Positions 1 through 64,000 of a stretch of DNA of 64,000 bases are shown here, in pieces. Every line of letters starts with the position of its first letter. The first letter of the stretch is position 1. Under the pieces are notes generated by a model that saw only the letters and a program-made list of their open reading frames with translations, searched no databases and had not been told where the DNA came from. The stretch covers positions 33,567 to 97,566 of the forward strand of contig CAZTJT010000010.1 in NCBI GenBank assembly GCA_964613785.1, in the 5' to 3' direction. Source of the DNA: an uncultured Rikenellaceae bacterium. Its GTDB lineage: Bacteria > Bacteroidota > Bacteroidia > Bacteroidales > VadinHA17. The position numbers were made by a program, and so were the translations under genes.

Positions 1-429
1 AAGTTCAAAGAACCCGGCGACCATGTAAGGAGGGGCGAAAAGATCTTCACAATTATCAGAAACGGTAAACAAATTGACATTCATTCTCCGATATCTGGCA
101 TTATCAGGGAAAGGAACGTATCACTGATCGAAGATTCATCCGCCATAAATCGCGAACCTTTCGGAGATGGCTGGGTATATCTTATTGAACCGGTAAACTG
201 GGAAAAAGAGATACGATTCATGTTTATGTCAGAAAAATACCAGGAATGGATCAAAGATGAAATTTTAAGACTTAGAGAATTCTTCGGAATAGTCCTCAGA
301 CCCGGCAAACCGGCATATTCACAAGTAATACTCCAGGATGGCGGTGAACTTGTCGATAATGTTCTGTCAGACATGGAACCTGAAGTATGGGAAGAATTTC
401 AGAGAAACTTCATAGATAAGTCAGTTTAA
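1..429 (+). CDS. Glycine-cleavage-H-like (lipoyl-fold) domain protein, 5' end outside window
   Basis: Frame 1 is open from base 1 (KFKEPGDHVRRGEKIFTIIRNGKQIDIHSPISGIIRERN...REPFGDGWVYLIE) and runs into tracked ORF 220..429. It matches the GcvH core pattern P.SG....N....P..GW. The lipoyl-Lys of the ESVKA motif aligns one residue off (IRNGK), so lipoylation is uncertain. Confidence 0.55.
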   Translation, partial: KFKEPGDHVRRGEKIFTIIRNGKQIDIHSPISGIIRERNVSLIEDSSAINREPFGDGWVYLIEPVNWEKEIRFMFMSEKYQEWIKDEILRLREFFGIVLRPGKPAYSQVILQDGGELVDNVLSDMEPEVWEEFQRNFIDKSV

Positions 430-631
430 GAACATAATCTATAAGCTGACTTTAAAGGAAAGTAATTATACCCGTATAATAAAATGTAAATCACACATTT
501 GAATACAAGTCCTTATTGGGTATTAATAATCTACCCTGGATTAATTATCCTTTAGTGGCTGGTCAATCTTTGGAAAAAATGAAAATATTGAATTATATTG
601 TGAAGAAATTAACAATTCAAGATTTAAGCAG

Positions 632-2302
632 ATGTTCCGCCAAGGCAACAAAAAAAGTAAAAACGGAACAAAGATCAAGATACTTGACAGTTATGTAAGA
701 TTCAGGTCTTCCATCTACGGGAGGGTTGTATTTATTATCAGCATCGCCTCAATTTTTCTTTTTATTTCATTCTGGATGATATTCAGGTCGGTTAATGAAA
801 GATACATGAAGTCGATCCTTGAAGAAAACGGCCATAATATCGGATCTCTGGTCGAAGGGGCGCTTTACGAATCGATGCTTAAGAACGACAGGACATCATT
901 GCAAAATACCCTTGATATTATAAACAGAATGACTGGGATCGACGATGTCAATATGTATGATAATGAATACAACCTTGCATATTCTTCAATATCAGGTGAT
1001 GATGGCAGGCACGGAGATCCTGATTGCAAAAGTTGTCATGCAGATATGATATCAATGTTTCCAAAAAAGGAAAAGGCATATAAGATCATTGAAGAAGACA
1101 GTGAATGTAAAATGAGCCAGAACAGGCTTAATGGCAGGCATCTGCTTATAAGCTCTCCAATACTCAATGCCCCTTCATGCTACACAGGCAGTTGTCATGC
1201 ACATAATCAGAACGAGGAAGTTCTGGGTTCTCTGTTAATAAAGCTTCCTTTGAAAGGCATTGACGATTCCCTTAACAGATCAAGGAAGAACTATTTCATT
1301 GTAGCGTCGGTGATGACATCATTACTTCTGCTGATCCTTGTGGTATTTACAAGTGAAAAGATAAAGAAACCTCTTAACTCAATAATTAAGGCCAGTGAAG
1401 CTGTTTCAATGGGAGATAACAGCACCAGGCTTGAAGTAAAACCTAATCAACTTTCCGACATGCGTATGGTTTCAGTCGCATTCAATCATATGCTGGACAG
1501 TCTCCAGAAAGCGACGACAGAGCTCCAAAATTGGTCACAACAGCTTGAGTATAAGGTACAAAAAAAGTCAGAGGAACTTGGTCATGCCCAGAATGAGCTG
1601 ATGAATATTGAAAGGATTGCTTCACTGGGACGACTTTCTCTGTCTGTTGCACATGAGATAAACAATCCATTGTCAGGAATCCTTATTTATGCCAAGCTTA
1701 TCCAAAAACAGCTTCAGAACCAGGATCTTGCGGAAGAAAAAAAGGCATCGTTGCTAAAGCATTTGAGGTTAATAGAAAGCGAAGCCAAAAGGTGCGGAGA
1801 TATTGTCAAGGGACTCCTTGATTTTTCGCGCAAGGATCAGAATGATTTCGAGCCAAGAAACATTAATGACGTGCTGATAGAAGCCTATGATCTTATGACG
1901 CACCCGATGAAAGTGGCAAATATAAGTTTTTTGCTTAGTCTTTCAGCAAAAAATGACATGGTATATTGTAGTCCCAACCAGATCAAACAGATATGTGTAG
2001 CATTGCTGGTTAATGCGATCGAGGCGATCAGAGAAAACGGTGAGGTTATTTTAAGCACAGTTAATCCTGATGATCTTCATATCCGAATTGATGTTACAGA
2101 CAATGGTATAGGGATTTCGGATGATGATCTCCCTCATATTTTCGAACCATTTTATACTACGAAGGACAAAGGCAACGGCATAGGTCTGGGGTTGTCAATA
2201 GTGCATGGTATTGTTCAAAATCACAAAGGGAAAACTGAGGTCAGGTCAGAGAAGGGCAAAGGAACAACCATATCAGTTATCCTGCCAATAATTAACAGTT
2301 AA
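632..2302 (+). CDS. Membrane sensor histidine kinase with extracytoplasmic CXXCH / CX4CH motifs
   Basis: 556 aa. TM1 is VVFIISIASIFLFISFWMIF, followed by an extracytoplasmic stretch of about 170 aa carrying CKSCH and CYTGSCH, then TM2 (FIVASVMTSLLLLILVVF) and a HAMP-like linker. H-box SVAHEINNPLSG and ATPase G-boxes DNGIGI and GIGLGLS are present. Confidence 0.9.
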   Translation: MFRQGNKKSKNGTKIKILDSYVRFRSSIYGRVVFIISIASIFLFISFWMIFRSVNERYMKSILEENGHNIGSLVEGALYESMLKNDRTSLQNTLDIINRMTGIDDVNMYDNEYNLAYSSISGDDGRHGDPDCKSCHADMISMFPKKEKAYKIIEEDSECKMSQNRLNGRHLLISSPILNAPSCYTGSCHAHNQNEEVLGSLLIKLPLKGIDDSLNRSRKNYFIVASVMTSLLLLILVVFTSEKIKKPLNSIIKASEAVSMGDNSTRLEVKPNQLSDMRMVSVAFNHMLDSLQKATTELQNWSQQLEYKVQKKSEELGHAQNELMNIERIASLGRLSLSVAHEINNPLSGILIYAKLIQKQLQNQDLAEEKKASLLKHLRLIESEAKRCGDIVKGLLDFSRKDQNDFEPRNINDVLIEAYDLMTHPMKVANISFLLSLSAKNDMVYCSPNQIKQICVALLVNAIEAIRENGEVILSTVNPDDLHIRIDVTDNGIGISDDDLPHIFEPFYTTKDKGNGIGLGLSIVHGIVQNHKGKTEVRSEKGKGTTISVILPIINS

Positions 2303-2313
2303 AGTATTTAGCC

Positions 2314-3651
2314 ATGAATCACAGGATATCAATACTTATTGTTGATGACGAATTATCAGTAAGGGACTCGCTTTACAATTGGTTTATTGAGGACGGATAT
2401 GTAGTCGAATGTGCCGAAGATGCAAAAAAAGCTTTATCAATCCTGGAATCGCAGGATTTTGACATTATTCTGGCCGATATAAAGATGCCGGGAATGGATG
2501 GAATGGAAATGCTCAGGCGTATCAAAGCGATAAAAAAGGAAACTGTTGTTATCATGATGACCGCCTTTGCAACTGTAGATACTGCAGTGCAGGCCCTTAA
2601 AGAAGGTGCTTTCGATTATGTCACGAAACCTTTTGATCCTGATGATCTCACTCATCTTATCAGAAATGCTGCAAAACAAATATCCCTCTCCAAGGAGAAC
2701 CAGTTCCTTAAGGATCGTGTCACAATTCTTGAGAATGTGGATAATCTGATAGGCAACAGTGAAGCAATGAAAAGGATACTTAAAGATATAGAGAGCGTTG
2801 CACAGTCGAATGCTTCCGTTATTATTACGGGTGAAAGCGGAACAGGTAAGGAGCTTGTTGCAAGGGCCATTCATGCTAATTCACCACGCAGGTTCTTCCC
2901 GATGGTCACTGTTCATTGTGGGGCTTTGACAGAAAGCTTGCTGGAAAGCGAACTATTCGGGCACGAAAAGGGTTCCTTTACTGGTGCCCTTTACAATAGA
3001 AAAGGAAGGTTTGAAATGGCTGATAATGGCACAATATTCCTTGATGAAATTGCGACTATATCTGCAAAAATGCAGGTTGAACTTCTGCGGGTGCTTGAAA
3101 CTAAAACTATTGTTCGTGTAGGAGGCTCTAAAGAGATCAGGTCAGATTTTAGAGTAATATGCGCAACAAACAGGGATCTTAAAAACATGGTTGACAAAGG
3201 ACTATTCAGAGAAGATCTGTACTATAGGCTTAATGTTGTAAATATTTATTTACCTCCTCTGCGTGAGAGAATTGAGGATATCCCGGTTCTTGCAGAATAC
3301 TTTGCCGGGAAGTATTGCGCCGCTATGGGAAAACCTCCGGTCATTTTTGATCATGCTGCCCTTAAAAAGCTTGAAGAATTTCCTTTCCCCGGGAACATCC
3401 GGGAGCTGGAGAACATGATAGAAAGAGCAATAGTTGTCGGAAATGGCAAAAGAATACAGGTAAAAGACCTCCCTATTGGTGCTGCAACCGGAAATTCTTC
3501 AATTGAAAGCCTCGATGAAGTTGAGAAAAATCATATTAACACTATTCTTGATAAATACAAGTGGAATATTTCCGCTGCTGCCAAAGCATTAAAGGTTGAC
3601 AGAGTAACACTATACAACAAGATAAAAAAATATGGTCTGACCCAGAATTGA
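2314..3651 (+). CDS. Sigma-54-dependent two-component response regulator (NtrC/AtoC family)
   Basis: 445 aa. Receiver domain (ILADIKMPGMDG), AAA+ activator core (Walker A GESGTGKE, GSFTGA variant of GAFTGA, ESELFGHEKG) and a C-terminal Fis-type HTH (AAKALKVDRVTLYNKIKKYGL). It starts 11 nt after the kinase stop. Confidence 0.93.
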   Translation: MNHRISILIVDDELSVRDSLYNWFIEDGYVVECAEDAKKALSILESQDFDIILADIKMPGMDGMEMLRRIKAIKKETVVIMMTAFATVDTAVQALKEGAFDYVTKPFDPDDLTHLIRNAAKQISLSKENQFLKDRVTILENVDNLIGNSEAMKRILKDIESVAQSNASVIITGESGTGKELVARAIHANSPRRFFPMVTVHCGALTESLLESELFGHEKGSFTGALYNRKGRFEMADNGTIFLDEIATISAKMQVELLRVLETKTIVRVGGSKEIRSDFRVICATNRDLKNMVDKGLFREDLYYRLNVVNIYLPPLRERIEDIPVLAEYFAGKYCAAMGKPPVIFDHAALKKLEEFPFPGNIRELENMIERAIVVGNGKRIQVKDLPIGAATGNSSIESLDEVEKNHINTILDKYKWNISAAAKALKVDRVTLYNKIKKYGLTQN

Positions 3652-3700
3652 CTATTGTGTATCAAATAATTGTTCAATAAATGTCACCTATGCCCTATTA

Positions 3701-4258
3701 ATGCTCCAAAGAAGCAGGCCAATGTATTATGAAAAAATAAAAATTATTTCATTTGGACTTGTGAGCCATGATATTTTGAGATCTGTTTCCAATGAAGTAT
3801 TAAATAAGTTTTCTCTGCCGGTTGTGACCAGTCATGAACATCTCGATCTGAGTGATTATTATGACCCTTCAAGGAGACAGTATAACGGCAATTTTCTCCT
3901 GCAAAAAATAGAAAATGATTATGCTGCAGATACATGCAAAACTTTAGGCCTGTTTGCAGTCGATCTTTTCATCCCTATTATGACATATATTTTCGGACAG
4001 GCATACCTTAACGGCCGATCCGGAATAGCATCCCTTTACAGACTAAACAATGAACTATACGGGATCGTCGGGGATAAGGCTATTATTACACAGAGATTCA
4101 GCAAAGAGGTCATACATGAACTCGGACACATGTATGGTTTAATTCATTGCAGTGATCCCGGTTGTGTTATGAAAGCCAGCACATATGTAGAAGATATTGA
4201 TCTGAAAGAATCTGACTTTTGCAGATCGTGCAGAAGAGTTCTTGATACCAGGGTATAA
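3701..4258 (+). CDS. Archaemetzincin-like zinc metalloprotease (peptidase M54 type)
   Basis: C-terminal HELGHMYGLIHCSDPGCVM...CRSC gives the HEXXHXXGX3CX4CXM...CXXC arrangement typical of archaemetzincins. The true start may be the second Met at 3722 (MYYEKIKIISFG). Confidence 0.8.
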   Translation: MLQRSRPMYYEKIKIISFGLVSHDILRSVSNEVLNKFSLPVVTSHEHLDLSDYYDPSRRQYNGNFLLQKIENDYAADTCKTLGLFAVDLFIPIMTYIFGQAYLNGRSGIASLYRLNNELYGIVGDKAIITQRFSKEVIHELGHMYGLIHCSDPGCVMKASTYVEDIDLKESDFCRSCRRVLDTRV

Positions 4259-4305
4259 AGGGTCCGGTTAAATTTTTACTTGGATAATTTTATAAAGCTA
4301 ACCTT

Positions 4306-4953
4306 CTAACTATTGTCAGCAATCGATTTCATCGCAGGATATGTCCTGATGGTAAAACTCCACAGAAATCTGTTAAAAAATCTACAATAGAATATCAGTT
4401 TAAGCTTCCGGGCATTTAGTTTTTCCTTAAATTTTATTGCAGGTGAATTAAAATACTCACTTGCACTATACAACACATCCCTACCCATATCCCTCAATAA
4501 TTCATAACTTTTATATCTCAGGTAAGGGGCCAGGTTTCTGCCCCTGTATGAATCAATTGTATGCATGGCGGCGAGCCAGGCTTCATTATTTTTAAGTTTC
4601 CGGTATGTTGATCCATAGGTGAACTCGTCACAACCTATCCACATTAAAGATACGACCCTGTCATTGTGTTTTAATCCTATACATATCTCTCCTTTTTCTA
4701 AAACTTCTATTTTCCGCTGAGCATTAAAGTCCTTTATTGTTAAATCCAGAGTATGCATATCATCAGCTCCCAGAAGCTCACAACGGTATTCAGACAGATT
4801 TCCCTTTATTTCAGGTTCTCTGGCTCCTTTAAGGCCCTCCAAGAATAGAAAATAGGGTTTAAACTCTATTCCTATTCTGCTTAATATCGATGTAAAGGAG
4901 AGCATGAATAAGCCATTGCGTAACTTAAACATAGTCCTATTCAATAATGACAT
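4306..4953 (-). CDS. Hypothetical protein, possible GNAT-type acetyltransferase
   Basis: 215-aa ORF. The only family hint is IDSYRGRNLAPYL, which resembles GNAT motif A (R-x-x-G-x-G/A, imperfect here). No other recognisable motif. Confidence 0.45.
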   Translation of the reverse strand: MSLLNRTMFKLRNGLFMLSFTSILSRIGIEFKPYFLFLEGLKGAREPEIKGNLSEYRCELLGADDMHTLDLTIKDFNAQRKIEVLEKGEICIGLKHNDRVVSLMWIGCDEFTYGSTYRKLKNNEAWLAAMHTIDSYRGRNLAPYLRYKSYELLRDMGRDVLYSASEYFNSPAIKFKEKLNARKLKLIFYCRFFNRFLWSFTIRTYPAMKSIADNS

Positions 4954-5188
4954 CTTATTATACTTTTCGATATGGGTTAATAAAATCTCTTACTAAAATA
5001 ATATAACTTAATTATTTAATGGGAAACAGTTTAATTCGAACATCCATGATTCGAAACATTCTCATCATGCTATAAATTAATTTTGACAGTATGATGAAAT
5101 CTCCATGTTGCTTATTACTATATTATTGTGTTCGCCTGATAATAGATTAAGGTTTCATTATCTACTATGTTTTTGCCACAAAAAGGTT

Positions 5189-6064
5189 TCATATCGTTAC
5201 CGGAGTACGTCCATATAAACCATTTCCAGGCTGAAGCTGCATAAGCTTTCTGAACTTTTCTGAGGTCATTACCTTCCTTCCATTTGCTTCTGCAAGAACG
5301 TGGATCCTTTTAATAAGATCGATGTTTCGGGCCAAAGCTGTTCTTGAAGCATCGTACCAGATGTTATCTTCCAGGCCTACCCTGACTCCTCCTCCAATTG
5401 CTATAGCCACGGAGTTTATTTTCAACTGATTGTCGCCAATACCGGCAAGACTCCAGAACGAGTTTTCAGGCAGATCTCTAATCATTAATCCTGCGTAAAG
5501 GATATCGGCCTGAGCACAGGCAATATTTCCGAGTAAAATATTAAAATAGAATGGAGGATATATTAGTTCTTTCTTTTTCAGGTATTTTGCATAGTTTATC
5601 ATTCCGGCATCAAATGCTTCAAGTTCGGGAACAATTCCCTTTTCTTTCATTTTTATAGCCAGTTTCTGGATCATTTCAGGAGAATTAACACTGGCGATCT
5701 GATTAAAATTAAGTGAGCTAAGTGTAAGGCTTCCCATGTCAGGTTTTAAAACACCCTCCAGATCCAGAACATCAGATCTTTCTTCAAACTTACTGAATGT
5801 CCTTCCGCTGAGCGATACACACAAAACCAGATTTGGTGCATATTTTCTAATGCCTTCTATAATTGCTCCGTATATTTCTTTCTTGTATGTAGGAATCTCA
5901 CTTTGTGGATCCCGTGCATGTAGATGTACTTTTGTTACTCCAAGTTCCCAGGCTGCAAGAACATCATCAATTATTTCATTAATGCTCAGTGGAACATAAG
6001 GCGTCATGCTCCTCGTTGGTATCATGCCAGTAGGAGTAAAATCTATTATCAGATCTTCATCCAT
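5189..6064 (-). CDS. Beta-keto acid cleavage enzyme family protein (BKACE / DUF849, 3-keto-5-aminohexanoate cleavage enzyme-like)
   Basis: 291 aa. The N-terminus (IIDFTPTGMIPT...VTKVHLHARD) and overall TIM-barrel-like pattern are typical of DUF849/Kce family proteins. No lysine-fermentation neighbours, so the substrate is unknown. Confidence 0.8.
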   Translation of the reverse strand: MDEDLIIDFTPTGMIPTRSMTPYVPLSINEIIDDVLAAWELGVTKVHLHARDPQSEIPTYKKEIYGAIIEGIRKYAPNLVLCVSLSGRTFSKFEERSDVLDLEGVLKPDMGSLTLSSLNFNQIASVNSPEMIQKLAIKMKEKGIVPELEAFDAGMINYAKYLKKKELIYPPFYFNILLGNIACAQADILYAGLMIRDLPENSFWSLAGIGDNQLKINSVAIAIGGGVRVGLEDNIWYDASRTALARNIDLIKRIHVLAEANGRKVMTSEKFRKLMQLQPGNGLYGRTPVTI

Positions 6065-6272
6065 ATAATTTACTTAATACTGCATCTGAAAAATAAACAT
6101 TTTTTACGAATCAGGTAATTGCATAGAAGAAATTATGCCCTGATGGATAAGAAACAGCATTTCGGAGCAAGCCAAACAAGTATTTGAAATACTTAGAAAT
6201 TATAGAATAACCAAAGATCTTCAGCGATACAAAAAACAGCTCAAACTTAGATAAACAATGGGATTAGAAGAC

Positions 6273-6845
6273 CTATTCAAGATCGTAGTTCCTGAACTTA
6301 CGCATATAGTCGCGAATAGAAGTTCCAAGAGCATCTTTGCTGTTCATCTTACCACCCGAACTGAGAAATCGTTTTGTTGATCCTGCCCCGCCAAGGTGGG
6401 CAGCAGCTATAAGTCCCGACCTGGTAACAACGACACCGTTGATAGTATCTCCTATAAAATGATCATAATCCTTTAAAAGGGCCAGATTCACTTTAATCAG
6501 AGATTCAAGTGCTTTCTGCTGCATCTCCCGGGGGAAAATAGCCGGATTCTGCCTGAATTTCTGTAAAGTTATTTGTCTGAATCCCAGACAATGCAATGTT
6601 GATTCGGCGAACTGCCACTCTCCGAAACATCCTATGCGGTTTATGCACAGCCAGTTATTCAGAGATTCATTATGTCCAAGGTCATTCATAAACCTGATAA
6701 ATTCCAGTTCATAGTACTGCCTTTCTATATAGTCCAGTGCCTGCCTTATCCTGGCGAATTTAATCTGAAATTCGATTGTAGGAGACATCACCACCTGTGA
6801 GCTGAACAACAAAATATTAAATAATAACAATGTCCTGATTTTCAT
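6273..6845 (-). CDS. Secreted lysozyme-like / lytic transglycosylase (SLT)-like protein
   Basis: GHNES...GCFGEWQF resembles the SLT catalytic E-S...G-x-x-Q motif. I use the start at the ATG at 6845 (MKIRTLLLFNILLFSSQVVMS, a signal peptide) rather than the tracked 6920. Confidence 0.55.
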   Translation of the reverse strand: MKIRTLLLFNILLFSSQVVMSPTIEFQIKFARIRQALDYIERQYYELEFIRFMNDLGHNESLNNWLCINRIGCFGEWQFAESTLHCLGFRQITLQKFRQNPAIFPREMQQKALESLIKVNLALLKDYDHFIGDTINGVVVTRSGLIAAAHLGGAGSTKRFLSSGGKMNSKDALGTSIRDYMRKFRNYDLE

Positions 6846-7237
6846 TGCAAGTAATTTAAAATTATTTACCTGTTCAGTAACATGGTAAAAATACAGATAA
6901 AACATATCGTGGCAGGACATTTAATTTACACTTAATGAGTAATTTAAGTGCATAATTTAATTGCTCGTCAACATTAATGATTTACTCACCGGTCAGTCAG
7001 ATGCATTGATAAATCATGAACTTGATTTAGTCAAAAACCCCGGGAATTTTGCAGGAGAAATTGCGATTTCACACAGATTTAAGTAGAAGCCCTCTTTTAA
7101 TATATTGATTTAATGCAGGATACAAATGTTTTAAAAATTGATTTTTAACAAATTCACAGATCAATCATTTTGACAAACACTCAATTTGTTTTGATCAAAG
7201 AATGACAATAAAGAATTTAAAACCTTAGTCAGAAGTA

Positions 7238-9187
7238 TTACTTCATATAAACGACAGCTGCAAATCCGCCGTTTATAGCCAGATTTATTTTAATAATCTG
7301 CCCCGATTTAACTTTCCTCGAGGTTGTTATAACTTCAGAGGGACATCTGTCAGATTTTTTCGAATCAGCCCACGATTCCATTGTATATTCACCCATTTCC
7401 AGAAAATCAAGATTGAGATTAACAGTCTTAGCAACGCTGTTATTAAGAATACCCACAAACCATTTTTTGCCGTTTCTTCTTGCAATAGCAACATAATCAC
7501 CAGGATAACCACCGAGGAATTTAATATCATCCCACACAGATGGGACAATTCTGAGAAAATCCGCTCCTGGTTTGTTCAGGATATTGTCGGGATGATCACA
7601 AACTACTGTAAGAGGACTTTCATAAATAACAAATTTTGAAAGTTCCGCAGCCCTTGTATTCCAGACAACTGTCGGTGTCTGGTTTCTGAATTCTTCTCTT
7701 GTTACATTCAGAAAGGCACCCGGCGTATAATCCATCTGTCCGGCAAGCATACGAGTAAATGCCAGTTTTACATTATGTTCAGGATTCATTTTGTCGGAGA
7801 ATTTATAGTATTCATTGCCCATTACTCCTTCCCTTGTAATCATATTCGGGTAGGTACGGATTATTCCGTCAGGTTTGTAAGCCCCATGAAAATCAACTAA
7901 CAACTGGTTTTCCGCAGCATATTTTATTATTTCATGATACCAGTTCACCATATACTGGTCATCGCGGTCCATAAAGTCAATCTTCACCCCGGCAATGCCC
8001 CATTTACGATATAATGGAAATGCTTCTTTATAGGCACTGTTTCTGTTTACGTCTGAAGAATAGAGCCAGAGAATGATCTTTACATTTTTCCCTGCAGCAT
8101 AGCTAACAATTTCAGGAATGCTTATCTGAGGAGCCCATTTTGTAATATCGGCTTCAGGAGTATTAAATTTCCCATACCACTGCCAGTCAACAAGCATATA
8201 TGGCCAACCCATTGAGGATGCCAGATCAATATATTGTTTTATCACAGCCATTTCCATTTTTACATCTCCACTCCACCAATGGTCCCAGGCACACAAACCG
8301 GGTTTAATCCATGATACATCATGTAATGCACACGGATCGTTTAGATTTTGAATTATTTCAGACTCAATAAGTTTTCCCGGATTATCTGCTATCATAACAA
8401 CCCGCCAGGGTGTGGTGACCTCATCACCAAATCTTACTTTAACTCCTGTTTCCGGCTCGCCCGGTAATGGGACAAGCTTTGTCGCCAGCCTGTTTATATT
8501 CCCATCTGTCCCTAAGTAAAAAGCTGAGTAATTCCTGATCTTCGCTTCGGTTATCGCAACCCAGCAGTTATTATCATACTCCATAACCAAAGGCATTCCT
8601 GCAATAGTTTCTTCAGAAATATAACTTAATGGATGCTCAAAGAATTCAGCTTCATTTGATGAATAATAACCTCCGTACTCCACAATCCATGCCTTGGGAT
8701 CACCAGGAATCGCAAAGGTTGTTAGTTCTTTGGTTATTTCCCTGTCACCAATTACTGAACCTCTTAAGAGCTTATATTGAAATGCTATCCCATCATTGTA
8801 TGCTCTGAAGAACAGTTCCATTTTTCGAAGGGTACCAGAATTCTCCCTCAGGAACAGATGCAGTTCATTATAATTATCAACAATTTCTGAATGTTTTGAT
8901 CGTACAACAGGATTCCATCGTTCATTGACAGATCTGAATGATTGATCAGTTATTGTAAAATTGCCGGACATAGGTTCTTCACCCCTGAATTCAAATCCCA
9001 GATCTGATTCGTCTACAATGGTTCTGCCTTTATAGATTACGGACCATTTAATCCTGTCATTATTTTCAATCCGGACACTGATATTCTTATCAGGGGATTC
9101 AAGCTTTATCTCTCCTGCACTGACCTTCAGACACAGCAGAGGATAAATCAATATTATCACAGCTTTGATGGATCTGATCATTTTCAT
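7238..9187 (-). CDS. Glycoside hydrolase family 97 (alpha-glucosidase/alpha-galactosidase, SusB-like)
   Basis: 649 aa with a signal peptide. GH97-typical stretches are MLVDWQWYG, GVKIDFMDRDDQ and TREGVMGNEY. Confidence 0.85.
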   Translation of the reverse strand: MKMIRSIKAVIILIYPLLCLKVSAGEIKLESPDKNISVRIENNDRIKWSVIYKGRTIVDESDLGFEFRGEEPMSGNFTITDQSFRSVNERWNPVVRSKHSEIVDNYNELHLFLRENSGTLRKMELFFRAYNDGIAFQYKLLRGSVIGDREITKELTTFAIPGDPKAWIVEYGGYYSSNEAEFFEHPLSYISEETIAGMPLVMEYDNNCWVAITEAKIRNYSAFYLGTDGNINRLATKLVPLPGEPETGVKVRFGDEVTTPWRVVMIADNPGKLIESEIIQNLNDPCALHDVSWIKPGLCAWDHWWSGDVKMEMAVIKQYIDLASSMGWPYMLVDWQWYGKFNTPEADITKWAPQISIPEIVSYAAGKNVKIILWLYSSDVNRNSAYKEAFPLYRKWGIAGVKIDFMDRDDQYMVNWYHEIIKYAAENQLLVDFHGAYKPDGIIRTYPNMITREGVMGNEYYKFSDKMNPEHNVKLAFTRMLAGQMDYTPGAFLNVTREEFRNQTPTVVWNTRAAELSKFVIYESPLTVVCDHPDNILNKPGADFLRIVPSVWDDIKFLGGYPGDYVAIARRNGKKWFVGILNNSVAKTVNLNLDFLEMGEYTMESWADSKKSDRCPSEVITTSRKVKSGQIIKINLAINGGFAAVVYMK

Positions 9188-9199
9188 GTTTAAATTTTT

Positions 9200-9622
9200 T
9201 TAAGGCTGAGTTGAAAGATATTCAAGCACGATTTCCTTTAAAATATTTGCAAATTTAACACCGTGAATCTCTTCCCTGCTAAAATACCTGGCAGTATCTC
9301 CTTCAAGAAGAGTGATTTCCTCTATAGGCACATTTATTCTCCCTGAGTAGATAAATTTTATGTTAGGATATGCATCACCATTGAGACATTGGTATCGCTT
9401 AAAGAAGGTAAAATCATTTAAATCCAGTCCTAATTCTTCCTTCACTTCTCTGACCAGTGCTTTCTCCGGCGTTTCTCCATCTTCAACATGCCCGCCAATC
9501 AAATCCCAGTGACCAGGGAAAGGGATATCAGGTTTATTATCTCGTTTATAAAGCAGTAATTCGCCTTTATCATTCTTCAGGATTATTGCAGCTATTTTAG
9601 GCAAATTTTCGTATGGAATCAT
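9200..9622 (-). CDS. NUDIX hydrolase
   Basis: Complete Nudix box GGHVEDGETPEKALVREVKEELGL (GX5EX7REUXEEXGU). Overlaps the stop of the upstream lyase gene by 4 nt. Confidence 0.85.
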   Translation of the reverse strand: MIPYENLPKIAAIILKNDKGELLLYKRDNKPDIPFPGHWDLIGGHVEDGETPEKALVREVKEELGLDLNDFTFFKRYQCLNGDAYPNIKFIYSGRINVPIEEITLLEGDTARYFSREEIHGVKFANILKEIVLEYLSTQP

Positions 9623-10548
9623 ATTACTGAGAATAGGTTGTTCATATCAAGGGCTTTCACATCTTCTACGAAACTTTTATAAAGCTCCTCCGGCATATTC
9701 TTCACCGGGGATCTGAATTTACCACAGTCAAGACCGATGTACCTCATAAAAAACTTTCCAGTGGAAATACCACCGTATTTCCCGAGCAGAGAGATCATAT
9801 CGATTGCCTTCTGCTGCAATCTCCTTGCTTCCAGAAGGTCACCTTCTGTAAATGATTTAATAATAGCATGGTATAAAGGCGCAGCATAATTGTATGTACT
9901 TCCCACTGCTCCCCTGCAGCCCAGGACAAGAGCCGACAGCATGCATTCGTCTCTTCCCCAGAGAAGGTCGTAATACCCGTTGCAGAAGTTCATGCATGAC
10001 AGGAAATCCATGAAATCTTCATGCGTAAACTTTATTCCGGCAAAGTTTGGAAGCATTCCTGAAATTTTTTCCAGGAAACTTATCATACTCATGCTGACGC
10101 CTGTGAGCACCGGGATATGGTAAAAATAAACAGGCATTACCGGTACACTCTCTCCAACCCTGGTCACAAATTCGGCAAGTTGTTCATGATCTGAGGGCTT
10201 GAAATAGTAGGGAGCAAGTACAGCTATTGCAGATATCCCTTCTTCTTGTGAGAATAATGCATTCTCGATACATTCAGCATAGGATGTCCCTCCAACCAGA
10301 TTTATGATCTTTAATTTGCCCCCTGTTTTCCGGCACTCAGCCCATTTCTTTGCAATTAGCTGTTTTTCTTTCTGAGTCAATGATACTCCTTCTCCGGTTG
10401 AACCATTTATGAAAGCGGCAGAAATATTGTTCCTTTCAAGAAACTGGTAATATTCAGGCACTTTTTCAATATCAAGGTTGCCCTTTTCATCCATTGGGGC
10501 AAAGGGAGCTGCTATCAGCCCTTCAAATTTGTCAATTTTCATTTCCAT
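9619..10548 (-). CDS. nanA: N-acetylneuraminate lyase-like (DHDPS/NAL family aldolase)
   Basis: 309 aa. INGSTGEGVSLT motif and a Schiff-base Lys region (FAGIKFTH) of the DHDPS/NAL family. The assignment to sialate lyase rests on its position directly downstream of a sialidase. Confidence 0.75.
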   Translation of the reverse strand: MEMKIDKFEGLIAAPFAPMDEKGNLDIEKVPEYYQFLERNNISAAFINGSTGEGVSLTQKEKQLIAKKWAECRKTGGKLKIINLVGGTSYAECIENALFSQEEGISAIAVLAPYYFKPSDHEQLAEFVTRVGESVPVMPVYFYHIPVLTGVSMSMISFLEKISGMLPNFAGIKFTHEDFMDFLSCMNFCNGYYDLLWGRDECMLSALVLGCRGAVGSTYNYAAPLYHAIIKSFTEGDLLEARRLQQKAIDMISLLGKYGGISTGKFFMRYIGLDCGKFRSPVKNMPEELYKSFVEDVKALDMNNLFSVI

Positions 10549-10602
10549 GCAGAAGTATTGATATTATCTCTTTGTAATTACAACAGATCCCTGTTCATTC
10601 AA

Positions 10603-12288
10603 TCAGTATCCGAAAAAATCCCTGACTGGCAGCTTCTGAAAGTAAAGGTCTTTCACACCCTCATAGACTATACCTATAATACTGTCATTTATCATGGTAA
10701 GACATGAATAACCATAACCAGGGGCACTGTTTAATAATATTTTAAACTCTTCAGGCCAGCTATTCCCGTTGTCAAGACTTGCTTTGATTGTCATATTTTT
10801 TCTCTCTGAGGTGTGATCAGGATTTGAGAAAAACAAAACTCTTTTTTTTGTTCCTTTGAGGAATACATCGTGAGAGATAATACTGGCCATGCAGTTTGGT
10901 TCAGGGAGGAGGGAATTTGAAGACGGGTGTGTGGACCACTTCTTTCCCAAATCGGCTGTAACACTTACAGCCCTTCCATTTGCCGGTCCTTTTTCAGTTC
11001 GGTTCCGGTCATCCCGCATGTTGAGCATAAGTGAACCATCCGGAAGTTCTACAACCTGTGCTTCGGTGGTATTGCTTTTTGCCCCATTGCCAATTTCCCA
11101 TTTGTTACCGCCATCTTTACTGTAAACAATGGTGGAAAACGATGTGTAAAAGCCTCCATCAAGAGCCTTTTCTCCTGTGTTGGCTTTATACTGGGCAGGA
11201 AAAACAAGTGTTCCGTCCTTCATGACAATACCTCTGCCGGGGCCCTGAAGCAACAACTGCCATTCAGGCCTTTTGACCTGGCTTGTGATATTGACAGGAT
11301 CTGACCATGTGACACCGTCATCGGTGCTTTTAACCAAAATGAACTGACCGGTTTCACCCGGTATCATACCTGGTTTTGAATCCCACCATGCCATTCTATC
11401 AGGAGATCCGCCATTCATCCAAAGGGCCGCAACCCATATAGTTCCGTTAATATTGTCGTACAGGATACATGGATCCCCAACCCCATTCATGTTCTGAGGA
11501 TATCCACCGTATTCACCCATGTCAATAATGACTCGCATTGGTTCCCATTTTTGTCCGCCATCGTTGCTCCTGCTCATTCCTATATCTATGTCTTCCTGAA
11601 GATCTTTGCTTCCATTGTACCGTACATCATAGACTGCAACAAGCGTTCCTTTATTTGTGGTAACTATTCCGGGAATACGGTATGTATCGCAGTTATCCTG
11701 GCCTGAAGCCCTGAGAACAAGGGCATAACGATAACGGGGGGAAGCTTTATCACTGACAGTAATTATTTCATTACCATCGAGTATAATATCTGTTTTCTCA
11801 ATCTCCAGTACATTTAAAAGGTTCACATTTTCTCTGATGTTTGCAACAAGGATCAACCAGTTTTTTCCCTTCTGAAGATTGTATTTGCCTTTTATTATCA
11901 TTTGCTGGTGCCATACCGTGGAGTTGGCCAGAGAATCAATAATTGTACGTCCAATGGAGTCAGTTCCGCACCTGAGCCTCATGAAATCGATATCACTTAA
12001 ATGGCTGTTCCCGGAAAAACTCAGGATCAGCTTTCTTACCGACCTGTTCTTTCCTGATTTATTGAAATCAATACAGATCCGTGCAATGATATTGCCTTTT
12101 GCAGTGCTGACAAGAGGTTTATTTACTGACTCAAATGAGATAATCCTGACATCAGTCATCGATGAATCATGTGATGAATGCACATCAGAACATCCGGAAA
12201 AAAGGTACAATACCAGAATTGGAATTAGAAATTGTAAGGAAAGTATTGTCTTCACCCATAAATATTTATTCACACCGTTGGCTGCCAT
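10603..12288 (-). CDS. nanH: Exo-alpha-sialidase (GH33) lipoprotein with N-terminal accessory domain
   Basis: YRIPG (RIP motif) and Asp-boxes SNDGGQKWE, STDDGVTWS, SKDGGNKWE and SLDNGNSWP. Lipobox LYLFSGC. An alternative GTG start at 12255 (MKTILSL...) would remove the 19-nt overlap with the upstream gene. Confidence 0.9.
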   Translation of the reverse strand: MAANGVNKYLWVKTILSLQFLIPILVLYLFSGCSDVHSSHDSSMTDVRIISFESVNKPLVSTAKGNIIARICIDFNKSGKNRSVRKLILSFSGNSHLSDIDFMRLRCGTDSIGRTIIDSLANSTVWHQQMIIKGKYNLQKGKNWLILVANIRENVNLLNVLEIEKTDIILDGNEIITVSDKASPRYRYALVLRASGQDNCDTYRIPGIVTTNKGTLVAVYDVRYNGSKDLQEDIDIGMSRSNDGGQKWEPMRVIIDMGEYGGYPQNMNGVGDPCILYDNINGTIWVAALWMNGGSPDRMAWWDSKPGMIPGETGQFILVKSTDDGVTWSDPVNITSQVKRPEWQLLLQGPGRGIVMKDGTLVFPAQYKANTGEKALDGGFYTSFSTIVYSKDGGNKWEIGNGAKSNTTEAQVVELPDGSLMLNMRDDRNRTEKGPANGRAVSVTADLGKKWSTHPSSNSLLPEPNCMASIISHDVFLKGTKKRVLFFSNPDHTSERKNMTIKASLDNGNSWPEEFKILLNSAPGYGYSCLTMINDSIIGIVYEGVKDLYFQKLPVRDFFGY

Positions 12289-13607
12289 CCGTTTTCATAT
12301 TCTCTGTACCATAAAGACTCAGCTTCCTTATCACCTATAATATGTCCGTTTAAAGGATCTATCGACAGAGAACGTCCTTTTCTCTGCGAGATATTTCCAA
12401 GATGAAGCCAGAGAGCGCTTTTATGTCCATTTTGTGCATCTGCCAGAGGTTTACTGTTATTTCTGATATTTTCAAGGAAGTTTTTAACATGCAGGGCATC
12501 CAATGCTTCGCCCGGACTGGTTGTATTGAGGCTTTCAGAGATTATTACATCTGATTTTACTTCTCTCACCAGTTTATTCTTGTTGTCATAGATAATGTAA
12601 CTGTTATCTCCGGTATGGAAGGCGCCTTGCTCACCGTAAAATATGACACCATGTGAACGATTGTCAATCAATCCTCCGTTGCAGCTTCGACCTTCCCAGG
12701 TGATCATAATACCTGGTACTTCCCAGGTTATGATTTGGGTGTCTGGAACTTCCCAGTCGTCACGGTAATGATAACGGCCTCCGGATGAGCTTACTTTAGA
12801 AGGAAAATCAAGTCCCAGTCCCCATCGGATGATGTCAATGTGATGGGTTCCGTTATTTAGCGCTTCACCCGTCCCCCAATGCCAGAACCAGTGCCAGTTA
12901 TAATGGATAAGGTTATCCCTGAAGGGTTTCCTCGGAGCAGGTCCCTGCCACAATTCGTAATCAAGCCCCGGAGGAACGGGAACAGATTTTCCAACCCCAA
13001 TGGGGCCTCTGGTATTAGCATACCAGGCTTTTGCCATATACACTTTACCTATTACACCGTTCTTAAGCTCATTCATTCCCTGGGCGAGAACAGGCCATGA
13101 CCTCCTCTGTGTACCGATCTGTACTATTGTCCCGTATTTCTCTGCTGCTTTAATAACAAGCTCTCCCTCTTCAGGATTATGACTCAGTGGTTTTTCGACA
13201 TAGACATGCTTGCCTGCAGCACAACCCATAATTGTGGCAGGTGCATGCCAGTGATCAGGCATGGCTATGTAAATTGCATCAAGATCCTTGTCATGAAGTA
13301 TATTTCTGAAATCCTTTACTGCCTTGGGTTCTTTTCCGGTTACACCTGATGCTGCGGTAATTCCTTTTATCAACGCATTTTCCTCCACATCACAAATATA
13401 CTTTACCTCTGTGTGGGGCTGCCTGGCGAAAGTTCCTGCCATAGATGCACCACGGCTGTTGCATCCAATAATAGCTACGCTAATGCGATTGTTTGCTCCT
13501 GATATTCTTCTGTAATTTGCTGCTGAAAGGCCCGGAAAGCTGTTAAGAGCAAGAATGGCGCTTCCTGCAGCTGATCTTTTTACAAAAGATCTTCTTGATT
13601 CTGTCAT
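12270..13607 (-). CDS. Tat-exported Gfo/Idh/MocA family oxidoreductase
   Basis: Twin-arginine motif SRRSFVK at the N-terminus. Rossmann segment VAIIGCNSRGA and the family EKP motif (HVYVEKPLS). 445 aa. Confidence 0.85.
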   Translation of the reverse strand: MTESRRSFVKRSAAGSAILALNSFPGLSAANYRRISGANNRISVAIIGCNSRGASMAGTFARQPHTEVKYICDVEENALIKGITAASGVTGKEPKAVKDFRNILHDKDLDAIYIAMPDHWHAPATIMGCAAGKHVYVEKPLSHNPEEGELVIKAAEKYGTIVQIGTQRRSWPVLAQGMNELKNGVIGKVYMAKAWYANTRGPIGVGKSVPVPPGLDYELWQGPAPRKPFRDNLIHYNWHWFWHWGTGEALNNGTHHIDIIRWGLGLDFPSKVSSSGGRYHYRDDWEVPDTQIITWEVPGIMITWEGRSCNGGLIDNRSHGVIFYGEQGAFHTGDNSYIIYDNKNKLVREVKSDVIISESLNTTSPGEALDALHVKNFLENIRNNSKPLADAQNGHKSALWLHLGNISQRKGRSLSIDPLNGHIIGDKEAESLWYREYENGWQPTV

Positions 13608-13652
13608 AAATTGATATCTAGATCAGTTAAAAAACCTTAAGAAAGACGTACA

Positions 13653-14486
13653 TTATCGGCAGGCCATAACTCCTTTAAAATATCCTAACGACTCTGCAAT
13701 ACCGGCAAGAGGATCTTTCATATCCTTTTCATATTCAAGGCTGCACTTGCCCGAATAATTGATTTTCCGAAGAGCTGATATCACTGCCGGAATATCAATT
13801 ATTCCCCTTCCGATTTCCACTGTTTCCCCCTCTTTTGTGGATTTGGTTACATCCTTAATATGAACATCATAAATTCGTTTCCCATATTTTATTATATCTG
13901 CCGCGGGATCTGCACCATCCCTCTTTGTATGCCCTATATCAATGCATATTCCCATACGCATGTCAAGATTCTTTACATGATTCCAAATATCTGTCGGATT
14001 CGGGAACAATGGATTATCAGGTCCATGATTATGAATTGCCAGTTTGAAATCATATTCCTTAACCTTTTTTTCAACATAAGGAAGAAGCTCATAATCCGGA
14101 GCTCCTACAATCATTTTAACTCCTGCCATCTTTGCATATTCAAATGCCTGATCAACTGATTCTCGTGTTTTCATGTAAACAACACCAACGGTATAAACGG
14201 TTATCCCGGCGTTTCTGAACTTTTCGATGACAGAATCTATCTGTTGTTTTGTGCTGTTCATAGGCATATGAAAATCTTTCAGAGAAAGAAAGTTAACGCC
14301 TATTTTTTTCATCATCTCAATAGTCTGCTCAACACTGAACTCTCTGAAAGTATAACCGGCCATACCCAGGGTAAAAGAATCGGTATAAGATCCTAGTGCG
14401 ACCGTTGCAGTGCTGGAATATGATGCAGTTCCGGATGCTATTATTCCTGCAGCTGTCAACTTTAAAAAATGACGGCGTGATTCCAT
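13653..14486 (-). CDS. Tat-exported sugar phosphate isomerase/epimerase-like (xylose isomerase-like TIM barrel) protein
   Basis: Near-consensus twin-arginine motif SRRHFLK. The body (LAIHNHG...CIDIGH...SLEYE) fits the AP-endonuclease-2 / xylose-isomerase-like TIM barrel pattern. Confidence 0.8.
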   Translation of the reverse strand: MESRRHFLKLTAAGIIASGTASYSSTATVALGSYTDSFTLGMAGYTFREFSVEQTIEMMKKIGVNFLSLKDFHMPMNSTKQQIDSVIEKFRNAGITVYTVGVVYMKTRESVDQAFEYAKMAGVKMIVGAPDYELLPYVEKKVKEYDFKLAIHNHGPDNPLFPNPTDIWNHVKNLDMRMGICIDIGHTKRDGADPAADIIKYGKRIYDVHIKDVTKSTKEGETVEIGRGIIDIPAVISALRKINYSGKCSLEYEKDMKDPLAGIAESLGYFKGVMACR

Positions 14487-14769
14487 AGTTTTCTGTATTT
14501 AGTTTATTTTCCAGTAATGATCTGTAAATATTAGCATTCTCAAAATAATTATGTGAGATCTAAAAGATCAGGAGGAATACAGTTCTGTAAAATCAAGTAT
14601 AACTTGGAGGCAAACTGTCATTTTTCCTGCCTGTACTTTTTGATCAATTTATACAAATATACTTATACCTTCAATAAATCATTAATATTGCATGAAATAT
14701 AAATATTAACAGGCAGATCAGTTAACCCTGAAAACAGTAATTTGATATCTGGATGGTCAATTCCGGGCC

Positions 14770-16695
14770 TTAAGGGATCATATCATTATCAATCAGCCGA
14801 TTATTATAGCTCTGAATGATTGCTTTTAGTTTTGTTTCCATGCGGATACGAAGGCTGTCATTATTATCTTTAATGTTTTTTGATAGCATCCTGTCATTCC
14901 TGAAGTTATACAGACCAACTGTATAATTATCAATCATCTCAAGCATATGGTCATCCATATAGAGGTGATATGTACTGCCATTGGTATTAAAAGCAAATGA
15001 TTCTCGTGAATTATCAAAAAGGTTGTTGCCAAAAGCTATGTATTCCTCATTAAAATTAAGATAGTCAAGCACTGAGGGCATTATGTCGATTTGCTGGGCA
15101 ATTCTGTTTCTCATTCCATTCATACAACTCCCGTATTTAAAGAATATTATCGGAACGCTGTATGAACCAAAATCATTTTGAAATTCTCTGCGAACTGATT
15201 CATTGGTATGATCAGCTGTTATGACGAAAAGGGTATTTTTAAACCATGGTCGATTCCGGGCTTCATTAAAAAATCTCTTCAGTGCATAATCTGTGTAACC
15301 AATCACCTCCAGAATCGGAGCCGGGCCTGATGGGAATCTACCCTTGTATTTCTCAGGGACTTTGAAAGGATGATGAGAGGATACCGTGAAGACAGATGCA
15401 AGAAAGGGCTGCGGAAAATTATCGATTTGCCTGCAAAAAAAATCCAGAAAAGGCTCATCCCAGACTCCCCACATCCCGTCAAAATTGTTTTTGTAAGGAT
15501 ACTGGTCAAGCCCAAAATAGTCGTCAAATCCTGCCATTTTTGCGAATGAGTCAAATCCCATGGAACCATTCGGTGCACCGTGGAAGAAAGCAGTATAATA
15601 GCCTTTTCTTTTTAAAAGACCGGGCAGACCGTTAATGGTATTATTGGCATAGTGAGAGATCACATAAGGCGTTTCGAGTGATGGGATAGATGCAAATATC
15701 GAGGGCATGGCATCGATTGATTTCTTTCCGTTTGCCAGTGACACTTCAAATGTAAGGCTGTGATTTATCAGTGAGTCAAGAAAAGGAGAATATCCTTTAT
15801 AATTACCTCCGTCCAGATCTTTGTTCAACGCCCCTATATATTCTCTTGAAAAGCTTTCAAGAATGATTATGATCACATTTTCACGTTTGAATTCGTCTTT
15901 TTTCGCAGGTTTGTAATGAGGATCATAAAGCTCATTAAGCTTCTCATCATCAAAGAAATTGTAACGCACAAGTGTCTTTTTATTGAATGTCCTGATAAGA
16001 CTGAAGGGAGTATTGAGAACAATTGCAGCATCACGCGGATTATCAACATATCTTGCTGCATTGCTTATACTTATAGGTCTTGTGGAATGACGATAACCAC
16101 CGCGGGCTGCTATGATGAACAGTATAACGATCACAGGGACCATCAACAGATTGAAGAAAAATGCCAATATCCCGGTTTTCGGTCGCGGGCTCCTTACCTT
16201 AATACCGTTGTAAAGTATTATCATAAGGAAAATCAGTGCTAATGAAAACAGTACAACCGGCCAGTAGTCGAGCTGAAATCTCAGCAGAAGTTTAATCATA
16301 CCTGATTCATTCTCAAATGTCTTAAATACCTCAGCTGTAGCTCTTTTCATAATAAATCTGTAATAAACGAAATCTGCGCAGTTTATCGCTATTGCCAGAC
16401 CATTAACAAAAAAGAACAAGTATCCGGTAATCTTCTGGTAAACCTTGTTGTATCTGATCTCAAACGGTATAATCTGCGAGAGGATAAATAAGACATTAAT
16501 ATACACCAATGCCGAAATGTCGAACAACAGGCCGCCTTTTAGTATTGAAAGGAACTGGTCGCTTGCAATTCCTGGAAACATATTGCTGTTGAAAATATAA
16601 AATCCGACCCGGCACAATGTAAAAATCAGCATCATCAGCGCCAGTCTGTAAAAGAGAGCTATATAAATATCTAACGGTTTTGTCCAGTTTTTCAT
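14770..16695 (-). CDS. LTA synthase family / membrane-anchored sulfatase-fold phosphoglycerol transferase-like protein
   Basis: 641 aa. About five N-terminal TM helices, then an alkaline-phosphatase/sulfatase-fold domain (IIILESFSREY, VITADHTNES). Confidence 0.8.
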   Translation of the reverse strand: MKNWTKPLDIYIALFYRLALMMLIFTLCRVGFYIFNSNMFPGIASDQFLSILKGGLLFDISALVYINVLFILSQIIPFEIRYNKVYQKITGYLFFFVNGLAIAINCADFVYYRFIMKRATAEVFKTFENESGMIKLLLRFQLDYWPVVLFSLALIFLMIILYNGIKVRSPRPKTGILAFFFNLLMVPVIVILFIIAARGGYRHSTRPISISNAARYVDNPRDAAIVLNTPFSLIRTFNKKTLVRYNFFDDEKLNELYDPHYKPAKKDEFKRENVIIIILESFSREYIGALNKDLDGGNYKGYSPFLDSLINHSLTFEVSLANGKKSIDAMPSIFASIPSLETPYVISHYANNTINGLPGLLKRKGYYTAFFHGAPNGSMGFDSFAKMAGFDDYFGLDQYPYKNNFDGMWGVWDEPFLDFFCRQIDNFPQPFLASVFTVSSHHPFKVPEKYKGRFPSGPAPILEVIGYTDYALKRFFNEARNRPWFKNTLFVITADHTNESVRREFQNDFGSYSVPIIFFKYGSCMNGMRNRIAQQIDIMPSVLDYLNFNEEYIAFGNNLFDNSRESFAFNTNGSTYHLYMDDHMLEMIDNYTVGLYNFRNDRMLSKNIKDNNDSLRIRMETKLKAIIQSYNNRLIDNDMIP

Positions 16696-17005
16696 CCCTT
16701 TAATGTTAAGGCTAATAAGCTATTCAGAAAGGGCAGATTGATAAAACTGTCAAAGATAGAAATTACACCTCAGAAAAAGGAGGGTATTATAAAATTAAGG
16801 GATGACTGGATGAAGTACGAAAGCCATTCCAATAGTGTAAAAAATGCTGCCCCGAAAAACTTTCATGGAAATATATCCTGTGCTAAATCTGTTGTATTAA
16901 CGCACCTTTATGATAATGTATTCATCTGGTCATTAATAGACAACAACAAAGATTCTGAATATTTTTCGGGACAGTCGGATTATTTTTCGTGATTAAAATT
17001 ATTGA

Positions 17006-17653
17006 TTACTGCTGTTCTATATCTTTTAGCATTTCCTTTAAATCTTCACTATTCATGCATTTATTCATCTTGTTCCTGGTACTCATACCCAGAAGCATAA
17101 ACAATACGAGCAGGGCTGCCAGAATATACATTACGATTTTTGCAGTTTCAGGCTTTGCCTTGAGAGATTCAACCAGACCGTGGTATGTGATATACAGAGC
17201 ATATAGGCTTACACCCAGGCTTATTATCATTCCCAGCCAGGAGCTTATTCCGGATGTAAAACCAAGCAGTGCGTTTATGGGCATTATCACCATTGAAGCG
17301 GCAATAACTCTTCCGTTCGCTTCAAAATCAGTATTTCCTTTGCAAACTGATGAGATGATAAGAAGGATGACAGCACCAATAAAAAGTCCTATTACTGCTC
17401 CTACAATTGACCAGACCAGTGCCATTGCACCAATAGCTCCGCCAAACATTCCGGTTTTTAATCCGCTCAATCCCAAAACATTCCACAGAAAAACAATGAT
17501 ACCTGCAACGGCCCCGTAGATAACCACCTTGATCAACGGTTCAGCCCATCCTCCAGATGTTTTCATTGTAGAAAAATAGGCTTTGGGATTTACCAGGGTT
17601 TCTTTGGATTCCTTAATAAACGCATTGAAATCGAAAGTAGAGGTCTCGCTCAT
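17006..17653 (-). CDS. Yip1-domain integral membrane protein
   Basis: 215 aa. Soluble N-terminus (FNAFIKESKETLVNPKAYF) followed by five hydrophobic helices, as in Yip1/DUF1282-type proteins. Confidence 0.7.
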   Translation of the reverse strand: MSETSTFDFNAFIKESKETLVNPKAYFSTMKTSGGWAEPLIKVVIYGAVAGIIVFLWNVLGLSGLKTGMFGGAIGAMALVWSIVGAVIGLFIGAVILLIISSVCKGNTDFEANGRVIAASMVIMPINALLGFTSGISSWLGMIISLGVSLYALYITYHGLVESLKAKPETAKIVMYILAALLVLFMLLGMSTRNKMNKCMNSEDLKEMLKDIEQQ

Positions 17654-17768
17654 AACGATAAGAATTAAAGGTTTAAATAGTACGATCAGCTAAAATTGAA
17701 TATAAAATGTTAAGTTATAAAATTTTTTTAACCTGACACTAACTTTCAAATGGAATATATTAATTAAA

Positions 17769-19661
17769 TTATTCCAGATATGTATATCCGTACAAGCCTG
17801 ATCGATAATTTGAAAGAAATTCCCTCCCTTCCTCCAGGGTTATTATTCCTGCCTTAACTGAAGATGTAACCCAGGTCTCGACTGTTCGTACCATTTTCTT
17901 GGAATTATACTGAACATAATCAAGGACTTCTGCGATCGTCTCACCATCAATCACCTGGTCAATTTTATATCCGTCCTCGTCTACAGATACATGAACGGCA
18001 TTAGTATCACCAAAAAGATTGTGGAGGTCACCAAGAATCTCCTGATAAGCTCCCACAAGAAAGACTCCCATATAATAGGGTTCTTTTGTTTTAAGAAAGT
18101 GAACAGGAAGATGATAAGATGAATTTCTTGTAGAAATAAAATTATCAATTTTGCCGTCAGAGTCACATGTTATATCCTGTATCGTGGCTGTTCTGATGGG
18201 CTCTTCATTCAATCTGTGTATTGGCATGATCGGGAATATCTGGTCGATTGCCCAGGCATCGGGCAATGATTGAAAAAGTGAAAAATTGCAGAAGTATTTA
18301 TCTGAAAGGATTCTTGAAATCTGTCTGAGTTCTTCGGGAACATGCTTGGTGACATTTGCCAGCTGATAAACCCTTCGGGCTATTGACCAGAAAAGTCTTT
18401 CAATCTGTGCCCTTGTCTTCAGATCAATGAGTCCGAGACTGAATCTGTCGAGGGCCTCTTCCCTTATCTGCTGAGCATCATGCCATGTTTCAAGCATTCG
18501 CGGCTGATTAATGTTTTCCCATAGAACGAAAAGCTCTCTCACAAGTTCATGATCATTGTCATTAATGGTCTCTTCCTCATCCCAGGAGGGCAGTGTGGCA
18601 GTTTCAAGTACCTCAAATATCAGGACAGAATGATGAGCAGTGAGAGATCTTCCCGACTCAGTTATGACATTGGGATGCGGTATATTGTTTTTGTTTGAAG
18701 CATCCACAAAGGTGCTGACTGAGTCATTCACATACTCCTGTATTGTATAATTAACACTGCTTTCGCTGTTCGATGATCCGGTTCCGTCATAATCAACTCC
18801 AAGCCCCCCTCCTATATCAACAAATTCAACATTAAATCCCATCTTACGAAGCTGAACATAAAACTGCGAAGCTTCCCGTAAGGCTACTTTTATCCGCCTT
18901 ATCTTGGTCACCTGGCTCCCTATGTGAAAATGGATCAGTTTGAGGCAGTTCCTCATCTTATTCCGCTCAAGAAAATCTATAGCTTCAAGAAGTTCGCTTG
19001 AAGTCAGCCCAAACTTACTAATGTCTCCACCCGATTCTTCCCACTTACCGCTGCCTACACTGGCCAGCTTAATCCTTATGCCAAGATTTGGTTTTACTCT
19101 GAGCCTCTTTGCAATACTGGTAATAAGCTTTAGTTCATTCAGCTTCTCAATTACAAGAAATATCCTCTTACCCATCTTCTGAGCCAGCAGGGCAAGCTCG
19201 ATATAATCTTCATCTTTATAGCCATTACAGATTATAAGTGATTCAGGATCTGTATTGATGGCAATTACGGCATGTAGTTCTGGCTTTGATCCTGCCTCGA
19301 GGCCTATATTGAACTTTTTCCCATGACTTACTATTTCCTCAACAACCGGCCTCATCTGGTTTACCTTGATCGGATAGATAATAAAATTCTGAGCTTTATA
19401 ATCATACTCCTCCGAGGCTGCTTTAAAGCATTTTGTAATGGTGATGATCCTGTCATCCAGAATGTCGGGAAATCTTATCAGCACTGGAGTGGAAACATCA
19501 TTTAATATCAGTTCGTCAAGAAGCTCCCTGAGATCGACTGCTGCTCCATCCTTTTGAGGCCTGACTTCCACATTTCCTTTACTGTTTATTGAAAAATAAT
19601 TGACTCCCCAGCCATTAATATTGTACAGCTCAGCTGAATCTTCAATCCTCCATTTTCTCAT
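17769..19661 (-). CDS. speA: Biosynthetic arginine decarboxylase
   Basis: 630 aa. N-terminus MRKWRIEDSAELYNINGWG, PLP-lysine motif IYPIKVNQ and GGGLGVDYDG are typical of SpeA. Confidence 0.93.
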   Translation of the reverse strand: MRKWRIEDSAELYNINGWGVNYFSINSKGNVEVRPQKDGAAVDLRELLDELILNDVSTPVLIRFPDILDDRIITITKCFKAASEEYDYKAQNFIIYPIKVNQMRPVVEEIVSHGKKFNIGLEAGSKPELHAVIAINTDPESLIICNGYKDEDYIELALLAQKMGKRIFLVIEKLNELKLITSIAKRLRVKPNLGIRIKLASVGSGKWEESGGDISKFGLTSSELLEAIDFLERNKMRNCLKLIHFHIGSQVTKIRRIKVALREASQFYVQLRKMGFNVEFVDIGGGLGVDYDGTGSSNSESSVNYTIQEYVNDSVSTFVDASNKNNIPHPNVITESGRSLTAHHSVLIFEVLETATLPSWDEEETINDNDHELVRELFVLWENINQPRMLETWHDAQQIREEALDRFSLGLIDLKTRAQIERLFWSIARRVYQLANVTKHVPEELRQISRILSDKYFCNFSLFQSLPDAWAIDQIFPIMPIHRLNEEPIRTATIQDITCDSDGKIDNFISTRNSSYHLPVHFLKTKEPYYMGVFLVGAYQEILGDLHNLFGDTNAVHVSVDEDGYKIDQVIDGETIAEVLDYVQYNSKKMVRTVETWVTSSVKAGIITLEEGREFLSNYRSGLYGYTYLE

Positions 19662-20427
19662 ATCAAACCACTTTTCCTTATTTTAATCCACTAATCTTAT
19701 TACTTCTCTGCAATTTTATGAAATTAACATCAAAAGGTTCCATTATTCTTTAATAATTTAACAATGCAAAAGGAATTTGGAGATTATTCGGATAAAATGC
19801 CCCGGTTTGCAGATCTGTACTCTTATTGACCCTATGGAAGGGAAAATTATTATATCCAAAGCCCCCGTGTGTGACCAGGTATCTGTAGAGGAAATTCCAA
19901 ACCACCCGCCCATAATTAGAGAAGGTAAGCAGTCAGGTTTACTGGCGGATGAGAAGTCCTTAATATGAATGTACCCTCAGGAAATCCAGTTGTCTTTTTC
20001 ATGAAAAAATCCTTAATAGTATTTGCGTATTGACTCTTGATCAACCTTAATGAACATTTCATCTCAATACTCTCAAACTTTTTCACCTTAACATACCATG
20101 ACATCTTAAGCCACTCCATCTTTATTCCCTCTATCTGGAGAAAATTTATTATATCAGGATCATTAACTGACAGTTTACATGCAAAAGGGAATTTTACGCC
20201 TGATGTGGGATAATAATCTGTTAGATAAGGAACAGTGACATCAAGTCAGCTTTCATTTATGCTGAAATCAGAATTATAGTTGAAAATTAGTCTTTTCTCA
20301 GAATGCGGCGCAAAACGCACTCCACAGGTGCAGGGGATCGCCAATAAGGATGTTACATATTGAAATAGTTAGTGAATATGAAAATAATTATATAAATTAG
20401 CGGCCTTAATTTTTAATACATATCAAA

Positions 20428-20619
20428 ATGAACAAAGGAACAGTTAAATTTTTTAATGTATCAAAAGGATTTGGATTCATTAAAGACGCCGATTCAGACA
20501 ATGAGTATTTCGTTCATGCAACAGGTTTAATTGATAAGATTAAGGAGAATGACGAAGTTACATTTGAACTTGCTGAAGGTAAAAAAGGAATAAATGCCGT
20601 GAATGTAAAACTAGCATAG
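20428..20619 (+). CDS. Cold-shock protein (CspA family)
   Basis: 63 aa. RNP1 is KGFGFI and RNP2 is YFVHAT. Followed by a strong hairpin terminator. Confidence 0.95.
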   Translation: MNKGTVKFFNVSKGFGFIKDADSDNEYFVHATGLIDKIKENDEVTFELAEGKKGINAVNVKLA

Positions 20620-20647
20620 ACTAAGAACACCACAGATTTATTGTAAC

Positions 20648-20679
20648 AAAGAGGCTGGAATTTCAGCCTCTTTGTTTTT
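20648..20679. terminator. Bidirectional rho-independent terminator shared by the csp gene and the convergent pgl/small-ORF transcript
   Basis: AAAGAGGCTG-gaattt-CAGCCTCTTT forms a perfect 10-bp stem. It is followed by TTTGTTTTT on the + strand and TTTGTT on the - strand. Confidence 0.7.
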
Positions 20680-20691
20680 AACGGGAAAACA

Positions 20692-20802
20692 CTATTTACC
20701 TTTTTCAGCTTTTTTTGCTTTTTTTGCTGCCCTTTTTTCTTTTAATGTTTTAGTAGCCTGTTTTTTTACTTTTGCCTGTTCTTTGGATTTTTCGTGTGAC
20801 AT
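20692..20802 (-). CDS. Unannotated 36-aa lysine-rich small ORF
   Basis: Hand translation gives ATG..TAG = MSHEKSKEQAKVKKQATKTLKEKRAAKKAKKAEKGK. It lies 46 nt downstream of pgl on the same strand and ends 13 nt before the bidirectional terminator. It is below the ORF-track size cutoff. Confidence 0.35.
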   Translation of the reverse strand: MSHEKSKEQAKVKKQATKTLKEKRAAKKAKKAEKGK

Positions 20803-20847
20803 GACAATAGGTTTTTAAATTAAACAAGATAGCCAAATATAAATAAA

Positions 20848-21618
20848 TCAACCGTACAATACAATATCAGCAATATCAAAGGATCCAGAAGAAATTAAAG
20901 ATGCGGCTTCCCGGTCTAAATACCAAACTGCTGCTCCATCGCCCGGACGGACAAGAGCTGCGGGAAATGATGAACTATTTCCTGTATCTTCAAAAATACT
21001 CCGTACTATTTCCGCTTTTTTATTACCCGTGACAATGAAAAAAACATTATGAGAATTGTTGATTACCCTGCCGGTTAGAGTTATCCTTTTCTGTGTCGTT
21101 TTTGGATGGCTTGTCACATAACACGATACATCCGAATTAAAAAGAGCTTCATTTCCCGGGAAAATTGAAGCTACATGACCATCCTCTCCCACACCCAGCA
21201 GGATAAAGTCGAGAACGGGGAATCCTTCCTTGGTATCAGTGATTTCTTTTAAGACTGCCGCATACCGGGATGCCTCTGTATCCGGATCATTCTCACCCCT
21301 GATTCTGTGCACATTATGCGCAGGTATCTTTATCCTGTCCAGAAAAACAGCCTTTGCCATCCCGTAATTGCTTTCGCTGTCTTCAGGAGGAACACATCTT
21401 TCATCGGCCCAAAAAATATGAACATTTTCCCAGCTTACTGAACTCCCATAATGGTCACCAAGAACTGAAAACAGCAAACGAGGGGTAGAACCTCCCGAAA
21501 GTGCTATAGAAAACACACCCCCGCCAGATGTCTGGTTCCTTATTTTGCTAATGATATCAAGTGCCAGATTATCTGCCAGATCAAAGGGTGTTTTAAAAAT
21601 TTTTACTATTGGTTTCAT
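20848..21618 (-). CDS. pgl: 6-phosphogluconolactonase
   Basis: 256 aa. LSGGSTP motif and GVGEDGHVASIFPG are typical of the Pgl/NagB fold. It sits directly downstream of zwf. Confidence 0.9.
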   Translation of the reverse strand: MKPIVKIFKTPFDLADNLALDIISKIRNQTSGGGVFSIALSGGSTPRLLFSVLGDHYGSSVSWENVHIFWADERCVPPEDSESNYGMAKAVFLDRIKIPAHNVHRIRGENDPDTEASRYAAVLKEITDTKEGFPVLDFILLGVGEDGHVASIFPGNEALFNSDVSCYVTSHPKTTQKRITLTGRVINNSHNVFFIVTGNKKAEIVRSIFEDTGNSSSFPAALVRPGDGAAVWYLDREAASLISSGSFDIADIVLYG

Positions 21619-21668
21619 TCATGTGGAAATAACATTTTACCTAATAATAGCGGTTATTGTGAAATATT

Positions 21669-23195
21669 TCACAGTTCACAGTAGAGCTCCTCGTCAGCCA
21701 TATTCTTGCATGGGTATCGCCAGGTAAGGTTCTCACCTTCTATCAGGGAATGGGATATTTCAGGCCCCCAGGTCCCCGCAGGATAACCATAGATCTTAAT
21801 ATCGGGGTTGTTTTTCCATGCAAGCTGTATGGGTTCAATAAATTTCCAGGCTGTTTCAACTTCATCATCACGCGAGAACAGAGTAGAATCGCCAATCATT
21901 ACATCGAATAGAAGTCTTTCGTATGCTGAAGGTACCCTGACATCGGCGAGATCTTTGTAATGGAAATCCATGTTTACATTTTTCACATTAAAACCTGATC
22001 CAGGTTCTTTCATGTCAAATTTGAGAAGGATTCCTTCATCAGGCTGGATTCTGATTATAAGCTGGTTACCTGAAAGCTTTCCGACAGCTCTCTGAAACAG
22101 ATGATGTGGTGTCTGCTTGAAGTGGATCACTACTTCAGTCACGCGTGTGGGCAAGCGTTTTCCTGTCCTGATATAAAAAGGAACACCACCCCAGCGCCAG
22201 TTATTGATAAAAAATTTCATAGCCACAAATGTCTCCGTCCGGGAACGGTTATTGACATTTTTCTCATACCTGTATCCTGTAACACATTCACCTCTTATCT
22301 TCGAACCGGTGTACTGTCCCCTTATGACCTGTTTTGGAACATCCGATTCCTTTATAGGCTGTAGTGACTGAAAAACCTTAAGAATCTCATTGCGTATCGC
22401 ATTGGCATCAAGTGATGACGGGGGCTCCATGGCTGCAAGACCGACCATCTGCAGAAGGTGATTTTGAACCATATCTCTCAGTGCACCAGAGGAATCATAA
22501 TAGTTACCACGGTCTTCGACACCAATGCTTTCTGCAGAAGTGATTTCTACACGATGTATATAATTCCTGTTCCACAAAGGCTCAAAAATCCCGTTTGCAA
22601 AACGGGTTACCATCAGGTTAAGTACTGTTTCCTTTCCCAGATAGTGATCTATTCTATAAATCTGATCCTCTGAGATGAGTCTGTGCAGGGTGTCATTTAA
22701 CTGCCTTGCTGACTGAAGATCATATCCGAATGGCTTCTCAATAATTAGTCGTCTGAATCCGTCTCTCTGCTCTGTTAGTCCGGCTGAAGCCAGATTTGTG
22801 GCTATCACCTCGTAAAGACTGGGTGGTGTGGCCATATAAAAAATAAGGTTATCGCCGATATTAAAAGAATTTTCTATTTCTGATATATGCCTTCTGAGAT
22901 CTATATAATCATGGGGATTATCATAAACTATTCTCTTATAGGTTATGTTTGCGGTAAATTTCGTGATCCTTTCTCCTGATTGTATTTTCTCCTCCGAGTA
23001 CTCAATTATAGATTTCTCCATCATTTGTCTGAAAATATCCGATGTTATCTCCGTCCTTCCGGATCCTACAAGTGCAAACCTTTCCGGAAGAAGATTTTGT
23101 TCTTTTAACGAAAAGATAGCAGGAATAAGCTTTCTTGATGTCAGATCGCCGGTGGCTCCGAAAATAATAAGGATTAGATTATCGGGTTTTTCCAT
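21669..23195 (-). CDS. zwf: Glucose-6-phosphate 1-dehydrogenase
   Basis: 508 aa. GATGDLTSRKL, IIEKPFG and RIDHYLGKE motifs. Confidence 0.95.
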   Translation of the reverse strand: MEKPDNLILIIFGATGDLTSRKLIPAIFSLKEQNLLPERFALVGSGRTEITSDIFRQMMEKSIIEYSEEKIQSGERITKFTANITYKRIVYDNPHDYIDLRRHISEIENSFNIGDNLIFYMATPPSLYEVIATNLASAGLTEQRDGFRRLIIEKPFGYDLQSARQLNDTLHRLISEDQIYRIDHYLGKETVLNLMVTRFANGIFEPLWNRNYIHRVEITSAESIGVEDRGNYYDSSGALRDMVQNHLLQMVGLAAMEPPSSLDANAIRNEILKVFQSLQPIKESDVPKQVIRGQYTGSKIRGECVTGYRYEKNVNNRSRTETFVAMKFFINNWRWGGVPFYIRTGKRLPTRVTEVVIHFKQTPHHLFQRAVGKLSGNQLIIRIQPDEGILLKFDMKEPGSGFNVKNVNMDFHYKDLADVRVPSAYERLLFDVMIGDSTLFSRDDEVETAWKFIEPIQLAWKNNPDIKIYGYPAGTWGPEISHSLIEGENLTWRYPCKNMADEELYCEL

Positions 23196-23443
23196 TTTGT
23201 CTTTTTTAAAGTTTCTAATCTAGTAAAAATAAATAATACCGAACGGTAAAATTATGAATGATACATAATATAACATGCAATATTGCACTCTTCAGTGATT
23301 CTATCTTATAAGCCTTGCGTCACAGCAACAACCAGTTAATTTTCAGGGATTTCTAAACTTAACAAATTTACCTTATTAAGATATATTTTTTAATATTTTT
23401 AATTTTTTTTACACATTACCGATTAATTTGAAAGAATTTATTA

Positions 23444-23451
23444 TACATTTG
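23444..23451 (+). promoter_or_regulatory. Candidate Bacteroidota-type -7 promoter box (TACATTTG) for gltBD
   Basis: Matches TAnnTTTG and lies about 175 nt upstream of the gltB ATG. The nearest TTTG (23427..23430) is too close for a canonical -33 element, so support is weak. Confidence 0.3.
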
Positions 23452-23568
23452 CCGAAAATATTAAATACAATGTATTCCAAATATTACAAACTTTGGATAT
23501 TACTACTAACAATGTTCGCAAGGCTCACCTCAAAAGACTGAGAATGGCTAAATAGATTTATATGGTTT

Positions 23569-23600
23569 AACCGTTCTCTGTAACCAAGGGAACGGTTTTT
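23569..23600 (+). promoter_or_regulatory. Terminator-like hairpin in the gltB 5' leader (possible attenuator)
   Basis: AACCGTTCTC-tgtaaccaa-GGGAACGGTT forms a 10-bp stem including one G-U pair and runs into TTTTTGATTT. It lies 26 nt upstream of the gltB ATG. The upstream gene zwf is divergent, so this hairpin does not terminate it. Confidence 0.35.
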
Positions 23601-23625
23601 GATTTATAATAAAAAATAAAGAATA

Positions 23626-26600
23626 ATGAAAGAAAAACGACCTCATTGTGAAGGATTGTACAGGCAGGAATTTGAACATGGAAGTTGCGGGATTGGGTTT
23701 GTTGTTCATCTAAAAGGGAAAAAGTCACATTCAATAATAAGGAATGGGCTTGATATTCTAAGGAATATGACTCACAGGGGCGCCGAAGGAGCTGACAGTA
23801 AAACTGGTGACGGAGCAGGAGTGTTGATCCAGGTACCGCGAGATTTTTATCTAATTCAGGGGTATGCACTCCCTCCAGAGGGGCAGTTTGGGACAGGTCT
23901 CATTTTTCTTCCGAAGCTGAATGAGGAAGCTGAAAAATGTCTTGAAACACTTCAAAACATTATCCGACAGGAAGGAGTTGATATTATTGGATTCAGGGAA
24001 GTTCCTCGTGATAATTCCACAATAGGCGAGATCGCCAAAGCCTCTGAACCATATATGAAGCAAATCCTGCTGGGAGCTGATCTTCCGCAGGATGAACTCG
24101 AAAGGAAGCTTTACATAATAAGAAAAAGGACTGAGAAAGAGATACGGAACAGTGACCTGAAGCAGAAAAACCTTTTTTACATTCCAAGCCTTTCGACCAG
24201 GGTACTGGTATACAAAGGAATGCTTACATCAATACAGCTGGGAGAATATTTCAGCGACCTTACCGATGAAAGGCTTCAGAGTGCGATTGCGCTTGTACAT
24301 TCAAGATTCAGCACAAATACTTTCCCCAGCTGGGATCTTGCTCAACCTTTCAGGGTACTCGGACACAATGGTGAGATCAATACAATAAAAGGTAACAGGT
24401 TATGGATGGAAGCCAGGGAATCTATACTGCGATCAGAAAAACTGGGTGACCTGGAGAAAATATACCCGATAATTGAACCCGAGAAGAGCGATTCAGCCTC
24501 ACTTGATAACGTTCTTGAATTTCTGCTGATGAGTGGAAAATCGCTGCCCTACGCAATGTCGATGCTGATTCCCGAGTCAATAAATGCAAAGAATCCAATT
24601 CCTCCGGAACTGAGGGATTTTTATCATTATCATTCAACATTCATGGAACCATGGGATGGTCCTGCTTCTCTGATATTTTCTGATGGCAGATATATTGGAG
24701 GCATGCTTGACAGAAATGGTTTACGACCCTCACGTTATCTAATCACCTCCAACGATCTGTTTGTAATGGCCTCAGAAGCAGGTGTAATGAAATTTGAACC
24801 TGAGGAGATAAGGGAAAAAGGAAGACTAAAGCCAGGCAAGATACTTCTGATTGATACAAAAGAAGGCAGGGTATTCTACGATGAAGAACTTAAGGCAAAA
24901 CTCGCAAATGACTATCCTTATGGAAAATGGATCCAGCAAAATATGGTAAAACTCGAAGAGATCGAGACTGGCCATATTGTTTCTCCTGATATGGGTGAGC
25001 AGTATAACCTTTATGCTACTTCCTTCAATTATTCTCTGGAAGACGTAGAAAAATTAATAAAGGAGATGGCTGCCACAGGCAAAGAACCCACAGGATCGAT
25101 GGGCAATGATGTACCACTGGCGGTATTATCGAAACACCCTTTCAGACTATTTAATTATTTCAAACAACTTTTTGCCCAGGTAACCAATCCTCCCATTGAT
25201 CCAATAAGGGAAGAACTGGTGATGACCCTCTCCGGTTATCTGGGTTCCCTGCAGCAAAATCTTCTGGATGAATCTCCTGACCATGTAAAAATGGTGAGGT
25301 TCAGGAATCCTGTAATATCCAATACATATTTCCAGGTTGTTAAGAATCTCAGATACAAAGGATTTTCCGCTGCCAGTCTCTACATGCATTTTGAAGCATC
25401 AAAAGGAGGAAGAGGGCTTGAAGAAGCTGTCGATAATCTCTGCAAAGATGCCGAAAAAGCTGTTGATGAAGGCAAAAACTATATTATACTCTCAGACCGG
25501 GGCATTGATGAAAATAAAGCTCCCATTCCATCGCTTCTTGCAGTATCGGCTGTACACCATTATCTGATATCGAAAAGAAAAAGGATGCAGATAGATATCG
25601 TGGTAGAATCGGCCGAGCCCAGGGAAGTCATGCATTTTGCACTTCTGTTTGGCTACGGAGCAAGCATCATAAACCCATATATGAGCTTTGCAGTCATTGA
25701 TAAACTTGTAAAGGAGAAAGCCATACAGCTTGACTATCAGAAAGCCGAAGAAAACTACATCAATTCGATCAACAAGGGAATTCTCAAAATAATGTCAAAG
25801 ATGGGTATCAGCACTCTAAGGAGCTACCGCTCATCTCAGCTATTTGAAGCCGTAGGAATACATCCTGACCTGATTGACAAATACTTTGCCGGCACTATTT
25901 CAAGAATTGGTGGTATTGGCATAAATGAACTTGCACAGGAAATACTTATTCCGCACAGAAAGGCCTTTAATATTGAACATAAGAATGATGTCCTTATTGA
26001 AGGGCTCTATTCATATAGAAAAACTGGAGAACATCATGCCTGGAATCCGGAAAGCGTTGCCCTGCTGCAATGGGCAACAGCCAACAACGATCGCGATAAA
26101 TTCAGGGAATACACCCGGCATGCCAACGATGATACAACATATCCATTGTTCATCAGGGGCCTGTTGAAAACTAAAAAGAATCCCATTCCCCTTGAAGAAG
26201 TTGAACCTGCTGAAAACATAATGAAGCGTTTTGTTACGGGAGCCATGTCATTTGGTTCGATAAGCAGGGAAGCACATGAGACGATCGCGATTGCAATGAA
26301 CAGAATTGGAGGTCGCAGTAATACAGGTGAAGGTGGCGAGGACCCTGCAAGGTTCATCCCTCTCGAAAACGGTGATTCTGTAAGAAGTTCTATCAAGCAG
26401 GTAGCCAGTGGCCGATTTGGTGTCACAACAGAATACCTGGTAAATGCTGATGAAATCCAGATAAAGATTGCACAGGGAGCCAAACCAGGAGAAGGAGGAC
26501 AGCTGCCTGGACATAAGATCGATAAGATCATTGCAAAAACAAGATATTCGGTACCGGGGATAACGCTTATTTCCCCTCCACCACATCACGACATCTATTC

Positions 26601-28152
26601 AATTGAAGATCTGTCTCAACTCATCTTCGATCTTAAAAATGTCAATCCCAGGGCAAGGATAAGTGTAAAGCTAGTATCAGCAAGCGGTGTGGGAACAATT
26701 GCCGCAGGCGTAACAAAAGCAGGAGCCGATCTCATAACAATAAGCGGTTTTGAAGGAGGTACAGGAGCCAGCCCGATATCCTCAATAAAGCATGCCGGAG
26801 TTCCCCTCGAACTCGGATTGGCTGAAACGCAACAGACTCTGGTTATGAATAACCTTCGTAAGAGAGTTGTCTTACAGGCTGACGGACAGCTTAAAACTGG
26901 AAGAGATATCATCATAGCAGCTTTGCTTGGAGCAGAGGAATTCGGCTTTTCAACAGCTGCTCTTATAGTGCTTGGATGCGTAATGATGCGTAAATGCCAC
27001 CTCAATACATGTCCGGTAGGAGTAGCAACACAAAATCCTGAATTAAGAAAAAGATTCAGGGGAAAGGCTGATAACCTCGTAAACTTTTTCAGATTCCTGG
27101 CTGAAGACGTCAGGGAGGAACTTGCAGCCCTCGGATTTCGCAACCTTGATGAAGCTGTTGGAAGAACAGATCTCCTCGAACACAATCGAGACCTCGATCA
27201 CTGGAAAACCAGACATCTTGACCTGTCAGGCCTTTTAAAATTTCCATCTGATTCTGATAAGAATCCTTTGCGATGTATTGAGAAACAGAAAGATAAGATT
27301 GGATCAGTTCTTGATCATGCACTTATTGCAGAGACAGAGCAATCAATATTGAACGGAGTAACTTCTATTATCAAAAAAACAATAAGAAACACAGACAGGA
27401 CCACTGGGGCAATGCTATCAGGCAGAATAGCAGCCATACACGGATCATCCGGATTGCCCGACGGCACCATCAGGTGTTCTTTTTCAGGGTCGGCCGGCCA
27501 GAGTTTCGGTGCCTTCCTGGTACCTGGTGTTGAATTTTATCTGGAGGGAGAATCAAATGACTATCTTGGCAAAGGATTATCAGGAGGAAGGATTATTGTC
27601 GTTCCTCCACCCGGATCTCTTTTTGAATCAGATAAAAACATCATAATCGGCAATACAGTTCTTTATGGGGCAACCAGCGGTGAAATTTACATATCGGGTG
27701 TTGCGGGTGAGCGATTCGGGGTCAGAAACAGCGGAGCAACAGCTGTGGTTGAAGGTGTAGGCAATCATTGCTGCGAATATATGACCGGTGGCCGTGTTGT
27801 CGTCCTTGGAGCAACCGGCAGTAATTTTGCTGCCGGAATGAGCGGTGGAATCGCCTATGTTTTCAATGAAAAGGGCAATTTTGATTTCTATTGTAACATG
27901 GGAATGGTTGAATTATCACTGGTTGAAGACCTTAATGACATCGATGAACTCAAAAACCTAATTACCAGGCACTATACTTACACCAGAAGTAAAAAAGCAG
28001 GTATGATACTAGATGATTTTAACAATTTCCTGCCTATGTTCATTAAAGTCATCCCTTACGATTATAAAAAGGTGATCCAGGAACAGAAACTGGAGGAGCT
28101 CAGAAAGAAAATTGCCACTGTTGAAATAGACGTGGACATAGATCCGAATTAA
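23626..28152 (+). CDS. gltB: Glutamate synthase large subunit
   Basis: 1508 aa. N-terminal amidotransferase Cys (GSCGIGFV), central and FMN domains, and a C-terminal GXGXG beta-helix domain (GVGNHCCEYMTGG). Confidence 0.97.
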   Translation: MKEKRPHCEGLYRQEFEHGSCGIGFVVHLKGKKSHSIIRNGLDILRNMTHRGAEGADSKTGDGAGVLIQVPRDFYLIQGYALPPEGQFGTGLIFLPKLNEEAEKCLETLQNIIRQEGVDIIGFREVPRDNSTIGEIAKASEPYMKQILLGADLPQDELERKLYIIRKRTEKEIRNSDLKQKNLFYIPSLSTRVLVYKGMLTSIQLGEYFSDLTDERLQSAIALVHSRFSTNTFPSWDLAQPFRVLGHNGEINTIKGNRLWMEARESILRSEKLGDLEKIYPIIEPEKSDSASLDNVLEFLLMSGKSLPYAMSMLIPESINAKNPIPPELRDFYHYHSTFMEPWDGPASLIFSDGRYIGGMLDRNGLRPSRYLITSNDLFVMASEAGVMKFEPEEIREKGRLKPGKILLIDTKEGRVFYDEELKAKLANDYPYGKWIQQNMVKLEEIETGHIVSPDMGEQYNLYATSFNYSLEDVEKLIKEMAATGKEPTGSMGNDVPLAVLSKHPFRLFNYFKQLFAQVTNPPIDPIREELVMTLSGYLGSLQQNLLDESPDHVKMVRFRNPVISNTYFQVVKNLRYKGFSAASLYMHFEASKGGRGLEEAVDNLCKDAEKAVDEGKNYIILSDRGIDENKAPIPSLLAVSAVHHYLISKRKRMQIDIVVESAEPREVMHFALLFGYGASIINPYMSFAVIDKLVKEKAIQLDYQKAEENYINSINKGILKIMSKMGISTLRSYRSSQLFEAVGIHPDLIDKYFAGTISRIGGIGINELAQEILIPHRKAFNIEHKNDVLIEGLYSYRKTGEHHAWNPESVALLQWATANNDRDKFREYTRHANDDTTYPLFIRGLLKTKKNPIPLEEVEPAENIMKRFVTGAMSFGSISREAHETIAIAMNRIGGRSNTGEGGEDPARFIPLENGDSVRSSIKQVASGRFGVTTEYLVNADEIQIKIAQGAKPGEGGQLPGHKIDKIIAKTRYSVPGITLISPPPHHDIYSIEDLSQLIFDLKNVNPRARISVKLVSASGVGTIAAGVTKAGADLITISGFEGGTGASPISSIKHAGVPLELGLAETQQTLVMNNLRKRVVLQADGQLKTGRDIIIAALLGAEEFGFSTAALIVLGCVMMRKCHLNTCPVGVATQNPELRKRFRGKADNLVNFFRFLAEDVREELAALGFRNLDEAVGRTDLLEHNRDLDHWKTRHLDLSGLLKFPSDSDKNPLRCIEKQKDKIGSVLDHALIAETEQSILNGVTSIIKKTIRNTDRTTGAMLSGRIAAIHGSSGLPDGTIRCSFSGSAGQSFGAFLVPGVEFYLEGESNDYLGKGLSGGRIIVVPPPGSLFESDKNIIIGNTVLYGATSGEIYISGVAGERFGVRNSGATAVVEGVGNHCCEYMTGGRVVVLGATGSNFAAGMSGGIAYVFNEKGNFDFYCNMGMVELSLVEDLNDIDELKNLITRHYTYTRSKKAGMILDDFNNFLPMFIKVIPYDYKKVIQEQKLEELRKKIATVEIDVDIDPN

Positions 28153-28187
28153 TCATGAAAAGGTTATACAAAATATAAAAAGACAAA

Positions 28188-29612
28188 ATGGGAGATATTA
28201 CAGGGTTTCTCAAAGTAAAGAGAAAAGAGGCTGGCAACAGGCCTGTCAATGAAAGGATATGCGATTACAGCGAAGTGGAGCAGATCCTGAACAGTGAAGA
28301 CAGAATGCTGCAGGCATCGAGGTGCATGGATTGCGGAATCCCTTTCTGCCACTGGAGCTGTCCAGTGGATAATCTGATACCTGAATGGAATGATCTTCTC
28401 TACAGGGGAGACTGGAAAGGAGCATACAACAGGTTGTATGCTACAAATAATTTCCCTGAATTTACCGGAAGGATATGCCCGGCATCATGCGAACATGCTT
28501 GTGTTTTGAATATTGAAAAAGAACCTGTTACAATACGCGAAAATGAAGTTGCAATAGCCGAGAAGGCCTTTGCTGAAGGATATATCAAACCATCTCCTCC
28601 TGCAAAGAGGAGTGGCAAAACCGTGGCCATTATAGGCAGCGGACCTGCTGGTCTGGCTGCAGCTGACATTCTTAATAAAGCCGGTCACAAGGTCATAATT
28701 TTCGAAAAGGATGAAAAGCCCGGAGGACTCCTTCGCTTTGGCATACCTGACTTCAAGCTCAGCAAGGTACTTATCGATCGCAGGGTAAACCTTATGATAA
28801 GTGAAGGAATAGAAGTAAAGACCGGTGTAAATGTAGGTAGGGATATTACCCTGACCGAACTCACAGGGAAATATGACGCGGTTTGTATCGCTATCGGAGC
28901 AGGACAGCCCAGGGATATTAATGTTGAAGGACGCCATCTCCAGGGAATATATTTTGCAATGGATTTCCTCTCACAGCAAAACAGGATAAATGCCGGCTTG
29001 CTGAAAAAGACAGAAAACCTGATAACAGCTGAAAACAAAAAAGTAGTGGTCATTGGTGGTGGTGACACCGGATCAGACTGTGTAGGAACGGCAATAAGGC
29101 AAAAAGCAGCAAGTGTTACCCAGATAGAAATTCTTCCTCAACCACCTCTTTCCAGATCAGCTGATAACCCCTGGCCTTACTATGCAAAAACACTCAAGAC
29201 CTCAACATCCCATGAAGAGGGCTGTATAAGATTCTGGAACCTTTCAACCACAAGATTTATAGGGAACAATGGCAGAATTACCGGCCTTGAAGTAATGAAT
29301 GTCAGTCAGGAAACATCTGAAGGAAAAACTGTCTTCATACCATTGCCTGAAAGCAGAAAGATAATCGATGCAGATCTTGTACTGCTTGCAATGGGTTTCA
29401 TTCATCCGGTGATTGACGGATTAATCACCGACTCAGGTATTAATCTTGATAACAGAAAGAACATTAAGGCAGGAATAGATCATTCTACAAATATTAGCAA
29501 AGTGTTCGCCGCCGGAGATGCAATCTCAGGTGCAAGTCTCGTTGTAAATGCAATTGCTTCGGGAAGAAATGCAGCAAGAGGTATAATCAGCTTCCTGTCA
29601 TCAGATCATTGA
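28188..29612 (+). CDS. gltD: Glutamate synthase small subunit (NAD(P)H-dependent)
   Basis: 474 aa. Fe-S Cys clusters (CMDCGIPFC..CP) and dinucleotide folds IIGSGPAGLAAA and VIGGGDTGSDC. Confidence 0.95.
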   Translation: MGDITGFLKVKRKEAGNRPVNERICDYSEVEQILNSEDRMLQASRCMDCGIPFCHWSCPVDNLIPEWNDLLYRGDWKGAYNRLYATNNFPEFTGRICPASCEHACVLNIEKEPVTIRENEVAIAEKAFAEGYIKPSPPAKRSGKTVAIIGSGPAGLAAADILNKAGHKVIIFEKDEKPGGLLRFGIPDFKLSKVLIDRRVNLMISEGIEVKTGVNVGRDITLTELTGKYDAVCIAIGAGQPRDINVEGRHLQGIYFAMDFLSQQNRINAGLLKKTENLITAENKKVVVIGGGDTGSDCVGTAIRQKAASVTQIEILPQPPLSRSADNPWPYYAKTLKTSTSHEEGCIRFWNLSTTRFIGNNGRITGLEVMNVSQETSEGKTVFIPLPESRKIIDADLVLLAMGFIHPVIDGLITDSGINLDNRKNIKAGIDHSTNISKVFAAGDAISGASLVVNAIASGRNAARGIISFLSSDH

Positions 29613-29768
29613 AGTCAGATTTTAATGATTGAGAGCATTTATAATAAAAGAACTTGGCTAATGTCAATAAATATTCAACAGAGGGAGAACTTTTAGACAT
29701 AATTTTTCAAAATTTTCAGCGATATTGGCATTGTTGAAACCAGTATTGTGTAACCTGATCTGAATACC

Positions 29769-31793
29769 GTGAAAATTTTAATCCGGTTAGTTCTGATTTG
29801 TCTGTATATTATTACTGCTGAATCATTTATCTGTCTGAAGGCCCAATCAGGTTCATTCAGAATGAATTCAAGACTCAGCTTCTATTCATTTGAGAGAAAT
29901 TTTGAGATGCTGCTGATTGTTCCGCCAATATTCAGGGGAGCTTCATTAAATGTGAAATTGAGGATAGGGGGTAGAAATGTGGCTGACTGGACGGGTATTG
30001 CTGGCAGGGATCCGCTAAGGATAGCTTTTAATGCCGACCTTTCACCATCCGAACATCTTGTAACTGCAGAGATAACAGTACCCGGAGGTGTAAAGCAGAC
30101 GGTCACTGCTACAATAACTATTCTAAATCATAAAACCAATGAAGTTAAGTCTGACAGGCTTACCGGAGGCTTGATTGTTGGTGGCAGAATTTTTTTTCCT
30201 TACGGATTTTATTGTTATTCGCCTGTTCAGCCTACACTTCCTGAAGAAGAGGTGGTAAAAGGTTTCAACATGATGTCACCATACCAGAAACTGGTTCCTG
30301 AGACTCTGAATGACAGGAAAAGGTATATGGACCGCTGTGCTGATCTTGGAATGAAAGTGCATTATAACCTGATCTCACTGACAGGCGGCGGAGGCGTTTC
30401 ATCCCAGGTACAGGGATTAACAGATGAAGCTAAGAGAGACCGGCTGATTTCGGAAATTAGGACTTTTATGGATCATCCTGCCCTTCTTGCCTGGTACATC
30501 GCCGACGAGCCGAATGGATTCAGGATCCCTCCTTCTGATCTTGAAAAAGTATATAATATCATAAAACAGACAGATCCATGGCACCCTGTTTCGATGGTCT
30601 TTATGGCTCCATTCCTGTCATCAAGGAATTATGCTAATGCACTGGATATTGTGATAGCTGATCCTTATCCGGTTCCAAACAGACCGGTAACGCAAACAGG
30701 AGTTGCAACACAACAATTGGTTGCTGAATTCCGCGGTAAAAAATCCGTCTGGATAGTCCCGCAGGCTTTTGGAGGCGGTGAATGGTGGAGCCGTGAGCCA
30801 ACGATCCAGGAAGTGAGAACAATGACATACCAGGCAGTTGTTGAAGGTGCCTCGGGAATCCAGTTTTTCATAAGACATGGCCTTAATTCCTTTCCAAAAT
30901 CAACTGCAATGTGGAATGAATGTGGAAGAATAGCTCTGGAAATTGCTGAGATAACACCATGGCTCCTTTCTGGCCAGGAGGTTGCTGTAAGCTGTTCATC
31001 CCCCAATATTTCATTAAGGTCGGGTGTTCACGACGGGAAACTGATGATTCTTGCCGTAAATAAATCCAACAAGCCACAAAAGGCTGATTTCAGAATTTCA
31101 GATGCTTCAGGGGGTATGACCAGCGTTATTTTTGAAAACCGTAAAATTCAGGTATCGGGCGGCTTTTTTTCAGATTGCCTGGCTGCCTTCGGATCACAGG
31201 CCTACATGTACAGTATCGGCAAAAACATCCCGTCATTTCAACCTTACAGAGGGAATCTTATAACCGATCCGGGATTTGAAGATACTTCGAGTCCCGGGGT
31301 TCCGGCTTCAACCTATGCCTGGAATGAAGGAGACAAAGGGGCAACATACTTTGTAGACTCGCGTGAGCATATAGAAGGAGGACACTCTCTGAGACTTGTC
31401 ACACCGACAGAAAATGGCGGAGTAAGACTGAGGTTTTTTCCCGTTAGGATATTAAAAGGGAAAACATATATGCTTTCAGTATGGGCAAAAGCTGATATTG
31501 AGTCCGGAAACTCTTCAAATTTTAAAAACTCTCCACGTTTTGAACTCAGACTGGGTGAGTATGGAGGAGAAGTATTCTTTCCAGGCAAAGAATGGAAGCA
31601 TTTTGTAACTTCAGTTTCAATACCTAATGATACTATCGCTTCACCAAGAGTGAATGCAATCCTTAGAATGCCCTGGAAAGGGACTGCATGGTTTGATATG
31701 CTCCAGGTATTTGAAGCCGTGGATATTTTAAAAAGCGTGAATCCGGAAATAAAAGAGAAAGGTTTATTTGAATTCAACATCGACCAAGATTGA
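29769..31793 (+). CDS. Secreted putative glycoside hydrolase (TIM-barrel, clan GH-A-like) with C-terminal CBM4/9-like domain
   Basis: 674 aa from a GTG start, with a signal peptide. WYIADEPN resembles the acid/base NEP segment of clan GH-A enzymes. The C-terminal NLITDPGFE...GGHSLRL resembles CBM_4_9 modules. The family is not resolved. Confidence 0.55.
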   Translation: MKILIRLVLICLYIITAESFICLKAQSGSFRMNSRLSFYSFERNFEMLLIVPPIFRGASLNVKLRIGGRNVADWTGIAGRDPLRIAFNADLSPSEHLVTAEITVPGGVKQTVTATITILNHKTNEVKSDRLTGGLIVGGRIFFPYGFYCYSPVQPTLPEEEVVKGFNMMSPYQKLVPETLNDRKRYMDRCADLGMKVHYNLISLTGGGGVSSQVQGLTDEAKRDRLISEIRTFMDHPALLAWYIADEPNGFRIPPSDLEKVYNIIKQTDPWHPVSMVFMAPFLSSRNYANALDIVIADPYPVPNRPVTQTGVATQQLVAEFRGKKSVWIVPQAFGGGEWWSREPTIQEVRTMTYQAVVEGASGIQFFIRHGLNSFPKSTAMWNECGRIALEIAEITPWLLSGQEVAVSCSSPNISLRSGVHDGKLMILAVNKSNKPQKADFRISDASGGMTSVIFENRKIQVSGGFFSDCLAAFGSQAYMYSIGKNIPSFQPYRGNLITDPGFEDTSSPGVPASTYAWNEGDKGATYFVDSREHIEGGHSLRLVTPTENGGVRLRFFPVRILKGKTYMLSVWAKADIESGNSSNFKNSPRFELRLGEYGGEVFFPGKEWKHFVTSVSIPNDTIASPRVNAILRMPWKGTAWFDMLQVFEAVDILKSVNPEIKEKGLFEFNIDQD

Positions 31794-31850
31794 TCAGAGG
31801 TGGAAAAGCAATTATCATTAATCTATTTAGCAACATTTAATAAGAGGTAA

Positions 31851-31874
31851 GTCTGGCCTGATCCAGATTTTTTG
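31851..31874 (+). terminator. Weak rho-independent terminator after the 29769..31793 gene
   Basis: GTCTGG-cctgat-CCAGAT forms a 6-bp stem including one G-U pair, followed by TTTTTT. Confidence 0.4.
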
Positions 31875-31908
31875 TGTTCACAGTTAAAAATTTTATTTAA
31901 TATTAAAT

Positions 31909-33974
31909 ATGAACAGATCATCAGTAGCATACACAGCAGTTTTAGTTTCCTTTTTGCTATGGGGATGTTCAGGAGAATTGAAGAACATAAACTATGATTG
32001 TAATCCGGTTCCTCTGGTACAGAATGCTTATATTAAACTTCCCCTGGGTTCAGTAAAACCTGAAGGTTGGCTTAAATCACAGATTGAAGCGCAGGCAGAA
32101 GGACTTACAGGAAACCTCGATGAATTCTGGCCCGACCTTTTATATTCGTCATGGAAGGGAGGCGATGGAGAAGCATGGGAAAGAGGCCCCTACTTTCTTG
32201 ACGGGCTTGTTCCTCTTGCTTACCTGACCGGGGACGAAAGACTGATTAAAAAGGTCCGTAACTGGATAGAACCCCTTATCGCCAGCAGTACTGACAGCGG
32301 ATGGTATGGGCCACCAAAAAATAAAGACAGATGGCCCCTTGCAGTCGCAAACAAGGTACTGATGCAATATTATGAAGCAACGAACGACCCCAGGGCCCTT
32401 GAAGTACTTAAGGGATATTTCAGATACCTGCTTTCAACCCCTCCTGACTGGCCCGATAAGGAATGGCGGGGCGCCCGGGCCATGGAAAACGCTGTCACAG
32501 GTTACTGGCTCTACCGCACCACCAAGGAACCATGGATAATCAAAGTTATTGAATCCATTCACGAAAATAGTCCCGACTGGACAACCTATTACGAGAAATT
32601 TCCCTGGGATTCAGCGGCTTCAGCAGAAAAACGAATACCATTGAACTGGGGGGCCCTGACGGACTTACGGCACATGTTGTTAATAATGCGATGGCTATAA
32701 AGTACCCCGGCCTGTGGTACCAGCAGTCTGATAATCCGAGATATATGGATGCAGTATTTGAAGGAATAAGAAAATATGATATTAACCACGGGCAGGCAGG
32801 TGGACGTTTTTCAGGGGATGAACATCTTTCAGGCAAGAGCCCCGACAGAGGTACAGAACTCTGTTCAGTGGTTGAATATATGTTCTCCCTTGAGGAATTA
32901 TTTGAAATTTTCGGCGACAATACACTTATGGACAGGCTTGAATTACTGGCATTCAATTCATTGCCTGGAACAACCACTGCCGACATGTGGGCTCACCAAT
33001 ACGATCAGCAGTCGAACCAGGTTCTTGTAAACAGAGACAAAAGAGCGTGGAGTACAAATGGGAATTATTCGAATATTTATGGACTGATGCCCAACTTTGC
33101 ATGTTGCCTTGCAAATATGCATCAGGGATGGCCCAAATTTACACAGTTCCTCTGGATGGCAACCAACGATAACGGACTGATAGCAGCCGCATACAGCCCT
33201 TCAATAGTCACTGCCAGGGTGGCAAAAGGAGTAGAGGTTAAAATAGTGGAAGAAACAGATTATCCTTTCAGTGGATCTGTAAAATTCACAATCAACAGCA
33301 GTAATTCGGTCAGATTCCCACTATATCTTAGGATACCCGGCTGGGCCGATATTGTGACTGTAAAATACAAGGATCAGACCATAAAATCGAAAGGAGGCAC
33401 AACAGTAAGGCTGTTCTCCAGATGGGATCCCGATGACGTGATTACAATGGAGATACCAATGAATATCAGGTTTGAGAAAAGATACAACAACTCATTTTCT
33501 GTACTCAGAGGTCCGCTCTATTTTTCATTGAGAATTGAAAAGGAGTTCAGAAGTGTAAAACTAAACTATGACAACTTCGGATACAAGGGCACCGCTGATT
33601 GGGAAATATATCCCCTGAGCCCATGGAATTACGGATTGATGATCGACCTGACCAACCCAACCCGGGGATTTGAGGTAACAGAGAATAAACCAGGCGTTTA
33701 TCCTTTCGCCGACAAAGGAGACATGATATGGTCGCCTGATTCCGTAAAACACATAAGGTATCAAAATGATGCTGCTGTTTTAATTAAAACCAGAGGGATG
33801 CTGATACCTTCATGGAGTCTGAAATATAATTCGGCAGATATTCCACCTGCAAGCCCGGTTAAACCAGAATCCGCAGCAGAAATAATTCAGCTGATCCCAT
33901 ACGGGTGTGCAAAACTAAGAATAACCGAATTTCCAGTAATCGACATCAGCAGGATTGAAGATGAAATTAAATAG
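31909..33974 (+). pseudogene. GH127/GH146-like (DUF1680, beta-L-arabinofuranosidase family) gene interrupted by a -1 frameshift at a G6C3 run
   Basis: Tracked ORFs 31909..32700 and 32691..33974 are two halves of one protein. The upstream frame reads ..IPLNWG at the G6 run (32648..32653). The downstream frame is already open there (GPDGLTAHVVNNAMAIKYPGLWY). One extra G or C restores a 688-aa protein carrying a signal peptide, TELCS and NFACC(L)AN, the Glu-x-Cys and Cys-Cys motifs of GH127. Confidence 0.8.
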
Positions 33975-33982
33975 AAATCTTT

Positions 33983-36694
33983 TTAATAGCCTGCATTTTC
34001 TATCCTGAACTGGTATGAACCTGATTCAAGTTTAATGATGTAATTATTGCCTTCATGACTGAGGATTTTGATAAATCTGTTTTTTTCAGGATTCCTTTTC
34101 TTTTCAGTAAGTCCATTTCCACGAAGGTAAAGGTTTGCTGTGCTCCCCGGAGGAAGTGTTACATCATAGACAATCAATATTCCTTCCCTTCTCCAGGATG
34201 AGATAATTGTACCGTAAGGGCCCTGATGCCTTGCTTCAAAATGATCCAAACCACCAACAAAATTTGGTCTGAGCAGCACATTCCTGAATCCGGGTTGGTA
34301 CTCATCAGGGAATATGCCCCCAAGTGCCTTATACATCCATGCACTTATTTCGCCAAACATTATATGGTTCATAGAGATATCCGATTTGGGATCAATATGC
34401 CAGTTTTCATAAAGCGTGGTGGCACCGTTCCGGATCCACCAACCCCACGAAGGAAATGTATCTTTTACTGCCATATTGAAGGCAATATCAGCATACCCGT
34501 TTTGGCTTAGTGCATTTAAAATCGCCTTTGATCCCAGCAGTCCAACGTCTACAAAGTTGTTATTAGCTTTTACAATACCTGCAAGGGTATCGGCAACCAG
34601 ATTTCTGATTTCATCAGGTACTATTCCCCAATGAAGGGGTAGACTTAGCTCCGTCTGAAGTCCACTGGCATAGCATCCTGTTTCTCTATTCAAATATTTA
34701 GAGTTAATGGCATTCTTAATTTTTATTGCAAGTGAGCTGTATTTCTCATAGTCAGCTTTTTTATGGAATAACTTTGCTGCCTTTGATAAAATGAGCGCAT
34801 CAACATAAAAATAAATGGAAGAAGTAAGTTCTTTTGAAGCAACGGACCTCACGGGAATCCAGTCTCCCAAACCCCAGTCGGTCAGACCGGAAGGGCTTAT
34901 CCGGGAAATATGATCAACATACTTTTTTATGTTTTCGTAGCACTTTGACAGTAACCGATCATCACCATAAAACAGGTATACGGTCCAGGGGATAATTGCA
35001 ATTGTACTTGTCCAGTCAGGACCATTTGCCCAGTGATATCCCCAGCCGCTTGTAGGGATTATTGCCGGCAGGATACCATTTGGCTGCTGTTCATCGAGAT
35101 GATCGTTAAGCCATTTTTCATATACTGTTATACCATCAAAATTGTAAAGTCCGGTTTCGATTGCAATATGGGCATCGCCTGTCCATCCGTTCTTTTCTCT
35201 CTGCGGACAGTCGGTGGGATAACCATATAGATTTGACAGATAAGAATTATTCGTCGCTTCCCAGATTTTATTCAGGAGTGGTTCTGACGATTCAATCGAT
35301 CCGGCAGCAGGCACATCGGAATGCATGAAATAGCCTTTCAGGCTGCCAACAGTCAAATTTAAAGGCTTGTCGGAGGTAATTTCCACATATCTGAATCCCT
35401 TGTAATTGAATCTGGGCATAAACGTCTCTTCTCCTTTTCCGGAAAGGATATAAATATCTGTCTGGAAAGGATCGCTTTTATCCCCTGGTTTGTAATGAAC
35501 ATCAATGTTCGACTGATCGGCATAACCGTTTATATTGATTTTCTCAGCATGTTTGAGTTTTACCACGGTTCCTGATGCACCCTTAACGGTAAGAGTGCTG
35601 ACACCTGCAATATTCCTGCCCAGATCGAATAACCACCTATTAATATCCTGACGGATTAATGATTTAGCAGGTATTTCCTCAGTAATCCTAACAGGATGCA
35701 TTGACTGTGAAATAATTTTCTGTGAAGGAGCCGGAACAATTATGACATCTTTCCACAGAGTATCTGAAAAACCTTTATTGTTCCAACCTGGCTGCTCCAG
35801 TCTTGCATCATAATGTTCGGCCGTGTATATGCTGTTAAAAACAACAGGGCTCAATGACGTTTTCCAGTCTGCACCTGTAACAACGCTTGCTTCGGTTCCA
35901 TCATCATACTCCATATTAAGATCCATACAAAATCTTGGCCTTGCCCGCCAGGGTGCAGAATCAAAGTACCAGACCGCCTTTGACTGATGGTTGTACCATC
36001 CGTTACCCAGCAGAACCCCAACCACATTTTCACCACTCCTGAGTAAGGCTGTCACATCATAAACAATGTACAGATTAGAGCGGTCAAAACGAGTATATGC
36101 AGGATCAAGCCTATGATCCCCTACACGTTGTCCATTAATGTACAATTCGTATAAACCTGCAACAGCAATATAAGCCCTGGCTTTTTTTACTTTCCGGTCA
36201 ATGAAAAAAGCCTTCCTGAAGTATGGTGCCGGTTTCAGATCAATGTCACGGGTATCACTTATCCAACTGCCTTTCCAGTTGCTCTCTTTCATCATTCCGG
36301 TCTCAAAGCTGGCTGTTTCTGATATCTTTGACAATTTCCCATTATTATCCCGGATCCTCACACTCCAATAGTATTTTGTTAATGGTTCCAGAGCTTCTCC
36401 TGAATATAAAACAAGGTTTGAACCCGATCGGATTTCTCCAGAGTCCCATTTGTCAGCTCTGCCAATTGATATTCCTGATGAATCAGTACCTACAAAAATC
36501 TCATAGGATGTTTGCCCCGCACCCATCCGCTGATCTTCAATCCACCAGGTAAAACGTGGATTAATCGCATCAATACCGATAGGATTTACAAGATATTCAC
36601 ATCTCAGATTGACGGCTTTGGACTTATCCGTCAGGGATGAACATGAAGCCAGGGCCGACGTAATTGCAGCACTGACAATTATATATTTCATCAT
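33983..36694 (-). CDS. Alpha-L-rhamnosidase (GH78)
   Basis: 903 aa. NPRFTWW near the N-terminus, AGLYELYINGQRVGD, and the six-hairpin domain motif GYPTDCPQREKNGWTGDA. Confidence 0.9.
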   Translation of the reverse strand: MMKYIIVSAAITSALASCSSLTDKSKAVNLRCEYLVNPIGIDAINPRFTWWIEDQRMGAGQTSYEIFVGTDSSGISIGRADKWDSGEIRSGSNLVLYSGEALEPLTKYYWSVRIRDNNGKLSKISETASFETGMMKESNWKGSWISDTRDIDLKPAPYFRKAFFIDRKVKKARAYIAVAGLYELYINGQRVGDHRLDPAYTRFDRSNLYIVYDVTALLRSGENVVGVLLGNGWYNHQSKAVWYFDSAPWRARPRFCMDLNMEYDDGTEASVVTGADWKTSLSPVVFNSIYTAEHYDARLEQPGWNNKGFSDTLWKDVIIVPAPSQKIISQSMHPVRITEEIPAKSLIRQDINRWLFDLGRNIAGVSTLTVKGASGTVVKLKHAEKININGYADQSNIDVHYKPGDKSDPFQTDIYILSGKGEETFMPRFNYKGFRYVEITSDKPLNLTVGSLKGYFMHSDVPAAGSIESSEPLLNKIWEATNNSYLSNLYGYPTDCPQREKNGWTGDAHIAIETGLYNFDGITVYEKWLNDHLDEQQPNGILPAIIPTSGWGYHWANGPDWTSTIAIIPWTVYLFYGDDRLLSKCYENIKKYVDHISRISPSGLTDWGLGDWIPVRSVASKELTSSIYFYVDALILSKAAKLFHKKADYEKYSSLAIKIKNAINSKYLNRETGCYASGLQTELSLPLHWGIVPDEIRNLVADTLAGIVKANNNFVDVGLLGSKAILNALSQNGYADIAFNMAVKDTFPSWGWWIRNGATTLYENWHIDPKSDISMNHIMFGEISAWMYKALGGIFPDEYQPGFRNVLLRPNFVGGLDHFEARHQGPYGTIISSWRREGILIVYDVTLPPGSTANLYLRGNGLTEKKRNPEKNRFIKILSHEGNNYIIKLESGSYQFRIENAGY

Positions 36695-36825
36695 AATATA
36701 ATTTTGATTTTAAAGGTATGATGGAACCACACATGTTTTATAAAATTATATTTATGAGTGTTTGTGTTTGCAAAACATGTGGGTTTCATTATTTCATACA
36801 ATCGTATCATAAAAATGAGAATAAT

Positions 36826-38607
36826 TCATATCATATCAGTTTTTCTCTTAAGCCATAGCCTTTCTTCTTCAGAAAGAAAGGAACTAAGTTTATTATAGAC
36901 CTCGGTATGGTACCTGTTCAGCCATTTCTTTTCCCTCTGAGTGAGCATTGTAATTTCTATAAGCGACTTTTCAATGTAGCACAGGGATACAGTGTCAAAT
37001 TTTAGAAAACATCCATATTCGGTAATTTCATCTTCATAGCAAAGTACGAGATTCTCAATCCGTATTCCATATTCTCCTTCCCTGTAAATTGCCGGTTCAT
37101 TTGACAGGAGCATGCCGGCTTCTATCACTGTTTTATTGGCAAAGGGACTTATGTTTTGCGGACCCTCATGAACATTAAGGTAACAGCCGACACCATGTCC
37201 AGTTCCATGTCCGTAATTCAGACCTTCATCCCACAATGCACTTCTTGCAAGTATATCAAGCTGATACCCCCTGGTACCAACGGGGAATTTTGCCAGCGCG
37301 AGATTTATATGACCCTTCAGTACCAAAGTAAAATCAGTTTTTTGCCTGGGTGTTGGTGACCCGACCGGGATAGTACGTGTTATATCTGTTGTGCCACCAG
37401 GATAATGACCACCTGAATCAATCAGCAGTATTCCCCTGTCCCCTATTTCTGTTACCGGGCTCACTGCCGCATCATAATGTGGTAGTGCACTATTCTTGTT
37501 AAAGGCTATTACAGGTGCAAATGACTGTCCCCTGTAAGTGTTCTGCTGCAACCTGAACTCCTCCAGTTTGTTAGAAAGTATGGTCTCTGTTAGCAGCGAC
37601 CGGCCAAGATTTTTTTCAAGCCAGAATAAAAACCTTGTCAAGGCAATCCCGTCACTCACCATTACCCTTCCGATACTCTCAATCTCTGTTTTATTTTTGA
37701 CAGCCTTCAGCCTGGCAGGAATTGATATATCCTCTATTATTCCGGAAGTTTTTGATAATGAATTATAAATGCTTACAGATGTTGTTCGGGGATTAAGCAA
37801 TACTGAATGGCCCTGCGTAAATGAAGCAATAATTTCTGTTGCCTCATGATAAGGGAGTATCACTATTCCAAGCTTGTCAAACTCTGAAGCTATTTTAGAA
37901 GGAATGCCGGACTCACCGGTAAAAAACAGGATCTGGTCATTTCCGATAATCGCAAATGACAATAATAATGGACTGTATTTAAAATCATTACCACGGATAT
38001 TCAGCAGCCACATAATATCATCAGGAGAAGTAAGAAGCTGGAAATCAGCACCTCGTTGATTCATTATCCTTCGTACTTCTGATATTTTATCTGCCCTTCC
38101 CTTTCCGGCTAACTCAACAGGATGATCATAAGCCTGTGAGCAGGGCAAAAGAGGCCTCCCTTTCCATATCCCGTCAATAACAGTGCATTCTGTATCAAAA
38201 CACACATCGCTGCCCTTAAGCTTTTCAGCTAACATCCTGAAATCGGATATTGAGAATATTCTTCCGTCGAGGCCAATTTTCATTTTTCTTTGCACCTCCT
38301 CAAGGATAAAATCCATATAGGTGTTCCAAGAAAATGCTTCCGGTCTGATAATTTGAAATCCTGTTCCTTCCAGTTGCATCTCAGCCTGAACATAATACCG
38401 GGAATCGGTCCATAGACCTGCAAATGTATTTGTTACAACCACTGTTGCAGCAGAACCGGTAAAACCTGTTAACCATTCGATGATCCGCCAGTGATCTGGC
38501 ACATATTCACTCAGATGAGGATCGGAGGATGGCAGAATATAAATATCTATCCCTTTTGTTTGCAGGGCTTTACGGAGTACTGACAGTTTTTTTCCGTATA
38601 ATTCCAT
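36826..38607 (-). CDS. pepP: Xaa-Pro aminopeptidase (M24B, three-domain aminopeptidase P type)
   Basis: C-terminal pita-bread domain with HGTGHGVGCYLNVHEGPQ and SNEPAIY. I use the first ATG (38607, MELYGKK...); the tracked start at 38628 is a TTG. Confidence 0.88.
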   Translation of the reverse strand: MELYGKKLSVLRKALQTKGIDIYILPSSDPHLSEYVPDHWRIIEWLTGFTGSAATVVVTNTFAGLWTDSRYYVQAEMQLEGTGFQIIRPEAFSWNTYMDFILEEVQRKMKIGLDGRIFSISDFRMLAEKLKGSDVCFDTECTVIDGIWKGRPLLPCSQAYDHPVELAGKGRADKISEVRRIMNQRGADFQLLTSPDDIMWLLNIRGNDFKYSPLLLSFAIIGNDQILFFTGESGIPSKIASEFDKLGIVILPYHEATEIIASFTQGHSVLLNPRTTSVSIYNSLSKTSGIIEDISIPARLKAVKNKTEIESIGRVMVSDGIALTRFLFWLEKNLGRSLLTETILSNKLEEFRLQQNTYRGQSFAPVIAFNKNSALPHYDAAVSPVTEIGDRGILLIDSGGHYPGGTTDITRTIPVGSPTPRQKTDFTLVLKGHINLALAKFPVGTRGYQLDILARSALWDEGLNYGHGTGHGVGCYLNVHEGPQNISPFANKTVIEAGMLLSNEPAIYREGEYGIRIENLVLCYEDEITEYGCFLKFDTVSLCYIEKSLIEITMLTQREKKWLNRYHTEVYNKLSSFLSEEERLWLKRKTDMI

Positions 38608-38688
38608 CGAATTTAACGTATCGGGCAAAAGTTGAAACAGGTATTAATATTTTTTCCGAAAGTGATAATTGATTTATTGTTAATCAAT

Positions 38689-40137
38689 TCACAGGTTCTT
38701 TATTTCGTTGACTAGGTTTTGAAGGGTTTTCTTTGCGTCGCCGAAAAGCATCCTGGTCTTTTCATTGAAAAAAAGCATATTTTCAATTGCTGCATAACCT
38801 TTTCCCATCCCACGTTTCATAACTATTATATTTTTCGCATCCCGGGCTTTGACTATTGGCATTCCAAAAATAGGACTGGAAGGATCATCTTCAGCAGCGG
38901 GATTTACAACATCGTTGGCGCCTACCACTATCAGAACATCAGTATTGGGAAGGTCAGGATTAATCTCGTCGCTTTCAATAAGCTGTTCGTATGGAACATC
39001 AGCTTCTGCAAGCAATACATTCATATGACCGGGCATTCTTCCTGCAACTGGGTGGATTGCATATCTGACCTCAACACCTTTCTCATCAAGTAGTTTATCA
39101 AGCTCATGGCATATATGCTGTGCTTGTGCAACAGCCAGTCCGTAACCCGGAACAATAACCACCTTTTTTGAATAAGTCAGAAGAACTGCGGCATCAGAAA
39201 TTGAAATCTCCTTTACCATGCCTCCATCTGCAATAGATGAATTCCCTCCTCCCCCAAAGACTCCGATTATAACGTTCATTAGCGACCTGTTCATAGCTTT
39301 GCACATAAGAACAGTAAGAATAGTACCGGCTGAACCCACCAGAATACCTCCGGTTAGCATAGCCTGATTATTGTACAGGAATCCTCCCATTGCTGCCGCT
39401 ACTCCTGTAAATGAGTTAAGAAGAGATATCACAACAGGCATGTCGGCCCCGCCAATAGGCATCACAAACAGGACGCCATAGATCACAGCAATACCAAATA
39501 AAAGATATACATAGGGTAAAAGTTCCTTGCTTGTATCTACATCACGAGTCATAATAAAGACAACCAATCCCAGAAGAAGAATGAGAATTGTAAGATTAAC
39601 ATACTTCATCGCCTTAATTCTCAAATCGCCGATCCAGCCGTCGAGCTTTCCGAAGGCAATCATGCTTCCTGCCCATGAGACTGTCCCGATTAGCAATCCC
39701 AGCAAAATTGAAAGCACATGTCCATTGGCCATCCCGGTCCGTTGAATAAGACCGGCAGAGATGTGAGGGAATTCCATCATTGAAATAAGTGCAGCAGCAG
39801 CACCTCCCATACCATTAAAAAATGAAACAAGCTGAGGCATGGCTGTCATCTTTACGCGTTTTGCAATGACCCACCCAATGGCAGTCCCAACTGCAACAGC
39901 CAGCATAATAAGTGGAATATTTCTTATAGGCTCGCCATCTTTCCTGTGTAGGATTATTGTAGCTGCTATTGCCAGTGTCATGCCAATTGCTGCCATAATA
40001 TTTCCCCTTCTGGCGCTAAGAGGATGGCTTAGCATCTTCAAACCTATTACAAATAATATTGATGCAATGATATATGTAAATTCAAGGATCGATATTCCAA
40101 TATGTAACCCGGCTGAGTCGCTTATCATCATTACCAT
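38689..40137 (-). CDS. pntB: NAD(P) transhydrogenase subunit beta
   Basis: 482 aa. Multi-TM N-terminal half and a C-terminal NADP(H)-binding dIII domain (VVIVPGYGLAVAQAQH..IHPVAGRMPGHMNVLLAEA). Confidence 0.95.
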   Translation of the reverse strand: MVMMISDSAGLHIGISILEFTYIIASILFVIGLKMLSHPLSARRGNIMAAIGMTLAIAATIILHRKDGEPIRNIPLIMLAVAVGTAIGWVIAKRVKMTAMPQLVSFFNGMGGAAAALISMMEFPHISAGLIQRTGMANGHVLSILLGLLIGTVSWAGSMIAFGKLDGWIGDLRIKAMKYVNLTILILLLGLVVFIMTRDVDTSKELLPYVYLLFGIAVIYGVLFVMPIGGADMPVVISLLNSFTGVAAAMGGFLYNNQAMLTGGILVGSAGTILTVLMCKAMNRSLMNVIIGVFGGGGNSSIADGGMVKEISISDAAVLLTYSKKVVIVPGYGLAVAQAQHICHELDKLLDEKGVEVRYAIHPVAGRMPGHMNVLLAEADVPYEQLIESDEINPDLPNTDVLIVVGANDVVNPAAEDDPSSPIFGMPIVKARDAKNIIVMKRGMGKGYAAIENMLFFNEKTRMLFGDAKKTLQNLVNEIKNL

Positions 40138-40160
40138 GTTAAAAATTAATCATGCAACAT

Positions 40161-40463
40161 TTATTTCTTCTTCCTGAACATCTCAAGCATCCTGTCAGTT
40201 ACAACAAACCCCCCGACCACATTAAGGGTTCCCAGAACAACTGCAAGAAATCCAAGAATAAGTGATCCGGTTGTTTCAGCATGTCCAAGTACAATAATTG
40301 CTCCTATTATCACAACTCCGTGTATCGCGTTTGCTCCAGACATTAGAGGGGTGTGAAGTATTGCCGGCACATTGCTTATTACTTCAATACCAAGAAATAT
40401 TGAAAGGACCACTATAAACACAGCTTCCCTGTGCTGCAGGAAAAATTCGGATAACTGCTCCAT
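40161..40463 (-). CDS. pntA: NAD(P) transhydrogenase subunit alpha part 2 (membrane)
   Basis: 100-aa three-helix membrane protein (TPLMSGANAIHGVVIIGA) located between alpha-1 and beta. Confidence 0.9.
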   Translation of the reverse strand: MEQLSEFFLQHREAVFIVVLSIFLGIEVISNVPAILHTPLMSGANAIHGVVIIGAIIVLGHAETTGSLILGFLAVVLGTLNVVGGFVVTDRMLEMFRKKK

Positions 40464-40470
40464 AATCAGG

Positions 40471-41601
40471 TTATTTAATATTCAATATCTGACGCAGCAC
40501 CGGGCTTACATACTCATAGTTGTGAACGGCGCACGTCTGGTGGATAATTTCATCATTAAAGTCAGGATCAAACTTACCTTCTCCTGTAATCATTATTTTT
40601 AAAAGATTTATGATATTGGATCCAAACATTTTACTTGCGTCGGATGGTAATTCTGAGGGAAAATCAGATTTTCCGACAATTTTAACACCATTAACCGTTA
40701 TTGTCTTATTGTTTTCAGTAAGCTCGCAGTTTCCTCCCGAAGAAGCTGCAAGATCAATAATTACCGAACCGTGTTTCATGGATCTGACAGTATCTCCCGA
40801 AATTAGAATAGGAGCTTTTTTCCCAGGAATCTGAGCTGTAGCTATAATTACATCAGCTGCAACAGCTCTTTGCTGAATTAGTTCCTGTTGTTTACGCTTA
40901 TACTCATCTGTCTGTTCAATTGCATATCCTCCGGCTGAAGAATCTTCTTTTGAGCCTTCAACCTCAATAAATTTGCCACCCAGGCTCTTTACTTCATCTT
41001 TTACCGCTTTCCTTACGTCAAAGACTTCCACTACAGCTCCAAGCTTCCTGGCAATTGCAACTGCCTGCAAACCTGCAACACCTGCACCCAGAATCAACAC
41101 CCTTGCCGGTTTGATAGTCCCTGCAGCCGACATGAACATCGGAAAAAACTTTGGGAGAAGAGATGCTGCTTCAATAACAGCCTTGTATCCTGCAACAGTT
41201 GCCATGGATGAAAGTATATCCATCGATTGAGCCCTCGTTATTCTGGGAACAAGGTCAAGTGCAAAAACCGTTAAACCTTTGAGCCTTGCCTTTTCAAACC
41301 ATTCTCTGTTCACAGCAGGATTGACAGAAGAGCAGATTACCTGGCCTTGCCTTAAGTTATCAATTTCTTTTTCCGGCACAGGATTAACCGACAATAGTAA
41401 ATCTGATCCTTTAATAATATCTGTTCTGTCGGTCACAGAGATGCCTGCTTCAGTATAGTCAGAATCAGAGACAAATGCTTTTTCACCTGCAAGTTTCTCT
41501 ACCCATACCACAGCACCCATTTTCTTAAGCAGAGCAGCTTCGCCGGGCAGCATTGCTACTCTTTTTTCGGTGCCAGTCTCCTTTAGTATGCCTGCAATCA
41601 T
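40471..41601 (-). CDS. pntA: NAD(P) transhydrogenase subunit alpha part 1 (dI, NAD(H)-binding)
   Basis: 376 aa. Alanine dehydrogenase/PNT fold with VLILGAGVAGLQA. Confidence 0.93.
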   Translation of the reverse strand: MIAGILKETGTEKRVAMLPGEAALLKKMGAVVWVEKLAGEKAFVSDSDYTEAGISVTDRTDIIKGSDLLLSVNPVPEKEIDNLRQGQVICSSVNPAVNREWFEKARLKGLTVFALDLVPRITRAQSMDILSSMATVAGYKAVIEAASLLPKFFPMFMSAAGTIKPARVLILGAGVAGLQAVAIARKLGAVVEVFDVRKAVKDEVKSLGGKFIEVEGSKEDSSAGGYAIEQTDEYKRKQQELIQQRAVAADVIIATAQIPGKKAPILISGDTVRSMKHGSVIIDLAASSGGNCELTENNKTITVNGVKIVGKSDFPSELPSDASKMFGSNIINLLKIMITGEGKFDPDFNDEIIHQTCAVHNYEYVSPVLRQILNIK

Positions 41602-41820
41602 TTCTAAATAACTGGTTTATTAACGGATCAAAAAAGGAATTTCCAGGATCAGGGTTATTCTACTCATTATTGAAGCAATATAATGAACAAATAATTATCA
41701 GCAAATACAAAGCAAGGTATTTTTATGCAGTAATCAGTAAAATGAAAAACGATAGAAGAAAAAACTGTTCAGTAAAAGTTAAAAACAATCTGATTTTTTC
41801 ATATGGCACAACTGCAATAT

Positions 41821-44001
41821 TCAATTTTCATTGTAACCGCCGAAAAAATTCTTAAGCCAAAAATTGTGTGCTTCGTTTAGAGAATGTACAGCTTTTTTAC
41901 CTCCCCAGCCGTGCCTTCCATTTGGATAAAGCATGAACTGAAAAATTTTTCCTTCATCCTGAAGTTTAGAAATCAGATATATGGAATTCTGCATATGAAC
42001 ATTATCGTCCATGTCGCCATGGTTAAGATAAAGCATTCCTTTATAATTCCCTGCCCATTCCACTGCTGAACCATCTTTATAGCCTTCGGGATTTTCCTGA
42101 GGTGTGTCCATATACCTTTCCGTGTATATATTGTCATACAGCCGATAGTCAGTAACAGAGGAACCTGCAAATCCATGAGTCCAGTAACCGGCTCCCTTTG
42201 TAAGCGCCAGACAGGTCAAATATCCGCCGTAAGAACTGCCTGTGATGCCCATTCTGGAACCATCTGTAAAAGGTTTCTCCAAAAGCCATTTCACTGCATC
42301 CTCATAGTCTAAAATCTCCCACTTTCCGAGAGAACGGTACAAATAATCAAGACCCCTCCTGCCAAAATGACCAGATCCGCGATGGTCAACAGTAAAGGTT
42401 ATTATGCCATTCTGTGAGTACCAGGATGGGCTATTCCCCATCCAACGGTTGCCTGTAACATTTTTTGAATTTGGCCCTCCGTATATTGTGAACACCACCG
42501 GATATTTCTTGTTCTCGTCAAAATTCAAAGGGAAGGTTAGTATTGCAGGCATATCAAACAGACCATCTGACGTCTTGATTCTCACCATCTCTGACCTGGA
42601 ATTAACAGACGGATCAAATTCGGGATTGTCAAACCTGTGTATCTCCCGTACCATTCGCCCACGCCTGTCGTAGGCAATTATGGCACCCGGATCCGACAAA
42701 TTGTTCCAGGTATCAATGAAATAGCTGCCTCCGGGTGAAACACTTACCTCATGGGTTCCTTCACCTTTTGATATCTGAAGAAGGTTTTTCCCGTCAAAAC
42801 CCACTCTGAAAAAGTGATTATCAGTTGATTCCGGTCCGGTTCCATAGAAATAAACCAGTCTTGCAGCTTCATCAACCCGCTCAATTCTGTTTACCCTCCA
42901 GTTGAAATCCGTAATCTGTGATATCAGCCTTCCATCCCATGAATAATAATACAGATTTTCCCAATCTGTCATATAGCTTCTAAGAATAAATCCTGTCCCG
43001 TTTTTCATCACATATACATCTTCAAAGAACTCCACCCAGGTTTTTCTTGATTCACTGTAAATTTCCCTGTAATTACCTGTCAAAGGATCTGCGAGAATGA
43101 TTTTGATCTCATTCTGATCCCTGTTAACTATCTGTACGGCGAGATTCTTACTGTCGGGAGACCAGAACGGCCATGCTATGTACTGGTCGATGTTGTTATC
43201 AGTCTTAACCCAGGTAGTCTTACCGGTTGAAAGATCTGCAATACCCATTTTGACACGGGGATTGGGATCGCCTGCTTTCGGATATGGCACCTGCTCAAGG
43301 ATTCCGTGTATACCATCAGGCTCATCAAGACGATTCAGGGTGAATACAGGCACTTCTGTTTCATCAGTCCGGAGATATGCGATCCTGCTTCCGTCGGGAG
43401 AAAACCAAAAGGCTGCATATTTGCTCTGTCTCCCCAGTATCTCCTCCATGTAAACCCAGGAGGAATAACCATTATATATTCTATCAGAAGCATCTGATGT
43501 GAGCCTTATTTCTTTATTGTTCTCAAGATCATAAACAAAAAGATCCTTGTTCCTGGTATAGGCAATTTTCTTCCCGTCATCCGAGAAACGTGGATTTACT
43601 TCTGGCAAATCGTCATTTGTCAGCTGACGGAGTTCCGTATTGCCGATTTCGAAATAAAACAGGTCGTTATCCTTTATTAATACAGCCCTTTTTCCGTCTG
43701 AACTTATTGGGTCATCATAACCAAGAGATATCCCGTCAGGCAATAGCCCGGAAAGAACCTCCCGTAATGTCTTTTCAGGTGTCACAACAACACTTTTCCC
43801 TGTTCTGATATCCACATTTTTCAACACAGGATTCCGATTTTCATCATATGTCTGAATAAGATAATGGGAGTCATCTCTCCATCCTGTTACCCTGACCTGA
43901 TTCAGGTTACGGGGATGCATCTGGCCTGCTGCCGATGAACCGGATAAAAGAAACAAAAACAGAATAATTTCTGAGAGCCATGAGGTGAGAATTTCTTTCA
44001 T
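41821..44001 (-). CDS. Dipeptidyl-peptidase IV (S9B serine peptidase)
   Basis: 726 aa. Signal peptide, a DPP-IV N-terminal beta-propeller region, and the catalytic GSSYGGY nucleophile elbow with downstream D and H residues (GDMDDNVH, GRHGW). Confidence 0.9.
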   Translation of the reverse strand: MKEILTSWLSEIILFLFLLSGSSAAGQMHPRNLNQVRVTGWRDDSHYLIQTYDENRNPVLKNVDIRTGKSVVVTPEKTLREVLSGLLPDGISLGYDDPISSDGKRAVLIKDNDLFYFEIGNTELRQLTNDDLPEVNPRFSDDGKKIAYTRNKDLFVYDLENNKEIRLTSDASDRIYNGYSSWVYMEEILGRQSKYAAFWFSPDGSRIAYLRTDETEVPVFTLNRLDEPDGIHGILEQVPYPKAGDPNPRVKMGIADLSTGKTTWVKTDNNIDQYIAWPFWSPDSKNLAVQIVNRDQNEIKIILADPLTGNYREIYSESRKTWVEFFEDVYVMKNGTGFILRSYMTDWENLYYYSWDGRLISQITDFNWRVNRIERVDEAARLVYFYGTGPESTDNHFFRVGFDGKNLLQISKGEGTHEVSVSPGGSYFIDTWNNLSDPGAIIAYDRRGRMVREIHRFDNPEFDPSVNSRSEMVRIKTSDGLFDMPAILTFPLNFDENKKYPVVFTIYGGPNSKNVTGNRWMGNSPSWYSQNGIITFTVDHRGSGHFGRRGLDYLYRSLGKWEILDYEDAVKWLLEKPFTDGSRMGITGSSYGGYLTCLALTKGAGYWTHGFAGSSVTDYRLYDNIYTERYMDTPQENPEGYKDGSAVEWAGNYKGMLYLNHGDMDDNVHMQNSIYLISKLQDEGKIFQFMLYPNGRHGWGGKKAVHSLNEAHNFWLKNFFGGYNEN

Positions 44002-44098
44002 GCCTGCTGAGTTTAAATTGAATAATAACTGAAAGGCAAAAATAACTCTTTTGAGATACCGAATAATAGATTAACCATTGATAGTGGAAATCGGGGCA

Positions 44099-44106
44099 TA
44101 AATTTG
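44099..44106 (+). promoter_or_regulatory. Candidate -7 promoter box (TAAATTTG) for the M14 carboxypeptidase gene
   Basis: Exact TAnnTTTG match 61 nt upstream of the ATG at 44167. The tracked TTG start (44104) lies inside this box, which argues for the ATG at 44167. Confidence 0.3.
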
Positions 44107-44166
44107 ATTTTCCTCTGTACTATATATATATTATCTTTGGCCGTTATCAACAGAATCTTTATTTTG

Positions 44167-46689
44167 ATGAATAAAATTGTTTTTATTTTTTTAATCAGCT
44201 TCCCTGTTTTAATTAAAGTTTATAGTCAACCCGTTAAATCGCCCGACGAATTCCTTGGATATGAACTAGGGGACCAGTTCACTTTCCACCACCGGGCTGT
44301 TGAGTATTTCAGATACGTCGCAGATAAATCGGAAAGTGCAGAATATATTGAGTATGGCAAATCTTATGAAGGAAGGCCGCTTGGTGTGTGCGTTGTATCG
44401 GAAGAGGACAATTTGAAAAAGTTAGAGGAACTCAGAAATAATAATCTAATCCTTTCCAGACTGATCGCTGGTGATTTAACCGGAAGGCAGCTCCCCATTG
44501 TATGGCTTGCATACAATGTTCATGGAAATGAATCAGCAGGGATGGAAGCTGCTATGAAAACACTTTACACACTCGTTACACGCTCTTATCCCGGCACAGA
44601 CCTGTGGCTTAAATCATGCATAATAATAATTGACCCCTGCCAGAATCCTGACGGACGCGATCTTTATACATACAGGTACAGGAATTCTCAGAATCTTAAT
44701 CCCAATTCTGATGATAATTCCTGGGAACACCATCAGGGCTGGCCCGGAGCACGAACCAACCACTATTTCTTTGACCTGAACCGCGACTGGACCTGGCAAA
44801 CCCAGGTTGAAACAGTAAATAGAATAGACCTTTATCAGAAATTCATGCCGCATGTTTATGCTGATTTTCATGAAATGGGAGCTGAATCAACATTTTTCTT
44901 CGGACCTGGAGCAGAACCATGGCACGAAGTAATAACACCCTGGCAACATGAGTTTCATGTGATCATGGGACGGGGAAATGCAGCAATGTTTGATGAGAAA
45001 TTAAAACTCTATTTCACTAAGGAGACTTTCGACCTTTTCTGTCCAAGTTTTGGCGATACCTGGCCCCTTTTTAACGGTGCCGCAGGTTTTACTTTCGAAC
45101 AGGGCGGTGGCGGATTTGCAGGACTGGCATTGAAACAATCATCCGGAGATACGCTCACTCTTAAAAAAAGGATCGATGGACATTTCACAGCATCGATGGC
45201 TACTCTGAAAGTATCATTTGAAAACAGGGAAAAGCTGATATCTGAATTCAACAGTTTCTTCAGGGAGAATGCGGATAATCCTCGATTTAAATACAAATCA
45301 ATAATAATAAAGGGATCAAATGATAAAAGCAGCCTGAGTGACCTGCTTCAACTTCTTCAAAGGAACCAGATATGCTATACCCTGGCGGGAAATACCGGGA
45401 AGAAATACAAAGGATTCGATTATTCTGCAAATGCTGAAGGAGAAACAACCATTGAAAAGGGCGATATTCTTGTAAGTGCTTACCAGCCACAGTCAAGGTT
45501 AGTTGAGGTTCTTTTTGAGCCCGACAGCAGGGTCACCGATTCGCTGAGTTATGATCTCACAGCATGGGCTCTGCCATACGCTTATAACATCAAAGCATTT
45601 GCCTTGCCAGAAAAGATAATACCAGCTGGTAAAGTACCTGAAAACTCCATTTCCGGAAATAAACCTTTAGACTACAAACCCTATGCCTACCTGGTGAACT
45701 TCACAGGCTTTAACGAAATGAAGTTTATTACTGACCTTCAGAAGAAAAATATTAAAGTAAGATATTGTATCAAACCGTTTACATTTTTCGGAACAAACTT
45801 TACCAGAGGAAGTTACATAATAGCAGCTGCTGACAACCGTTATTTCTCCGGCAATTTCGATGCAACTGTTGCCGAGGCTGCCGACAGGTTCCATGTAGAG
45901 TTGAAACCGGTTACAACCGGGCTTGCCGATAAGGGAAAAGACCTTGGATCAGACTACTCTACACTTATGAAGAAAAAGAAATTAGCCCTGCTTTGCGGAG
46001 AAGGAACCTCAGCAGGAGCTGTTGGTGAATTATGGTATTACTTCGAGAGGGAACTTGATTATCCTGTTTCACTGATCAATACATCAAATGTTGACCAGAT
46101 AGGCCTTAGTGAATATGATGTAATTATCCTTGCTAACGGAAATTACTCTAAACTGAATGATACTATCATCGATTATGTAAAAAGAGGAGGAAGAGTAATT
46201 GCACTTGAAAATGCCATATCTATCTTTTCGTCTGAAAAATCCACATCACTTCATAAAGCTGTCGAAACCAGGAACGAGGAGAAAAAAACAACAGAAAGTA
46301 AGGAAAAAATTGATGACAATTCGCTATTGAGAAGATATGAGGACGAAAGGCGACATCTGCTTTCAGAGAGATCGGCAGGAAGCATATACCGGGTAAAGAT
46401 AGACAGCAGCCACCCTTACGCCTTCGGACTGGGTAACGAATGGTTCGTCATGAAAAAAAACTCAGCCTATCCATTCCTGGATAAAGGCAGCAACATAGGA
46501 TATATATTGGAAAGCGATCCCGTAGCCGGATTTGCAGGCTATAAATTCAGAAAACAAGTTAAAAACACCCTTGTTATCGGCTCTGAGTATTTAGGCAAGG
46601 GAGAAGTGATCTACATCACCGAGGATCCCTACTTCAGGGCATTCTGGAAAAGCGGAAGAATACTCCTCTGGAATGTCATTTTCAGGTAA
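44167..46689 (+). CDS. Secreted M14-family zinc carboxypeptidase, large multidomain form
   Basis: The ATG at 44167 gives signal peptide MNKIVFIFLISFPVLIKVYSQ. Zinc-binding HGNES (HxxE) and a later ADFHEMG segment fit the M14 fold. Confidence 0.85.
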   Translation: MNKIVFIFLISFPVLIKVYSQPVKSPDEFLGYELGDQFTFHHRAVEYFRYVADKSESAEYIEYGKSYEGRPLGVCVVSEEDNLKKLEELRNNNLILSRLIAGDLTGRQLPIVWLAYNVHGNESAGMEAAMKTLYTLVTRSYPGTDLWLKSCIIIIDPCQNPDGRDLYTYRYRNSQNLNPNSDDNSWEHHQGWPGARTNHYFFDLNRDWTWQTQVETVNRIDLYQKFMPHVYADFHEMGAESTFFFGPGAEPWHEVITPWQHEFHVIMGRGNAAMFDEKLKLYFTKETFDLFCPSFGDTWPLFNGAAGFTFEQGGGGFAGLALKQSSGDTLTLKKRIDGHFTASMATLKVSFENREKLISEFNSFFRENADNPRFKYKSIIIKGSNDKSSLSDLLQLLQRNQICYTLAGNTGKKYKGFDYSANAEGETTIEKGDILVSAYQPQSRLVEVLFEPDSRVTDSLSYDLTAWALPYAYNIKAFALPEKIIPAGKVPENSISGNKPLDYKPYAYLVNFTGFNEMKFITDLQKKNIKVRYCIKPFTFFGTNFTRGSYIIAAADNRYFSGNFDATVAEAADRFHVELKPVTTGLADKGKDLGSDYSTLMKKKKLALLCGEGTSAGAVGELWYYFERELDYPVSLINTSNVDQIGLSEYDVIILANGNYSKLNDTIIDYVKRGGRVIALENAISIFSSEKSTSLHKAVETRNEEKKTTESKEKIDDNSLLRRYEDERRHLLSERSAGSIYRVKIDSSHPYAFGLGNEWFVMKKNSAYPFLDKGSNIGYILESDPVAGFAGYKFRKQVKNTLVIGSEYLGKGEVIYITEDPYFRAFWKSGRILLWNVIFR

Positions 46690-46929
46690 TGGTAATAATT
46701 TGTTTATGAATAAATGAAAACAGACTCAACGATCCGACTTTTAACGAAATGACTGTTTAATACGGATTTTTCTAATATTTTAAACAATTCATTATTATAT
46801 CACAAAAATAATAGCCATCAAGGCTGATTTTACAGTCATTCCTTCCATTTTAATAACTTAAACAATAAACTTACATCCTTTTATTTTCCCACCATCTCAC
46901 AAATATTATTTATATTAATTATAAATTAT

Positions 46930-46963
46930 TGTTATTTTATTAACACTGTTATTTTATTCACAT
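46930..46963 (+). repeat. Tandem direct repeat TGTTATTTTATT (2 copies, 17-bp register) upstream of the hydrogenase-regulator operon
   Basis: TGTTATTTTATTaacac at 46930..46946 is followed directly by TGTTATTTTATTcacat at 46947..46963. The first 12 nt are identical. Confidence 0.5.
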
Positions 46964-46972
46964 TAAAAATAT

Positions 46973-46980
46973 TATATTTG
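46973..46980 (+). promoter_or_regulatory. Candidate -7 promoter box (TATATTTG) for the 47035.. operon
   Basis: Exact TAnnTTTG match 55 nt upstream of the first ATG of the cluster. No clean -33 TTTG at the canonical spacing. Confidence 0.3.
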
Positions 46981-47034
46981 CATGTTAAAAAACGATTAAG
47001 TAATTGATACCTCTGGCAATTTTACTATATAGTT

Positions 47035-47379
47035 ATGATAATCAGTGAGATAGCAAACAAGATAAACGGCCGGATAGTCTGTTGTGAGAACAAAGTGTCA
47101 GGTGAGGTGGAATATGCCTTTTCCTCGGATCTAATGAGCGATGTGTTAAAAGTAGAAAAGGAAAATGTTTTGCTGATTACAGGTCTGGCAAATCTTCAGG
47201 CAATAAGGACGTCCGAAATGTCTGACATAAATTGTATCGTTTTTGCACGGAACAAAAAAATTAACAGCGATATTATAAAACTCGCAAAAGAGAATGGGAT
47301 AATCCTAATAGAGAGTCCTTTCTCCGTTTTCCGGATCTCAGGAGAATTATACAAAGCAGGAATTAAGCCGCTCTTTTGA
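47035..47379 (+). CDS. DRTGG-domain-like protein (paralogue 1)
   Basis: 114 aa. The pattern SDLMSDVL...LLITGLANLQAIRTSE...IVFARN...ENGIILIESPFSVFRISGELY fits the small DRTGG-type proteins found next to [FeFe] hydrogenases. Confidence 0.75.
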   Translation: MIISEIANKINGRIVCCENKVSGEVEYAFSSDLMSDVLKVEKENVLLITGLANLQAIRTSEMSDINCIVFARNKKINSDIIKLAKENGIILIESPFSVFRISGELYKAGIKPLF

Positions 47380-47381
47380 AA

Positions 47382-47798
47382 ATGCAGTACAGGTATAAAA
47401 TAGCAGGTGGTGATTTTTCAAATGCCGGGTCAGTGGCAAGTTCTGTGAAAAAGACTTTACGTCAACTCAACATTGACCATTACATTTCAAAAAGGGTAGT
47501 TATAGCTCTGTATGAAGGAGAGGTGAATGTGGTAGCGCATGCCTTTTCAGGAATAATCGATGTTGATATTGATACTGAAAGAATAAAAATCGTGATAACA
47601 GATAAAGGCCCAGGGATACCTGATATTGCAAAAGCAATGGAGGAAGGTTATTCAACAGCCTCGCCCCAGGTCAGGGAAATGGGATTCGGGGCGGGAATGG
47701 GTCTTTCGAATATGAAAAAGAACAGCGATTCAATGCAGATTTACAGTGAGCCAGGGCAAGGAACCGTGGTTGAACTGACAACATATCTTAATAAATAA
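47382..47798 (+). CDS. RsbW/SpoIIAB-like anti-sigma-type Ser/Thr kinase (GHKL ATPase fold)
   Basis: About 138 aa from the ATG at 47382; the tracked start at 47376 is a TTG. N-box EGEVNVVAHA, G1 DKGPGIPD, G2 GFGAGMGLSNM. No HisKA/DHp domain. Confidence 0.8.
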   Translation: MQYRYKIAGGDFSNAGSVASSVKKTLRQLNIDHYISKRVVIALYEGEVNVVAHAFSGIIDVDIDTERIKIVITDKGPGIPDIAKAMEEGYSTASPQVREMGFGAGMGLSNMKKNSDSMQIYSEPGQGTVVELTTYLNK

Positions 47799-47800
47799 TA

Positions 47801-49189
47801 ATGAAGGACAACGATCAGCATAATGAATTTCATCATGCTTTAAAAATGCACGAGCATTTATGCACAGGTTGCACTCATTGCATGATTGTTTGTCCAACAA
47901 AAGCCATCCGTATCAGAAACGGCAAGGCAATTATTATTGCCAGCAGATGTGTTGACTGCGGTGAGTGTTACAGGGTCTGCCCTGTATCTGCAATAGGTGT
48001 CGAACAGGATGACCTTGTAATGATACTCAAGTTCCCGGTCAGGGTAATCCTGATCCCCAGCGTATTTTTAGGCCAGTTTTCGCATAAGATTCCTTTCGCA
48101 TCGATCTGCAGGGCGCTTGCCAGAATCGGATTCACCCATGTTTATCTGGTGGAGAATACTGTCGATATGGTGCTGGACTCATACGATGAATATGAAGGGA
48201 GAAATGAAAACCGTCCTTTGATATCTTCTTTTTGCCCGGCTGTCGTAAGGCTGGTACAGGTAAGGTTCCCGTCGCTTGTTGAAAATATTATGAAGGTGAA
48301 TCCACCGATCGATATGTCGGCATTCTATTATAAAGACCATCTAAGGAGTTCTGGCATCCCCGAACAAAACATAGGATTGTTTTATGCAACTCCGTGCGCA
48401 GCAAAAATTGCAGCTATTAAAAGTCCCGTCGGGGAAATTGAGTCTGTTGTGACAGGAGTTGTAAACATCAACTTTCTCTATAACAAGGTACGTCAACTCC
48501 TTCATAATGATGAGACAACCATTGGATTGCCGGAAACGGACGATCTATTGAGTTCCAGGGGTATATTGTGGAGCCTTACACGCGGGGAATCGGCACATCG
48601 TAAAAAACGGTCATTGTCGGTAGATGGTATAAGAAATGTTACCGAGATCCTGGAAAGTGTTGAAAATGAAAAACTTGAAAATATCGATTTCCTGGAATTA
48701 AGAGCATGTGATGAAGGATGTGCCGGAGGAATACTCCTGCCAGGTAATCGCTTTGTAACTGTTGAAAGGCTAAGAAAACTTGCATCAGATTATTCACAAA
48801 AAGAAACAGACAGCAAAAGAAAACTCTCTGACGGTTTTATCAATCTTAAAGAGCAAAGCTTCCTGGGTAAAATCGAATCGAGGAATATCGAAAAACTCGA
48901 TGAAAACTTGTTTGCGGCCATGAAGAAGATGAAAAGAAAACGCAGAATAATGTGCTTTCTTCCGGGCTTCGATTGTGCAGCCTGTGGTGCACCCGACTGT
49001 CAGACACTTGCAGAAGATGTAGTTAAGGGCTATGGACAACTGTCGCATTGCGTCTTCATGCAGCAGCAGATGGTAAACCAGAAACTTCTGAGCCAGAAAA
49101 AAGCATACAGCATTACCGAGGAAGTATGGGGAGCTGACAGACTGAAGAAAAATTGCAATAAAATAGGAGCAGAAGATGAAAACATCTGA
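47801..49189 (+). CDS. Sensory-type [FeFe]-hydrogenase homologue (2x[4Fe-4S] ferredoxin domain + H-cluster domain + C-terminal Cys-rich Fe-S motif)
   Basis: 462 aa. CTGCTHCMIVCP and CVDCGECYRVCP form a ferredoxin-like domain. H-cluster motif equivalents are SSFCPAV (canonical TSCCP), ATPCAAK (MPCxxK) and ELRACDEGCAGG (ExMxCxxGCxxG). The C-terminal CFLPGFDCAACGAPDC resembles the RnfB/CdhE N-terminal putative Fe-S cluster motif. Confidence 0.85.
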   Translation: MKDNDQHNEFHHALKMHEHLCTGCTHCMIVCPTKAIRIRNGKAIIIASRCVDCGECYRVCPVSAIGVEQDDLVMILKFPVRVILIPSVFLGQFSHKIPFASICRALARIGFTHVYLVENTVDMVLDSYDEYEGRNENRPLISSFCPAVVRLVQVRFPSLVENIMKVNPPIDMSAFYYKDHLRSSGIPEQNIGLFYATPCAAKIAAIKSPVGEIESVVTGVVNINFLYNKVRQLLHNDETTIGLPETDDLLSSRGILWSLTRGESAHRKKRSLSVDGIRNVTEILESVENEKLENIDFLELRACDEGCAGGILLPGNRFVTVERLRKLASDYSQKETDSKRKLSDGFINLKEQSFLGKIESRNIEKLDENLFAAMKKMKRKRRIMCFLPGFDCAACGAPDCQTLAEDVVKGYGQLSHCVFMQQQMVNQKLLSQKKAYSITEEVWGADRLKKNCNKIGAEDENI

Positions 49190-49511
49190 AATAGTTAATC
49201 GGTTGAATCTTGACATAATTGCCGGAGGTAACGGTATGCAACGGGATGTCACCGGAGGCTATGTATCCGATCTTCTAAGTGACGTTATCGGGCATGCAGC
49301 TGAAGGTAACATCTGGATAACGCTGCAAACACATCAGAACATTGTTGCGGTGGCCTCCCTGAAAGAACTGTCCGGAATTATTATTGTAAAGGGCTCAACG
49401 CCCGATGCAGATACAATTAAGAGGTGTAACGAAGAGAATATACCCCTGCTGTTAACCGATTTTGATACATTCAGGATCACCGGGGAATTATATAATTTAC
49501 TTCTAAAATGA
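49176..49511 (+). CDS. DRTGG-domain-like protein (paralogue 2)
   Basis: 111 aa. It shares SDL(L/M)SDV at residues 31-37 and the C-terminal F.I(S/T)GELY with the 47035 protein. Its start overlaps the upstream gene by 14 nt. Confidence 0.75.
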   Translation: MKTSEIVNRLNLDIIAGGNGMQRDVTGGYVSDLLSDVIGHAAEGNIWITLQTHQNIVAVASLKELSGIIIVKGSTPDADTIKRCNEENIPLLLTDFDTFRITGELYNLLLK

Positions 49512-50242
49512 AATTATTCCGGGCCGATCTGCATATACACACCTTGCTGTCACCATGCGGCGAATTGAGCATGAGCCCGGTTAATATAATTAATATGGCA
49601 ATCCGCAAAAAACTTGACATTATAGGAATAAGCGATCATAATACCACAAGGCAGAGCAGCCTTGTCAGAATGCTCGCTGAAAAGAAAGGTTTATTCGTGC
49701 TGCGGGGAGCTGAGATAACAACTAGAGAGGAAGTACATTGCCTTGCTTTCTTTGAAGATAATGACACCATCCTCCGCTTTCAGGAATTGCTTGACGAACA
49801 TCTGCCCAACATACCAAATAATCCACTGCTGTTTGGTGATCAGATTGCCGTCGACGAAAATGAGAACATAATTTATACTGAGAAAAAATTACTGACGAAT
49901 GCCGTAAATCTGTCGCTTGAGGAACTGGAAGCATGGGTACATGGCAATGAGGGAATTTTTATTCCCGCTCACATCGACAGAATGAAAAACAGTCTTTTCA
50001 GCCAGCTCGGATTTCTTCCAGAAAATCTGAAAGCAGATGCACTTGAAGTTTCGAAAAAAAGTTCACCGGATCTTTTCATGAAAAGCCACCCTGAGGTCAG
50101 CAACTATACTCTGATTATAAATTCGGATTCCCATTTTCCCGAGTCTATAGGAACAGCTTATAACAATTTCCTGATGGAAAAGGCAACTTTTAAGGAAATT
50201 CAAATGGCATTGGCATGTATAAACGGCAGGAAAATATGCTGA
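49508..50242 (+). CDS. PHP-domain metal-dependent phosphoesterase
   Basis: 244 aa. ADLHIHTLLSPCG and IGISDHNT are the N-terminal PHP His/Asp motifs, followed by later IPAHIDR and NSDSH. ATGA overlap with the upstream gene. Confidence 0.85.
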   Translation: MKLFRADLHIHTLLSPCGELSMSPVNIINMAIRKKLDIIGISDHNTTRQSSLVRMLAEKKGLFVLRGAEITTREEVHCLAFFEDNDTILRFQELLDEHLPNIPNNPLLFGDQIAVDENENIIYTEKKLLTNAVNLSLEELEAWVHGNEGIFIPAHIDRMKNSLFSQLGFLPENLKADALEVSKKSSPDLFMKSHPEVSNYTLIINSDSHFPESIGTAYNNFLMEKATFKEIQMALACINGRKIC

Positions 50243-50243
50243 T

Positions 50244-50798
50244 ATGTTAACACTGGCATTAAATATACTTGATATTGTGCAAAATTCCATAAGAGCCGAG
50301 GCGTCGGAGATAGAAATTGGAGTAACTGAATCTGCCACCGGCGACATAATGGAGATTACCGTAAAGGATAACGGTATTGGTATGCCTCATGATCTTTTAT
50401 CCAGGGTTACGGACCCGTTTGTAACTACGAGAAATAAGAGACGGATTGGACTGGGCATTCCTCTTTTAAAATATCATGCCAACTTGGCCGGCGGAGATCT
50501 TATGATTGATTCGCGTGAAGGTTATGGAACTATTGTGAATGTCACACTAAAACTTTCCCATCCCGACAGGCAACCACTTGGCGACTTGGCGGGAATGATG
50601 ACAATTCTCATGTCGTCCAACCCGGGAATTGACTTTCTTTACACCCACAAAACCGACAGAGGAAAGTACCGTTTTTCATCAAAGGAGGTCAGGCAATATC
50701 TTGGCATTGATCACTTCAGCAACTTTTCGCTGCTAACAGATATAAAGGAAATGTTAAATAATAACCTGAGGGATATAGGGGCTTCAGGTTTTAATTAA
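50244..50798 (+). CDS. Histidine-kinase-like ATPase (GHKL) protein without phospho-acceptor domain
   Basis: 184 aa. N-box IVQNSIRAEA, G1 DNGIGMP, G2 IGLGIPLL. It starts 1 nt after the PHP gene stop. No DHp, receiver or HTH. Confidence 0.75.
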   Translation: MLTLALNILDIVQNSIRAEASEIEIGVTESATGDIMEITVKDNGIGMPHDLLSRVTDPFVTTRNKRRIGLGIPLLKYHANLAGGDLMIDSREGYGTIVNVTLKLSHPDRQPLGDLAGMMTILMSSNPGIDFLYTHKTDRGKYRFSSKEVRQYLGIDHFSNFSLLTDIKEMLNNNLRDIGASGFN

Positions 50799-50896
50799 AG
50801 TAAATGATTTATTTCTTTTGAAAATGGCTAACATTAGGATAATTAGAATAATATTATATAACTTAATCAATTTGAATTAACTAAATAATAAGTGAA

Positions 50897-51298
50897 ATGT
50901 CACAGATCAAATCTCTCGCCGATCTCAGAAAGAAACGCGAAGAAATCAGGACAGGAATGGATATCAGGATCAAGGCTATTGATCCTGAAAATCATGTTCA
51001 GATAAAAGTTGCAATGGCAACATGCGGAATTGCCGCAGGAGCAAAGGGAATAATGGAATTTTTTGTTGAACAACTCGACAGGAGGAATATTCAGGGTGTT
51101 GTTACACAGACAGGATGTATGGGTTATTGCTATGCTGAACCTACTGTTGAAATTACTCTTCCGGGAAAGGAACCGGTGGTTTATGGTTATGTCGATCTGA
51201 AAAGAGCCGATCAGATTATAGAAAAATACATTAAGGAGGGTGAGCTTATCGACGGCATCATCCCGGTAAATTATGAAACGATAGATTCAAAAGAATAG
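50897..51298 (+). CDS. Thioredoxin-like [2Fe-2S] ferredoxin domain protein
   Basis: 133 aa. The Cys pattern MATCGIAAG...GCMGYCYAEP is typical of the stand-alone 2Fe-2S protein encoded in bifurcating hydrogenase operons. Confidence 0.85.
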   Translation: MSQIKSLADLRKKREEIRTGMDIRIKAIDPENHVQIKVAMATCGIAAGAKGIMEFFVEQLDRRNIQGVVTQTGCMGYCYAEPTVEITLPGKEPVVYGYVDLKRADQIIEKYIKEGELIDGIIPVNYETIDSKE

Positions 51299-51309
51299 GA
51301 GGATAGCAA

Positions 51310-53103
51310 ATGTCAAAATACAGCATGCATCTTCTGGTATGTGGCGGGACAGGCTGTCATGCTTCTGAAAGCGATGCAATTTTGTGGAATTTAAGGGATG
51401 AGCTGGAGGCCAAAGGATTGTCGGATAAAGTCCAGGTGATCCTTACCGGCTGTTTCGGATTTTGTGAAAAAGGTCCCATTGTTAAAGTGATGCCCGACAA
51501 TACATTCTATGTTCAGGTAAAACCTGATGATGCACAGACAATTGTCGAAGAACACATTATAAAGGGAAGAAAAATTACCAGGCTTCTCTATCATGATCCC
51601 ACAACAAAAGAACCGATAGGGGATTCAAAACATATGGGATTTTTCAAGAAGCAGCTCAGGATAGTGCTCAGGAACTGCGGATTTATCAACCCTGAGAATA
51701 TTGACGAGTATATTGCCAGAGACGGGTATGAAGCTCTCGGAAAGGCACTCTCAGAAATGACCCCTGAGCAGGTTATTAAAGTCATAAAGGATTCAGGTCA
51801 GAGAGGCCGTGGAGGAGCAGGATTTCCTACAGGATTCAAGTGGGAAATAGCCAGCAGGAACAAGTCTGATCAGAAGTATGTAGTCTGCAACGCCGACGAA
51901 GGAGACCCGGGTGCTTTCATGGACAGGTCGGTTCTTGAAGGTGATCCTCATTCGGTCCTTGAGGCAATGGCAATATGCGGTTACAGTATCGGTGCATCAC
52001 AGGGTCTTATTTACGTACGTGCCGAATATCCTCTTGCAATTCAACGACTGCAGATAGCTATTAAACAGGCACATGAGTACGGACTTCTGGGTAAAAATAT
52101 TCTTGGAACAGATTTCAGTTTTGACATTACGCTCAGATTCGGCGCAGGCGCATTCGTATGCGGTGAAGAAACGGCACTTATACATTCAATGGAGGGGCTC
52201 AGGGGCGAACCTACAATCAAACCCCCATTCCCTGCTGAATCAGGATTCCGTGGAAAACCCACCAATGTGAATAATGTTGAGACTTTTGCTGCAATTCCGG
52301 TAATACTGCTTAAAGGTGCAGAATGGTACAGTCGAATCGGAACCGAAAAATCAAAGGGGACCAAAGTGTTCGCCCTTGCCGGCAAAATAAACAATGTGGG
52401 CCTGATTGAAGTACCGATGGGAACCACACTCAGGGAAGTCATTTTCGAGATCGGGGGAGGTATAAGAAACGGCAAGAAATTCAAAGCTGTACAGACAGGA
52501 GGGCCCTCAGGAGGCTGCCTTACAGAAAAACATCTTGATGTGCCAATCGATTTTGACAATCTTGTGGCTGCCGGATCAATGATGGGCTCTGGAGGGATGA
52601 TCGTCATGGATGAAGATGACTGCATGGTTTCCGTAGCAAAATATTACCTCGACTTTACAGTTGAAGAATCGTGCGGAAAATGTTCTCCATGCCGTATAGG
52701 TAACAAGAGATTGCATGAGCTTCTCAATCATATATGCGAAGGAAAGGGAAATATCAGGGATCTTGACAGATTGCGTAATATGAGCCTGGTTATCAAGGAC
52801 ACATCTCTTTGCGGACTGGGACAGACATCTCCGAATCCGGTCCTGTCGACACTCGATAATTTCATGGATGAGTATATCTCGCATGTGAGGGATAAGAAAT
52901 GTCCGGCCGGTAAGTGTAAGGATCTAATGGAATATTATATTATTCCTGAAAACTGCGTCGGTTGCACGGCATGTGCAAGGGTATGCCCTGTAAATGCAAT
53001 ATCAGGTGAAAGGAAAGAAATTCATTACATTAATCCTGAGGTCTGCATAAAATGCGGAGCGTGCAAGGAGAAATGTAAGTTTGATGCAATAATTATCAGA
53101 TAA
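51310..53103 (+). CDS. hydB: NuoF-like flavoprotein subunit of a HydABC-type (electron-bifurcating-type) [FeFe] hydrogenase
   Basis: 597 aa. N-terminal 2Fe-2S Trx-like module (LLVCGGTGCHA), an FMN/NADH-binding 51-kDa core (GRGGAGFPTGFKWE, ESCGKCSPCR) and a C-terminal 2x[4Fe-4S] domain (CVGCTACARVCP, CIKCGACKEKC). Confidence 0.93.
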   Translation: MSKYSMHLLVCGGTGCHASESDAILWNLRDELEAKGLSDKVQVILTGCFGFCEKGPIVKVMPDNTFYVQVKPDDAQTIVEEHIIKGRKITRLLYHDPTTKEPIGDSKHMGFFKKQLRIVLRNCGFINPENIDEYIARDGYEALGKALSEMTPEQVIKVIKDSGQRGRGGAGFPTGFKWEIASRNKSDQKYVVCNADEGDPGAFMDRSVLEGDPHSVLEAMAICGYSIGASQGLIYVRAEYPLAIQRLQIAIKQAHEYGLLGKNILGTDFSFDITLRFGAGAFVCGEETALIHSMEGLRGEPTIKPPFPAESGFRGKPTNVNNVETFAAIPVILLKGAEWYSRIGTEKSKGTKVFALAGKINNVGLIEVPMGTTLREVIFEIGGGIRNGKKFKAVQTGGPSGGCLTEKHLDVPIDFDNLVAAGSMMGSGGMIVMDEDDCMVSVAKYYLDFTVEESCGKCSPCRIGNKRLHELLNHICEGKGNIRDLDRLRNMSLVIKDTSLCGLGQTSPNPVLSTLDNFMDEYISHVRDKKCPAGKCKDLMEYYIIPENCVGCTACARVCPVNAISGERKEIHYINPEVCIKCGACKEKCKFDAIIIR

Positions 53104-54893
53104 TGGGAAATGTGATGGAAACAGTAAAACTTACTATTGACAATAAGGAAATTGAGGTACCTAAAGGTACTACAATATATAAGGCTGCTAAACAGCTGGG
53201 TATAGAGATCCCCACCCTTTGCTACCTCCACCTTGAAGATCTTGACATCGAGAACAAACCGGGAGGATGCCGCATTTGTGTTGCTGAAGTACAGGGCAGG
53301 CGTAATCTTGCGCCAACATGCTCTACCAACTGTGAAAACGGAATGGTTGTGAAAACACATACCACCAGAGTACTTAATGCACGTCGTACGGTCATGGAGT
53401 TTATTCTTTCCGACCATCCGACTGACTGTCTTGTTTGTCCTAAATCGGGAACTTGCGACCTTCAGAATATGGCTCACCTTCTTGGCATAAGGGAAATTCC
53501 TGGTTCAGAATATGCTGAAATGTCGACATATAAATCTGATACCTCCCCATCCATTGTCAGGGATCTCGACAAATGCATAATGTGCAGAAGATGCGAGATG
53601 ATGTGTAATGAGGTTCAGACTGTCGGGGCATTGTCAGCCGTAAACCGTGGATTCATGGCAGCAGTGGCTCCCGCCTTTGAGCAAAACCTTGAACATTCAA
53701 CATGCACTTACTGCGGCCAATGTGTCGCCGTATGCCCTACCGGTGCACTAACTGAAGTAGATCATACTCCTGAAGTACTCAGGGCACTCGCCGATCCGAC
53801 AAAAACAGTAATAGTTCAGACTGCACCGGCCGTACGAGCAGCCCTTGGAGAAGCATTCGGGATGGAGCCGGGTACACTGGTCACAGGTAAAATGGTTGCG
53901 GCATTAAGAGTACTCGGATTTGATTATGTCTTCGATACTGACTTTGCAGCTGACCTGACAATCATGGAAGAAGGCACAGAACTTCTTGACAGGATCAAAA
54001 GGCACCTTAATGGCGATACCACAGCCAGGCTACCTATACTTACATCGTGCTGCCCCGGCTGGGTTAATTTCTTTGAAGAATATTTCCCTGACCTCAAGGA
54101 CGTTCCTTCAACTGCCAAATCACCCCAGCAGATGTTCGGGGCAATCGCAAAATCATACTTTGCCCGGAAGATCAATATAGACAGAAAGGATCTGGTTGTA
54201 GTCTCAATAATGCCATGCCTTGCAAAAAAATACGAGTGCCAGAGAGATGAATTCTCAATTGACGGGAACAGGGATGTTGACTTTTCGATATCCACCAGAG
54301 AGCTGGCTGCATTTATTAAGCAGGCAAATATCGACCTGAACAATCTGCAGGATGAAGAATTCGACGCACCACTCGGCGAATCGACCGGTGCCGGTGTAAT
54401 TTTTGGTACCACCGGGGGTGTGATTGAAGCCGCATGCAGAACCGCTTATGAGATCTACACAGGCAAAAAGCTTGAAAAAATAGAATTCACCGAGCTCAGA
54501 GGGCTTGAAGGTGTCCGCTCAGCTACTATCGATTTCAACGGACTTCCGCTAAATATCGGAATAGCTCACGGCCTTGGAAATGCAAGAAAACTTCTGGATG
54601 ATGTACGCTCGGGCAAATCACAGTTCCATGCCATTGAGGTTATGGCCTGCCCCGGAGGTTGTATAGGAGGTGGAGGACAACCGGTACACCATGGTAACTC
54701 CGAAATAATAAAAGCCCGCGCTGCAGCAATTTATAAGGAAGACAGTAAAAAACCACTGCGCAAGTCGCACGAGAATCCATTTATTATAAAGCTTTACGAA
54801 GAGTTTCTTGGTCATCCCAACAGCGAAAAAGCACACCATCTGTTACATACCAGATATTTCGACAAGAAAAAGAAAATCATTGTAAAACAGTAG
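53103..54893 (+). CDS. hydA: [FeFe] hydrogenase catalytic subunit (M3-type, with C-terminal small-subunit-like tail)
   Basis: 596 aa. N-terminal 2Fe-2S (CRICVAEV), a His-ligated and two ferredoxin-type clusters, and H-cluster motifs TSCCPGW (54042..), MPCLAKKYE and EVMACPGGCIGGGGQP. Its ATG overlaps the hydB stop (TAATG). An alternative ATG at 53115 is possible. Confidence 0.95.
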   Translation: MGNVMETVKLTIDNKEIEVPKGTTIYKAAKQLGIEIPTLCYLHLEDLDIENKPGGCRICVAEVQGRRNLAPTCSTNCENGMVVKTHTTRVLNARRTVMEFILSDHPTDCLVCPKSGTCDLQNMAHLLGIREIPGSEYAEMSTYKSDTSPSIVRDLDKCIMCRRCEMMCNEVQTVGALSAVNRGFMAAVAPAFEQNLEHSTCTYCGQCVAVCPTGALTEVDHTPEVLRALADPTKTVIVQTAPAVRAALGEAFGMEPGTLVTGKMVAALRVLGFDYVFDTDFAADLTIMEEGTELLDRIKRHLNGDTTARLPILTSCCPGWVNFFEEYFPDLKDVPSTAKSPQQMFGAIAKSYFARKINIDRKDLVVVSIMPCLAKKYECQRDEFSIDGNRDVDFSISTRELAAFIKQANIDLNNLQDEEFDAPLGESTGAGVIFGTTGGVIEAACRTAYEIYTGKKLEKIEFTELRGLEGVRSATIDFNGLPLNIGIAHGLGNARKLLDDVRSGKSQFHAIEVMACPGGCIGGGGQPVHHGNSEIIKARAAAIYKEDSKKPLRKSHENPFIIKLYEEFLGHPNSEKAHHLLHTRYFDKKKKIIVKQ

Positions 54894-54930
54894 TATAGAA
54901 CCTTCATGGTCAATAATAAAATCCATTGCT

Positions 54931-55413
54931 ATGTCAAGTATTAAAATAGAATTAAGACAGGAAGATATCGACAAAATCAAAGAAATATGCGCTTCCTTTA
55001 ATAAAGATCCGCAGGAACTCATCAATGTCTTACATGGCTGCCAGGAACATTTCGGATACCTTCCGGCAGAAATCCAGGAGGTAATATCCTCTGAGCTGGG
55101 TATTCCTGTTGCAAAAATCTACGGAGTTGTTACATTTTATTCGTTCTTTACAATGACTCCAAGGGGAAAACATCCCATAAGCATCTGTATGGGAACAGCA
55201 TGCTATGTAAGAGGTGCCGAAAAAGTGCTTGAAGAATTCAAAAAAGAACTACATCTTCAGGTGGGGCAAACGACAAAAGACGGTAAATTCTCACTTTCGA
55301 GCCTCAGATGCGTCGGCGCCTGCGGACTTGCTCCCGTGGTGCTCGTAGGAGATAAAACCTATGGCAGGGTAGCTCCCGATGATGTTAAGAATATAATCAA
55401 GGAATATGATTAG
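54931..55413 (+). CDS. hydC: NuoE-like [2Fe-2S] subunit of the HydABC-type hydrogenase
   Basis: 160 aa. CMGTACYVRG...CVGACGLAP is the NuoE/24-kDa 2Fe-2S pattern. Confidence 0.9.
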   Translation: MSSIKIELRQEDIDKIKEICASFNKDPQELINVLHGCQEHFGYLPAEIQEVISSELGIPVAKIYGVVTFYSFFTMTPRGKHPISICMGTACYVRGAEKVLEEFKKELHLQVGQTTKDGKFSLSSLRCVGACGLAPVVLVGDKTYGRVAPDDVKNIIKEYD

Positions 55414-55446
55414 TTTTTCAAATGATTGGTTTTTAGGTTGACAAAG

Positions 55447-55480
55447 AACCGGGAATCCTTAAGATTCTCGGTTTTTTTTT
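55447..55480 (+). terminator. Rho-independent terminator of the hydrogenase operon
   Basis: AACCGGGAATC-cttaa-GATTCTCGGTT forms an 11-bp stem with one G-U pair, followed by a T9 run. Confidence 0.75.
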
Positions 55481-55550
55481 CACTCTACTTCAAGTATACG
55501 ATATTATTAGTAACTTTAAAGATCAGAATTTATCATAAAATGAGCTAAAA

Positions 55551-56252
55551 ATGAATCTTCACAATAGGGCATTTTTTTTAAAAACATTAGCATTTCTCCT
55601 GTCAGCCATGCTTTTTTCCGGTGCAGTATCTGATCTCCCTGCCCAGGAGAAATCATGCGTTGTCAAACATCCCGCTTTATCGGGAAATTATTCCGGTGAC
55701 TGTAAAAACGGCTTTGCTGACGGAAGAGGAGTTGCTGAAGGAACTGACAAATATTTTGGTCAGTTCAGAAATGGCATGCCTCATGGCAAGGGAACATACA
55801 CATGGGCCGACGGTTCTTATTATATAGGCCACTTTCAGAACGGTCTCAAAGAAGGAAAAGGCAAACTTGTAAGAAAGGATTCAAGTATTACCGGCATCTG
55901 GAAAGCAGACAGGTACGTTGGGGAAAAACTTGTCCCCCCCTACCAGATCAACAGAAGTGTCAGCATTACACGATCGACATTTAAAAAGCTTGCCGGATCA
56001 GGAAACTATATCAGGATCAAATTTACCAGAGGAGGCGTAGAAAATATTGATATTATTGACTTCTCACTTGCTCATGACAGCGGAGAACAATACCGAATCG
56101 GACAAAGTTACGGGATTCAGAATTCACAGTTCCCCCTTGGAGTAATAGTAAGATTCAGAGCCTGGAATTATTTCCATTCAGCACAGTTTGAAGCCAATTT
56201 TGAATTTACAATTAACGAACCCGCAAACTGGGAGGTCAACGTTTCCTATTAA
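55551..56252 (+). CDS. Secreted MORN-repeat protein
   Basis: 233 aa with a signal peptide. Tandem MORN-type repeats are YSGDCKNGFADGRGV, YFGQFRNGMPHGKGT and YIGHFQNGLKEGKG. Confidence 0.8.
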   Translation: MNLHNRAFFLKTLAFLLSAMLFSGAVSDLPAQEKSCVVKHPALSGNYSGDCKNGFADGRGVAEGTDKYFGQFRNGMPHGKGTYTWADGSYYIGHFQNGLKEGKGKLVRKDSSITGIWKADRYVGEKLVPPYQINRSVSITRSTFKKLAGSGNYIRIKFTRGGVENIDIIDFSLAHDSGEQYRIGQSYGIQNSQFPLGVIVRFRAWNYFHSAQFEANFEFTINEPANWEVNVSY

Positions 56253-58005
56253 TAGATCCTCTTTTTGTCTTATACCAGAAGAAAGCATCTTTCTGACGCT
56301 TTCTTTCATCAGGGCTTTTAGCTACATATACTTTCTTACCTGTGTAAGGATCAAAACCCGTATAATATATAAGTGTTGAAAGTGTCATTGGTGTCGGTGT
56401 AAAATCCTGAACCTGCTCAGGTTTTATTCCCAGACTCCTGATCTCCGAAACCAGTTCAGCCATATCATTTTCAGTACACCCCGGATGAGATGATATAAAA
56501 TATGGAACTATCTCATAATTGAGACCTTGTTCCTTTACTATTCTTTCAAATCTCTCCATTAGCTTCCTAAACAGAATAAAAGGAGCTTTACGCATTAGTC
56601 TTAATACCCTTTCTGAGGTATGCTCCGGAGCCACTTTCAAACGACCGGAAACATGATTTACAATAAGCTCCCTGAGATATTCTTCCTCAGGTTTTCCTGC
56701 ATTCGTGTTCCATTCAGGTAACAGAAGGTCATATCTTACTCCGCTGCCTACAAAGACTTTCTTTATGCTTTTATGGGCATTGACCTTTTTGTAGAGATTT
56801 GTCAGCATCTCATGGCTTGTATCAAGATTGGTGCATACTGAAGGCCAGATGCATGATGGTCTTGAACAGCTTACACACATTGATATTTGTTTCCCTTTCA
56901 TGCCATACATGTTAGCTGACGGCCCTCCAAGATCAGATAAATATCCTCTGAAATCTCTTAGCCCAGAAATGCGCTCTATCTCCCTGAATATTGACTCCTC
57001 TGACCGGCTCACAATCTGTTTTCCCTGATGAGATGCTATTGCACAAAAGCTGCACCCTCCAAAGCATCCTCTGTGGATGTTTACTGAGAATTTTATCATT
57101 TCATATGCAGGAATGGGACCCTTACCCTCGTATTTTGGATGCGGCAGATACATAAAAGGAAGATCATATATCCTGTCTGCTCCTTCTTCCGTAAGTGGTA
57201 AATAAGGAGGATTTACAATTAAGTTTTTCCCACGGTACGGCTCAATAAGCCTGGCTGCTTTCATCCTGTGCGACTCTTTTTCAAAAGCAACGAAATTCTC
57301 TGCAAAGAGATGCTTGTCGGCAAGGCATTGCTCATGAGAATGGAGCATTAAATCATCCCATTTTTTGTTGACAGGCAAAGGTGCCTCCGCGTCAATGACA
57401 ACCGATGTTTGAGGCACAGTAAGCAATGATCTGAACGGCACTCCTTTTTTTAGCAGCCTGACTATTTCTCTGACAGGTTGTTCAGCCATTCCGTACACGA
57501 GCATATCTGCACCGCTTGAAATCAGAAATGAAGGCTGGAGTATGTCTTTCCAATAATCATAATGGGTCAGCCTTCTCATCGATGCTTCAATACCTCCAAT
57601 AATTACAGGAACATCAGGATAAAGCTTCTTCAGAATCCAGGTATAAACCAGTGTAGGATAATCGGGACGAAAACCTGCTTTGCCGCCCGGTGTATATGCA
57701 TCGTCTGACCTTAACCTTCGGGCTGCAGTATAGTGGTTAACCATAGAATCCATGTTACCGGCAGTAACGCCGAAAAAGAATTTAGGCTTCCCCAGCTTTC
57801 TGAAATCCCTCAGATCATCTCTCCAGTTTGGCTGGGGTACAATTGCCACCCTGAATCCTTCATCCTCAATAACTCTGCCAATCACAGATGCACCGAAGGA
57901 AGGATGATCAACATAAGCATCTCCGCTGAAAATTATTACATCGGGCTGATCCCATTCCAGCAGTTCTATCTCTTTTCTTGTTACAGGAAGCCAACCTTTT
58001 TTCAA
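56236..58005 (-). CDS. ygiQ: YgiQ family radical SAM protein (UPF0313)
   Basis: 589 aa. N-terminal YgiQ-type domain (MKKGWLPVTRKEIE..WDQPDVIIFSGDAYVDHPSFG) and radical SAM cluster motif CFGGCSFCAI. Confidence 0.88.
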   Translation of the reverse strand: MKKGWLPVTRKEIELLEWDQPDVIIFSGDAYVDHPSFGASVIGRVIEDEGFRVAIVPQPNWRDDLRDFRKLGKPKFFFGVTAGNMDSMVNHYTAARRLRSDDAYTPGGKAGFRPDYPTLVYTWILKKLYPDVPVIIGGIEASMRRLTHYDYWKDILQPSFLISSGADMLVYGMAEQPVREIVRLLKKGVPFRSLLTVPQTSVVIDAEAPLPVNKKWDDLMLHSHEQCLADKHLFAENFVAFEKESHRMKAARLIEPYRGKNLIVNPPYLPLTEEGADRIYDLPFMYLPHPKYEGKGPIPAYEMIKFSVNIHRGCFGGCSFCAIASHQGKQIVSRSEESIFREIERISGLRDFRGYLSDLGGPSANMYGMKGKQISMCVSCSRPSCIWPSVCTNLDTSHEMLTNLYKKVNAHKSIKKVFVGSGVRYDLLLPEWNTNAGKPEEEYLRELIVNHVSGRLKVAPEHTSERVLRLMRKAPFILFRKLMERFERIVKEQGLNYEIVPYFISSHPGCTENDMAELVSEIRSLGIKPEQVQDFTPTPMTLSTLIYYTGFDPYTGKKVYVAKSPDERKRQKDAFFWYKTKRGSINRKR

Positions 58006-58096
58006 ATTAACCTGGAAATTGAATTTCAGAAAAGTCCAAATTTAGTATCTTGCTTTGAATATAACATAATGAGACATAAATATTGTTGCTGCCATT

Positions 58097-60388
58097 ATGA
58101 ATCTGTTATTCAATCGTTTCAATAGAACGATCCTTGAAAGTTCCATTAAGTTCCTTTTCCAGGTTATAATATTGCTTTGCCTTTTTCAATTTGTCTCAGG
58201 TCAGCAGAATAGCATCAGACCTAAAATCGGCCTTGCTCTTAGCGGAGGCGGTTCTCTAGGTATGGCACATGTTGGCGTGCTTAAAGTTATGGAGGAAGCA
58301 GGCCTGAGGCCCGACCTTATCAGCGGAGTAAGCATGGGAAGCATTGTTGGAGGAATGTATGCTATTGGTTACAGCCCCGACAGCCTTTACCAAATATTCA
58401 AAAGCACTGATTGGAATTACATTCTTACGAATAACCTGCCGGAAAATAAAGTAATATTCACCGAGAAGCATAACTTCAGGAACAGCGCAATGTCATTACC
58501 TGTTTCCTCAAAAAAGATAAGTCTTCCTTCCGGTCTGATAAACGGCCAGCAGATTGAGAATATGCTCAGCTTTTATGCATGGCCGGCAGCCGGAATAAAC
58601 AACTTCATGAAGCTTCCGATACCTTTCATGTGCCTTGGTACTGACATAATCACCACCAGCATCGTTGAACTTAAAAAAGGATACCTCCCTGAAGCCATGA
58701 GGGCAAGCATGGCAGTCCCTTCAATATTCACCCCGGTAAAAATTGATACAGTCCTCCTGATAGATGGCGGTGTTCTAAGAAATATTGCTGTAAGCGAACT
58801 GAAGGAAATGGGTGCAGACATTATTATTGGATCATATACCGGATTCCACCGGTATAAGGAAGAAGAACTGCATTCCGCCGCGGGAATACTTAAGCAGATA
58901 GGATTTCTGCAAAGTATGATAGATTACAATGAACAGAAGAAGAAAATTAATATACTCATCGAACCTAACCTTAAAGATTATTCATCAACAGTATTTACCA
59001 ATGTCGATTCGATTGTGCAAAGAGGCTACAGGGCTGCTTTACCATTCAAGCCATTGTTCCAACGTCTGGCCGATTCCCTCGACCGCCTCGGCAGCCAGAA
59101 AACTCCTGAATTCATACTCGACAGACAGTACTATGCATTCGACGAAATAAAGGTCGAAGGAAACAGCATTTATTCTGATGAACAGATCCTGGGCGTCCTC
59201 GACATTAATCCTGGTGAACTTATTAACAAACATTACATTACTGAAAGAATTGAACTGTTGTACGGCAAATCATGGTTTGAAAAGGTGAATTACAGGATTG
59301 AACCTGCAAATGATTCACTCCGACTTATTATTAACTGCGTCGAAAGGGAAAAAGCTGTTATTTATGGATCAGTACATTATGATAATGCTATCAAATCGGG
59401 AATAATTCTTAATGCATCGCTCAAAAATCTCTTTTCTCATAAAAGCACCATTGATATTGATGCTTTTATCGGCCAGTATTTCAGGTTCAGATTAAATGCC
59501 ATGCAATTCATAGACAAAAACCAGGAGCTTGGATTGTCAATAACATTTAATGCTGATAATACAATAATACCTGCATTGACATACAGAGAAGAAACAGGCC
59601 GGTTTTCAAACAGGAACTACAACGGCGGAGTAAGTCTTAACAAGATGATAGGACTGAATGCAATGAGTATCTTCTCAGTAAATATTGAAAGCTTTAATCT
59701 TGTTCCCGAATATATATCGAATATTAAACTTCAGAGAACTGCATTTAATTCGTATTCAGTCAATTATCAATATCAGGTAAATACCGTGGATACAAAACAC
59801 TACCCAAACAGGGGAACAATTTCCAACATTGGAATAAACACATCAAAACTTTTTTCCGGAAGGGTAAAAACATCACAGTATGACAGAATGTATCACAAGG
59901 ATTTTCCCGAGGATTTCATGTTCAGGAGAAACCTTTCCTTCGCGGGCAATATAAAGCATTACTTCTCTTTAGGAAAGAAAACTACCTTCTCGCTAAAAGC
60001 AAGCCTGCTATACACATATCATCCCGATTCAACCATTTCACACAATAGTTATATTTTCATCGGAGGAATAAACAGTACCACAAGGAGATCGGTTCCTATG
60101 ACAGGCTTTCATGCTAACGAGATTCCGGCAGAGAGTTTCGCCTCAGTAGGATTTGACGGCGATATCGAACTGCTAAGGGATCTTCATCTTGAGATAATGA
60201 CCGACGCCGGGATTGCACGTGAAGCTCAAATTGAATCAAAACTTACATATTTGGGAGGATTCGGAATCGGAATGGGATACATGTCAATAATCGGACCTAT
60301 CAGGGCTGGATTTATGTATGGGCTCAGCAGCAGGGAAAGATATTACAATAATTTCAAAGGATTCATCAGTATAGGATTCAATTTCTGA
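58097..60388 (+). CDS. Patatin-like phospholipase fused to POTRA and Omp85-type beta-barrel (PlpD-like, type Vd architecture)
   Basis: 763 aa. Signal peptide, patatin motifs GLALSGGGSLGMAHVG and GVSMGS (nucleophile), catalytic Asp region LIDGGV, a POTRA-like segment (IKVEGNSIYSDEQILGVLDINPGELIN) and a beta-strand-rich C-terminus ending in ..ISIGFNF. Confidence 0.85.
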   Translation: MNLLFNRFNRTILESSIKFLFQVIILLCLFQFVSGQQNSIRPKIGLALSGGGSLGMAHVGVLKVMEEAGLRPDLISGVSMGSIVGGMYAIGYSPDSLYQIFKSTDWNYILTNNLPENKVIFTEKHNFRNSAMSLPVSSKKISLPSGLINGQQIENMLSFYAWPAAGINNFMKLPIPFMCLGTDIITTSIVELKKGYLPEAMRASMAVPSIFTPVKIDTVLLIDGGVLRNIAVSELKEMGADIIIGSYTGFHRYKEEELHSAAGILKQIGFLQSMIDYNEQKKKINILIEPNLKDYSSTVFTNVDSIVQRGYRAALPFKPLFQRLADSLDRLGSQKTPEFILDRQYYAFDEIKVEGNSIYSDEQILGVLDINPGELINKHYITERIELLYGKSWFEKVNYRIEPANDSLRLIINCVEREKAVIYGSVHYDNAIKSGIILNASLKNLFSHKSTIDIDAFIGQYFRFRLNAMQFIDKNQELGLSITFNADNTIIPALTYREETGRFSNRNYNGGVSLNKMIGLNAMSIFSVNIESFNLVPEYISNIKLQRTAFNSYSVNYQYQVNTVDTKHYPNRGTISNIGINTSKLFSGRVKTSQYDRMYHKDFPEDFMFRRNLSFAGNIKHYFSLGKKTTFSLKASLLYTYHPDSTISHNSYIFIGGINSTTRRSVPMTGFHANEIPAESFASVGFDGDIELLRDLHLEIMTDAGIAREAQIESKLTYLGGFGIGMGYMSIIGPIRAGFMYGLSSRERYYNNFKGFISIGFNF

Positions 60389-60536
60389 CATCATTACGAT
60401 CTGCCTGAACATCTTGCATTCAACTGGATTCCAGAATATATTATAGTTCATTGCCGGCTGGATAATACGGCCTGATTGTTGTATATTAATTGTCAAAGGG
60501 AACTGGACTCTTTAATTGTGACAGGTAATATAATCA

Positions 60537-62771
60537 ATGGAAGCGACCAAAATAATACAGCAGCATAGGCGTCTAAACAAATTAGTTTCCGAAAGACGGA
60601 TCAAGCAAAGCCTTGATATACTGAAGGATATGATCAGTGTTTCTCTTCTGGGCGATCTGCGTGATGAATACAACAATATAGAAATGACTTACAGGAACAT
60701 GCTGACATATACCATGGAAGGCATAAATGATCCTGAGCGAGGCAAGATTTACCTGAAACTTATTCAGTCAATTTTGGAACTTTCTGACCGTGCAAAACAG
60801 GACATATTGTCACGTTACTCGGGGTGGCATACATACTGGGTAAAACAACAGGCCGAAAAAGAGCAGAAACTTACAGGAAAAACTATTGTTGAAACAGTAG
60901 ATGATCTGATGTTTAAATCAGAACTTGACGAATGGCTCAGGCTTAGCAATGAAATAAATCCTGATCCTGAGTCACATTTGTCTCTTCAGCATAAGAATCT
61001 TATCAAGAATATTTTCAATCATTTATGGCTTACCGATTATTATGGTGAAGCTGAAGAAAGCCTTATCAGAATAATAATGAGCTCTGGTAAATTCAGGTGG
61101 TTTGAAGCAAGCCTGTTTATTAGTGCAATAACACTAAGTTCCCTAAGGACGTGGCAACCGGAGAAACTCTTCTTCCTTATTGATTTTTATGAAACTGCTA
61201 CTGAACAGATAATGGAAAGATCTCTTTCAGGTCTGATACTTATTCTTCACTATTATAACAACAGGGTATCATTATATCCGGAAATAATTCAAAGAATAAA
61301 AACTATCAGCAAGAATGACACATTCAGGGAAAGATGCAGAATAATTGTGTTGCAGACTATCAGATCGCGCGAGACAGAGAACCTTAGCAAAAAACTCCAC
61401 GATGAGATACTTCCGAAAGTAGCCAGGTTAAAACCAAGGATTGAAGAAAAGTTTGACCTTGATAATATCCTGCCAAATGATAAGAATGAGGATAAAAATC
61501 CTGACTGGACAGATATGTTCAATGAATCTGAAGAGATCTTCAAAACAATGGAAGAACTCACGAAACTTCAGATGGAAGGAGCTGATGTTTACATGTCGGC
61601 TTTTGCCAATCTGAAGCATTTTGATTTCTTCAAGGACTTTCAGAACTGGTTTGCACCTTTCCATCCCGATCATGAGCTGGTAAATGAGATTTTCAGGGAT
61701 GAGATTCTTGGCAAAGGTACCAATGAACTTGCAGAAGCTCTTTATAAGACTCCTTTTATATGTAATTCCGATAAGTTCTCTCTGCTTCTGAATTTGAAAT
61801 ATCTACCATCATCGCAAAAAGGTATGATGCTTAAGGTATTCAGTATGGAGCTTGATGCCCTGCGACAGAATGAAGAAACCGAATCATCAGTTGATCCATT
61901 CAGAAATTTCCGGACCAACGTAACTCAATATCTGCAAGATCTTTACAGATTTTTCAAGTTGTCACCCTATAAAAAGGAGTTTGAGGATCTGTTTACAGGG
62001 AAACTTGACATATACAATTCAGAAGTTTTCAGATTGACCTGTAATGCTCCTGAAGCTGAAGCAGGCCTGGCTGATTACTTCTTCAGTAAAAATTACTATT
62101 CGGATGCACTGGAGCTCTTTCTTAAGCAATTGAATACCAGGCCTGATGAATCTCAGCTGTATGAAAAGATTGCATTCTGCTACCAGAATACGGACAATTA
62201 CGAGGATGCTCTCCGATTTTACCAGAGAGCAGAGCTTATAGAGAGAAAAGTATGGACCCTGAAAAAGATCGGACTCTGCCTCAGAAGGCTTGGCAGAAAG
62301 GAAGAAGCGTTAGAATACTATCTTGAAGCCGGGGCTATGGATCCGGGTAATATACATACTGCAATTATGACAGGTCACTGTTATCTTGATCTGAATGATT
62401 ATGAGTCAGCCCTGAAATACTATTTCAAGGTGGAGTATAATGATCCGGGAAACCTCAAAATACTTCGACCTATTGCTTTCTGCTATCTTGCTTTGGGCCG
62501 GTTTGACGATTCCGAGAAATATTATGACCGGATGGCTTCAGGGTACCTTAATGCTCATGACTATATTAACAAGGGCCATCTTGCCCTGTGCCGCGGGAAG
62601 AAAAAAGAAGCAGCAGATCTATACCTTCTGAGTATTGGAACAAACGAAATCTCACTCGAGGAATTTATCTCTGTATTCGTGGACGATCAGCCTTTACTAG
62701 TATCGCTGGGGGTAAATCCTGAGGACCTGCCTATAATCCTCGATTTTGTGGCTTTCTCAGTTGCTCGATGA
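60537..62771 (+). CDS. Large TPR-repeat protein with an uncharacterised N-terminal region of about 500 aa
   Basis: 744 aa. The C-terminal third has clear TPR units (YYSDALELFLKQL, YEDALRFYQRA, KEEALEYYLEA, YESALKYYFKV, FDDSEKYYDRM). The N-terminal part has no motif I recognise. Confidence 0.75.
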   Translation: MEATKIIQQHRRLNKLVSERRIKQSLDILKDMISVSLLGDLRDEYNNIEMTYRNMLTYTMEGINDPERGKIYLKLIQSILELSDRAKQDILSRYSGWHTYWVKQQAEKEQKLTGKTIVETVDDLMFKSELDEWLRLSNEINPDPESHLSLQHKNLIKNIFNHLWLTDYYGEAEESLIRIIMSSGKFRWFEASLFISAITLSSLRTWQPEKLFFLIDFYETATEQIMERSLSGLILILHYYNNRVSLYPEIIQRIKTISKNDTFRERCRIIVLQTIRSRETENLSKKLHDEILPKVARLKPRIEEKFDLDNILPNDKNEDKNPDWTDMFNESEEIFKTMEELTKLQMEGADVYMSAFANLKHFDFFKDFQNWFAPFHPDHELVNEIFRDEILGKGTNELAEALYKTPFICNSDKFSLLLNLKYLPSSQKGMMLKVFSMELDALRQNEETESSVDPFRNFRTNVTQYLQDLYRFFKLSPYKKEFEDLFTGKLDIYNSEVFRLTCNAPEAEAGLADYFFSKNYYSDALELFLKQLNTRPDESQLYEKIAFCYQNTDNYEDALRFYQRAELIERKVWTLKKIGLCLRRLGRKEEALEYYLEAGAMDPGNIHTAIMTGHCYLDLNDYESALKYYFKVEYNDPGNLKILRPIAFCYLALGRFDDSEKYYDRMASGYLNAHDYINKGHLALCRGKKKEAADLYLLSIGTNEISLEEFISVFVDDQPLLVSLGVNPEDLPIILDFVAFSVAR

Positions 62772-63290
62772 TGTGTCAGATCCAGGGTATTCTTTCTGGC
62801 CCTGTGATGGTGTGGCAGAACCCGGCATATCAAACATCCTTGGCTTTGGTAAATAAGAACCGGTGTCATGAGGAAATCTTTCGCCACGGCGCTTGTAACT
62901 TGTTGTGTCATCTCTTCTTCTTCTTCTCTCATTACTTATCATTTCCTGCCTTCTCTCATCCAGCTCCCTCAAACGGGCAATCTGTTCCCTGGTAAGCTTT
63001 GAATCCATCTCCTTCCTGAATGCCCTGATATTTGACTCCATTTCCCTCCTGAATTTATTCTGGGTCTCACCATTGATCCTGGCATATTTGTCGAGAATCT
63101 GTTCAATCTGCTCCCTTTGTTTTTCATCAGGCTGGATTGTCCTGATTATTCCTTCCCTGAAGCGTTCATCAGAAAAATATACTCTTACCGGTTTAAGTCT
63201 GTGAAACCTGAGCTGTGCTGAGGTAAGCATTCCTATGAAGAATCCGATTATTAATGTGATAATAACTAAAATCAAAGGTTTCAGTTTCAT
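62757..63290 (-). CDS. Membrane-anchored Spy/CpxP-like (LTXXQ motif) periplasmic protein
   Basis: 177 aa. N-terminal TM anchor, a helical charged body with LTREQ (62982..62996) and an Arg-rich tail. It is the third gene of the ECF sigma operon. Confidence 0.5.
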   Translation of the reverse strand: MKLKPLILVIITLIIGFFIGMLTSAQLRFHRLKPVRVYFSDERFREGIIRTIQPDEKQREQIEQILDKYARINGETQNKFRREMESNIRAFRKEMDSKLTREQIARLRELDERRQEMISNERRRRRDDTTSYKRRGERFPHDTGSYLPKPRMFDMPGSATPSQGQKEYPGSDTSSSN

Positions 63291-63297
63291 GATATGA

Positions 63298-63684
63298 TCA
63301 ATTTCCTGTCAATAAACAAATTATACTTTCATCATGCAGATCTCCAAGCCCCAGAATCGAATCAAATGAAAGTGTGCCCTGGCCCAGGAGCATAGATATC
63401 AGCAGAAGGATTATCGCAGCAATGCCTGTCAATGCAACACGGTAAAAGGCCAGCCACATATTAATAAAGAATTCAGAGTCAGCTGGTGGTAAAGATTCTG
63501 CTGCCTCCAGTCTTTTCATTATCATTTCCGCAAAATCATCCTTAAACCTGTAAGTAACACCGGCTTCCTCCAGTTCATCTGGAAGTGTACCTGTAGCGGG
63601 ATCACTTTCCAGTGACATTATTATCATTTTTTTTAATTCGTCAGCCCTCACACGAAAACTCTTTATTAAATTATTCCATATCAA
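63298..63684 (-). CDS. Hypothetical single-pass membrane protein, candidate anti-sigma factor
   Basis: It lies between the ECF sigma gene and the LTXXQ protein and has one TM helix (VALTGIAAIILLLISMLLG). The tracked start is a TTG; the first ATG is at 63627. No zinc-finger anti-sigma motif seen. Confidence 0.4.
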   Translation of the reverse strand: MIWNNLIKSFRVRADELKKMIIMSLESDPATGTLPDELEEAGVTYRFKDDFAEMIMKRLEAAESLPPADSEFFINMWLAFYRVALTGIAAIILLLISMLLGQGTLSFDSILGLGDLHDESIICLLTGN

Positions 63685-63746
63685 GCATTTTGCCTTATAA
63701 CTTCGTTGTTTTGTTAAGCGTAATCATACATAATGCCTTCATAAGA

Positions 63747-64000
63747 CTATAATTCCTTCAGAATAGTTCTAAGCTGTCCCTGTGCCCTTGCCAGCCGGGA
63801 AAGGACAGTTCCTACAGGCAGATCAAGGATTTCAGCAGTCTCTTTGGTTGAATATCCCTGTAGCAATCTCATAACAACAATTATCCTGAATTTTGGATCG
63901 AGCCTGCTTAGTGCCTTGTCGACAAGTTCTTTTGCCTCTGATTTTTGTTCTTCATCACCGCTTGCAAACTCAAGGTTATGCATTTCCTCATTCTCCTTAA
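63747..64000 (-). CDS. ECF-type RNA polymerase sigma-70 factor, 5' end outside window
   Basis: Region 4 HTH (LQGYSTKETAEILDLPVGTVLSRLARAQGQLR). The frame stays open upstream of the tracked Met to base 64000, so region 2 lies beyond the window. Confidence 0.85.
   Translation of the reverse strand, partial: KENEEMHNLEFASGDEEQKSEAKELVDKALSRLDPKFRIIVVMRLLQGYSTKETAEILDLPVGTVLSRLARAQGQLRTILKEL

What the first reader, a model, noticed from the sequence alone, without database searches (positions are those of the whole stretch)
47801..49189. Hydrogenase homologue with a degenerate proton-relay position (SSFCP instead of TSCCP) and an RnfB/CdhE-like C-terminal Cys cluster
The structural HydA in the same window has canonical TSCCPGW, MPCLAKKYE and EVMACPGGCIGGGGQP motifs. 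The 47801 protein keeps the cluster-ligating cysteines (FCP at 48233.., TPCAAK, ELRACDEGCAGG). It replaces the first Cys of TSCCP with Phe and lacks the GGGQP tail. That Cys is the proton-transfer residue in catalytic enzymes, and changes there are what I would expect of a sensor rather than a turnover enzyme.

Known sensory [FeFe] hydrogenases that I recall carry a PAS domain. This protein has none. It ends instead in CFLPGFDCAACGAPDC (48953..49000), resembling the putative Fe-S motif at the N-terminus of RnfB and of the corrinoid protein CdhE. That may be an alternative signal-relay or redox-input module.
Basis: partly seen in the sequence, partly recalled or inferred. Interest (0 to 1): 0.65.

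Follow-up and report, generated by a model that had tools for sequence, protein, structure and literature searches.

The report
Group D sensory-type [FeFe] hydrogenase (HydS)

Summary
ORF 47801-49189 (+) encodes a 462-aa protein with two N-terminal [4Fe-4S] motifs, an H-cluster domain that keeps all four cluster cysteines, Phe144 where catalytic enzymes have the proton-relay Cys (CpI C299), no PAS domain, and a C-terminal Cx2Cx4Cx16C motif (Pfam PF04060).

This is the published group D / M2e "HydS" class. The characterised model is Thermoanaerobacter mathranii TamHydS, which is 38% identical to this protein over its full length (E 2e-94). The protein also has:
- the group-D-specific alternative proton path (E263, E299, T260, D275);
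- Thr at the M353 position;
- the conserved charged residues around the clusters;
- the classic position five genes upstream of a trimeric HydABC hydrogenase, among RsbW-like ATPase, DRTGG and PHP genes.

Phe is not exceptional. In 133 family sequences (this protein, TamHydS and 131 representatives at 50% identity) the site is A41, S24, F20, T14, Y6, and never Cys. Close Bacteroidales relatives all carry F or Y.

The C-terminal cluster does not replace PAS, because group C enzymes have both. In TamHydS it binds a [4Fe-4S] cluster that does not respond to H2.

Two modest leads remain: recurrent fusions of HydS to the neighbouring DRTGG and ATPase proteins, and a coupled F/Y144-R/K301 active-site subtype.

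Verdict: new member of a known kind, low interest.

The parts
47801..49189 (+). hydS: group D (M2e) putative sensory [FeFe]-hydrogenase, 462 aa. N-terminal 2x[4Fe-4S] motifs (C21/24/27/31 and C50/53/56/60). H-domain with H-cluster cysteines C145, C199, C303, C307. C-terminal Cx2Cx4Cx16C (C392/395/400/417).
   Evidence: dN/dS 0.04-0.10 against orthologues
48230..48232 (+). Codon TTT for F144, the position of the proton-relay Cys (CpI C299, TamHydS A137).
   Evidence: column composition
48587..48589 (+). Codon for E263, equivalent to TamHydS E252, the proposed group D proton-relay residue next to the ADT amine. The rest of the proposed path is E299 (48695-48697), T260 (48578-48580) and D275 (48623-48625).
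   Evidence: alignment; PMC10407848; conservation
48701..48703 (+). Codon for R301, at the CpI M497 / TamHydS L291 position flanking the diiron site. R/K here co-occurs with F/Y at 144.
48974..49051 (+). C-terminal Cx2Cx4Cx16C [4Fe-4S] motif (C392...C417), within the PF04060 match at residues 387-419. It includes E405/D406, the equivalents of the TamHydS E392/D393 interdomain contact residues.
   Evidence: PMC13104023
47035..47379 (+). DRTGG-domain protein 1 (114 aa), first gene of the cluster.
   Evidence: conserved upstream of HydS in L002-L004, L006-L009; fused N-terminally to HydS in P0159, P0187 and L005
47376..47798 (+). RsbW/SpoIIAB-like HATPase_c protein (140 aa), a putative Ser/Thr kinase. 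It overlaps the previous gene by 4 nt and ends 2 nt before hydS.
   Evidence: fused to HydS in P0164
49176..49511 (+). DRTGG-domain protein 2 (111 aa); overlaps hydS by 14 nt.
   Evidence: fused C-terminally to HydS in 9 representative clusters
49508..50242 (+). PHP-domain protein (244 aa), a putative phosphoesterase/phosphatase.
   Evidence: PHP 23.5 bits, below the 26.4 cut-off; PHP_C 22.1, above the 21.3 cut-off; conserved in L001-L005, L008, L009, L011
50244..50798 (+). Second HATPase_c protein (184 aa), resembling a histidine-kinase ATPase domain.
50897..55413 (+). Structural genes of the trimeric NADH/ferredoxin-type hydrogenase: small thioredoxin-like [2Fe-2S] protein (50897-51298), HydB/NuoF-like (51310-53103), HydA group A with canonical TSCCP (53103-54893), HydC/NuoE-like (54931-55413).
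   Evidence: HydA passes NCBIfam 'NADH-dependent [FeFe] hydrogenase, group A6' (902.8 bits, cut-off 765)

Best explanation
The gene encodes a group D (M2e) [FeFe]-hydrogenase, HydS. This is a slow, high-affinity H2-activating protein that most likely reports H2 (or H2-linked redox state) to a small phospho-signalling module controlling the downstream HydABC hydrogenase.

Shown here: it has the complete H-cluster cysteine set, three accessory [4Fe-4S] motifs, the group D signature residues, strong purifying selection, and a conserved ten-gene arrangement.

Inferred from TamHydS biochemistry: H2 is split at a normal H-cluster. The proton leaves via E263 -> E299 -> T260 -> D275 instead of via the Cys299 route, which is blocked here by F144, S127 and M164. 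Turnover is slow and the reduced state (Hred) is stabilised.

Inferred from gene order and gene fusions: the H2-dependent state of HydS is read out through direct contact with the flanking DRTGG proteins and the RsbW-like ATPase. The PHP phosphoesterase and the second ATPase complete a kinase/phosphatase switch that sets the expression or activity of HydABC.

The C-terminal [4Fe-4S] domain probably has a structural or docking role, packing against the N-terminal ferredoxin domain via R37/R39 and E405/D406, rather than acting as a redox relay.
For: Class assignment:
- Pfam architecture is Fer4x2 + Fe_hyd_lg_C + PF04060, with no PAS.
- The protein is 38% identical and colinear with TamHydS over 429 aa, E 2e-94. 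I rebuilt the TamHydS sequence from the supplement of PMC13104023; all 20 residue numbers quoted in the papers match it.
- TamHydS residues map as A137->F144, S191->T197, E252->E263, E289->E299, S249->T260, D265->D275, D378/C379->D391/C392, E392/D393->E405/D406, R30/R32/K35/R42->R37/R39/K42/R49.
- PMC10407848 states that this proton path is not conserved in groups A-C, apart from the Glu at TamHydS position 289.
- The protein falls far below the NCBIfam cut-offs for catalytic [FeFe] models (88 vs 450; 81 vs 406).
- Published group D lists already include Bacteroidota such as Parabacteroides, Odoribacter and Proteiniphilum.

The gene is functional: dN/dS is 0.04-0.10, and at least 120 close relatives of 434-471 aa share the architecture.

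Context:
- Gene order is identical in Bacteroidales/Rikenellaceae MAGs L001-L004.
- The same modules surround distant family members L005 and L006-L011.
- In Firmicutes, M2e genes lie at position n and HydABC at n+5..n+7, as here (PMC3561251).
- Genes are tightly packed: gaps of -4, 2, -14, -4 and 1 nt.

Fusions: 9 representative clusters are HydS-DRTGG, 2 are DRTGG-HydS and 1 is HATPase-HydS. In each case the fused domain matches the corresponding flanking gene of the window.

Biochemistry of the class is taken from PMC8163306, PMC10407848, PMC11803613 and PMC13104023.
Against: - No group D enzyme has been shown to sense H2 in vivo; the sensory role is a hypothesis even for TamHydS.
- No phosphorylation of any partner has been shown, and DRTGG has no established signalling role.
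- TamHydS does catalyse H2 turnover in both directions, so a slow catalytic role cannot be excluded.
- This protein differs from TamHydS next to the diiron site (F144 for Ala, R301 for Leu). Transfer of the biochemical properties is therefore uncertain, and it has not been shown that this subtype takes up the [2Fe] subcluster.
- My AlphaFold model was poor (mean pLDDT 61.5), so no geometry could be checked.
- In one distant relative (L006/L007) the DRTGG-ATPase-HydS triad is not next to any hydrogenase.
Confidence: 0.8

Rival explanations
1. It is a working but slow hydrogenase or an extra electron-transfer subunit that cooperates metabolically with HydABC, for example a ferredoxin-linked H2-uptake or H2-evolution bypass. 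It is not a regulator.
For: [quoted passage not shown] The protein carries three accessory [4Fe-4S] clusters, more wiring than a pure sensor seems to need. It lies in the same gene cluster as HydABC.
Against: TamHydS has a specific activity of about 0.1 umol H2 per mg per min and needs an overpotential (PMC10407848 abstract). The gene lies among ATPase/kinase-like and phosphoesterase genes and is recurrently fused to them, not to redox partners. A 98-nt gap separates the six-gene block containing hydS from the four structural genes. The regulatory block diverges faster than HydABC between relatives: 75-91% vs 89-97% identity between the window and L002.
Confidence: 0.12
2. In this F/Y144-R/K301 subtype the pocket no longer holds a normal [2Fe] subcluster. 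The protein would then be a hydrogenase-like Fe-S protein that senses cellular redox state (ferredoxin/NADH) rather than H2, comparable to Nar1/CIAO3-type hydrogenase-like proteins.
For: A bulky Phe and an Arg sit at the two positions (CpI C299 and M497) that flank the ADT bridgehead. No enzyme of this subtype has been characterised.
Against: All four H-cluster cysteines, including the bridging one, are invariant. K202 (CpI K358, which binds the distal CN-), E263 and E299 are retained, and W257 (the family's conserved residue at the CpI F417 position) is also present. The subtype shares the same gene context with HydABC. Selection is strong. F/Y occurs scattered over several clades among A/S/T sequences, which suggests the site is simply permissive.
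Confidence: 0.06
3. It is a decaying paralogue of HydA with no function.
For: Loss of the catalytic Cys and of the GGGQP tail.
Against: dN/dS is 0.04-0.10. Length and domain order are conserved in hundreds of clusters across phyla. There are 160 invariant columns among 39 relatives. It is only 23% identical to the window's HydA, so it is an ancient separate lineage.
Confidence: 0.01

Closest known systems
TamHydS, Thermoanaerobacter mathranii group D (M2e) putative sensory [FeFe]-hydrogenase (PMC8163306, PMC10407848, PMC11803613, PMC13104023)
   Same: Same domain order and similar length (435 vs 462 aa); 38% identity end to end. No Cys at the C299 position. A hydroxyl residue at the M353 position. 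The E252/E289/S249/D265 proton path is conserved. The Cx2Cx4Cx16C C-terminal cluster and its E-D contact pair are conserved. Encoded upstream of a trimeric group A hydrogenase next to a histidine-kinase-like ATPase.
   Different: F144 instead of Ala. R301 instead of Leu at the M497 position. I65 instead of K58 near an N-terminal cluster. H416 instead of D403 next to the last cluster Cys. An extra Cys (C385) and a longer C-terminal tail. Bacteroidales host rather than a thermophilic Firmicute. No AraC-family gene was found next to it (TamHydS is flanked by one).
Group C (M2f) sensory [FeFe]-hydrogenases, e.g. Thermotoga maritima TmHydS and Ruminococcus albus HydS
   Same: N-terminal 2x[4Fe-4S], H-domain lacking C299, C-terminal Cx2Cx4Cx16C cluster, and location near bifurcating hydrogenase genes and kinases (PMC8163306; PMC3561251).
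   Different: Group C enzymes carry a PAS domain after the C-terminal cluster; this protein has none. Group C lacks the E252-type proton path.
Group A catalytic [FeFe]-hydrogenases (CpI; the window's own HydA at 53103-54893)
   Same: H-domain fold (Foldseek probability 1.00 against CpI, DdH and HydABC). Four H-cluster cysteines, K358 equivalent, E282 and R286 equivalents.
   Different: C299->F, E279->S, S319->M, M353->T, M497->R; no GGGQP tail; no small-subunit-like C-terminus; 23% identity; far below the NCBIfam group A cut-off.
PF04060 Fe-S domain of RnfB and of the corrinoid/iron-sulfur protein large subunit (AcsC/CdhE)
   Same: Same Cx2Cx4Cx16C spacing and LPGxxCGxCGxPxC core. It aligns to 9eri_B residues 40-75, 8ahx_B 35-72 and 4djd_C 11-47.
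   Different: Here the domain lies at the C-terminus of a hydrogenase domain. Only the roughly 35-residue domain is shared, not the proteins.

Membership tests
Group D / M2e [FeFe]-hydrogenase (HydS) | Domain order: N-terminal 2x[4Fe-4S] ferredoxin domain, then H-domain, then C-terminal Cx2Cx4Cx16C; monomeric size of about 430-460 aa | tested here: met
   Pfam; cysteine positions; definition in PMC8163306
Group D / M2e [FeFe]-hydrogenase (HydS) | No PAS domain (this separates D from C) | tested here: met
   No PAS hit at E<=0.01. Only 45 residues follow the last cluster Cys.
Group D / M2e [FeFe]-hydrogenase (HydS) | Proton-relay Cys (CpI C299) and most of the group A proton path absent | tested here: met
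   F144, S127, M164; only the E282 and R286 equivalents are kept
Group D / M2e [FeFe]-hydrogenase (HydS) | Group-D-specific alternative proton path E252-E289-S249(S/T)-D265 (TamHydS numbering) | tested here: met
   E263, E299, T260, D275; criterion from PMC10407848
Group D / M2e [FeFe]-hydrogenase (HydS) | M353 replaced by a hydroxyl donor (Ser/Thr) | tested here: met
   T197; criterion from PMC8163306
Group D / M2e [FeFe]-hydrogenase (HydS) | Full-length homology to the characterised member and placement among PAS-less relatives | tested here: met
   E 2e-94 against TamHydS. All long top-150 representatives checked lack PAS, and the full-length ones (131) have the C-terminal motif. In a neighbour-joining tree the protein falls inside this family with HydA as outgroup. 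No reference sequences of groups B, C, E-G were available for a formal tree.
Group D / M2e [FeFe]-hydrogenase (HydS) | Encoded upstream of a trimeric bifurcating group A hydrogenase, next to kinase-like genes | tested here: met
   PMC3561251; PMC8163306
Group D / M2e [FeFe]-hydrogenase (HydS) | Binds an H-cluster; low turnover, low Km for H2, CO tolerance | not testable with these tools
   Needs expression, artificial maturation, FTIR/EPR and activity assays
Group A catalytic [FeFe]-hydrogenase | TSCCPxW with the relay Cys, MPCxxKxxE, ExMxCxxGCxxGGGQP | tested here: not met
   SSFCPAV, TPCAAKIAA, ELRACDEGCAGGILLP; 80.8 bits against the 405.95 cut-off of TIGR02512
Group C / M2f sensory [FeFe]-hydrogenase | C-terminal PAS domain after the Cx2Cx4Cx16C cluster | tested here: not met
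PF04060 putative Fe-S cluster domain (RnfB / CdhE type) | Four-Cys motif Cx2Cx4Cx16C scoring above the Pfam gathering threshold | tested here: met
   36.1 bits against a cut-off of 23; alignments to RnfB and CFeSP chains. [4Fe-4S] binding has been shown for the TamHydS equivalent (C379A variant; PMC13104023).

The most novel reading that the evidence does not exclude
Two related readings are not excluded.

1. The missing output domain of PAS-less group D hydrogen sensors is the DRTGG domain. HydS would act in a physical complex with two small DRTGG proteins and an RsbW-like ATPase. These are separate genes here and are fused to HydS in about 9% of representative clusters (12 of 133). H2 status would then be relayed by a kinase/PHP-phosphatase switch to HydABC.

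2. The Bacteroidales-type proteins form a distinct active-site subtype, with an aromatic residue at the C299 site paired with Arg/Lys at the M497 site. Their H-cluster tuning would differ from that of TamHydS.

I found no paper linking DRTGG to hydrogenases.
Probability: 0.4. Interest if true: 0.5.

Novelty: new member of a known kind. Interest (0 to 1): 0.2.

Why it matters
As a classification result it matters little. Group D HydS genes upstream of bifurcating hydrogenases have been catalogued for over a decade and studied biochemically since 2019-2020, and Bacteroidota members are already on published lists.

It has some value as a pointer. How group D proteins signal without a PAS domain is still open. 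The latest work argues against a redox role for the C-terminal cluster. The conserved DRTGG-ATPase-HydS triad and its gene fusions name concrete partners to test.

The F/Y144 + R/K301 subtype, common in gut and rumen Bacteroidales, is an uncharacterised natural variant of the second coordination sphere of the H-cluster. It sits in organisms where H2 partial pressure governs fermentation balance.

Tried and rejected
- AlphaFold2 with 39 close homologues gave a poor model (mean pLDDT 61.5; C-terminal domain below 50). It served only for a fold search, which returned [FeFe]-hydrogenases as expected. I could not assess distances around F144 or R301, or the packing of the C-terminal domain.
- I expected the longer relatives (515-607 aa) to be PAS-containing group C proteins for use as an outgroup. 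They turned out to be DRTGG or ATPase fusions, so no formal group C vs group D tree was made.
- The genome-contig scan found only 5 loci, none identical to the window. The source organism is therefore known only as a Bacteroidales/Rikenellaceae-like bacterium.
- Rfam found nothing in the window.
- The sigma-70 promoter and terminator scans were no better than shuffled sequence.
- Literature searches for DRTGG or PHP together with hydrogenase or HydS found nothing relevant. A search for the A-G classification paper also failed.
- A sequencing error at F144 (TTT vs TGT) was considered and rejected, because relatives conserve F/Y.
- The pseudogene reading was rejected on dN/dS.
Full report
**1. 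The observation**

The ORF at 47801-49189 (+) is real. It starts at an ATG two bases after the stop of the preceding gene and encodes 462 aa.
- SSFCP at residues 142-146. F144 is the TTT codon at 48230-48232.
- TPCAAK at 197-202.
- ELRACDEGCAGG at 299-310, followed by ILLPG instead of the GGQP tail.
- CFLPGFDCAACGAPDC at residues 385-400, which is nt 48953-49000.

The HydA gene in the same window (53103-54893) carries the canonical TSCCPGW, MPCLAKKYE and EVMACPGGCIGGGGQP motifs.

F144 aligns with the first Cys of TSCCP in three independent alignments: HMMER against solved hydrogenases, BLASTP against the window's HydA and MAFFT.

Pfam finds two 4Fe-4S ferredoxin motifs (16-65), Fe_hyd_lg_C (92-310), the PF04060 "putative Fe-S cluster" domain (387-419; 36.1 bits, cut-off 23) and no PAS domain. 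The C-terminal stretch aligns to the N-termini of RnfB (9eri_B, 8ahx_B) and of the corrinoid/Fe-S protein large subunit (4djd_C, 2h9a_A) with identical Cys spacing.

The family-wide ligand set is C392, C395, C400 and C417 (Cx2Cx4Cx16C).

**2. What it is**

The literature describes exactly this architecture as the M2e subclass, or group D, of [FeFe]-hydrogenases. [quoted passage not shown] Its genes are often in one operon with a group A hydrogenase (PMC8163306). [quoted passage not shown]

The model enzyme is TamHydS from Thermoanaerobacter mathranii. I rebuilt its 435-aa sequence from the codon-optimised CDS printed (with scanning errors) in the supplement of PMC13104023. All 20 residue numbers quoted in the papers fall on the stated residues.

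The window protein aligns with TamHydS end to end: 38% identity over 429 aa, E 2e-94. The residue mapping is:

| TamHydS | This protein | Role |
|---|---|---|
| A137 | F144 | CpI C299 site |
| S191 | T197 | CpI M353 site; a hydroxyl residue is described as typical of M2e |
| L291 | R301 | CpI M497 site |
| E252, E289, S249, D265 | E263, E299, T260, D275 | proposed group D proton path |
| D378/C379 | D391/C392 | C-terminal cluster |
| E392/D393 | E405/D406 | interdomain contact |
| D403/C404 | H416/C417 | last cluster Cys and its neighbour |
| R30, R32, K35, R42 | R37, R39, K42, R49 | N-terminal domain |
| K58 | I65 | near an N-terminal cluster |

The E252/E289/S249/D265 path is stated not to be conserved in groups A-C, apart from the Glu at position 289 (PMC10407848).

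Of the group A proton path, C299, E279 and S319 are replaced (F144, S127, M164). The E282 and R286 equivalents remain (E130, R134).

NCBIfam scores the protein far below the cut-offs of the catalytic models (88 vs 450; 81 vs 406). The window's HydA passes the "NADH-dependent [FeFe] hydrogenase, group A6" model (903 vs 765). A Foldseek search with a mediocre AlphaFold model returns only [FeFe]-hydrogenases.

Table S6 of PMC13104023 lists 70 group D enzymes. It already includes Bacteroidota: Parabacteroides, Odoribacter, Alkaliflexus and Proteiniphilum.

**3. How unusual is the Phe?**

Not very. A search of 1.84 billion cluster representatives gave 300 relatives at E<=1e-30. I aligned 133 family sequences: this protein, TamHydS and 131 full-length representatives. 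All have the C-terminal motif. At the C299 column they read A41, S24, F20, T14, Y6, N5, L5, V4 and others. Cys never occurs.

The 120 closest relatives (at least 64% identity, 434-471 aa, annotated only as Bacteroidales/Bacteroidetes where named) read SSFCP (71) or SSYCP (44).

In a neighbour-joining tree the query sits in a clade of 11 representatives that are all F or Y. Other F/Y sequences are scattered elsewhere.

The site therefore behaves as one released from its group A function, which fits the relay having moved to the Glu at 263. The papers say the Cys is "mostly" exchanged to Ala. Phe/Tyr is simply the Bacteroidales flavour.

One detail may deserve attention. F/Y at 144 goes with Arg/Lys at 301, the M497 position on the other side of the ADT bridgehead: 18 of 26 against 20 of 107 (Fisher p 1.5e-6, not corrected for phylogeny). 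It also goes with Ile/Val instead of Lys at 65.

**4. Surroundings**

The gene is the third of ten closely packed same-strand genes:

| Gene | Coordinates |
|---|---|
| DRTGG protein 1 | 47035-47379 |
| RsbW/SpoIIAB-like HATPase | 47376-47798 |
| HydS | 47801-49189 |
| DRTGG protein 2 | 49176-49511 |
| PHP-domain protein | 49508-50242 |
| second HATPase | 50244-50798 |
| small thioredoxin-like [2Fe-2S] protein | 50897-51298 |
| HydB (NuoF-like) | 51310-53103 |
| HydA | 53103-54893 |
| HydC (NuoE-like) | 54931-55413 |

A 98-nt gap separates the second HATPase from the [2Fe-2S] gene. The other gaps are -4, 2, -14, -4, 1, 11, -1 and 37 nt.

The order is identical in four Bacteroidales/Rikenellaceae MAG loci. 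There the structural genes are 78-98% identical to the window, while the regulatory block has diverged more (57-91%).

Distant family members have the same parts:
- DRTGG-HATPase-HydS-x-PHP-NuoE-HATPase-Trx-HydB-HydA in L008 and L009.
- HATPase-HydS-DRTGG-HATPase in L010.
- HydS-DRTGG-PHP-HATPase followed by another redox complex in L011.
- A bare DRTGG-HATPase-HydS triad next to CheW in L006/L007.

In Firmicutes the M2e gene lies at locus n and HydABC at n+5..n+7 (Athe_1292/1297-1299, TTE0887/0892-0894, Cthe_0335/0340-0342). This is the same spacing as here.

**5. Gene fusions**

The longer relatives, which I expected to be PAS-bearing group C proteins, are instead fusions:
- Nine representative clusters carry a C-terminal DRTGG domain that matches the window's downstream DRTGG gene best.
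- Two carry an N-terminal DRTGG that matches the upstream one best.
- One carries an N-terminal RsbW-like ATPase.

A Clostridia MAG (L005) also has a DRTGG-HydS fusion, preceded by ATPase, DRTGG and PHP genes. These fusions argue that HydS works in physical contact with its neighbours. I found no paper connecting DRTGG with hydrogenases.

**6. How it most likely works**

Shown here: a conserved protein under strong purifying selection (dN/dS 0.04-0.10), with an intact H-cluster cysteine set, the K358 equivalent, three accessory cluster motifs and the group D signature.

Inferred from TamHydS:
- It binds a normal H-cluster and splits H2 slowly and with high affinity.
- Proton traffic goes through E263 rather than the Cys299 site.
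- The reduced H-cluster state is stabilised.

Inferred from context and fusions: the H2-dependent state is passed by protein contact to the DRTGG proteins and the RsbW-like ATPase. The PHP phosphoesterase and the second ATPase complete a switch that sets HydABC expression or activity.

Published data weigh against that. Group C enzymes have the same cluster plus PAS. In TamHydS the cluster is a [4Fe-4S] that H2 does not reduce, and converting it to [3Fe-4S] (C379A) barely changes catalysis. Its authors suggest a structural or docking role.

**7. Rivals**

- A slow metabolic hydrogenase or electron-transfer subunit is possible but fits the context less well.
- A redox sensor that has lost the [2Fe] site in the F/Y-R subtype cannot be excluded without spectroscopy. 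The retained ligands and relay residues argue against it.
- A decaying paralogue is excluded by the conservation.

**8. Verdict**

This is an ordinary, unstudied Bacteroidales member of a known and biochemically characterised class.

Novelty: new member of a known kind. Interest: low (0.2). Two small leads remain: the DRTGG/ATPase partnership and the F/Y144-R/K301 pocket subtype.

Noticed in passing
47035-47379, 47376-47798, 49176-49511; proteins P0138, P0157, P0200, P0214, P0221, P0247, P0255, P0257, P0262, P0159, P0187, P0164; L005 2976-4586: Relatives of HydS occur fused to a C-terminal DRTGG domain (9 representative clusters), an N-terminal DRTGG domain (2, plus L005) or an N-terminal RsbW-like ATPase (1). 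Each fused domain matches the corresponding flanking gene of the window. No paper linking DRTGG to hydrogenases was found.
   Followed up: partly
residues 144, 301 and 65 of the 47801-49189 protein (nt 48230-48232, 48701-48703, 47993-47995): An aromatic residue at 144 co-occurs with Arg/Lys at 301 (CpI M497 site) in 18/26 sequences against 20/107 of the rest. It also co-occurs with Ile/Val instead of Lys at 65 (TamHydS K58 site). This holds both in the query clade and in F/Y sequences elsewhere in the tree. It is not corrected for phylogeny.
   Followed up: partly
48953-48955 (C385) and 49046-49048 (H416): The close Bacteroidales relatives have a fifth Cys seven residues before the Cx2Cx4Cx16C motif. 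In this protein (and 2 other F/Y representatives) His replaces the Asp that is otherwise conserved next to the last ligand Cys. The effect on the C-terminal cluster is unknown.
   Followed up: no
L006 7161-9261 and L007 560-2660: In the representative nearest to TamHydS (P0136) the DRTGG-ATPase-HydS triad sits next to a CheW gene and no hydrogenase genes. The sensor module is therefore not always tied to HydABC.
   Followed up: no
L011 311-8645: A distant F-type HydS with DRTGG, PHP and ATPase genes is followed by NuoF-like, Fer2, polyferredoxin-like, FlpD and Oxidored_q6 genes. This suggests the module can be coupled to a different, possibly [NiFe]-type, redox complex.
   Followed up: no
47801-47881: Several database entries call this gene 27 codons shorter (435 aa, starting at M28). 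That start would remove C21, C24 and C27 of the first [4Fe-4S] motif. The 462-aa start at 47801 is the consistent one.
   Followed up: partly
46973-46980: The only TAnnTTTG match (Bacteroidetes-type -7 promoter box) in the 345-nt AT-rich spacer before the cluster lies 62 nt upstream of the first ATG (47035). The standard sigma-70 and terminator scans were no better than shuffled sequence.
   Followed up: no
50799-50896: A 98-nt gap separates the six-gene sensor/kinase block from the four hydrogenase structural genes, whereas all other junctions are -14 to +37 nt. It could hold an internal promoter or a regulatory site.
   Followed up: no
38689-41601 (-): A three-gene proton-translocating NAD(P) transhydrogenase (PntB, the 4TM piece of PntA, and the PntA dehydrogenase domain) lies a few kb upstream of the NADH-linked hydrogenase cluster. 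Between them are a DPP-IV-type S9 peptidase (41821-44001) and an M14 carboxypeptidase-like protein (44104-46689).
   Followed up: no
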